The notes below the pieces were generated by a model. It was not told where the DNA came from, ran no database searches, and was given only the letters and a program-made list of their open reading frames with translations. From contig JADFRO010000001.1 of NCBI GenBank assembly GCA_022561255.1, positions 1 through 30,533 of the forward strand: a stretch of DNA of 30,533 bases, written 5' to 3'. The position numbers and the translations under genes are program-made. The DNA is from Planctomycetota bacterium. GTDB taxonomy: Bacteria; Planctomycetota; Phycisphaerae; UBA1845. Of the stretch, positions 1-30,533 are shown piece after piece; positions within the stretch are counted from its first letter, which is position 1, and each line of letters starts with the position of its first letter.

Positions 1-124
1 CGATGCGAGGCCACGCGACATCGTCGTTGTCGGGGTCGGCGACAGTGTGGAGTGGGCGCACGCGCATCGGTCTCGATTTCGATGTCGCAGTGCTTCGTTT
101 CCTGGCTTTCTTTCGTTTGGCCAT
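1..124 (-). CDS. 5' end of an ORF running off the left edge; possibly the second module of a split UvrA
   Basis: Not in the ORF track; translated by hand from ATG at 124: MAKRKKARKRSTATSKSRPMRVRPLHTVADPDNDDVAWPRI..., open to the edge, with an in-frame TAA at 131-133 just upstream. The ending WPRI loosely resembles the W-x-x-I/V that precedes GAxxNNLK at the start of UvrA ABC module II (inference). Confidence 0.5.
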   Translation of the reverse strand, partial: MAKRKKARKRSTATSKSRPMRVRPLHTVADPDNDDVAWPRI

Positions 125-168
125 GTGTGGTTAATGTCGCCCACGAGCTTCGCTAGGCGAACCCCGTC

Positions 169-2118
169 TCAGTTCTTCTTCCGCGATCCTGCGGCCACGC
201 TGGTTTTCTTCCGCGTGATCGCCCGTCGTTTCTTGGGAATCTCGATCTCTTCTTCCCCGCGCAGGTATCGACCCGTTACGGATCGCTTGGTGCGCATGAT
301 TCGGTTGATGTCGCCCTGAGCGACGATCTCGCCGCCGTGGATTCCGGGTCCGGGGCCGAAATCCACGATCTCGTCGGCCATGCGCATCGTTTGCTCGTCG
401 TGCTCGACGACGATCACCGTATTGCCCAGGTCGCGCAGCCGGACGAGCGATTCGAGAAGCCGTCGGTTGTCGCGGGCGTGCAATCCGATGCTGGGTTCGT
501 CGAGAATGTACAGTACGCCGACCAACCCCGCGCCGATCTGGCTGGCCAGACGGATGCGCTGCGACTCACCGCCGGAAAGTGTCGGAGCGGTTCGATCCAG
601 CGCGAGGTACTCGAGGCCGACGTCGCAGAGAAAACCGAGCCGGCCGCGAACCTCTTTGAGCACTCCCTCCGCGATAAACTGCTCCGTTGGCGGAAGTCGC
701 AGCTCCTCGAAGAAACTGTGCGCGTCGGCAATGGACATGGCCGCCACTTCGTTGATGCTTTTTCCGCCGACCCGAACGGCGAGCGCCTGCGGGTTAAGCC
801 TGGCGCCTCTGCAGGCGGAGCAACTCGACTTCCGCATGAATCGTTCGTAGTAGGCTCGAACGAACGTAGATTTCGCTTTTCGATGTTTGTCACGGAGTTC
901 AGCGAGCACGCCCTTGAACGTTCCGCCGTGTCGCCATACGCCGCCGGACCAACGCCATTCATACGTTACGTGTGCATCTCCCAGGCCGTGGAGCAGCGCG
1001 TCTCGCGCCTTTTGCGGCAGCTTGCCCCACGGTTTGTCGATGTCGAACCCGACGTGGGTCGCGACACCGCGGTAGATGTGCCTCCGCCAGCGGCCCATGC
1101 GACCCCAAAAACGCATCGGATCGATGGCGTACTTGAAGAACGACTTTTTGGGGTCGAGCACGATCCGACCCGGATCGAAGTCGAACGTCGTACCCATACC
1201 GTCGCACGTCAGACACATGCCGGTCGGCGAGTTGAAACTAAAAAGCTGTGGTGACGGTGGCTCGAAGCTAACGTCGCAACGCATGCACGCGGCGTGAGAC
1301 GACAGCAGGAGGTCGTCAGCGGCGGTCTTGGCGGATCCTGCCGGACGCTTGCGGGTTCTCACCCTGGGTTTGTTCGGTTTGACGCCGACTTCTTCGCGTG
1401 GGGGCGTCGAAACGATCAGCGTACCGTCGCCGAGTTTGAGCGCCGCTTCGACAGCTTCTGCGAGACGAGCGCGAACCGTCGGCGAGATGACGATTCGATC
1501 GACGACAATCTCGATGTGGTGACGTATCTTTCGGGCTAGCTCCGGCGCCTCAGCGAGCTGAACGATCTCGCCGTCCACCCGAGCGCGGACGTACCCCTGC
1601 TTGATCATATCCTCAAACAGGTCACGGTATTCGCCCTTCTGCCCGCGAACGACCGGTGCGAGGATCACCGCCTTCGTGCCTGCGTCCAAGCTGAGAATCC
1701 GCGCCAGAATCTGCTCGCGTGACTGCGCTTCGATCGGCTTGGAACACTGCGGGCAGTACTGGCGCCCGACGCGTGCGAAGAGTACGCGCAGGTAATCGTG
1801 AATCTGCGTGATCGTTCCGACCGTGCTACGCGGGTTCCATCCGCTCGTTTTTTGTTGGATGGAAATCGCGGGGCTTAGGCCCGTGATTTGATCCACGTCG
1901 GGTTTGGCGAGTTGCCCGAGGAATTGGCGGGCGTACGAACTAAGCGATTCGAGGTAACGTCGCTGCCCCTCGGCGAAGAGTGTGTCGAACGCGAAACTGC
2001 TCTTGCCGCTGCCCGAAACGCCGGTAAAACATATGAGCTTACCATGCTCAAGTGTGATCGACACGTCGCGCAGATTGTGCTCACGCGCCCCCTTGACGGC
2101 GATCGTTCGTTCATCCAT
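169..2118 (-). CDS. uvrA: Excinuclease ABC subunit A, first ABC module only (649 aa)
   Basis: KGAREHNL start, Walker A GVSGSGKS, EGQRRYLESLSSYARQFL, Cys pairs (CPQC, CMRC, CLTC, CSAC), signature LSGGESQRIRLASQIG, Walker B YILDEPSIGLH, H-loop VVEHD. Stops at TGA 169-171 in the linker after TGRYLRG..IEIPKKRR, where module II normally follows. Confidence 0.95.
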   Translation of the reverse strand: MDERTIAVKGAREHNLRDVSITLEHGKLICFTGVSGSGKSSFAFDTLFAEGQRRYLESLSSYARQFLGQLAKPDVDQITGLSPAISIQQKTSGWNPRSTVGTITQIHDYLRVLFARVGRQYCPQCSKPIEAQSREQILARILSLDAGTKAVILAPVVRGQKGEYRDLFEDMIKQGYVRARVDGEIVQLAEAPELARKIRHHIEIVVDRIVISPTVRARLAEAVEAALKLGDGTLIVSTPPREEVGVKPNKPRVRTRKRPAGSAKTAADDLLLSSHAACMRCDVSFEPPSPQLFSFNSPTGMCLTCDGMGTTFDFDPGRIVLDPKKSFFKYAIDPMRFWGRMGRWRRHIYRGVATHVGFDIDKPWGKLPQKARDALLHGLGDAHVTYEWRWSGGVWRHGGTFKGVLAELRDKHRKAKSTFVRAYYERFMRKSSCSACRGARLNPQALAVRVGGKSINEVAAMSIADAHSFFEELRLPPTEQFIAEGVLKEVRGRLGFLCDVGLEYLALDRTAPTLSGGESQRIRLASQIGAGLVGVLYILDEPSIGLHARDNRRLLESLVRLRDLGNTVIVVEHDEQTMRMADEIVDFGPGPGIHGGEIVAQGDINRIMRTKRSVTGRYLRGEEEIEIPKKRRAITRKKTSVAAGSRKKN

Positions 2119-2258
2119 GACTCTTTGTCACCGGGTATTGTTTAGACGAACCCCGCCCCGGAGCGCACGTGCACCGAGTGCCCCATCCTGCATCGGTCGC
2201 GAACTCTTCGTCGATTCGCACCCCCCGGCTCAAAGCGCACACGCCCGATGCGAAGCCG

Positions 2259-2933
2259 TTATTCCTTTTGCACGCTGATTCGTCGGGGTGGCGGCGGACG
2301 AACCAAAGCTGTGCCCTGGACCGTACGCGTCGTCGGGTCGAATCCGAAGTGCAGCACGCGCCAAAGTCCCTTGTCCTGGGCGAGCCAGACGAGCAGGACC
2401 ACGCGGGCGTTTGGATCACCGGAGGGATCGTCAACCTCAAGGGCGAGCTCGCATTCCTTCGCTCCGTCCGAGGATCTTTCAATGGGGGTCATCGTACGGC
2501 GACGAAACCGCTTTCGCGCGCTTTCCCACGTTGCGCCGAAGTCTCCAACGTAATGCGATACGGTGGGTGTCCAGCGGTAGACGACGTTATGGACGAACTC
2601 GTCGCGCGTCAGGCTCCTACGATTGCGCGCCTGAATCTCATTCGCGGCGCACAGATCGAACTGTTTGTCCAACGCCTCTTCACGCTGGACCGCCGTCGTG
2701 GCGTTAAAATCCTCACGGATCGCCCGGAGGGCGGCGTAGGCGACTTGCTCCGGCGACGCGGTTTCATCCAGCCTCAATCCGAACAGCGAGACCGGACGCA
2801 CGACCACCGACCGAACCTTCTGGTCATCCAGATAGACGTCGCGAGCGCAGCCGCCTGCGATCGCCAGTGAAATACCTGCGGCGAAGAGAGCGACCGTAAC
2901 ACGGATGCGGTAAATCCCGGGCGGGCTTTTCAT
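2259..2933 (-). CDS. Hypothetical protein, probable lipoprotein (224 aa)
   Basis: Basic N-terminus, hydrophobic stretch VTVALFAAGISLAIA and lipobox-like AGGC; protein-like composition; co-directional upstream of uvrA. No family recognised. Confidence 0.7.
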   Translation of the reverse strand: MKSPPGIYRIRVTVALFAAGISLAIAGGCARDVYLDDQKVRSVVVRPVSLFGLRLDETASPEQVAYAALRAIREDFNATTAVQREEALDKQFDLCAANEIQARNRRSLTRDEFVHNVVYRWTPTVSHYVGDFGATWESARKRFRRRTMTPIERSSDGAKECELALEVDDPSGDPNARVVLLVWLAQDKGLWRVLHFGFDPTTRTVQGTALVRPPPPRRISVQKE

Positions 2934-3047
2934 ACGCGGAGTCTACCGCCGCCGTGCTCGCCTGCCAACGCATCCACGCGGTGTCTTCTTGTAGCCGCGC
3001 CGCGGCGGGGATACACTCCGCGCGAGCGTAGGGAGAGGTGGCTGGCG

Positions 3048-3569
3048 ATGGCTGAACGGAACGCGAACCTATGGGCCCCGTGGAGGATGGAGTACATCCG
3101 CTCCCTGGGTAATGACCTGACCGACGAAGGCTGCTTTCTTTGCCGCTACCTCGACAATCCCGCCGAGGACGAAACGAACCACGTCGTCTGGCGGTCACGG
3201 GGAACTATGGTGGTCATGAACCGCTTCCCCTATACCAACGGGCATCTTATGGTCGCCTTGGCTGACCACAGGGCAGAGCTTACCGACCTGACGGAAACGG
3301 AGCTTACGGGATTCACCATAGCGATCCGCGACGGCGTCAGCCTGCTACGCGGCACGATCAAGCCGCAAGGCTTTAACGTGGGCTACAACATCGGACAGTG
3401 TGCCGGAGCAGGGCTGCCAGGCCACTTGCACGCTCACATCGTTCCGCGTTGGGCAGGCGATACGAATTTCATGGCTGTCCTCGGCGACGTGCGTGTCGTA
3501 CCCGATGCGCTGGACGCGCTCTATGTGGAACTTGTTAAGCAGGCGACGGCGATGGGACTACGGTCGTAA
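3048..3569 (+). CDS. HIT-family nucleotide hydrolase/phosphorylase (Ap4A phosphorylase/FHIT-like)
   Basis: LWAPWRMEYI N-terminus, CFLC, NRFPYTNGHLMV, GFNVGYN, histidine triad HLHAHIVPRW, GDTNFM. GGAGAGG Shine-Dalgarno-like sequence upstream. Confidence 0.93.
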   Translation: MAERNANLWAPWRMEYIRSLGNDLTDEGCFLCRYLDNPAEDETNHVVWRSRGTMVVMNRFPYTNGHLMVALADHRAELTDLTETELTGFTIAIRDGVSLLRGTIKPQGFNVGYNIGQCAGAGLPGHLHAHIVPRWAGDTNFMAVLGDVRVVPDALDALYVELVKQATAMGLRS

Positions 3570-3644
3570 CCGCTTTATCAACCCGCCAACTTCGGACCCG
3601 TCTCCGGCGGATGTGCATGGGGTGTAGCCGTTTGGCGGCTGCGG

Positions 3645-5474
3645 TCAGCGGTTGGATTTGTTGGCGACGGTTGCGATGAGATTTTCGAGTTGTTGAGCGA
3701 GCCGGTTCGCCGGATCGGTCACGTCGCTACCCGGCTCATCCATTGCGCCCGCTGCGGACTGCTTATCCGATCCGGACTGCATGCGATCGGTCCGGCGCAC
3801 CATCTTGCGCAGGTCGGTCAGACTCGCGCGCGTGTTCGAGATGATTTGCTGCAGGGGTTCGCGACGGCGCGACCCGTTGTGTGCTGGCTTGGGCGAGGGC
3901 GTCGCGGTCGTTACAGGGACGGAGGCCTCTTTGACCAGGGTGGCCGGCATTCCCGCGAGCATTTGCGCCTGCGTCAGGCGGTTTAGACCCTGCGACAGTG
4001 CGTCTTGAACCTTACGTGAGCGATCGGTCAGAGCGCTGAGCTGGTCGTGAATTTCACGGGCGCAGCGTTGATCGCGCCGCCCGTCGCGAGAGGCTTTTTG
4101 AACACGATCGAGCAGCTCGATCAGTTCCGTAGCGACGGTCTTCACGGATCCCGACAGCTGGCGAAGTCGAACTTCGCGTTCCGCGAGATCCTTCGTTGCG
4201 GTCTCCACGCGGCCCAGTGTCGATTCGGCGTGCTGGACCGCGACGTGCAACCCGGACTTTGTGGTGCCGGCGCTGACCGACTCTTGCGAGTCCTTGCGAA
4301 GCTTGGCCTCAATCGCTTCGATTCGCCTGCTCGTGTCTGCAAGCTGCGAGCGATATGCGCCGGAGGGTTTGCCGTCGCCGAACGCCTCATTCCGCAGCTG
4401 CGCCGATCGTCGAAGAGCTGCGGCTGAGCCCGATCGCCGCATGGGTCGCCCCGCACTCCCCAGCGCGCCGCGCGTTGCGGGCACAAGCGGACGGGGCAGG
4501 GGCTGTGCGACGGGATAGTACCCGACGGCATAAGGGTTGGCCGGATAAGGGGGCGGTGGAGCTGGGGGGTAGGGTAGGGCGGCGCCCGCGAAACCCTGCT
4601 GCCCTGCTGCTTGTTGGGCCGGCCACACCGCTGAGTGAGGTGCCACACTCCCTTCGGAAATTTCTCCGGTGGACATCATCTGCGTAACGACCGACTCGAC
4701 GAGGCTTACATCGATCTCACGTTGATCGCATGAATAAGCGCTGAGCATAGCGTTGTCGCAGATCGTATTGATCAGGCGCGGCAGTCCGCGCGAGACTTCG
4801 TAGACCTTATCTATCGCGGACGCTCCGAACAAATCGACTCCCTTAGCACCAGCCACCGAAAGCCTGTAGCGGATGTATCCTTCCGTCGATTTTCGATCCA
4901 ATGCCGTCAGGTGGAAGGTGCGGAAGATCCGCTGTTTGAGCTGCCGCAGCTCCGGGGACTGGAACAGTCGCTGCAATTCCGGCTGACCGACGATCGCGAT
5001 TTGCAGGAGCTTGGCGTCGTCGGCTTCGAGGTTTCCGATCATGCGCAACTGCTCGAACGCGGCGATCGGAAGATTCTGCGCTTCGTCGAGCACGAGAACC
5101 ACCGGTATGTTCTGCGCGAACTTCGCCAATAGGAAATCGTGCAGCAGTCGCATCAGTTGGGTGTGGGTCATGCCCGATTCGACGGGTAGCTCGAACTCGG
5201 CACACAACGACTCCATCAGGTCGGCTGCACTGTGGAGCGAATGGTTGATGTTCGCAAATGCGATGTTGGTCTCGAAGCTGCGGAGCATCATCCGCGATAT
5301 AAGCGTTTTCCCGGCACCGACCTCGCCGGTCAGCAAGACAAAACCCTTCCGCTGCTGTACGGCGTAGACGAGTGAGGCGAGCGCCTCCTCATGGTCCGGT
5401 GTCGAATAGAAAAATCGCGGATCGGGTGTGTTGTTGAACGGCAACTCACGGAGTCCGAAGAAATCGGCATACAT
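3645..5474 (-). CDS. ExeA/GspA-like AAA ATPase with a long Pro-rich and coiled-coil C-terminal extension
   Basis: MYADFFGLRELPFNNTPDPRFFY start, Walker A GEVGAGKT, Walker B LVLDEAQNL, IVGQPEL, GLPRLINTICDNAML. This pattern is typical of ExeA-type and PEP-CTERM-locus ATPases. Confidence 0.88.
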   Translation of the reverse strand: MYADFFGLRELPFNNTPDPRFFYSTPDHEEALASLVYAVQQRKGFVLLTGEVGAGKTLISRMMLRSFETNIAFANINHSLHSAADLMESLCAEFELPVESGMTHTQLMRLLHDFLLAKFAQNIPVVLVLDEAQNLPIAAFEQLRMIGNLEADDAKLLQIAIVGQPELQRLFQSPELRQLKQRIFRTFHLTALDRKSTEGYIRYRLSVAGAKGVDLFGASAIDKVYEVSRGLPRLINTICDNAMLSAYSCDQREIDVSLVESVVTQMMSTGEISEGSVAPHSAVWPAQQAAGQQGFAGAALPYPPAPPPPYPANPYAVGYYPVAQPLPRPLVPATRGALGSAGRPMRRSGSAAALRRSAQLRNEAFGDGKPSGAYRSQLADTSRRIEAIEAKLRKDSQESVSAGTTKSGLHVAVQHAESTLGRVETATKDLAEREVRLRQLSGSVKTVATELIELLDRVQKASRDGRRDQRCAREIHDQLSALTDRSRKVQDALSQGLNRLTQAQMLAGMPATLVKEASVPVTTATPSPKPAHNGSRRREPLQQIISNTRASLTDLRKMVRRTDRMQSGSDKQSAAGAMDEPGSDVTDPANRLAQQLENLIATVANKSNR

Positions 5475-5757
5475 ACGGATACGCTCCGAACGGTCCGCGC
5501 AGGGCTGCCAACGCTAGGCGCAGGGTCGCTCGGGTGAAATATCGGTCTCGGGTGCCCCCGCCTTGAGACGCCCTGCTGATCTTCCCCTATCGTGAGCGCG
5601 CTCTTGGATTGGTTATCGGAGCTAGTAAGTCGCCGCCTCACATCGTCGCTCACGTCCGCGAAATGCCGTGTTTGTGGTTCAGGGACTCCCCCTGGCACCC
5701 GATAAACCGCCCATGAGAGCCGACACGCCGCACGTACGCGAGGTGTGCGGACGATCC

Positions 5758-6588
5758 ATGCCCGGCCGAGGTCCAAGCCGTCCGGTGCGATGGAGCCGTT
5801 CTATACCTGCGCGATGCACGCTTCACCCGGCCACGCTTGCCGTAACGCTTGCGTTAATGGGGATCGGGTGCGCCCCGAAGCGATCGGACATCCTCCACTT
5901 CCTGCGCGAGCACGAGCACGAGGTATCCGCCATCGAGTACCGGGTCGGAATTCCGGACGGAATCACCATTACCGCACCGCGGATCATGGAGATCGACGGC
6001 GAGGAGCAGCGGATTCGACCCGACGGGAAGATCAACCTCCGCTTGATCGGCGACGTCAAGGTCGTCGGGATGACGGCCAAGGAGATCGCCGCCAAACTCG
6101 AAGTGCTGGCAAGCCGGTACTACGTCGATCCCAAGGTGGGCGTGCGCGTCACCGGCTATCTGAGTAAAAAGTACTACCTCTACGGCGAGGGTATAAGCGT
6201 CGGACCCAGACCTTACACGGGCCGCGATACGTTGCTCGATGCAGTGATCCGCGCGGGCCCCGATTTTCGTTCCTGGACCAGCAGAGTCCGCGTCATTCGT
6301 CCGGCGCACGACGACATCCCGGTGCGCACCATTACCGTTAATGTCGACGCGATGATTAAGACGGGCGATTGGAGTAAGAACATTCTTCTTGAGCCCAACG
6401 ACATTGTTTATATTCCACCGACTCCGGGCGCATGGATCGGACAGCGCATGCGTGAAATTCTGTTGCCCATCGTTCCCGTGGCGCAGGCGTATACGCTACC
6501 GGCGCAGCTAGCGCGGCTCGGTGACGTGTACGACGACGATGCTAACAGCAGCGGCTTCATCGGCGCTGGCTTCTACGGCGGGTACTAG
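5758..6588 (+). CDS. Polysaccharide export lipoprotein (Wza/Poly_export + SLBB-like)
   Basis: Lipobox-like LMGIGC; EYRVGIPDGITI, IRPDGKINLRLIGDVKVVGMT, DPKVGVRV, LLEPNDIVYIP. Start chosen at ATG 5758 (the ORF track opens at 5668); start uncertain. Confidence 0.87.
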   Translation: MPGRGPSRPVRWSRSIPARCTLHPATLAVTLALMGIGCAPKRSDILHFLREHEHEVSAIEYRVGIPDGITITAPRIMEIDGEEQRIRPDGKINLRLIGDVKVVGMTAKEIAAKLEVLASRYYVDPKVGVRVTGYLSKKYYLYGEGISVGPRPYTGRDTLLDAVIRAGPDFRSWTSRVRVIRPAHDDIPVRTITVNVDAMIKTGDWSKNILLEPNDIVYIPPTPGAWIGQRMREILLPIVPVAQAYTLPAQLARLGDVYDDDANSSGFIGAGFYGGY

Positions 6589-6644
6589 GGGATCGCGGCA
6601 CTTGGCAGCCGCCTCGGCAACTTCTGCCGGGGGGACGGGACGAT

Positions 6645-7562
6645 ATGGGTAGGATCGCAGAAGCACTCAAGCGGGCGGAACAGGAGCGGCGCCGTGCCCT
6701 CGAAATGGGCGGGCAGACCGCACTTCTCGATGCACCGTCGGCGCGCGCGGTGACGCCGGTGGTTGTTCCGACGCGTGGTGACGGCCCGGTTGACCCGGGC
6801 GAAGAAGCCGTGAAGCTGACTGAGGGACTGTCGGAGTCGCTCGTTCCGTTTCACGAGCGGTCGTCGCTGGTGACGGAGCAGTACCGATCGTTGCGAACAC
6901 GCCTGCTGAGCAGCAACCCAAACTATGAGCACCGCATCATCGCGATTACCAGCGCTGTGCCCAAGGAGGGTAAAAGTGTAACGACGCTGAACCTGGGTTG
7001 CATTCTCGCGGAGATTCGCCATTTGAAAGTGCTCGTCGTTGACGGCGATTTCCGTCGAAGCTCGCTCGCGCAGATGCTCAATCAGCCGAGTGGACCCGGT
7101 TTGGCTGAGGTGCTGGACGGAAGCGCGACCTATGACGAAGTGATTCGATCGACACCGATTCCCAACCTAAGCTTTATGCCCGCCGGCAGTACGAACAATC
7201 GGTCCGCGGCCGAACTCCTGACCGCCGCGTCTGCCTCGTCCACCTTCCGTCGCATGCAAAACGAGTTTCACTACACAATCGTCGATACGCCGCCCGCCAC
7301 AACGGTTACGGACGTCGGGATCATTGGACAGATGTGCACCGGCGTTGTGGTCATCGTTCGACTTCACCGGACTCACGAGGCCGCTGCAAAACGCGCGGTG
7401 CGTCTGCTTCAGGTCAACAATATTCCGATCGTCGGTTGTCTGCTGGTCGGCCGTGACTCCCCCTTGGGCGGATACTACGGCTACGGCTACGGCTACCGAT
7501 ACAACTACTACCGTTATTTTAACTACTACACACACAAGGACGGTGAGGCCGACAAGACGTGA
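6645..7562 (+). CDS. CpsD/CapB-family bacterial tyrosine (BY) kinase, stand-alone cytoplasmic type
   Basis: EQYRSLRTRL, Walker A SAVPKEGKS, Walker A' VDGDFR, Walker B IVDTPP, C-terminal Tyr cluster YYGYGYGYRYNYYRYFNYY. No transmembrane segment visible. Confidence 0.92.
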   Translation: MGRIAEALKRAEQERRRALEMGGQTALLDAPSARAVTPVVVPTRGDGPVDPGEEAVKLTEGLSESLVPFHERSSLVTEQYRSLRTRLLSSNPNYEHRIIAITSAVPKEGKSVTTLNLGCILAEIRHLKVLVVDGDFRRSSLAQMLNQPSGPGLAEVLDGSATYDEVIRSTPIPNLSFMPAGSTNNRSAAELLTAASASSTFRRMQNEFHYTIVDTPPATTVTDVGIIGQMCTGVVVIVRLHRTHEAAAKRAVRLLQVNNIPIVGCLLVGRDSPLGGYYGYGYGYRYNYYRYFNYYTHKDGEADKT

Positions 7563-7649
7563 TTCTTAGGTGGATCACGAAACGGCGCACGGCCGTTGCG
7601 AACGGTGCGTGCGTGGCCATGTGGACCTGAGCAAGCATGAGCGCTATCC

Positions 7650-8891
7650 GTGATTGAGGGCCGATTGATTGTCTGTGTCGCGAGCAGTTGGGACTACGAT
7701 CCCACGAGCAAGCACCAGATCATGCGGATCCTCTCCGAGCGTAACGACGTTGTGTGGGTCAACTACCACGGTTCGCGTCGACCGGACATCACCCGGGCAG
7801 ATCTTCGATCGGCGTGGTCTGCCGTTCGACGAATCTCCAAAGGCGTACGTCGCGTCACGTCGTCCATGATTCAAGTAACCCCCCTCGTGATTCCCGGCGC
7901 GGCGCGCCCGTTGATGCAGAAGCTTCATCGGCGGATGCTGGTCGCACAGATTCGGCGTGCGATTCGCTCGATCGATCCGGATCGCAAAAAACCGTTGCAA
8001 GTGTGGTCGTTTGCGCCGGACGTTCCCTACCTTCAAGGAGCGTTCAACGAAGAGTGCTTCATTTACTACTGCGTCGACGACTACACGCAGTTCGAGGGAT
8101 TCGACGCCGAGCGGATTCGGTCGGCCGAAAACGAAACCATCGAGCGGGCGGACGTCGTTGTGACGACGTCGGATCAACTCCTCGCAACACGCAGCGTGAG
8201 GCGACCGGACACCGTTCTGGTTCGCCACGGTGTCGATTTCGACCACTTCGCCCGGGCGTGGCGGCAGACCCTGGATCTACCCACGGACATCGCCGAGATT
8301 CCTCGACCCATCTTCGGCTATTTCGGTTTGATTCACCATTGGGTCGATCAGGACTTGCTCTCCAAGGTCGCACGGGCGAGGCCTTACTATTCTTTCGTGA
8401 TCATCGGTGATTGTCAGGTGGATGTGTCCACCCTGCGTCGAATCCCCAATGTCATGCTTCTCGGGCGACGTGATTACGAACATCTTCCCGCGTACTGCGC
8501 GGCCTTCGACGCCGGTCTACTGCTTTTCAACCGAACGGAGATGACGAAAAGCGTCAACCCCATCAAGATGTATGAATATCTCGCCGCCGGTCTGCCGGTG
8601 ATCTCCACATCGATCCCAGAGGCGCTGCGCTACCTGGGTCCGATCCGCTTCGCCGATACGCCGGACGAGTTCGCCTGCGCTTGCGACGACGTCCTGGCGG
8701 ATTTCTCCGATCGGCGGCGCGAGACGATCAGCCGGACGGTTCAGAGCGAAACCTGGCGATCGCGCGTCGACGCGTTGTCGGAAATCGTGATGGGCCACGT
8801 GAACGGATCGCCGCGCACGCTGCCGCGGACCGGTGTAGAAAGATCCTCTTCCACCGGTCCCATCGCACTACCCGCAACCGCGATCGGATAG
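7650..8891 (+). CDS. GT-B fold glycosyltransferase (GT4-like)
   Basis: YYCVDDY, LVRHGVDFDHF, PIFGYFG, NPIKMYEYLAAGLPVIST; located within the Wza/kinase cluster. Confidence 0.87.
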   Translation: MIEGRLIVCVASSWDYDPTSKHQIMRILSERNDVVWVNYHGSRRPDITRADLRSAWSAVRRISKGVRRVTSSMIQVTPLVIPGAARPLMQKLHRRMLVAQIRRAIRSIDPDRKKPLQVWSFAPDVPYLQGAFNEECFIYYCVDDYTQFEGFDAERIRSAENETIERADVVVTTSDQLLATRSVRRPDTVLVRHGVDFDHFARAWRQTLDLPTDIAEIPRPIFGYFGLIHHWVDQDLLSKVARARPYYSFVIIGDCQVDVSTLRRIPNVMLLGRRDYEHLPAYCAAFDAGLLLFNRTEMTKSVNPIKMYEYLAAGLPVISTSIPEALRYLGPIRFADTPDEFACACDDVLADFSDRRRETISRTVQSETWRSRVDALSEIVMGHVNGSPRTLPRTGVERSSSTGPIALPATAIG

Positions 8892-9181
8892 CCCTGTTCA
8901 CTCCACACACCTACGTTATCGAGTCCAACCTACGCGGGTTTGCTGTTTTCATGGCCGGACACGAGCATGCCCCGTTTCTGTGTGCTGAGCCGAAGGCTTC
9001 AGCCCGCGCGGTTTCCTAACGTTCGATGCCACTCGAAGGTCGACGAACCCAGCATTCGACTACGAGAAAGACTCCGACCGGTCCAACTCGATCACATCGG
9101 CCTTCGCCTTGACTTAGCCGCACCGGAGTCTAGCATTCATGGACGAAGTATATCGATAGGTGCGACACGAGTGTTGCGATC

Positions 9182-9823
9182 ATGTTTACCGGAATCGTCG
9201 AATCGACAGGTACTATTAATCGCACGACCAAGGTGCCGGGCGGGCGGCGATTGCGCGTTGAAGTCGGGGTGGTGGCGAGCGAATGCAAGCACGGCGACAG
9301 CATCTGCGTCAGCGGCGTATGTCTCACCGTAACGACGATTGACAACGGGGCAATCGAGTTTGATGTCGTCACGGAGACGCTCGACAAAACGACGCTCGGC
9401 GAAAAGCGCGTCGGCGATTGTGTGAACATCGAGCGATCCCTGCGTGTCGGTGACCGACTGGATGGCCACTTCGTTCAGGGTCACATCGACGGCGTCGCTA
9501 CGGTCGAGGCGGTCGAGCGTACCACCGTCGAGCACGTCGTCCGGTTCGCCTGCGATCATGAGATGTCCCGGTTTGTCATTACAAAGGGTTCCATTGCGAT
9601 CGACGGCGTGTCGTTAACGATCGCTGAGGTTCGTGATGCTTCGTTTTCCATTGCACTGATCCCCACGACGCTTGAGCGAACGACGCTGGGACAGCTCCAT
9701 CGGGGCGACTCCGTGAACGTCGAGACGGACATCATCGTCCGAACCATCGTTCATCGTCTCACCGACGTCACCGGCGAGGGCGGATTGACGCTGGAGGCCT
9801 TACAGAAGGCGGGGTTCGCGTGA
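9182..9823 (+). CDS. ribE: Riboflavin synthase (alpha chain)
   Basis: Diagnostic MFTGIVE N-terminus, GDSICVSGVCLTV, NIERSL, GHFVQGHIDG, KGSIAIDGVSLT, VNVETDI. Confidence 0.97.
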   Translation: MFTGIVESTGTINRTTKVPGGRRLRVEVGVVASECKHGDSICVSGVCLTVTTIDNGAIEFDVVTETLDKTTLGEKRVGDCVNIERSLRVGDRLDGHFVQGHIDGVATVEAVERTTVEHVVRFACDHEMSRFVITKGSIAIDGVSLTIAEVRDASFSIALIPTTLERTTLGQLHRGDSVNVETDIIVRTIVHRLTDVTGEGGLTLEALQKAGFA

Positions 9824-10890
9824 TGGCCGAGTGGACCGCTTCAAGCGTTGCGGGTGACAAGCCCCTGATCGGTATCAGCATGGGCGATCCGTGCGGCATC
9901 GGTGCGGAAGTCATCGTCAAGGCACTCGCCGACTCAGAGCTACGCTCACTGGCGCGGTTCGTGGTGTTCGGTTTTGAGGACGTGCTCGCCGCCGCGGCGG
10001 ATGCGGCGGGCATACGGCCGTTTTGGTTCCGCATCGCCAGGAACGACCCGCGCCGAATCGACAGCGGCGTAGTGGTCGTCGATTTCGCAGAGCACACGGC
10101 TGGATTCTGGATCAACGCTCGGCCCACCGCTGAGGGGGGAAGCGCATCGCTCGCGTTTCTAGACGAAGCCATTGCGGCAGCGCGCAGCGGCGGGATCGAT
10201 GCGATCGTAACCGGTCCGATTCACAAGGTAAGCTGGAAGCTCGCCGGCTGCCGCTTTCCCGGTCACACGGAGAAGATCGCCGACGCGCTCAACTGCAAAC
10301 GGTTTACGATGACCTTCGTCGGCGGCGGTTTGCGCGTCGCTCTGGTGACGGCGCACGTAGGCCTCCTGGAAATACGCAATCTGCTGTCCATCGGAGCCGT
10401 CTTTCGATCTATCGAACAGCTTCACGACGCATTGGTGAATTGGTTCGACATCGAGCACCCGCGCATTGCCGCCCTCGGCCTCAATCCGCACGCTGGTGAA
10501 GACGGTCGATTCGGCGACGAGGAAAATCGCGTCATAGAGCCGGCCATGCAGATGGCACGAAACCACGGCATCGACGTAACCGGTCCGTTTCCTGCAGACA
10601 CATTCTTTACGCCGAAGCGACGATCCCGCTACGACGGCGTCGTCGCGATGTACCACGATCAGGGACTGATCCCCGTCAAGATGCTCGCCTTCGATACCGC
10701 CGTAAACCTAACGCTCGGTCTGCCCATCATTCGCACCAGCGTCGACCACGGGACCGCGTTCGACATCGCCGGTACAAATCAAGCCGATCCCGGAAGCATG
10801 ACCGAAGCGATCCGCCTGGCCTGCCGGTTGGCATCGAGACCCCACGGCAAGATGCGCACTTCGACACCGGTTGGTGTCGAGGAAGCGTGA
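9820..10890 (+). CDS. pdxA: 4-hydroxythreonine-4-phosphate dehydrogenase (PdxA family)
   Basis: ISMGDPCGIGAEV, TGPIHK, FPGHTE, GLNPHAGE, AMYHDQGLIPVK, IRTSVDHGTAFDIAG. Start overlaps the ribE stop (GTGATG), suggesting translational coupling. Confidence 0.95.
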   Translation: MMAEWTASSVAGDKPLIGISMGDPCGIGAEVIVKALADSELRSLARFVVFGFEDVLAAAADAAGIRPFWFRIARNDPRRIDSGVVVVDFAEHTAGFWINARPTAEGGSASLAFLDEAIAAARSGGIDAIVTGPIHKVSWKLAGCRFPGHTEKIADALNCKRFTMTFVGGGLRVALVTAHVGLLEIRNLLSIGAVFRSIEQLHDALVNWFDIEHPRIAALGLNPHAGEDGRFGDEENRVIEPAMQMARNHGIDVTGPFPADTFFTPKRRSRYDGVVAMYHDQGLIPVKMLAFDTAVNLTLGLPIIRTSVDHGTAFDIAGTNQADPGSMTEAIRLACRLASRPHGKMRTSTPVGVEEA

Positions 10891-10942
10891 TGAGGCGCAG
10901 GCGCGCACGCCGTGTGGCGCGGAACCGAACAGCAGTCTTGCT

Positions 10943-13663
10943 TTAACACTCCTGGAGCGTATCGGATGTGGGTGGTGCGGTTGGGTCGGCTTTGTCCGGG
11001 TTGATCCCCAGCGTCTCGACAGCGGTTGCAAGTTTGGCCGCGTCGAACTGCCCAATCTTGGCCAACTCGCTCAGCGCGGCCAGTGTGGTGTAACGCGCGT
11101 CGACTTCGAAATAGTCGCGCAGCTCCGCGCGTGCATCGCTTCGTCCAAATCCGTCCGTCCCCAACGGGTGGAATCCAGCCGGCACCCATCGTGCGATCTG
11201 ATCGGGCACAGCTTTCATGTAGTCGCCCGTAGCGACGATGGGATAGGGTTCCTCGGCGAGTAGGCTTGTGACGTAGGGGACGCGCGGCGTTTGGCCGGGA
11301 TGCAGAAGATTCCACCGCTCGCAGGCCAGCGCTTCTCGGCGGAGCAGAGTGTAGCTCGTTGCGCTCCAGACATCGGCAGCGACACCGAATTTCTCGTCGA
11401 GAAGCTGCTGTGCCCCCAGAGCACTGCGAAGAATCGACCCGCTACCAAACAAATGCACGCGTGGTTTGTTCCCCGGATGCTCCGCCGGGCGGAACTTGTA
11501 CAAACCCTTCAAAATCCCTTCCTCGACACCGTCGGGCATCGGCGGATGGACGTACGGCTCGTTCTGAACGGTAATGTAGTAAAAAACGGGCTCGCGCTCG
11601 TAATACATTCGTCGGATGCCGTCCCGGACGATGGTTGCAATCTCGTACGCGAACGCCGGGTCGTAGGGCATGATGTTGGGAAACGTACTCGCCAGGACGT
11701 GACTGTGCCCATCCTGGTGCTGCAACCCTTCGCCGGCGAGCGTGGTACGACCGGCCGTGCATCCGATGAGAAAACCGCGGCAGCGCGCGTCAGCGCACGC
11801 CCAAGCTGAGTCACCGATTCGCTGGAAGCCGAACATCGAGTAGAACAGGAAGAACGGAATCGTATTGATCCCGTGTGTGACGTTGGCGGTTCCCGCCGCC
11901 GCGAACGACGCCATCGCTCCCGCCTCAGTAATGCCCTCTTCGATAATCTGTCCGTCTTTGCTTTCGCGGTAGTAGAGTAGCAAGTGCGAATCGACCGGTT
12001 CGTAGCGCTGTCCGGCATGCGCGTAGATGCCGTACTTTCGGAACAGCGCGTCCATACCAAACGTTCGCGCCTCGTCCGGAATGATCGGAACGATCAGCTT
12101 GCCGAGCTCCTTGTCGTCCATGAGGCGTGCGAGCAGACGCACGAGCATCATCGTCGTCGCCGCCTCGCGGTCACCCGTTCCATCGAGGAACTCCGCAAAC
12201 AGTTCCGGCTTGGGCGGCTTGAGCAGCGACGCTCGGACACGGCGGCGCGGAACGAATCCGCCCAGCGCCTGGCGATGCTCCATCATGTACTGATACTCTT
12301 CGCTGCTCTCTTCCGGTCGATAGAACGGCGCGTCTTCGAGTTGATCGTCAGGGATCGGAATCTCGAAGCGGTCTCGGAACAAACGCAGCGCTTCTTCATC
12401 GAGCTTCTTTTGCTGATGCGTGACGTTTCGACCTTCAGCCGCCTCGCCCAGCCCGTACCCCTTGATGGTCCGCGCGAGAATGACCGTTGGCTGGCCTTCA
12501 TGTTCGACGGCTTCCTTAAACGCGGCGTAGATCTTCGCCGGGTCATGGCCGCCCAGTCGAAGCTTGCGAATCTGTTCATCGCTAAGGTGTGCAACGAGCT
12601 CGCCGAGCCGAGGATCAGTTCCGAAAAATTTCTCTCGGGCATATGCCCCGGACTCGACGGTATACTTCTGCCACTCGCCGTCGATCGTCTCGTTCATGCG
12701 TTCAACCAAAACGCCGTCGGTGTCCGCGGCGAGTAGCGGATCCCAGTCCTCGCCCCAGATGACCTTGATGACGTTCCAACCGGCCCCACGGAACGCGCCT
12801 TCGAGTTCCTGAATGATGTTTCCGTTGCCCCGGACCGGGCCGTCGAGACGCTGCAGGTTGCAGTTGACGACGAAGATCAGGTTGTCGAGTTGCTCGCGCG
12901 CCGCCAGTGTGATGGCACCGAGACTTTCCGGCTCGTCCATCTCACCGTCACCGAGAAACGCCCAGACGTTGGACTTCGATGTATCCTTGAGGCCGCGATC
13001 GTGCAGGTAGCGGTTGAAACGCGCTTGATAAATCGCTGTGACCGCCGCAAGACCCATCGACACCGTTGGGAACTCCCAAAAGTCCGGCATCAGCCACGGA
13101 TGCGGATACGATGACAGGCCGCCCCCGGTCGCCAGCTCGCGGCGGTAATTCTGGATCTGTTCGGCGGTTAGTCTGCCAAGAAGGTACGCGCGAGAGTAGA
13201 TGCCAGGTGCGCAGTGACCTTGAAAATAGATTTGGTCGCCGACGTCGTTTACTGTATTGCCACGGAAGAAGTGTTCGAACCCGACTTCCAGAAACGTCGC
13301 GGCCGAGGCGAAGGTCGAAATATGCCCACCGATTCCAGGGGAGCGTCGATTCGCCCGAACGACCATAGCCATCGCGTTCCAACGAACCAGGCTCTTGATC
13401 CGGCGTTCGATCGCGCGGTCGCCGGGATAGGGCGGTTGACGTTCAAGGGGGATCGTGTTGACGTACGGCGTGTTGGCGGTAAACGGTGCTACGATGTCGT
13501 TACGCTTGCCCCAGTCGATCAGATGTGCGAGGAGATCCCTCGCCCGCTGTCGCCCGGAGGTTTCGGTGACCGACTTCAGCGAGTCGATCCACTCCTGCAT
13601 TTCGATTTGGTTGACGTCCTGGTCCACAGGCATGGCGTCCAGCATATCCGGCGTTGTTGTCAT
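10943..13663 (-). CDS. aceE: Pyruvate dehydrogenase E1, homodimeric AceE type
   Basis: EMQEWIDSL, RWNAMAMVVRAN, GGHISTFAS, QGHCAPGIY, SSYPHP, FPTVSMGL, ThDP motif GDGEMDE...NCN, PDEARTFGM, GITEAGA, GEGLQHQDG, LGTDGFGRSD. Confidence 0.98.
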   Translation of the reverse strand: MTTTPDMLDAMPVDQDVNQIEMQEWIDSLKSVTETSGRQRARDLLAHLIDWGKRNDIVAPFTANTPYVNTIPLERQPPYPGDRAIERRIKSLVRWNAMAMVVRANRRSPGIGGHISTFASAATFLEVGFEHFFRGNTVNDVGDQIYFQGHCAPGIYSRAYLLGRLTAEQIQNYRRELATGGGLSSYPHPWLMPDFWEFPTVSMGLAAVTAIYQARFNRYLHDRGLKDTSKSNVWAFLGDGEMDEPESLGAITLAAREQLDNLIFVVNCNLQRLDGPVRGNGNIIQELEGAFRGAGWNVIKVIWGEDWDPLLAADTDGVLVERMNETIDGEWQKYTVESGAYAREKFFGTDPRLGELVAHLSDEQIRKLRLGGHDPAKIYAAFKEAVEHEGQPTVILARTIKGYGLGEAAEGRNVTHQQKKLDEEALRLFRDRFEIPIPDDQLEDAPFYRPEESSEEYQYMMEHRQALGGFVPRRRVRASLLKPPKPELFAEFLDGTGDREAATTMMLVRLLARLMDDKELGKLIVPIIPDEARTFGMDALFRKYGIYAHAGQRYEPVDSHLLLYYRESKDGQIIEEGITEAGAMASFAAAGTANVTHGINTIPFFLFYSMFGFQRIGDSAWACADARCRGFLIGCTAGRTTLAGEGLQHQDGHSHVLASTFPNIMPYDPAFAYEIATIVRDGIRRMYYEREPVFYYITVQNEPYVHPPMPDGVEEGILKGLYKFRPAEHPGNKPRVHLFGSGSILRSALGAQQLLDEKFGVAADVWSATSYTLLRREALACERWNLLHPGQTPRVPYVTSLLAEEPYPIVATGDYMKAVPDQIARWVPAGFHPLGTDGFGRSDARAELRDYFEVDARYTTLAALSELAKIGQFDAAKLATAVETLGINPDKADPTAPPTSDTLQEC

Positions 13664-14260
13664 TGGCTACCCAAGTGCTGTACGCGATGAGTCGGCGCTC
13701 TTGCACTCTGTTTCGCGCTTATTCCTCAGCGGGTGACGACCGGACCCGATGGGTCCAACGCTCGTGATGTGTCCGCACGCTATCGGCTCGTCAACGATTC
13801 CTCTGCCCCGCGCGCACAATCCACTGATGTATCGGCCTGTCGGCCGCATCGGCATGATTAACTCTTGCGCTGCTGGGTCTGCGCTTCCCAGCCCTGTCCA
13901 TTAGCGGGCGTTGGACGGCGCGTTTGTTTTGAGTGGCGAACGTACGCGGCGTATCTTAGAGTTGTGTTGTCGGAGGTTGGTCAGCGTGCCGGAGACATTG
14001 CACGGTTAACGCTGCACCTCCGTCGTCAAGACCATCGACACGCCGCACGATCCGATAACATCCGTCGTCCATCCCGCAGGTGACGGCGACCACGGGAGAC
14101 TGACTTGCTTTCCGGTGGGGGAAGGAAAGCACGCCGGCCAGAAGGGGGGCCGCGCCTTCGCGCGGTTGCTCGCCTGGCCGGTGCAGTATTTCTGCCTCTA
14201 CACATCGCGGACTCGGTTCCCAATCCGTCACGTCGAGTTCTTTGGAATCGGCGGTAGGCT

Positions 14261-14539
14261 TTATTCGGATAGCATCGACGCCAGCGCGGGCTCCATCAAC
14301 ACCTGATCCGTTGGGACCATTGTGATGACGTGCCACGGGCAGACTTGGGCGCAGAGCTTGCAGCCGATGCAGACCGGAAGATCGATCGTACAGATGCCCA
14401 TCGCGTAGCCGGGGTGTTGGGGGTCGGAGACCTTGTCGATGCAGTCCACTGGACAGACCGAAACGCACGCATCGCAGCCTGTACACAGATCCTCGTCGAG
14501 AATCGCAAGTTGTTTGGGAAGCTTCTTCTTTTTTGCCAT
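14261..14539 (-). CDS. 2x[4Fe-4S] ferredoxin (92 aa)
   Basis: Two CxxCxxCxxxCP motifs: CTGCDACVSVCP and CIGCKLCAQVCP. AILDEDLC resembles the RnfB C-terminal dicluster domain. Confidence 0.92.
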   Translation of the reverse strand: MAKKKKLPKQLAILDEDLCTGCDACVSVCPVDCIDKVSDPQHPGYAMGICTIDLPVCIGCKLCAQVCPWHVITMVPTDQVLMEPALASMLSE

Positions 14540-14553
14540 CGCCGCCTGTGAGG

Positions 14554-15414
14554 CTACCGTCCGTCAGGATCCGAGGTTTCGTCTGAACCGGGGATCCTAC
14601 CGTTCATCGGCATACCGGGCAACGGGCCGTTACGATGGCGCGATCGTCCACTCGTGGGGGATCCGTCCGCGGCTTCTTTTTCATCGGCGGGATGACCGCT
14701 GTTCGCCCCGCCCGATGGGAGAGCTCGACCGTTACGGCCGTTGACGCGGCGATTTCCGTTTGTCGAGTCGTAACGGTGTCGGCGATCGAGTTTGCGGGAG
14801 CGGAGTTCGGCCACCGTCGAAAGCTGAGCCCCCTTCGCGACGAGTTGGCGGAGCGCCAGATCGGCGTTTGCCTTGCTCCAGTATCCGCACGCATCGACGA
14901 TGATGGTGACTTTCTTGGCTCGAGCGAGAAGGGCCATGGCGGCGGCCTTCACGGGTCCATCCATTCCAGCACCGAACAGAAGGTACTCCTCGACGCGTAG
15001 CTGCGTAAGGAGACGGTCCGCCTTGGGGTTTCCCAGGAGATCGTCACCGCGCTTGCGGAAAATCACTTGCTGATAGTGCTGAAAGAGGTCGGTCGGTACG
15101 CACGGCGTGTTATCCACCTCGACGTTGGTACGTGTGGGGAAGAGCGTGAACTCCAGTTTGCGCTGGCCGCACGACCCGTCCACGCAGTGGATTGGATACC
15201 CGCTGTCCGACAGTTCCAATGGGCGATGAGATTCCATCGACGAAACCACCGGTGCGTAGTTTCGCTTGGCCCAGGCCACCATCCGGCGAAGTGCCGAAAC
15301 AAAGCTCGGCGTGTCGTTGACCGGAAAGGCCCCGTTAGCATCGCAAAAGTCGTATTGAGTGTTAATGTCCAGAAGGACGCACTCGTAGACCCGTCCGTTT
15401 CTACGTGCGCTCAT
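14554..15414 (-). CDS. Isochorismatase/nicotinamidase-like cysteine-hydrolase-fold protein with a disordered C-terminal tail
   Basis: LLDINTQYDF (catalytic Asp motif), ESH and HCVDGS (metal-site-like), FRK, GAGMDGPV aligned to GxxTDYCV, IIVDAC. Start set at ATG 15414 (the ORF track opens at 15567); start uncertain. Confidence 0.8.
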   Translation of the reverse strand: MSARRNGRVYECVLLDINTQYDFCDANGAFPVNDTPSFVSALRRMVAWAKRNYAPVVSSMESHRPLELSDSGYPIHCVDGSCGQRKLEFTLFPTRTNVEVDNTPCVPTDLFQHYQQVIFRKRGDDLLGNPKADRLLTQLRVEEYLLFGAGMDGPVKAAAMALLARAKKVTIIVDACGYWSKANADLALRQLVAKGAQLSTVAELRSRKLDRRHRYDSTNGNRRVNGRNGRALPSGGANSGHPADEKEAADGSPTSGRSRHRNGPLPGMPMNGRIPGSDETSDPDGR

Positions 15415-16261
15415 CGGCTGTACCCCCACCATCAGAATCCCTGAGTAACGCGTGCGCCCGAAGGGCGCGTTCCGAAACGCGCAACTCACAGTAAGCGGGG
15501 GTATTGCTTCCTTCCCGTCGCAAGCCCCTCCGACTTCATCTAGGGAGAAATGTTGCTTCGCCTCCAAGGCTAGTCTAGACCGGAATCGTCCGCAAGGCGA
15601 CTACTTCCTACAAATTATCTGGGGCGGCGTCCCAGACGAGACAGCAATTACAGTGCCAGGGTAATCCATGCCGTCCGCGGGCGACAAAGCACAACCGATT
15701 CGACGCCTCTGCGCGTCGGAACGTTTCCCTTAGGGCCGAGGGAGCTCCCGTTTGAATTTCAGCCTCGCATCCGTAGGCGTCGATAGTCGTAATGGTTATC
15801 GGACATGCGCCGAGGGGGCCTGATCCGGTTCTGTGATTTTCATGCGACGCGTGTGAGCGGCGTGGCGATGGCGGACACGTTTGTGAATCGAGCGACACTC
15901 CGCGCTTGGTCGTCGCGAGAGCCCCGGCCATGCTGTGATTTTTCGGACTACTGGGCAGAGCGCGTACGGCGCGGACAGTTCTCGTGCGGTCTGTCGCGAG
16001 TAGTGCGCGTAACTGCTGAGATGAGCGGAAAGTTTCGTATAACCGGGCCGAAACCACTCAGCCCGAGTTCACCACGGTGGCTTATGGGATGTTGGGGGAA
16101 TAGGGTGTTTCAGACGCAAGGACGCCCAACAATTAGACGATGAACCGTGAGTCCCAGGTCGCTGGGCCACGTTCTTGCAGTTTGTTGCGGTGCCGATTGG
16201 ACGGCCCGCCTGCGTACGCAGCATGGATGGTGCGATCGTGAGCACGAACGGGTTGGCCTGA

Positions 16262-17011
16262 ATGGAAAATTTTGGACGCTTTTGGGCTCGTGGAGGGATC
16301 CGCCGGCTCCTCTTGTTCGGCGTGTTGGTGCAAATTGGATGCATCGGACGCAAGCCGATTGAGCCGGCTTTTCTGCCGAACGGTTTGTTGGGTTTTGCGA
16401 CGGTAGCTGTGGCTCCGGCGCTAAACCTTAGCGGGTCGACGGATTTCGATCCGAATCGATTCGCGGACCTGATGGCGAGCGAACTGAGCTACGCCGACCA
16501 GATCCGGGTGATTCCGGTCAGTCGTGTGCTCGGCGTTTTGGCGGCGCAAGGACGCGACACCGTGGAGTCGGCCAGGCACGCGGGTGAACTGGCGGATTGG
16601 CTCGGAGCGGATGCGATCTTGGTTTTCGCGGTAACGGAATATGATCCCTACGATCCGCCACGAATCGGAATCTCCGCTCAACTGTACGGCAAGAGGCCTA
16701 GGCCGGGCATCGAGCTTGCAGGTCCGGTGGACGCCCCGTCGAGGTTTCGCCCTGATGGCGTCCCGCCGGAGCAACCGAGCGTACACGTGCTGGCGGAGGC
16801 ACAGCGAGTCTTTGACGCCGATCATGCCGGCGTCATCGCGGAGATACGCTCCTTCGCCTACCGGCGCAGCGCGGGCGAGAGTCCGTACGGTTGGAAAAAG
16901 TACGTCGTGAGCCAGGAAGGATTTACGCGGTTTTGTTGCCACGCGACGATCGACTTCTTGTTGAACGGTCGACGCCGTCCGGAACGGTTGGCAAACCGCG
17001 GTGGGAGGTAA
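16262..17011 (+). CDS. Hypothetical lipoprotein with an alpha/beta periplasmic domain
   Basis: Basic N-terminus, LLLFGVLV hydrophobic core, QIGC lipobox-like; TVAVAP...DAILVFAVTEYDPY pattern is loosely reminiscent of CsgG/LpoB-like folds (inference). Confidence 0.72.
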   Translation: MENFGRFWARGGIRRLLLFGVLVQIGCIGRKPIEPAFLPNGLLGFATVAVAPALNLSGSTDFDPNRFADLMASELSYADQIRVIPVSRVLGVLAAQGRDTVESARHAGELADWLGADAILVFAVTEYDPYDPPRIGISAQLYGKRPRPGIELAGPVDAPSRFRPDGVPPEQPSVHVLAEAQRVFDADHAGVIAEIRSFAYRRSAGESPYGWKKYVVSQEGFTRFCCHATIDFLLNGRRRPERLANRGGR

Positions 17012-17020
17012 ACGGTTCTG

Positions 17021-17227
17021 ATGGGCGTGATTCGACAGCTTTCGCTCGTCAAAGGTGAAGAGCGTTTCGTGTTCCGGTATCAGACGGGACAGGAAACGGA
17101 CGTGATCGACTCCTTTGCCGGGCTGGCTGGAGATTCAACGAGTACCTTCGATTGGTTCGATGCGGCGGTGCTCAGCTATCAGATGGGTCGAAGATTAGAG
17201 ACGGAGCTCGATCAGATCGCCACGTAG
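17021..17227 (+). CDS. Small hypothetical protein (68 aa)
   Basis: Starts 9 nt after the lipoprotein stop; protein-like sequence RQLSLVKGEERFVFRY...FDWFDAAVLSYQMG. It fills the gap before xerC. Confidence 0.75.
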   Translation: MGVIRQLSLVKGEERFVFRYQTGQETDVIDSFAGLAGDSTSTFDWFDAAVLSYQMGRRLETELDQIAT

Positions 17228-17323
17228 TCCGATTGGAAGGAACACGGGCGGTGACCGCCGCTTGTCCCAAGGACGCGGGACCAGGCAGTCGTGGTTGGTT
17301 ATCGCCGATGTGTAGCAGCGATC

Positions 17324-18334
17324 ATGAAAGAGAATTCCTTGATTGACGAATTCCTAAACTACCTGAAGTTCGAGCGCCACTTCTCGCCCCACACGGCGAA
17401 ATGTTACGCGGCCGACTTGGCGCAGTTCTGTGCGTTTCTCAAGGGCGACACAGCCGCGGCAACGGGGCGTCAGAACTTCACGAGGCCCACGCCGAGACTG
17501 GTGGTGGGCGGTTCCTCTTCCGATGCGGCGAGTCCTGCCACGGCGGTTGTCTCGGAATCCAACGTCCAGCAGAAGATTCGCGACGTCGATACCGAGAAGA
17601 TCAAGTCGTTCCTGGCTTTCTTGGGTACGCAGAGTTATTCAAAGTCCACCGTCGCGCGAAAGCTGGCGACCCTGCGAAGCTTTTACAAGTTCTGCCTTCG
17701 TCGTGGTTATGTCTCCACGCACCCGCTGGCGACGATCCGCACGCCGAAGCAGGAGAAGCGACTGCCGAAATTCCTCGAGATGGACCAGATTACCAAGCTG
17801 CTTTCGACTCCCGACGACAACACGCTTCTGGGTTCGCGCGATCGCGCTATGCTCGAATTGTTGTTCTCGACGGGCGTCCGCGTTAGTGAGTTGGTCGATC
17901 TGAACTTCACCGATACGGATTTCGAGGGTCAGACCGTCCGCGTGCGCGGCAAGGGCAAGAAGCAGCGAACCGCTCCGATGGGGCCAACGGCGATTGCATC
18001 CATCCAAAAATACTTGCAACTTCGTCGTGCGGACGCGCGATCGGCATCGTTCGATCAGAACGCCTTGTTCGTCAACAAGCATGGTCAGCGGCTTAGTACC
18101 CGAAGCGTCCGTCGCAAGCTGGACAAGTATCTCGCCGAGGCGGGTCTCGATCCGTCGATTAGTCCTCACACGTTGCGACACAGCTTTGCCACGCACATGC
18201 TTAACAACGGCGCGGATCTTCGAAGCGTACAGGAACTTCTGGGTCACCAGTCGCTTTCTACGACGCAGGTGTATACGCACCTTACGACGCCGCGGCTGAA
18301 GGCCGTCTACGACGACGCCCATCCGCGCTCGTAA
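17324..18334 (+). CDS. xerC: XerC/XerD-family tyrosine recombinase
   Basis: FLNYLKFERHFSPHT..Y..DL core-binding start, ARKLATLRSFYKF, PKQEKRLPKFL, and a complete catalytic set: R (TGVRVSEL), K (GKGKKQR), HxxR (HTLRHSFATH), H (LLGH), Y (TQVYTH). xerC rather than xerD is a soft call. Confidence 0.9.
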   Translation: MKENSLIDEFLNYLKFERHFSPHTAKCYAADLAQFCAFLKGDTAAATGRQNFTRPTPRLVVGGSSSDAASPATAVVSESNVQQKIRDVDTEKIKSFLAFLGTQSYSKSTVARKLATLRSFYKFCLRRGYVSTHPLATIRTPKQEKRLPKFLEMDQITKLLSTPDDNTLLGSRDRAMLELLFSTGVRVSELVDLNFTDTDFEGQTVRVRGKGKKQRTAPMGPTAIASIQKYLQLRRADARSASFDQNALFVNKHGQRLSTRSVRRKLDKYLAEAGLDPSISPHTLRHSFATHMLNNGADLRSVQELLGHQSLSTTQVYTHLTTPRLKAVYDDAHPRS

Positions 18335-18361
18335 CCGCCGTCAAACTAACGAAGTAACCAG

Positions 18362-18400
18362 AAGCGTCGGGTCGCTTAGCGGCTCGACGCTTTTCTTGTT
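18362..18400 (+). terminator. Probable Rho-independent terminator after xerC
   Basis: 14-bp stem AAGCGTCGGGTCGC / GCGGCTCGACGCTT (two G-U pairs) with a 3-nt loop, followed by TTCTTGTT, 27 nt after the xerC stop in a convergent intergenic gap. Confidence 0.7.
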
Positions 18401-18454
18401 GTGGGAGTAGCGAAGCGAACGGCCAAAGGGCGTGCCGGATGAGCGCTTCGACAA

Positions 18455-19861
18455 CTACTTTCCGATGCAGAAGTTTGCAAACACATGGCTCAGAAGGTCT
18501 TCGGTGGAGACGTCGCCGGTTACGCTTGCGAGTTCGTCGAGAGCCTCGCGAAGCTCGAACGCTACGAGATCGGCGCAGTCGATCATCTCGGTGGCGTTCT
18601 CGCTGAGCTTTCCAGCTCGCTGAAGCGCTACGCACGCAGCGTCGATCGCCCGCCGTTGTCGGTCGCTGAGCAGGACGACGTCCTGCGATGTCGTGCGCTC
18701 GATCCGTCCCAGTGCGTCAGCGATGGCGTCTCGCAGGTTTTCGATACCCGTACCCTCGGTCGCGCTGGTCGTGTGGACGGGGCCGAGTCGAAGGGCTTCG
18801 AGACGCTCCACGTTCCTCGCGGCATCCGTGGCCCCGAGCAGGTCGCACTTGTTTGCGACCACAAGGGTCGTTGGCACATCGAGGGAGCGCACGGTCGCGG
18901 CGAGGGCGTCGAGCTTGCGGTCCGTCAGGTCGATAACGACGCAAACCAAATCCACCCGCTCTGCCGCTGACAGCGTCAACGCTCTCGCCTGAGCGATGAT
19001 GTCGTCGGGTGATTGATCCACGCCGGCGGAGTCCATCAGAAGTGCCTCGCCTCGGCCGATGCGGATGCTGGCGGTCAGTATGTCACGCGTTGTGCCCGCC
19101 GCAGCCTCACAGATCGCGCGGCGCGTCTCGCTCAATCGATTCATCAATGAACTCTTGCCGGCGTTGGGACGTCCGAGAAGCAGTACGTGCGGAAGCTGCT
19201 CGAAGCGTTCCACCGATTGCGAAGTGCGAAGTGACTCCTTTAGCTTGTTCGTGACGGACCCAATGCGGTCGCGCAGCGCCCGTGGTGTGATGAACTCAAT
19301 CGGTTCTTCCGAGAAATCGATGTCGGCCTCGACAAGAGCAAGACACTCCGCGAGTTCGTCCCGCAAGTCCACCGTTTGTCTTGCGAGCCGTCCGTCCATC
19401 AAACGGCGGGCGGCGCGCAGCTGTGTATCGGACTGTGCACGGATCAACCCCGCCACCGCCTCCGCTTTGGTGAGGTCCATCGCTCCGTTGAAAAACGCTC
19501 GGGCAGTGAACTCGCCCGCCTCGGCGAGGACCGCTCCGGCGGCTTGTGCGCGTCCCAGAAGCATTTCGAGTGCGGGTGGCGAACCGATCGTCTGTATTTC
19601 CACAATGTCCTCGCGCGTGTAGCTATGCGGCGCACGGAACAAGTAGATCGAGGCAGGTAGTCGCAGGTCGTCATCGATGACCACATCGCCCGATAACCGC
19701 GTCGCTCCGGGCACGGCTGAAATGGGAGTGGCGGTGCACGTCCGGACGATCTTCCGGGCAATGGAGAGGGCACAGGGGCCGCTAAGGCGAACGATGCCTA
19801 CGGCCCCGCGGCCTGGGGCGGAAGAAACCGCCACGATGGTTTCGTTTGTGCGCTCGAGCAT
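18455..19861 (-). CDS. mnmE: tRNA modification GTPase MnmE (TrmE)
   Basis: TIVAVSSAPGRGAVGIVRLSG, FRAPHSYTREDIVE, AGEFTARAFFNG.MDLTKAEAV, G1 GRPNAGKSS, G2 GTTRD, G3 DSAG, G4 NKCD, C-terminal FANFCIGK. Confidence 0.96.
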   Translation of the reverse strand: MLERTNETIVAVSSAPGRGAVGIVRLSGPCALSIARKIVRTCTATPISAVPGATRLSGDVVIDDDLRLPASIYLFRAPHSYTREDIVEIQTIGSPPALEMLLGRAQAAGAVLAEAGEFTARAFFNGAMDLTKAEAVAGLIRAQSDTQLRAARRLMDGRLARQTVDLRDELAECLALVEADIDFSEEPIEFITPRALRDRIGSVTNKLKESLRTSQSVERFEQLPHVLLLGRPNAGKSSLMNRLSETRRAICEAAAGTTRDILTASIRIGRGEALLMDSAGVDQSPDDIIAQARALTLSAAERVDLVCVVIDLTDRKLDALAATVRSLDVPTTLVVANKCDLLGATDAARNVERLEALRLGPVHTTSATEGTGIENLRDAIADALGRIERTTSQDVVLLSDRQRRAIDAACVALQRAGKLSENATEMIDCADLVAFELREALDELASVTGDVSTEDLLSHVFANFCIGK

Positions 19862-20195
19862 GGCGCCGTCCGGTAACCGAGTTCCCCGCCTGACGTTGTT
19901 GCATCGTCACATCTGTTGGCACTTTGGTCAAAGGCGTCCGGTTGTCCGGGCGCGCGAGCAGTGGTGAACGCTGCGCGCGTTCCAGACGGGCGAATAAGAC
20001 GGAAACGCCAAAAAGCGGACCAACCGCTGCAAGAAAAAACTTGACTTTTATCCGTGTTGTGAAGCCGCCAATGATGATTTCACCCAAAAGCGGCTCAGAA
20101 GTTTGCGGCTGTTTTTTTTATATTCTACCGTTCGGGCGAGTACCAGAACCTGTTTTCCAGTACCCAAAAGAAGGTGCGAACTAAGGGCTTCAATT

Positions 20196-21662
20196 ATGGC
20201 ACTGACCATCACGAACACGAACACGATTATGCTGCTGAACATTCTGAACCGCCACACCGCAGCCCAGGCGAACACGATCCGCCAGCTCTCCACGGGTAAA
20301 CGGATCAACAGCGGAAAGGATGATCCAGCCGGTCTCATCGCCCTGCAAAACCTAAACGCCGAGCTGACGGCGGTGAACGCTTCGCTGATCAACAACCAGC
20401 GGACGGACTCGATGTTGACCGTGGCGGACGCCGCGATCGGCGAGTTGAGCAAACTGCTCAACGAGATTGAGACGCTCGTGGTCAGCTCGACCAGCAGCGC
20501 CAATCTCACCAATTCGGAGATTGCCGCCAACCAGGCGCAGATTGACGACGCATTGACGGCGATCGACCGTATCGTGAACACCACGAACTTCAACGGCAAG
20601 AGGCTTCTGGACGGTAGCTTCTCGATTCAGACCGTCGGTGTCAGCACTCAATTCATCGACAGCCTGCGGGTCTTTTCGCGGAGTCAGGTGACCACCGATA
20701 CGGCGCTCACCGTGACGCGAGTCGCTTCCGCGCAGCTCGCGTCAGCGACCTTCGCATTTGCGGGCGGTACGGCCAGAACGTCCGGCACGACCCAAATCGC
20801 CATCACCGGAACGCTGGGTACGGCGACGGTGACGCTGACCAGTGGATTGACCCAGGCGCAGATCGTTTCGACGATCAACGCGGCCAAGAGCCAAACAGGC
20901 GTTTCGGCGATCCAGAACAGCACCAACATAAAACTCAACTCGACAACCTACGGCACAGATGCGTTCACAAGCGTGCAGGTGCTTTCCGGAGGGACGATCA
21001 ACGCGACCTACGGCACATCGACCGGTGATGGCAACACGGCAAACGATATGTCGAACGTGTCCAAGCAGGCGGGCATCGACGCCAACATGACCATCAACGG
21101 ACAGGCGACCGGTGCGGACGGGTTGGACATCACGTATAGTGCAAACGGACTGAGCCTGGAGTTTACCCTCGACAGCGATTTTGGCAGCGGAAACTCCGGC
21201 GCGACGACCACCACCGTCTTTACCGTCAGGGCGGCGGGTGGCGCGACATTCCAGCTCGGCACGACCACCAGAACGCGGGCAACAATCGGTCTCGACTCGC
21301 TGGCGTCCTACAACCTCGGTGGTGGTAACGGCACGGCGAAGCTCAGCGAGCTCAAGGCCGGCGGCGCTGTGGATCTCAAGACGGACGCGGGTGGTGCGCT
21401 AAGCGCCGTTCGTGAGGCGATTGCCGAGGTGGCCAGCACCCGAGGCCGAATCGGTGGATTCCAGAGGTTCCAGGTTGGAAGTGCGATTTCCTCGCTTCAG
21501 TCGGCGCAGAAAGGTCTGACCGAAGCAACCAGTTTGATCGGCGACACGGACTTCGCAATCGCAACCGCCAGACTCAACCAGGAGACCGTGCTCATCCAGG
21601 CGGCGATACAGCTACTCGGCGTCGCCAACCAGACGGGTTTACAGATCCTGTCACTGCTCTAA
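20196..21662 (+). CDS. fliC: Flagellin (divergent, 488 aa)
   Basis: LSTGKRINSGKDDPAGL, IDRIVNTTNFNGKRLLDG, C-terminal RGRIGGFQ...DTDFA...ILSLL, with a Thr/Gly/Ser-rich variable middle. Start set at ATG 20196. Confidence 0.9.
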   Translation: MALTITNTNTIMLLNILNRHTAAQANTIRQLSTGKRINSGKDDPAGLIALQNLNAELTAVNASLINNQRTDSMLTVADAAIGELSKLLNEIETLVVSSTSSANLTNSEIAANQAQIDDALTAIDRIVNTTNFNGKRLLDGSFSIQTVGVSTQFIDSLRVFSRSQVTTDTALTVTRVASAQLASATFAFAGGTARTSGTTQIAITGTLGTATVTLTSGLTQAQIVSTINAAKSQTGVSAIQNSTNIKLNSTTYGTDAFTSVQVLSGGTINATYGTSTGDGNTANDMSNVSKQAGIDANMTINGQATGADGLDITYSANGLSLEFTLDSDFGSGNSGATTTTVFTVRAAGGATFQLGTTTRTRATIGLDSLASYNLGGGNGTAKLSELKAGGAVDLKTDAGGALSAVREAIAEVASTRGRIGGFQRFQVGSAISSLQSAQKGLTEATSLIGDTDFAIATARLNQETVLIQAAIQLLGVANQTGLQILSLL

Positions 21663-21862
21663 CGGCCGTCAAATCGGTTCAGATCAAAAAGGAGCCGAGC
21701 GCGCTTGGGGGAGCCGCTCGTCGACGGGGTACCGCGACGGGTCGAGGGGAAAGCCTTCGGCCCGTTGTGCGTTACCAGTAGCGTCTGGGGGGTATCTCCA
21801 CCGTTCGCCATTTCGCGTTTGTTCTTGAGTCGGCTCGCTCAACGTCCGATCACTCAATATGT

Positions 21863-22627
21863 ATGTGCGCGTGCGAACCAATCCGTGGCTACGACTCCGA
21901 GGTCCGACACTTCGACGAGCTTGTTGTACAGACCGGCGAGAGCTGGTGGGGCCACCGCACGCCGGCCGGCATCCGCCGCCTCGCTCGAAGAGCACGCTTG
22001 CTGACCGATGGGATTCAACTCTCTTCAAGCGATCGGGTTCTGGAGATTGCGGCCGGTGCGGGAGCATTTACGGAGACTGTGTTGCGCCGCGTACCGCAAG
22101 CTCACATCGTCGCGACAGATATCTCCGGCGCATCGATAGATTACCTAGCCTCGCGCTTGCGTGAGTATCCGAATCTCGAACCCCGCCTCGCTGACATCAC
22201 ACGCTTGGAGTTCGAGGATGAAGTCTTCGACGCGGCGATCGGCAACTCAGCTCTTCATCACGTTGATACGCAACTCTGTCTGAAAGAGCTGTTCCGTGTG
22301 CTTCGACCCGGCGGACGTCTACTGATCTTTGAGCCCAATCTGCTCAACCCGGAAGTGCTATTGGAATCAACTGTAGCGCGCCGCCTTGCCGTTCGGTCGC
22401 TCGAATACTCGGTCGAGGAGCAAACGCACACACGCTGGCGTTACCGCTCGATGTTGCGGCGCGCCGGATTCGTGCAAGTGTCCGTACGTCCTTTTGACTT
22501 TCTGCATCCCAAGACACCGCGATTTCTTCTCGGCACGGTTGTGAACGTAGGACGCGTTCTCGAATGTTTTCCAATACTCCGCGAGATATCGGGTTCACTG
22601 CTTCTGGCGGCGCGCCGTCCCGCCTGA
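21863..22627 (+). CDS. Class I SAM-dependent methyltransferase
   Basis: Motif I-like VLEIAAGAG, ATDIS, ADITRLEFEDEVFDAAIG, LHHV, LFRVLRPGGRLLIFEPN. Confidence 0.85.
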   Translation: MCACEPIRGYDSEVRHFDELVVQTGESWWGHRTPAGIRRLARRARLLTDGIQLSSSDRVLEIAAGAGAFTETVLRRVPQAHIVATDISGASIDYLASRLREYPNLEPRLADITRLEFEDEVFDAAIGNSALHHVDTQLCLKELFRVLRPGGRLLIFEPNLLNPEVLLESTVARRLAVRSLEYSVEEQTHTRWRYRSMLRRAGFVQVSVRPFDFLHPKTPRFLLGTVVNVGRVLECFPILREISGSLLLAARRPA

Positions 22628-22647
22628 ACCGCTCTTGCAGCATCCTG

Positions 22648-25437
22648 CTAGGGCGCCGAATCACGGCGGCGGCGGTTTTCTCTTAGCAACTGATCAAACT
22701 CCTCAGCGAAGCGCCGTCCCCCCATTTCAGGGTGCAAGAACTTCTGCTGTTCGATCACTTTAATGATTCCGTCCGGTGGATGCTGCAACTGGGTTCGGCA
22801 GCGCAGGTCGAGAAGCAGTGCTTGCCAACGTACTTCCAGCTCGGTGGACAGAGTCGTGGCGAGTCGATTGAAGGTCGGAAGCGCCTCTTGAAGTTTTCCC
22901 TGTTTCATCTTGGCGTCTGCGAGGCCAAAAACCGCTCGCAGTTCGAGTAAACTGGGCGGCGGAGCGTCCAACCCGTCAGCGTCGACGAGCGGTGCGAACA
23001 TCGCTTCCGCAACATCGAATCGTCCGACCAGAAGGTTCGCCTCCGCCAATTGGATGGCCAACCCGCGTGTATGTTCGATGGACAGGGAATGTGGATACTG
23101 ACGTGACCAACGCTCAAGTTGCTCAGCGAGAACCAATGCGGTTTTCGCCTTGCGAGCGGCGGCGCCCGTATCGCCGGCGGAGAGGAGCCTTTCCCACTCA
23201 CTGAGGGTCGCGTCGTATAGTGATTGAAGTGTTTGACCGGCACCTTCGGGATCCGCTGTGACGTAGGCCGAGATCGCATCTGTGGCTTCGTCTAGTTGTC
23301 CCATCGCTTCATGCGCAAGGAGCCTGATCCGCCAGAGCTTACCCTGTAGATCCGGCGTATCGGGGTAACGGGTCTCAAAGTTCGTGAGTCGCCGCAAGGC
23401 GATAGCCGGCCGATTGATAAGAGGAAGGATGTCGACGTCGGCAACGGCGAGCAGGCCGTCCGCGAGAAGTCGTTGTACGGCTTGCTTTTGTATGCCGTCA
23501 ACCTCGCGAGCCCTCTCGGCGATTCGCATCAAATCGCGGTAGGCAGAGAGTACGGCGTCCACATTTTCCGTGAAGCCTGCGTCGCGGGTTCGTGCAGGCG
23601 CTTGCTCCTTGACCACACGCACGAGCGAGAGCAGCCGGAGGTGCGCACCGCTCAGATAGTGCTCGTGGCCGGGGTCGACCTGGGCGTATTCGGCGGCGGC
23701 TTGTGCGTATTCCCCCCGGTGGCTGAGTAGTTGAGCGTAATAGAACCGCCAGTACGTAGCCTCCTCCGAGTTCGGGTGGTGGTGAAGCAGCGTTCGCAAC
23801 GCGTCCGCGTAGAATTCGCCGACGTCACCAGCCGGATCACCCACATCTTGGGGGTTATCCTCAGAAGTATACGCCGTTGCGGCGAGTTGAACGGCGAGCG
23901 TGGCTGCTTCCAGAGCATCGGGCGATTCGCCGTGGGCGCGGGCAATTTCGAGGAAACACTTCGCAGCACGCACGACTTCGCCCCGGCGATAGTGGGTCAC
24001 TCCGAGTTGTCGAAGAATCTCCGGTGCGAAGGCTCGCGTCGTGTCGTCGAGTCCGGCGAGGAATTTTTCACCGGTTGCGACGGCGCGATCGAGAAGGCTG
24101 GCCGTTTCGGTATCGTCGACCGACTCCTGGGAGAGCAGAGAGGCCAGTCGTGCCGCCAAGTCGACGGGGTCAAGCTGCTCGATGGGCGTATCCCGCGGTA
24201 TCGTTCGATTGAGCGCCGCGTAGAGTTCGTCGCGGCGGCCGGCGTACTCGACGATAAGTTGAGCAAGCGCCTGCCAGGCGTCGCTGCGATAGGTAGCGGC
24301 ATCGACGGACAGTCCGGCCTTCTCCGCGGCGTCGGCGTGTGCGCGGTTCAGCGACCGTTCGAGTATAGCCGCCACCATCGCAACGCCGAACGCATCGACC
24401 TGATCCTGTTCCGCAACGCCGCTGAGTTTTCGCAATCGCTCTATACCTGCGGCTGCAGCCTTCCACCGTCGAGCGTCCCGGTCGTTTCGAATTCCTTCGA
24501 TCTCCGCCAGGGTGACCGCCCACGCCACGCCGCGACGTTCGGTCGGATCGGTCAATCGACTGGCGAGTATGCGCGTATGGTCGAGAAATTCCCTTGCTTT
24601 GTGGTGGTCGTTGAGGCGCCGGAAGCTCATGCCCGCCAGTAGCGTGGCGGGAATCTGCACGCGGCTTTGCTCGTGCGGTGTCTTGAGGATCGTAGGTTTG
24701 TCGGTGAACGTTGTGAGGATTTCGTTAAGCTGTCGGGCGAGCGCCGGATCGTCGGGCTCGCGATGGAGGCAGTCATAGAAAAGCGTCCAGAGCAGGAGGT
24801 AATCGGCGTTGGGCGCAATCTCATCGAGCTGATCGAGGTAGCCCGTTCCCTCGATCCGTCCGAACTGAGATGTGGACAGTTGATCGATACGCACGTACTC
24901 GTCTGCGATGCGCTGGATCAAGGATCGAACCACATCGATCGCCTGCGCGGAGATGGGGGCGAGGCGCTGACGGTCATCGTCGTTTCCGCCGCTGTAGAGA
25001 ATGTTCGTAGCATACGTCTCCGCCTGCTTATAGAGGATCGAGTGGCCGAGCGTGAACAGCCAGTCGAAACGGCGCACGTCGTCCGGGTTCTGCTCGACGA
25101 GTTGCACTAAGATTTCGTTGGCCTGGACGATCGCGCGCCGTCGCTCCTCGACGGGCTTGGTGCCGTCGTCGAACGTCGCGAGTTTCACTTCGCGCGTCAT
25201 GAGCATTACGTCGATCGGGCTCTCGGGAGGGAATTCCTTCAGATGTAGTTCGAGTAGCTCATGGAGTCCGCGCTTTTTCAGACCTTCGCGAAACAGTGCG
25301 GTGCTCAGGCGGGTCTCTTCCGCGGGTCTACCGGGCGTGACTTCGGAGTTCGCGCGCACCGAATCCTGGGCACGCGCGGCGCCCGCGAAGATCAGAGGGA
25401 GGAGCATCAGCGTGACGTTAAGGTTCAGCGAAGGCAA
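22648..25437 (-). CDS. Large exported TPR/alpha-solenoid protein (~920-930 aa)
   Basis: Signal-peptide-like LMLLPLIFAGAARA|QD, then a helical Ala/Leu-rich body with TPR-like units (LGVTHYRRGEVVRAAKCF, YAQLLSHRGEYAQAAAEY, LADAKMKQGKLQEALPTF). Start is TTG 25437 or ATG 25407; the ORF-track start at 25656 lies well inside the exbD gene. Confidence 0.8.
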   Translation of the reverse strand: MPSLNLNVTLMLLPLIFAGAARAQDSVRANSEVTPGRPAEETRLSTALFREGLKKRGLHELLELHLKEFPPESPIDVMLMTREVKLATFDDGTKPVEERRRAIVQANEILVQLVEQNPDDVRRFDWLFTLGHSILYKQAETYATNILYSGGNDDDRQRLAPISAQAIDVVRSLIQRIADEYVRIDQLSTSQFGRIEGTGYLDQLDEIAPNADYLLLWTLFYDCLHREPDDPALARQLNEILTTFTDKPTILKTPHEQSRVQIPATLLAGMSFRRLNDHHKAREFLDHTRILASRLTDPTERRGVAWAVTLAEIEGIRNDRDARRWKAAAAGIERLRKLSGVAEQDQVDAFGVAMVAAILERSLNRAHADAAEKAGLSVDAATYRSDAWQALAQLIVEYAGRRDELYAALNRTIPRDTPIEQLDPVDLAARLASLLSQESVDDTETASLLDRAVATGEKFLAGLDDTTRAFAPEILRQLGVTHYRRGEVVRAAKCFLEIARAHGESPDALEAATLAVQLAATAYTSEDNPQDVGDPAGDVGEFYADALRTLLHHHPNSEEATYWRFYYAQLLSHRGEYAQAAAEYAQVDPGHEHYLSGAHLRLLSLVRVVKEQAPARTRDAGFTENVDAVLSAYRDLMRIAERAREVDGIQKQAVQRLLADGLLAVADVDILPLINRPAIALRRLTNFETRYPDTPDLQGKLWRIRLLAHEAMGQLDEATDAISAYVTADPEGAGQTLQSLYDATLSEWERLLSAGDTGAAARKAKTALVLAEQLERWSRQYPHSLSIEHTRGLAIQLAEANLLVGRFDVAEAMFAPLVDADGLDAPPPSLLELRAVFGLADAKMKQGKLQEALPTFNRLATTLSTELEVRWQALLLDLRCRTQLQHPPDGIIKVIEQQKFLHPEMGGRRFAEEFDQLLRENRRRRDSAP

Positions 25438-25918
25438 TGTTCTTGCACCCGGCGCGTAGCGCAGCGTTCCAGCAGCCCACGACGTGATCCCATCGAACCT
25501 CGGCCTCCGACACGATGACCACCGGCGTTTCGACGTCGAAGCCCGGCTGTTGCTGAATCCGTCGGAGGAAATCGGGCAACTCGGCGATGGTGCGCGGGGC
25601 GGGCTGAAACCGGTCGACCTGAATCGCGAAATCGTCGAATGACGGTCCTGTCCCAACCAGACGAATCACGATCGGGCTGAACGGTAACGCGACCGCGCTT
25701 CCCGTCTGCGGCATTTCGGCGGCGAGAATTCCCTCCGGTCGCTCGAATGTACTGGTGACAATAACGAAGCTGAACAACAGGAACGTCATGTCGATCATCG
25801 GAGCCATGTTCAAGACGATCGCACGTCTGCCCGACCTGGTTCGGCGTTTGGTCCGGCGCGACCTCGCCCGGTCGGACCTGTCACGTTTTCCGGCGCCGTT
25901 TCCGCTGGGTTCAACCAT
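25418..25918 (-). CDS. exbD: ExbD/TolR-family protein (paralog 2)
   Basis: Basic N-terminus, TM with the conserved Asp LNMAPMIDMTFLLFSFVIV, and a C-terminal periplasmic domain ending AGCKNIAF. Confidence 0.87.
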   Translation of the reverse strand: MVEPSGNGAGKRDRSDRARSRRTKRRTRSGRRAIVLNMAPMIDMTFLLFSFVIVTSTFERPEGILAAEMPQTGSAVALPFSPIVIRLVGTGPSFDDFAIQVDRFQPAPRTIAELPDFLRRIQQQPGFDVETPVVIVSEAEVRWDHVVGCWNAALRAGCKNIAFAEP

Positions 25919-25919
25919 G

Positions 25920-26378
25920 CTACGGTGTCTCCCCGACGTGAGCGACGATGTTTAACATCTTGATGTCATTGTCCGCCACAACTCGCATGGCAGCCCGAAC
26001 GTCGGCGTAGGGCAGCCGCCGGTCCGCTCGTACGACCGCCTCGAGGTTGACCGATTCTCTTTTCATCGCCGCGAGACGCTCTGCGATCACGTGCAACGGT
26101 TCCGGCGCGTTGGGGCCCAGGCTGTAGAGCGCGCCGGCGGTCGAAGATGCACCCGAGCCGGGTATTCGGCAATTGATGACGACACGTTCCGGCATCCTCG
26201 CGAGCTGAGCCTTGCTTTCGTCCGGCTTGGGTAATTCCATACGCACCTGCTCCGCCGAGGACAAGTGACACACCAACATGAAGAAGATCGTTAGAATAAA
26301 CATCATGTCGAACATGGGCGTGGCGTTAAAGGCCATGACTTTCGCTGGCAATCGGCGATGGTGGCGTGTGTGTCGCAT
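25920..26378 (-). CDS. exbD: ExbD/TolR-family protein (paralog 1)
   Basis: FNATPMFDMMFILTIFFML TM with the conserved Asp; ELPKP; VVRADRRLPYADV C-terminal motif. Confidence 0.9.
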   Translation of the reverse strand: MRHTRHHRRLPAKVMAFNATPMFDMMFILTIFFMLVCHLSSAEQVRMELPKPDESKAQLARMPERVVINCRIPGSGASSTAGALYSLGPNAPEPLHVIAERLAAMKRESVNLEAVVRADRRLPYADVRAAMRVVADNDIKMLNIVAHVGETP

Positions 26379-26398
26379 CTTAGTTCACGTCTCGCCGT

Positions 26399-27178
26399 TC
26401 AAACGGATGCTTGCGGTGTCGTCTCGGCGGACCCCTGCCCCGGCTCTTCCCCGCTGCCCGGTGCGAACACCGACAACATTCGGTCAGCCGTCAGGGCGCA
26501 CTCGGCTGTCAACACGTCGATTCGGTTTCTAAACAGGGCATAGATGCTCAGCGACGGAATCGCGACGGCGAGCCCCCAGAACGTTGTGATCAGCGCCACG
26601 GCCATCCGATCGGCAACGATGCGCGCACCGGGAAGTCCGTCGGCGGCGTGAATCTCCGCGAACAACAGGATCATGCCATAAACCGTGCCGAACAGCCCGA
26701 TCATCGGTGAAACGTTCCCGATGACGTTGAGGTATTCGATCTTGCGAAAGAACCCGGCGGATCGTTCGTCGAGTGCATCCTCAACCGCACGCTCCATCGC
26801 GTCGTATCCGTTGGACGCTTCGAGAAGACCTGTGTTGAGGATGTACCCCATCATGCTGGGGTCGTCCGCGGTGAACTGGATGGCTTCGAGGTATTTCTTG
26901 CCGTGAATCAACTCGCGCGTGTGTTCAATCGCCTCCGCCGGCACGATCGTCGCACGGCGAATCGAAAGGCCATGCTCGATCGTCAGCGCCAACATTACGA
27001 CCGACAAAACGATCAACAGGTACGCGATCCAGCCGCCCTTAACCACGAAAAAGTCGAAGTACTTCAGCCCTTCGACGGTCCCGCCGTCCGCATCGCTTTG
27101 CGACCACACCTGGGATGTGGACAGAAACAACACCACCAGAACCATCACGGCGATCATACCGACGAGTCGTGTACGCAC
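26399..27178 (-). CDS. exbB: MotA/TolQ/ExbB proton-channel protein
   Basis: GGWIAYLLIVLSVV, YLNVIGNVSPMIGLFGTVYGMI, ALITTFWGLAVAIP..Y..F. GTG start with AGGAGAAGG upstream. N-terminal signal-peptide-like segment. Confidence 0.93.
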   Translation of the reverse strand: MRTRLVGMIAVMVLVVLFLSTSQVWSQSDADGGTVEGLKYFDFFVVKGGWIAYLLIVLSVVMLALTIEHGLSIRRATIVPAEAIEHTRELIHGKKYLEAIQFTADDPSMMGYILNTGLLEASNGYDAMERAVEDALDERSAGFFRKIEYLNVIGNVSPMIGLFGTVYGMILLFAEIHAADGLPGARIVADRMAVALITTFWGLAVAIPSLSIYALFRNRIDVLTAECALTADRMLSVFAPGSGEEPGQGSAETTPQASV

Positions 27179-27231
27179 GGCCTTCTCCTATTTGACGTCG
27201 TGTCCTGGCGTCCGATCCGGGGCGGTGCCTC

Positions 27232-28320
27232 TCACCGCGACGTACCTGTACGCAGGCGTGCGAGCATCGCCTGCGCCTGACTCTTGACTTTTTCGCTCGC
27301 CCCAACGTGTGCGAGGCATTCCGAAAGCATGACCCTCGCTCGATCCCTATTGCCCAATTGTTCGAGCGCTGTGGCTGCGCCGAATAATGCGTCGGCGGCG
27401 CGGGTATCGTCGCCCATATGGATCACCACACGCATAAAGGGCCATGCGGCGCGAATCACCTCTTCACGTGTCTTCGCCGACCGAAGAAGACTCTCGCCCT
27501 TGATGAGCAGAAAATCCGCCAGCACCGACTCCGGGCAGTCGCGGATGGCGCGGTCCAAGGCGGCGCGCACGGTCGCTGTCGTGGCCCCGCCGAGCACTTC
27601 TCGAAACGCGGACGTCAGAATCGTGTAAACCTGCTCCGATCGAATCGACGCTGCGATCGGAAGCGCGATCGCACGCATCGCCGCTGAGGTCGCCCGTCGA
27701 TCGCCGTTGGCCTTTAATATCTTGAAGCGTACCAGCGCAAAGAGCAGGTGTTGCAATGGTTCGGGCGCAGCCGCCAGGGCCAAATCCAACTCTCGAATCG
27801 CACGACCGAACTTGGCAGTACGACGTTGAGGAATTCGTTGTGGAATCAACCGGGCGGCCGCCCGCGCACCGGACCGCTTCCCACGAGCGAGACGAACGAA
27901 GTAGCCCGTTGCTTTGTCGATCTGGTCCGCTCGATCGTACGCAATGATCAACCGCGCGGCGATCAACTCACTCCAGAAATCGGTACTGAGTTTCAGCGCG
28001 CGCTCGTATCGCGCTGCCGCCTTTTGCGGTTCACCCGAAGCGAGGAAGCGCTCGGCTTCATTGAAGTCGTCGAAAACGCCTGTACGGTCGACGATGATCA
28101 AATCAATATCGCCGATATGAACCGCTACGCTCATGCCTTCGGCCGATCGAAACCGAAGTTGTCCGTCCTCGAGCGTGCGAATCCGTGCGCCTCGATAGTT
28201 TTGTTTGCCCACAACGATCTGATCGGCGCGCGTGGGGAGTACCCATAGCAGCGCAACGCAGGCCGCTGCCACTCGGCAAAGTGTAGCGCCGCCTAGGATT
28301 GTTGATCTAGGGTAGGTCAT
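27232..28320 (-). CDS. Exported TPR protein (362 aa) with a small N-terminal beta-rich domain
   Basis: Signal-like AAACVALLWVLPTRA|DQI; TPR-like AERFLASGEPQKAAARYERAL and ADALFGAATALEQLGNRDRARVML. ATG 28320 overlaps the vWA gene stop (14-nt overlap). Confidence 0.78.
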   Translation of the reverse strand: MTYPRSTILGGATLCRVAAACVALLWVLPTRADQIVVGKQNYRGARIRTLEDGQLRFRSAEGMSVAVHIGDIDLIIVDRTGVFDDFNEAERFLASGEPQKAAARYERALKLSTDFWSELIAARLIIAYDRADQIDKATGYFVRLARGKRSGARAAARLIPQRIPQRRTAKFGRAIRELDLALAAAPEPLQHLLFALVRFKILKANGDRRATSAAMRAIALPIAASIRSEQVYTILTSAFREVLGGATTATVRAALDRAIRDCPESVLADFLLIKGESLLRSAKTREEVIRAAWPFMRVVIHMGDDTRAADALFGAATALEQLGNRDRARVMLSECLAHVGASEKVKSQAQAMLARLRTGTSR

Positions 28321-29275
28321 ACTCGGAAACGAACTTGAACTCTCCGCCGTGCTCCCTCGCAATCCCTTCCAGGATTTCGCGCCCGCCCTGGTCGAGGTAA
28401 GCGATCGTGTAGATCCTCGTGTGCCGTCCTCGGTTCCACGCATCAAGCTTGGCGGGCAGGTCTGGATCGAAGCTGATGCCGTCGCTGAGAAGGTAGATGA
28501 GATCGGGCTCCATCGCGAGCGCTCGGCGCAAGGCCAACTCCGGTCGGGTGCCCCCACCGGCGGCGACGTTATCAAGAAACTTAAAGAAGTCCCTCCGATG
28601 GGCGTCGATCGCATTCACCAGTCGCCGGGGCGGGTTCTCCAGAGGCGCCCCCGAATTAAAGAAGATGACGTGAAACTTCTGACTACGCCGAAGTGCGGAT
28701 ATCGATCGTTTGAGCTCGGCCCGCACGTGAAGGAACGTATCGACCATCGAGCCGCTTCGGTCCACCACGTACACGATCGACCGTACGCCCGGCGCTGATC
28801 CGCCGACGCCGAAAAACTCCGGTCCCGCTCCGCCACCCGCCGACAGGCCGTACTTGCTAAGATCCAAAGCGCCCACCGAGCCCGCTCGGATTCCGAGGAT
28901 CGAAAACTCCGGAGCCTTCAGCGATCGCGGCTGAACAAGTTTCGCAAGCGCCACCGCGTCGCGATTCGGTGTGAAGCGCTTAGCCAGCGGGTCGGGCGTG
29001 TCTCGCTGGCGCTTCTTATCCGGGACGTTTGCAGCAGCCGTTGGAACGGCGTCGATCTCGCCGATGACCTGAGCGTGCGCTACGGGAAGCCTCGGCTCCT
29101 CGTTGGGCGAAAAGGGAAACACCAGGAGAAACATACTCGCGAACGCTACGGTGTGTACCAGGACGGACAGCACCCAAGCCCCGGCGACGCCTCGCCCGGT
29201 CAGACTCATCGCGGCGGAGCCTTCGTGCCCCGATCGATGCGGATCGATGATCTCGACGGCGTCCACGTGGGTCAT
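28307..29275 (-). CDS. Membrane-anchored von Willebrand factor A (vWA) domain protein
   Basis: ATG 29275 preceded by GAGGA; single TM AWVLSVLVHTVAFASMFLLVF; Pro/Gly-rich linker; MIDAS YVVDRSGSM, Thr in GGTRP, Asp in YLLSDG. Confidence 0.88.
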   Translation of the reverse strand: MTHVDAVEIIDPHRSGHEGSAAMSLTGRGVAGAWVLSVLVHTVAFASMFLLVFPFSPNEEPRLPVAHAQVIGEIDAVPTAAANVPDKKRQRDTPDPLAKRFTPNRDAVALAKLVQPRSLKAPEFSILGIRAGSVGALDLSKYGLSAGGGAGPEFFGVGGSAPGVRSIVYVVDRSGSMVDTFLHVRAELKRSISALRRSQKFHVIFFNSGAPLENPPRRLVNAIDAHRRDFFKFLDNVAAGGGTRPELALRRALAMEPDLIYLLSDGISFDPDLPAKLDAWNRGRHTRIYTIAYLDQGGREILEGIAREHGGEFKFVSEYDLP

Positions 29276-29532
29276 GGGGAATTCCTCGGGCCTGCCGCTA
29301 CGGTGCCACGCGCGAAAGCCGTTGTGGTGGGTGCGGCGGGCATCGGCGGCGCTTCGCCGGGCCGGGCACGCCAACACCGAGAAAAGTGTAGTTCGACGGA
29401 CCTCACCGGTCAACGTAAAACGCAAACGCCACCGATGCATAACGATGCGCCGGTAGGGCACGACGGAGCGGCTGGCGATCATCCCCCCACACTCTGCTTT
29501 CCGGGCACGCGAGCATGGGGTACACTCCCGAC

Positions 29533-30533
29533 ATGCACCGACGCGATATGGCTGTAAGTGGGCTGACGCGGAGCATGCGGCGCGTACTCATCGCGTGCTT
29601 CGCGTTGGCCGTCTTACCGTCCTCCTCCGTCGCCGACGAGTCCGGTGCCAAGGGCCGCACCGACCAGAACCCCAGCGACATCGCGGCGTCGCCGGTTCAC
29701 GTCTCCCTTCCGGAAGGCTTCGACGACGAAGCTTCCTTCGCTCGATCCGTTCAAGACGACGTGAAGCGACTCATCCAGCGGGCGGAGCAAGCTCAAAGCC
29801 GCGCGCTCCAGGCGGAGCTTTTCCTGGCTGCGGCGAATCGGCTTCTCGCCTCCGGAATGGAGCTAGCTTGCACGAGTCGATTGATGCGGCTCAAGATCGC
29901 CGACGAGGCTCCGACCGACTCGTCGCTGGGAGCGCTCCTGGATCGTGTCGACGTGCTGCTTGGTAATTGCGAGACCGCATCAGGCGATCTCGAACGGGGG
30001 ACCACTGATGCGCCCGACGGAGCGGAGGCTACCGAAAGCGCAGACAGGTCTCGCCGTGAAACGATCACCCACCGTCTCGCCGCGCTGCGCGCGTTCGCCC
30101 AAGCGGTTCGAGCCTACGCCCTTCCCGGGGGCGGTTCACGCTCGGCGCGATCAGCCGCCTCGGGTTTGTCGTTCCTTCGTGAAGATCACGATCCCCAAAC
30201 CGCTGCCGCCGCTTCGTTGTGGCAGGCTGCGCTTCGAAGTGAGGAGGCTGAGGGAACCCGTGCTCTTTCGATTCTGGACGAAGCTACCGCGGATCTGCCG
30301 GCTGGTTCGTTGCCCTATTCCTTCTTCTCGCGACTCTTGCGATGCCGCCTGCTGGCTGAGCGGGGTTCATGGGCCGCGTCGCTTGCCATGGTCATGCAGG
30401 TCGAGGAGCGGTGTAACGACTGGTTCACCGACGACGACCGACGCGAGCTCGCCCTGCATAGCTGCGCCGCGCTTCAGATCGACATTCTTAGGCAGTGGCA
30501 CGACGGAATCGCGACACCGGCGGGCGATGAGCA
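29533..30533 (+). CDS. Exported alpha-helical hypothetical protein, truncated by the right edge
   Basis: Not in the ORF track. My translation from ATG 29533 (or 29548/29575) is open to the edge: ..MRRVLIACFALAVLPSSSVA|DESG...; signal-peptide-like N-terminus and an Ala/Leu-rich helical body. Confidence 0.7.
   Translation, partial: MHRRDMAVSGLTRSMRRVLIACFALAVLPSSSVADESGAKGRTDQNPSDIAASPVHVSLPEGFDDEASFARSVQDDVKRLIQRAEQAQSRALQAELFLAAANRLLASGMELACTSRLMRLKIADEAPTDSSLGALLDRVDVLLGNCETASGDLERGTTDAPDGAEATESADRSRRETITHRLAALRAFAQAVRAYALPGGGSRSARSAASGLSFLREDHDPQTAAAASLWQAALRSEEAEGTRALSILDEATADLPAGSLPYSFFSRLLRCRLLAERGSWAASLAMVMQVEERCNDWFTDDDRRELALHSCAALQIDILRQWHDGIATPAGDE

Follow-up and report, generated by a model that had tools for sequence, protein, structure and literature searches.

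A six-gene operon of a marine-sediment Phycisphaerae bacterium encodes an ExbBD/TolQR-like motor and a candidate vWA force transducer

An operon from a marine-sediment Phycisphaerae bacterium (assembly GCA_022561255.1, contig JADFRO010000001.1; genome 84% complete) belongs to the vWA ‘motor-driven force transducers’ of SHLS type, a class that Williams-Jones et al. (Mol Biol Evol 2025;42:msaf138, PMC12204202) proposed in silico, and represents it among the Phycisphaerae. Its six genes probably specify a dedicated proton-driven 5:2 motor with its own vWA force transducer, for which a housekeeping role in the envelope is our best guess. A preliminary description of this DNA had presented the machine as undescribed, a claim that falls because the class was already in the literature. 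The window, meaning the whole stretch of DNA analysed, covers positions 1–30,533 of the contig (30,533 nt), and the operon occupies 22648–29275, all on the minus strand and in the order vWA, TPR1, ExbB, ExbD1, ExbD2, TPR2 (Table 1).

Table 1. Positions of the operon genes, key vWA motifs and the divergent neighbour within the window.
Feature	Position	Strand	Basis
vWA force-transducer candidate, 322 aa	28307..29275	-	Pfam VWA, AF2, Foldseek
vWA transmembrane helix with W34-x2-S37-x3-H41	29120..29197	-	Alignment of 46 homologues
MIDAS D172-x-S174-x-S176	28748..28762	-	Invariant in vWA alignment
TPR1, 362 aa	27232..28320	-	Pfam TPR_14/TPR_19; 42 homologue N-termini
ExbB/TolQ-like motor subunit, 259 aa	26399..27178	-	Pfam MotA_ExbB (PF01618), E 3e-26
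ExbD1/TolR-like, 152 aa	25920..26378	-	Pfam ExbD (PF02472), E 2e-15
ExbD2/TolR-like, 166 aa	25418..25918	-	Pfam ExbD (PF02472), E 1e-12
TPR2, 919 aa	22648..25407	-	Pfam TPR matches; AF2 model
TPR0, secreted TPR-like, divergent, exits window	29515..30531	+	Conserved position upstream of vWA

The vWA and TPR1 genes overlap by 14 nt (28307–28320), gaps of 53, 20 and 1 nt separate TPR1 from ExbB, ExbB from ExbD1 and ExbD1 from ExbD2, and 10 nt lie between ExbD2 and the ATG of TPR2 at 25407; open reading frames and Pfam identities agreed exactly with the six co-directional genes and junctions first reported. A sigma-70 promoter scan returned one promoter-like site 5′ of vWA (29413–29385, minus strand), a count no higher than the shuffled expectation, and a terminator scan returned no minus-strand terminator-like site inside the operon. 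Contig pieces of 180–390 nt from TPR2, ExbD2, ExbD1 and TPR1 were present at 95–100% identity in two marine-sediment RNA-Seq runs, but these are weak evidence of expression only, since DNA carry-over is possible and a single transcript is not demonstrable from contigs.

The vWA protein is predicted, from its sequence and structural model, to have the layout of TonB or TolA with another head: a short cytoplasmic N-terminus, a single transmembrane helix, a disordered linker and a C-terminal, integrin-like MIDAS vWA domain. Pfam recognised VWA (PF00092, E 1e-6, above cut-off) and gave no match to TonB_C (PF03544). In the AF2 model the helix (residues 27–52) reaches pLDDT 96 and the vWA domain (160–322) pLDDT >94, while residues 53–155, low in pLDDT and nearly devoid of secondary structure, are disordered; across homologues this linker measures 103–140 aa (median 106) with ~11% Pro. 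The top Foldseek matches were MIDAS vWA domains (ITIH1, CaV alpha2delta, CLCA1 and CMG2; E down to 1e-11), and all five MIDAS residues (D172, S174, S176, T243 and D265) are invariant in the vWA alignment. Equally invariant in 46 aligned homologues, including Mariniblastus at 26–27% identity, are W34, S37 (codon 29165–29167) and H41 (codon 29153–29155) of the transmembrane helix, where M48 is near-invariant. This helix carries Ser and His and lacks an ExbD-like Asp. The second family in PMC12204202, the vWA trans-pore-helix proteins, has such an Asp in the vWA transmembrane helix and occurs without tolR/exbD genes; assignment of the locus to that family was excluded, as its vWA helix has no Asp and two ExbD genes are present.

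The GTVYGM motif and TT198–199 of ExbB, D24 of ExbD1 (codon 26307–26309, invariant in 36 sequences) and D43 of ExbD2 (codon 25790–25792, invariant) are unchanged or nearly so across 36–38 orthologues, in line with the earlier remark that the transmembrane Asp of both ExbD proteins and the GTV and TT of ExbB look intact. ExbB begins with a signal-like segment, ExbD2 has a cytoplasmic extension rich in K/R, and the two ExbD proteins share ~20% identity in pairwise comparison. The best NCBIfam match of ExbB was TolQ (69 bits, below the cut-off of 221) and that of ExbD1 was TolR (41 bits, below the cut-off of 127), with ExbB/ExbD equivalog scores far under their cut-offs. ExbB is 25% identical to the other TolQ-like protein of the same genome.

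Both TPR proteins carry a Sec signal peptide. In TPR1 the cleavage site (A-x-A/G↓DQ) is conserved, and a small beta region at the N-terminal end precedes the TPR repeats; no conserved lipobox was found among the N-termini of 42 homologues, and we therefore read it as soluble and periplasmic. In at least 37 genomes of the class it directly follows vWA. A complex prediction of TPR1 (30–362) with the periplasmic part of vWA (58–322) gave a median score of 0.08 (mark 0.32), a value that speaks neither for nor against contact between the two. TPR2, a non-lipoprotein, continues as an all-alpha TPR-like superhelix (AF2 mean pLDDT 88.8, ~45 helices, zero strands) and is present in every complete locus, distant families included. 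Foldseek matched TPR2 only to generic long TPR scaffolds, Atlas feature searches with both proteins turned up no functional lead, just generic TPR scaffolds or hypothetical proteins of PVC bacteria, and NCBIfam gave both weak CpoB/YbgF matches. The divergent neighbour TPR0 occurs in 30 of 53 related loci and in each of the 30 lies just upstream of vWA on the opposite strand. A Pfam search with it gave no match, and the Atlas structure of one orthologue (L019) resembles TPR solenoids. Its HMM had no match in six loci from distant families; confined to close relatives, TPR0 was dropped as a seventh member of the system and is a possible lineage-specific accessory.

Conservation of the six-gene order across genomes, which the preliminary description had proposed to check, is extensive. 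All six genes stand in the same order in ~36 independent Phycisphaerae loci at 30–70% identity, a synteny that rules out chance adjacency, and six further loci from four more distant Phycisphaerae families contain 1–2 vWA and 2–3 ExbD genes, always with TPR1 and TPR2. Four genomes have the operon split, with the missing modules located elsewhere as blocks, and every module is retained. A vWA homologue (E≤1e-10) was found in 140 of 151 sampled class genomes, a domain-level count to which non-orthologous vWA proteins may contribute; the profile specific to TPR1 matched in 75 of the 151 only.

BatA/BatB-type proteins are transmembrane-anchored vWA proteins occurring with TPR proteins. For this reason, and because the Mariniblastus vWA homologue has no adjacent motor, one might suppose a Bat-like (BatA–E, aerotolerance-type) vWA and TPR module merely lying beside an ExbBD set that serves another partner. 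We consider this very improbable, given that the motor-coupling S-x3-H is invariant, in Mariniblastus too, that the genes overlap or nearly abut, that the motor is co-retained in the split-operon genomes and that no MoxR ATPase or DUF58 gene is among the window ORFs. The 891-aa neighbour of the Mariniblastus vWA gene, considered as a TPR2 homologue, was rejected as M14 carboxypeptidase-like.

Searches of the window found no TonB, TolA, TolB, Pal or TonB-dependent receptor, in agreement with the preliminary description. In the whole genome neither a TonB_C domain nor a TonB-dependent receptor barrel was found, which at 84% completeness does not prove that TonB is absent. Independence of the system from TonB is also supported by a sample of the same order, in which TonB_C occurred in one genome of 20 and the vWA homologue in 19 of 20. 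The genome that carries the operon encodes MotA/MotB on contig C361 and a separate TolQ-like/TolR-like/PD40 cluster on contig C3. Since these have partners of their own and TonB_C and receptors were not detected, the operon motor looks dedicated. A flagellin gene adjoins the operon; the operon motor was rejected as a flagellar stator because MotA/MotB are encoded on contig C361. The idea of a self-contained motor–transducer–scaffold system without canonical TonB has thus held up: the S-x3-H motif is invariant, gene order is conserved, split modules are retained together, and TonB_C and receptor matches are absent from this genome.

That same absence, the rarity of TonB_C in the order and a transducer topology equal to that of TonB would also suit a Ton-like importer, in which the vWA head engages an unlinked outer-membrane channel or gate and the motor powers the entry of large substrates (polysaccharides, proteins), replacing TonB and its receptors. 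Such a role seems quite unlikely to us. In ~48 loci inspected the operon was never linked to a gene for an outer-membrane barrel or transporter, so the search for linked barrels suggested at the outset came back empty; TonB_C proteins accompany the system in other Phycisphaerae families, and it is therefore not a simple TonB replacement; and near-universal presence suits housekeeping better than niche-specific uptake.

For the dedicated vWA-coupled motor that we favour, we infer a 5:2 stoichiometry in which five ExbB/TolQ-like subunits would surround an ExbD1/ExbD2 heterodimer with a proton-binding Asp in each ExbD. The Ser-x3-His face of the transmembrane helix would dock the vWA protein on the outside of the ExbB ring, with His41 as the putative contact, as in TonB and TolA; AF3 models of one family member place the transmembrane His on the motor edge (PMC12204202). 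Its disordered, Pro-containing linker of ~106 residues would span the periplasm, and the MIDAS head would bind a target by way of an acidic residue coordinated to the metal; rotation of the motor would then exert a pull on this ligand. TPR1 and TPR2 may belong to the same machine as soluble scaffolds or adaptors in the periplasm.

As a best guess we would assign the system a housekeeping role in the envelope and not one in nutrient import; by analogy with Tol-Pal it might, for instance, tether or remodel the outer layers. The reasons are the 140/151 spread of the vWA homologue, the TolQ/TolR best matches of ExbB and ExbD1 and the weak CpoB/YbgF matches of the TPR proteins. The idea that the operon substitutes for Tol is weakened by the Tol-like cluster with a PD40 protein that the genome already has. 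Surface adhesion or gliding as in Myxococcus Agl-Glt, where one TolQ and two TolR homologues drive an adhesin complex with a vWA protein, would match the motor gene count (one TolQ-like, two TolR-like) and was speculated on in PMC12204202. We rate it as highly improbable: the vWA protein has a TonB-like helix as its inner-membrane anchor and is not an outer-membrane lipoprotein adhesin, the genome yielded no TonB_C, the C-terminal domain of the Glt proteins GltG/GltJ, and flagellin adjoins the operon in a genome with a MotAB stator. The gliding analogy drawn in the preliminary description is weak on these same grounds.

A bolder proposal, which we regard as rather unlikely, is that in TonB-poor Phycisphaerales the system would be the main housekeeping coupler from inner membrane to envelope, with a MIDAS-dependent force-bearing bond to a target in the periplasm or outer layer and TPR1/TPR2 as an obligatory periplasmic scaffold. 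If true, an obligatory soluble TPR scaffold, above all the ~900-aa TPR2, would be one not yet described for Ton/Tol-type motors.

In the textbook view, diderms deliver inner-membrane energy to the outer envelope through Ton and Tol. Adding a third route, built on a metal-dependent vWA head, would broaden this picture and may explain how the outer layer is serviced in PVC bacteria without TonB, TolA or Pal. Since the class has already been proposed computationally, the main value of the locus is that of a clean, minimal example, with a single transducer, strong conservation, TonB and TonB-dependent receptors undetected (at 84% completeness) and defined residues (S37, H41, D24, D43 and the MIDAS). 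What it adds is the constant second giant TPR protein, modular splitting and the divergent TPR-like neighbour limited to close relatives.

Among known machines, the Campylobacter flagellar periplasmic scaffold (PDB 9hmf chain K) is likewise a large periplasmic TPR chain in a machine driven by a 5:2 motor; it ranked 21st among TPR2 fold matches, at TM-scores of 0.16–0.18 that denote generic TPR similarity, not homology or a shared role. Agl-Glt shares the one TolQ-like and two TolR-like genes and the involvement of TPR proteins and a vWA protein, but there the vWA protein, CglB, is a lipoprotein adhesin of the outer membrane and the transducers are Glt proteins with TonB_C, whereas here the vWA protein itself would be the inner-membrane transducer. 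Tol-Pal is approached in the TolQ/TolR best matches, the weak CpoB/YbgF matches of operon TPR proteins and class-wide spread; the differences are the lack of linked TolB/Pal, two TolR paralogues, a vWA head in place of TolA domain III and the separate TolQ-like/TolR-like/PD40 cluster on contig C3. With Ton the operon has in common a MotA_ExbB and ExbD motor with transmembrane Asp and a partner with an N-terminal Ser-x3-His transmembrane helix and a periplasm-spanning linker; it differs in the sub-cut-off ExbB/ExbD equivalog scores and in a genome without detected TonB_C or TonB-dependent receptor. Operons with two exbD paralogues are known, such as Xanthomonas exbD1/exbD2.

The closest likeness is to the SHLS type, whose exemplar family is that of Tichowtungia aerotolerans, whose gene set recurs in PVC bacteria and whose family is held by taxa that include Planctomycetes (PMC12204202). 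Shared features are an inner-membrane TonB/TolA-like transmembrane helix (Ser/His), a disordered Pro-containing linker of ~100 residues and a C-terminal vWA domain. Within the SHLS motif only S, H and the hydrophobic position (M48) are conserved here; the last Ser is not. PMC12204202 has one TPR gene, and two tandem transducers in the exemplar, whereas the Phycisphaerales-type locus, with its order of vWA, TPR1, motor and TPR2, has one transducer, TPR1 and a constant 919-aa TPR2.

The operon lies on a contig (C83) of a 2.88-Mb metagenome-assembled genome (MAG) that is 84% complete; its relatives are Phycisphaerae (Planctomycetota) MAGs and near-identical DNA comes mainly from marine-sediment metagenomes. 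Six minus-strand ORFs occupy the positions assigned to them in the preliminary description, each label being backed by Pfam, and the junctions are also as described there: a 14-nt overlap, followed by gaps of 53, 20, 1 and 10 nt. Fragments of the operon are present in two RNA-Seq assemblies from marine sediment, which weakly suggests that it is expressed.

Genes of the vWA–TPR–ExbBD operon, in order of transcription
Gene	Position	Strand	Basis
vWA	28307-29275	-	ORF; Pfam agrees
TPR1	27232-28320	-	ORF; Pfam agrees
ExbB	26399-27178	-	ORF; Pfam agrees
ExbD1	25920-26378	-	ORF; Pfam agrees
ExbD2	25418-25918	-	ORF; Pfam agrees
TPR2	22648-25407	-	ORF; Pfam agrees

Genes on the opposite strand—a convergent methyltransferase (21863–22627) and a divergent gene starting at 29515—flank the operon. 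In one contig of an RNA-labelled (WGA) library, position 21782 is connected to 22657 by 53 other nucleotides, so in a related strain the flagellin region and the end of TPR2 seem to have no methyltransferase gene between them. Genes for flagellin (20103–21662, plus strand) and MnmE (18455–19861, minus strand) sit just downstream of TPR2; because the same neighbourhood recurs at a few related loci (L008, L011, L034 and L041), we read it as local synteny and not as a functional link. Further off, a polysaccharide-export-type cluster (3645–8891) comprises an AAA_22 ATPase (minus strand), a Wza-like Poly_export protein, a ParA/MinD-type P-loop protein and a group-1 glycosyltransferase, and a UvrA ORF (169–2118, minus strand) covers just the first ABC module and its insertion domains.

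With the vWA protein as query, a scan limited to a single genome for each species yielded 53 loci. Conservation of the six-gene order, proposed earlier as a check, was borne out: all six genes stand in the same order at about 36 of these loci, at 30–70% identity, while the remainder are mostly truncated contigs. A profile search showed that even a divergent low-GC locus (L046) retains all six, and in four further families of Phycisphaerae six loci keep the arrangement [1–2 vWA]-TPR1-ExbB-[2–3 ExbD]-TPR2. At L061 (G002:C82), L062 (G068:C10), L064 (G009:C1) and L065 (G138:C147) in such other families, given here as locus (genome:contig), the vWA transducers have a cytoplasmic CxxC...CxxC zinc-ribbon at the N-terminus, often with two tandem vWA paralogues and three ExbD genes.

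A vWA homologue at E ≤ 1e−10 was present in 140 of 151 sampled Phycisphaerae genomes, a figure that sets an upper limit because it was counted at domain level. The profile for TPR1, which evolves faster, matched 75 of the 151, directly after a vWA match in at least 37. Four genomes have a split operon, in which vWA and TPR1 stay together and ExbB-ExbD1-ExbD2-TPR2, or the motor alone, lies elsewhere as a block. The modules [vWA-TPR1], [motor] and [TPR2] are rearrangeable yet co-retained, and we give very little credence to the reading that vWA and TPR form a Bat-like module merely adjoining the motor.

In an alignment of 46 homologues of the vWA protein, W34, S37 and H41 of the single transmembrane (TM) helix were invariant, even in Mariniblastus (Pirellulales) sequences at only 26–27% identity; M48 was nearly so, and all five MIDAS residues (D172, S174, S176, T243 and D265) were invariant. 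The AlphaFold2 model comprises a confident helix (27–52), a disordered stretch (53–155) and a confident vWA domain (160–322), for which MIDAS-dependent ligand-binding vWA domains are the nearest solved folds. Linkers span 103–140 residues (median 106; about 11% proline). A Ser-x3-His face couples TonB and TolA to their motors; the vWA protein shares their three-part layout, including this face, but differs in its head. At the Mariniblastus locus (L047, 9884–13742) the vWA homologue keeps W-x2-S-x3-H without an adjoining motor, and is preceded by a DUF1559 pseudopilin-like gene and followed by a gene for an 891-aa secreted M14 carboxypeptidase-like protein.

Motor residues are intact, as first noted: comparison of orthologues showed ExbD1 D24 and ExbD2 D43 to be invariant and the GTVYGM and TT motifs of ExbB to be conserved. 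ExbD1 and ExbD2 are only about 20% identical yet both always present, which argues that they may form a heterodimer within the ExbB ring. The top model matches were TolQ for ExbB and TolR for ExbD1; since the scores fall far below equivalog cut-offs, the motor is a separate subfamily.

TPR1 and TPR2 both start with Sec-type signal peptides, with a conserved A-x-A/G|DQ cleavage site in TPR1, and the N-termini of their homologues lack a conserved lipobox; we read both as soluble periplasmic proteins. The TPR2 model is confident (pLDDT 88.8) and entirely helical, with about 45 helices forming a superhelix; fold searches with it returned nothing beyond generic long TPR scaffolds. Both proteins match CpoB-like models weakly. 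The divergent gene (29515–30531, plus strand, extending past the window end) encodes a secreted protein of about 360–400 aa with no Pfam match; in the Atlas model, its orthologue at L019 resembles a TPR solenoid. The position of the gene is kept in 30 related loci from close relatives, and in Phycisphaerae families further removed it was not found beside the operon.

A window search upheld the statement that nothing there resembles TonB, TolA, TolB, Pal or a TonB-dependent receptor (TBDR), and neither a TonB_C domain nor a TBDR barrel was found in the 84% complete MAG. TonB_C occurs in 78 of the 151 class genomes, against one of 20 sampled from the window's own order, 19 of which carry the vWA protein. 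The genome has two other genes of the MotA/ExbB family, each with partners of its own: MotA-MotB on contig C361, and on C3 (L054, 22–10057) a Tol-like arrangement of M56 (BlaR1-type) peptidase, 1097-aa TPR/BamD-like protein, TolQ-like protein, single TolR-like protein and 993-aa PD40 beta-propeller, in which TolA or Pal was not recognisable. Given these separate partners, and with neither TonB_C nor TBDR detected, the simplest reading is that the operon's motor is dedicated to its vWA protein. Contig C380 of the same genome (L056, 2839–8078) encodes a 320-aa protein, its sole domain C-terminal and ExbD-like, adjoining a 1058-aa TPR-secretin fusion.

At the level of architecture, we think it likely that a 5:2 proton motor drives the docked TM helix of the vWA protein; its pull would reach the MIDAS head through that helix and the extended linker, whatever the head holds would be pulled, and TPR1 and TPR2 would act as periplasmic scaffolds. 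As to role, we lean towards envelope housekeeping, because the system occurs almost throughout the class, its motor is more TolQR-like than ExbBD-like, the TPR proteins match CpoB-like models weakly and no linked transporter gene was found at operon loci. Ton-like import seems improbable by comparison, and gliding or adhesion more improbable still.

The preliminary interpretation of a proton-driven envelope machine was right in substance but wrong to call it undescribed, since the operon belongs to a published, purely computational class (Williams-Jones et al., Mol Biol Evol 2025;42:msaf138; PMC12204202). That paper described vWA proteins that are tethered to the inner membrane and have an SHLS motif in the TM helix followed by a disordered linker, and reported them from Proteobacteria, Planctomycetes, Verrucomicrobia, Bacteroidetes and Rhodothermaeota. 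Its AF3 models put the His of the TM helix at the edge of the motor, and according to its authors no function is known and deletion phenotypes have yet to be reported; a full-text literature search found no later paper advancing the class. The present genome offers a clean case, with no TonB or TBDR detected and with its flagellar and Tol-like motors encoded separately. The paper mentions a single TPR gene, whereas the Phycisphaerae unit has two TPR proteins, and this locus adds to the class a 900-aa TPR2 as constant as the motor in Phycisphaerae, the splitting of the operon into always co-retained modules, and a divergent third TPR-like gene in close relatives.

Follow-up and report, generated by a model that had tools for sequence, protein, structure and literature searches.

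The locus described here raises the question of which protein receives the work of an ExbB/ExbD-type proton motor when the usual partner is not found. Of the routes by which the energy of the inner membrane reaches the outer envelope in diderm bacteria, only Ton and Tol are, to our knowledge, well understood. The window, i.e., the whole stretch of 30,533 nucleotides that was analysed (contig JADFRO010000001.1 of a Planctomycetota bacterium of the class Phycisphaerae), carries such motor genes in one operon with the gene of a vWA protein (P0001). In the genome of this bacterium, which is 84% complete, neither TonB_C (PF03544) nor the Plug domain gives a match, and P0001 itself is likewise without a TonB_C match, so the ExbB/ExbD motor is left without its canonical partner. 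The reading we favour, with a probability of roughly 70%, is that the vWA protein acts as the arm that transmits force in an envelope machine of the Ton/Tol kind, driven by protons. Such an energy transducer, with a vWA domain in place of the TonB C-terminal domain, was put forward in the first-pass annotation of this DNA, and it gains support from residue conservation, from synteny and from an independent AF3 model (PMC12204202). A third type of transducer with an integrin-like metal-dependent head would broaden the Ton/Tol repertoire.

The motor operon and its genome

The vWA gene occupies positions 28307..29275 of the reverse strand and encodes 322 residues. It starts with an ATG at 29275, with AGGA 8 nt upstream, and ends with the stop codon at 28307-28309; an identical protein (P0002) had already been called in a public collection. 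The stop region is overlapped by 14 nt by the ATG of the next gene, which encodes a small secreted TPR protein of 362 aa (27232..28320, reverse strand; TPR_14 and related matches). It is followed on the same strand by an ExbB/TolQ-type proton channel subunit (26399..27178; PF01618, E 3e-26), two ExbD/TolR-type subunits (25920..26378, PF02472, E 2e-15, and 25418..25918, PF02472, E 1e-12) and a giant secreted TPR protein of about 919 aa (22648..25407; TPR matches). These six genes overlap or are separated by short gaps. The translations of the two ExbD genes keep the TM Asp, in TPMFDMMF and APMIDMTF, respectively. The best NCBIfam matches are tolQ for ExbB and tolR for the first ExbD, both below the cut-off. 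On the forward strand, a divergent gene (29515..30531), which runs off the window, encodes a secreted helical-repeat, TPR-like protein for which no Pfam family was found; the features and structure of its orthologue at another locus (L001) in the ESM Atlas look TPR-like, and this serves only as a lead.

The conservation of this arrangement was followed in 80 species-level Phycisphaerae loci from GTDB, which were fetched by patterns of the vWA domain and not by the motif of its anchor. The order vWA, small TPR, ExbB, ExbD, ExbD, giant TPR is present in 65 of the 69 loci with enough downstream DNA, and the identical six-gene order is found in CP070744. The small TPR gene is syntenic in 75/80 loci, the giant one in 62/80, and the divergent neighbour is kept in 51/80. 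The vWA gene is found in one copy per genome. The remaining 4 of the 69 loci hold the vWA and small TPR genes together, without adjacent motor genes. The idea that the beta-rich N-terminal region of the small TPR protein might be fused to vWA domains in other lineages (e.g., in P0205) was rejected: BLASTP gave E = 0.21 and left the region unaligned, with a query that began at 28251 instead of the true start at 28320 and lacked the first 23 residues.

Operons of the BatA/BatB type also pair TM-anchored vWA proteins with TPR proteins, and the present locus resembles them in encoding a membrane-anchored MIDAS vWA protein beside TPR proteins. The vWA protein could then belong to a Bat-like envelope complex that is co-regulated with ExbB/ExbD and not mechanically coupled to it, as the four loci that keep the vWA and small TPR genes paired without the motor might suggest. 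However, no MoxR AAA+ ATPase and no DUF58 protein were found among the ORFs of the window, the anchor is of another kind, and the ExbB/ExbD motor is part of the operon, with ExbB adjacent at the 65 loci of conserved order. Such a complex would also leave the invariant polar Ser and His within the TM helix, described below, without explanation, and we regard it as quite improbable.

Most relatives of the same family, like the genome itself, give no TonB_C match, and the genome gives none for Plug either, which simplifies both the genetics and the interpretation. The candidate explanation that the vWA system replaces TonB was nevertheless rejected. Among 151 sampled genomes of the class, the vWA gene is present in 65 (E <= 1e-40), TonB_C in 77 and both in 24; independent occurrence would predict about 33 genomes with both. 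Across the families, the two distributions complement each other only in part, so that neither gene excludes the other. Replacement of Tol-Pal was considered as well, and the idea is weakened by a separate Tol-like cluster on contig C3 of the genome (M56-like protein, TPR, ExbB, ExbD, PD40 propeller) and by a TolB_N-like match on contig C77.

The membrane anchor and the S-x3-H motif

The 322-residue protein consists of one TM helix, a mostly disordered tether of about 95 residues and a compact vWA domain. The single TM segment claimed from the letters holds: residues 35-53 form the only hydrophobic segment in a Kyte-Doolittle scan, and AF2 gives one helix at residues 27-55 (29111..29197, reverse strand; pLDDT 94). 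The helix reads W34-x2-S37-x3-H41, and the codons of its Ser37 (tcc, 29165..29167) and His41 (cac, 29153..29155, both on the reverse strand) lie within WVLSVLVHTVAF exactly where the first-pass annotation had placed them.

In E. coli, the anchor of TonB carries S16, H20, L27 and S31 and is followed by a Pro-rich linker (Pro-Glu/Pro-Lys) and the TonB_C domain; the corresponding residues of the TolA anchor are S18 and H22. P0001 resembles TonB in the single-pass anchor with the N-terminus inside, in the S-x3-H on one helical face, in the hydrophobic residue at H+7, in the flexible periplasmic tether and in the ExbB/ExbD partners. The S-x3-H anchor is equally a likeness to TolA, which extends to the TolQ- and TolR-like motor. 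Trp34, Ser37 and His41 are the same in every one of the 77 complete orthologues of the 80-locus set, and 30 homologues with 50-68% identity likewise show no change in them or in any of the five MIDAS residues of the head. Across 78 sequences the entropy at W34, S37 and H41 is zero, while the neighbouring TM positions vary freely, at 1.8 to 3.0 bits, a contrast that puts the motif far beyond chance. The conserved positions map to one face of the helix, W34-S37-H41-[F/L]45-M48-[V/P]52. In the register of the SHLS motif of TonB and TolA, the Ser and His are matched, the place of the Leu (i+11, or H+7; codon 29132..29134, reverse strand) is held by Met48 in 71 of the 78 sequences and by Leu in 4, and i+15 is occupied by Val or Pro, with no conserved Ser. 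The first-pass annotation had already remarked that the distal Leu and Ser are unmatched.

The motif reaches well beyond the close orthologues. P0001 is matched by 3013 representatives of 50%-identity clusters at E < 1e-10, and S-x3-H lies in the TM helix of 84 of the best 150 of these, the remainder carrying signal peptides. Judged by these matches, the vWA transducer type appears to be widespread. The existence of many remoter homologues with the same vWA domain and an ordinary N-terminal signal peptide brings forward a different reading, in which the hydrophobic segment is removed as a signal peptide and leaves the vWA protein as a soluble adhesin, either in the periplasm or secreted. The segment of P0001 differs from such a peptide in several ways. 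It begins at about residue 27, its hydrophobic part lies behind some 33 residues that are conserved, and the helix is 29 residues long and holds invariant polar residues. No conserved small-x-small site was found after it in the alignment of homologues, and a sister subfamily carries a cytoplasmic-type zinc ribbon ahead of the TM helix. Cleavage is very improbable, the least credible of the explanations considered here.

The link between the motif and the motor genes, which the first-pass annotation had proposed to check as a correlation, was followed in 51 vWA genes sampled more widely, with ExbB scored within 5 kb. Of these, 26 have both the motif and ExbB, 11 have the motif alone, 4 have ExbB alone and 10 lack both. 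ExbB is thus found near 26/37 motif-bearing genes versus 4/14 motif-less ones (odds ratio 5.9, uncorrected for kinship). All four genes with ExbB only retain the His, which persists next to ExbB even in variants with Ala or Thr for the Ser; among the 11 motif-only genes, one is a third paralogue with ExbB at 5.1 kb. The association was borne out, both here and in the conserved gene order of the close loci, and strict adjacency was not: with 11 of the 37 motif genes and 4 of the 69 close loci lacking nearby motor genes, adjacency is not obligatory.

The tether and the vWA head

The periplasmic tether covers residues 56-150 (28826..29110, reverse strand). The AF2 model has no secondary structure at residues 56-138, with pLDDT of 73-78 for residues 51-80 and 47-61 for residues 81-150. 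The linker had been described as rich in Pro, Ala and Gly, and the three residues do make up 37.6% of residues 57-165 (A 14.7%, G 11.9%, P 11.0%) versus 27.6% of the whole protein. The emphasis on Pro has to be softened, for there is only 11% of it, no Pro-repeat tract was found in residues 57-165, and short conserved motifs interrupt the sequence. Such islands in and near the tether are VFPF (52-55), the semi-conserved A-x-V-I-G-x-I-D-A (65-76), P103, and P122/G128/G130 within PE-SI-GI. P0001 differs from TonB in this tether, in the Val or Pro at the distal Ser and in the lack of TonB_C, and its genome in the lack of a Plug receptor match.

The vWA domain extends over residues 151-322 (28310..28825, reverse strand) and includes a packed GPEFFG-GG lead-in and a conserved C-terminal tail, FKFVSE-DLP. 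Pfam VWA matches residues 167-318 above the cut-off (E 1e-6), the AF2 pLDDT is 91-98 over residues 151-320 and 78 for the last two, and Foldseek retrieves the vWA domains of CMG2, CLCA1 and ITIH at E 1e-10 to 1e-11. In a sequence search of the PDB, the ITIH4 vWA domain was the sole match, and no solved relative covers the anchor. The MIDAS residues lie in D172-R-S174-G-S176 (28748..28762), Thr243 (28547..28549) and Asp265 (28481..28483), all on the reverse strand; the first group aligns with VFVIDKSGSM and the Thr with GGT of ITIH4. All five are invariant in two alignments, of 30 and 99 homologues, in agreement with the full MIDAS set read from the letters, and the residues predict that the metal-binding site of the head is complete.

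The further description of the head as force-responsive fared worse. In integrins, the C-terminal helix of the vWA domain is the element used for force sensing. The domain of P0001 stops 6 residues past the last strand, without such a helix (Pfam, AF2); the analogy with integrins is weak for this reason, and integrin-like force gating cannot be assumed. The missing allosteric helix would suit a static anchor or assembly scaffold, in which the face with S37 and H41 docks on the motor or on the membrane and positions the TPR proteins, or anchors a stator-like complex to an envelope structure, with no force passed to a MIDAS ligand. The co-conservation of three secreted TPR-like proteins and the short conserved motifs of the tether, of a type bound by TPR domains, point the same way. 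However, the anchor retains the exact motor-coupling residues of TonB and TolA, and both ExbD copies retain the TM Asp required for proton use; a scaffold is unlikely.

In the favoured machine, the first 26 or so residues, which include the conserved motif G-H-x-G-S-A-S, would remain in the cytoplasm. The conserved TM face, with its S-x3-H-x6-hydrophobic pattern in the TonB/TolA register, would dock against the outer side of a pentamer of the operon's ExbB, and this pentamer would house a heterodimer of the two ExbD proteins. The tether would span the periplasm, and the MIDAS metal site would take hold of an acidic residue on a partner in the envelope, for which the three secreted TPR-like proteins of the locus or a protein of the outer membrane are candidates. 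The proton flow through ExbB/ExbD would then pull on the bound partner.

Relation to described transducers

The arrangement shares further features with Tol-Pal, as the TPR protein of the operon recalls CpoB/YbgF (weak TIGR02795 matches). It differs in that P0001 has no helical domain II and no domain III of TolA (no Pfam or NCBIfam match to the TolA C-terminal domain), and neither TolB nor Pal is encoded in the operon or the window by Pfam/NCBIfam matches of the ORFs.

The closest known systems were proposed from genomes in 2025 by Williams-Jones et al. (Mol Biol Evol 42:msaf138, PMC12204202) as vWA "motor-driven force transducers". Their SHLS type, described from a seed in Tichowtungia aerotolerans, has an SHLS-type TM helix in which the His is conserved, then about 100 disordered residues (domain II) and a vWA domain at the C-terminus, and is reported in PVC bacteria including Planctomycetes. 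In their AF3 model the His sits on the edge of the motor where TonB and TolA dock, and the vWA domain takes the place of the TonB/TolA C-terminal domain. P0001 is alike in the anchor motif with its His, the disordered domain II, the vWA fold and the context of motor genes; from its sequence it is predicted to be an SHLS-type vWA transducer, likened by architecture and not by direct homology to the Tichowtungia seed. In the published SHLS type the vWA gene lies downstream of the motor genes, whereas here it opens the operon. Here, moreover, the giant TPR and divergent third TPR-like genes are co-conserved, and the MIDAS, which goes unmentioned in the paper, is complete and invariant. In the second vWA family of the same authors, a trans-pore-helix vWA protein without SHLS pairs with TolQ only and replaces TolR/ExbD in the pore; it shares a related vWA domain on a TolQ-like channel, and the present operon differs by its two ExbD genes and SHLS-type anchor. 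As the idea of a vWA transducer is already published, the value of the locus lies in confirmation and in sharper predictions at the level of residues, not in discovery. The Phycisphaerae clade offers a clean case for these, with a single copy and a near-fixed order of the six operon genes and the divergent TPR-like gene.

Williams-Jones et al. (PMC12204202) also predict a beta-strand "motor box" shortly past the TM helix, which would bind the ExbD/TolR dimer. In P0001, AF2 gives no strand at residues 65-76, the place of the semi-conserved A-x-V-I-G-x-I-D-A, and a complex prediction of tether 52-135 with the periplasmic portions of ExbD1 (39-152) and ExbD2 (58-166) scored 0.00, which, obtained without controls, speaks neither for nor against binding. 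A more far-reaching version of the favoured reading is doubtful. In it the linker would be no passive spacer, and its motifs VFPF, A-x-V-I-G-x-I-D-A, FTPN, PE-SI-GI, YGL and GPEFFG would serve as docking sites for the ExbD dimer and the three secreted TPR-like proteins. The MIDAS head would bind, in a metal-dependent manner, to a partner in the outer membrane or the cell wall, and the whole module would form a third functional Ton/Tol class, serving neither receptor-gated import nor Pal mobilisation. Such a class would be in keeping with the presence, beside the vWA system, of the Tol-like cluster on contig C3 and, in some relatives, of TonB_C genes.

The vWA protein and its conserved anchor

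The vWA gene (29275-28307, -) encodes a product of 322 amino acids, P0001, and is preceded by an AGGA located 8 nt 5′ of the ATG and, further 5′, by a 240-bp region that separates it from a divergent gene. A hydropathy scan reveals a single hydrophobic segment. In the stretch W-V-L-S-V-L-V-H-T-V-A-F, the codons of Ser37 (tcc, 29165-29167, -) and His41 (cac, 29153-29155, -) lie exactly where the first-pass annotation had placed them. In the AlphaFold2 model, built on a 99-sequence alignment, residues 27-55 form one long helix (pLDDT 94), the chain from 56 to about 150 is without regular structure (pLDDT 47-61 across 81-150), and the region from about 151 to 322 folds into a confident alpha/beta domain (pLDDT 91-98). 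The observation of an S-x3-H-anchored MIDAS vWA protein is confirmed.

The best-supported model, to which we assign a probability of roughly 70%, is that P0001 acts as a motor-coupled transducer. Its transmembrane (TM) face would dock on the ExbB pentamer, the tether would span the periplasm, the MIDAS head would hold a partner by an acidic residue, and proton flow would pull on the partner held in this way. The direct basis of this model is architecture, conservation and synteny: the anchor retains both residues through which TonB and TolA are coupled to their motors, the head is a binding module, and the gene shares its operon with a complete motor for which its own genome shows no canonical partner. 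Conservation and synteny also support the annotation's proposal of an energy transducer for the operon, within which we infer docking, force and ligand.

A first homologue search yielded 411 proteins (E <= 1e-3), of which the 120 listed are mostly full-length, with about 50-68% identity to P0001; where their sources are named, the names point to Phycisphaerae or Planctomycetota metagenome-assembled genomes. Across 30 of these listed homologues there is no variation at W34, S37, H41, F53, P54 or any of the five MIDAS residues, and the remaining TM positions vary. Conservation of S-x3-H, which the annotation had named as a check, holds in a sample of 80 species-level loci, fetched by two vWA-domain peptide patterns to keep the motif itself out of the selection. 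W-x2-S-x3-H is kept in all complete genes (77/77); the other three are two genes truncated at contig ends and a broken one. The entropy across 78 sequences is 0 bits at W34, S37 and H41, 1.3 at F/L45, 0.6 at M48 (Met in 71/78) and 1.4 at V/P52, compared with 1.8-3.0 bits at the TM positions beside this stripe. With a spacing of i, i+3, i+7, i+11, i+14, i+18, these residues lie on one helical face. S37, H41, M48 and V52 coincide exactly with the positions of the SHLS motif in TonB and TolA (i, i+4, i+11, i+15). As the annotation stated, neither the distal Leu nor the distal Ser is matched in identity, yet the Leu site is occupied by a near-invariant Met.

Anchors in which Ser is naturally replaced by Ala and the His is retained (W-x2-A-x3-H) are present in locus L108 and protein P0141. 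Since ExbB lies about 1.1 kb downstream of the variant gene in L108, the sequences suggest that His is the indispensable anchor residue. The cytoplasmic N-terminus carries a further conserved motif, S-G-H-x-G-S-A-S-x2-L-T-G-R (residues 12-28; 29192-29242, -), with a near-invariant G27; TonB and TolA are not known to have a motif of this type.

Tether and MIDAS head

The linker described earlier as Pro/Ala/Gly-rich is only modestly enriched (A+G+P 37.6% versus 27.6% in the whole protein; Pro 11%), and it differs in this respect from the polyproline rod of TonB. Its conserved parts are the C-terminal half (122-165) and the segment 65-76, which may represent docking motifs for ExbD or the TPR proteins.

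The annotated vWA domain with a full MIDAS set is borne out by a Pfam VWA match above cut-off (167-318), by the presence of D172, S174, S176, T243 and D265, and by Foldseek, whose matches for the head (E 1e-10 to 1e-11; TM-score by target 0.7-0.8) include the vWA domains of CMG2/ANTXR2, CLCA1, ITIH1/4 and calcium-channel alpha2delta subunits. The DxSxS motif and the MIDAS Thr align with the same positions in the ITIH4 vWA domain. The Pfam match covers only positions 2-164 of the 174-position profile, the chain stops six residues past the last vWA strand, and both the Pfam span and the AlphaFold2 model leave the domain without its C-terminal helix. Integrin I domains sense force via this helix. 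The analogy with integrin-type force-responsive modules is therefore weak; in the model, any force on the head enters by the N-terminal strand. Directly after the last vWA strand lies an almost invariant tail, E-H-G-G-E-F-K-F-V-S-E-x-D-L-P (309-322; 28310-28351, -). Such an acidic tail beside a MIDAS domain could be an intramolecular pseudo-ligand.

The operon and its motor genes

Five further genes follow on the same strand. The first, for a secreted TPR protein of 362 aa, begins with the ATG at 28320 (-), giving a 14-nt overlap with the vWA stop region. It is followed by ExbB (26399-27178, -; PF01618, E 3e-26), a pair of distinct ExbD genes (-; PF02472) that both encode a TM Asp, and the gene for a second secreted TPR protein, about 919 aa long (-). 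The ExbB starts with a signal-peptide-like segment, MRTRLVGMIAVMVLVVLFLSTSQVWSQ. ExbB and TolQ of E. coli have a conserved Glu in TM3; at the site that we take, by eye, to correspond, the window ExbB has Val (M-A-V-A-L). The divergent gene (29515-30531, +), which runs off the window, encodes a secreted helical-repeat protein without a Pfam family. For its orthologue (L001:8466-9554, -), ESM Atlas features and structure point to a TPR-like protein; as a lead only, this suggests a TPR-like repeat for the window protein as well. This gene adjoins the vWA gene in 51/80 loci and may encode a seventh component of the system.

A Phycisphaerales chromosome of 5.7 Mb shows the same order (vWA, small TPR, ExbB, ExbD, ExbD, giant TPR) at 53% identity, and the vWA and small TPR genes are followed by ExbB in 65 of the 69 loci with enough downstream sequence. 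In L022, L043, L079 and L081 the vWA and small TPR genes stay together and W-x2-S-x3-H is kept, with no exbB/exbD found within 8 kb. The giant TPR gene of L043 comes immediately after its small counterpart, a layout that looks like an excision of the three motor genes.

An exhaustive HMMER search extended the family to 3013 representatives (50% identity) at E <= 1e-10. Among the best 150, 84 carry S-x3-H, usually as W-x2-S-x3-H, in an N-proximal TM, and the remainder have mostly ordinary signal peptides and longer N-terminal regions. The sampled S-x3-H proteins, at times present as tandem paralogues, adjoin ExbB, TPR proteins and ExbD genes, the last in two or three copies; the sampled signal-peptide forms have beside them either a MotA_ExbB gene, with ExbD lacking, or another vWA protein that gives a faint ExbD-like match. 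A second scan, with a distant-subfamily query, gave loci from Planctomycetia, Pirellulales, Isosphaeraceae and Verrucomicrobia. Among its 51 vWA genes flanked by 5 kb or more on each side, 26 have motif and ExbB, 11 motif only, 4 ExbB only and 10 neither (odds ratio 5.9, Fisher p 0.011, kinship ignored). Together with the close loci, this association answers the proposed link between SxxxH and exbBD adjacency, although the 11 motif-only genes and the four loci without motor genes show that it is not strict. All four 'ExbB only' genes, two of them overlooked by the hydropathy filter, retain the His, and the residue four positions ahead of it is S, A or T. In a sister subfamily (alignment A4; e.g. 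P0213, P0155) the anchor M-P-W-x-I-S-x3-H is preceded by a CxxC...CPxC zinc ribbon, which supports an N-in topology; its members often occur upstream of ExbB and ExbD genes as two or three paralogues in tandem (L118, L123, L149, L173).

Relation to known transducers

The transducer idea is already published as an in-silico proposal (Williams-Jones et al. 2025, PMC12204202). That paper describes proteins with an SHLS-bearing TM helix and a C-terminal vWA domain in Proteobacteria, Planctomycetes, Verrucomicrobia, Bacteroidetes and Rhodothermaeota, AF3 models in which a conserved His occupies the motor site used by TonB and TolA, and a function stated as unknown. Apart from the 'motor box', P0001 has every testable defining feature of this family, and the neighbourhoods of the sampled members fit the two families proposed there. 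As for the 'motor box', a predicted beta-strand shortly after the helix, P0001 carries a semi-conserved A-x-V-I-G-x-I-D-A at 65-76, with no strand in the AlphaFold2 model. Having no TonB_C or TolA domain, it lies outside the TonB and TolA families. No later experimental paper was found in the literature, and the Phycisphaerae clade offers a tidy system for first experiments.

The vWA machine could be imagined as a substitute for TonB or Tol-Pal. In the window's own genome (2.88 Mb, 84% complete), no TonB_C or Plug-domain matches were found. Across 151 sampled genomes of the class, the vWA gene (E <= 1e-40) is present in 65, TonB_C in 77 and both in 24; some families have only one and others both, so that a simple substitution for TonB is rejected. 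The own genome holds three MotA/ExbB-type genes: the operon ExbB, a flagellar MotA-MotB pair in a flagellar cluster on contig C361, and a second ExbB-ExbD pair on contig C3 (L177:22-10057), flanked by an M56/BlaR1-like protein, a 1097-aa TPR protein and a 993-aa PD40 propeller protein. The C3 arrangement is Tol-like, yet without recognisable TolA or Pal, and given this cluster the vWA machine is not an obvious substitute for Tol-Pal either. A TolB_N-like match (30.6 bits, above cut-off; G000:C77:1651-1929) falls within a 1756-aa open frame, which is unusual for TolB.

Outside the operon and its divergent neighbour, the window is housekeeping (UvrA, PdxA, PDH E1, MnmE, flagellin, a methyltransferase and others), and no MoxR or DUF58 genes were found in it. 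The UvrA-like ORF (649 aa; 169-2118, -) has the UvrA interaction and DNA-binding domains and, by Pfam, the ABC domain only as a fragment. Genes for a XerC/D-type tyrosine recombinase (17291-18334, +) and flagellin (20103-21662, +) lie a few kb from the operon.
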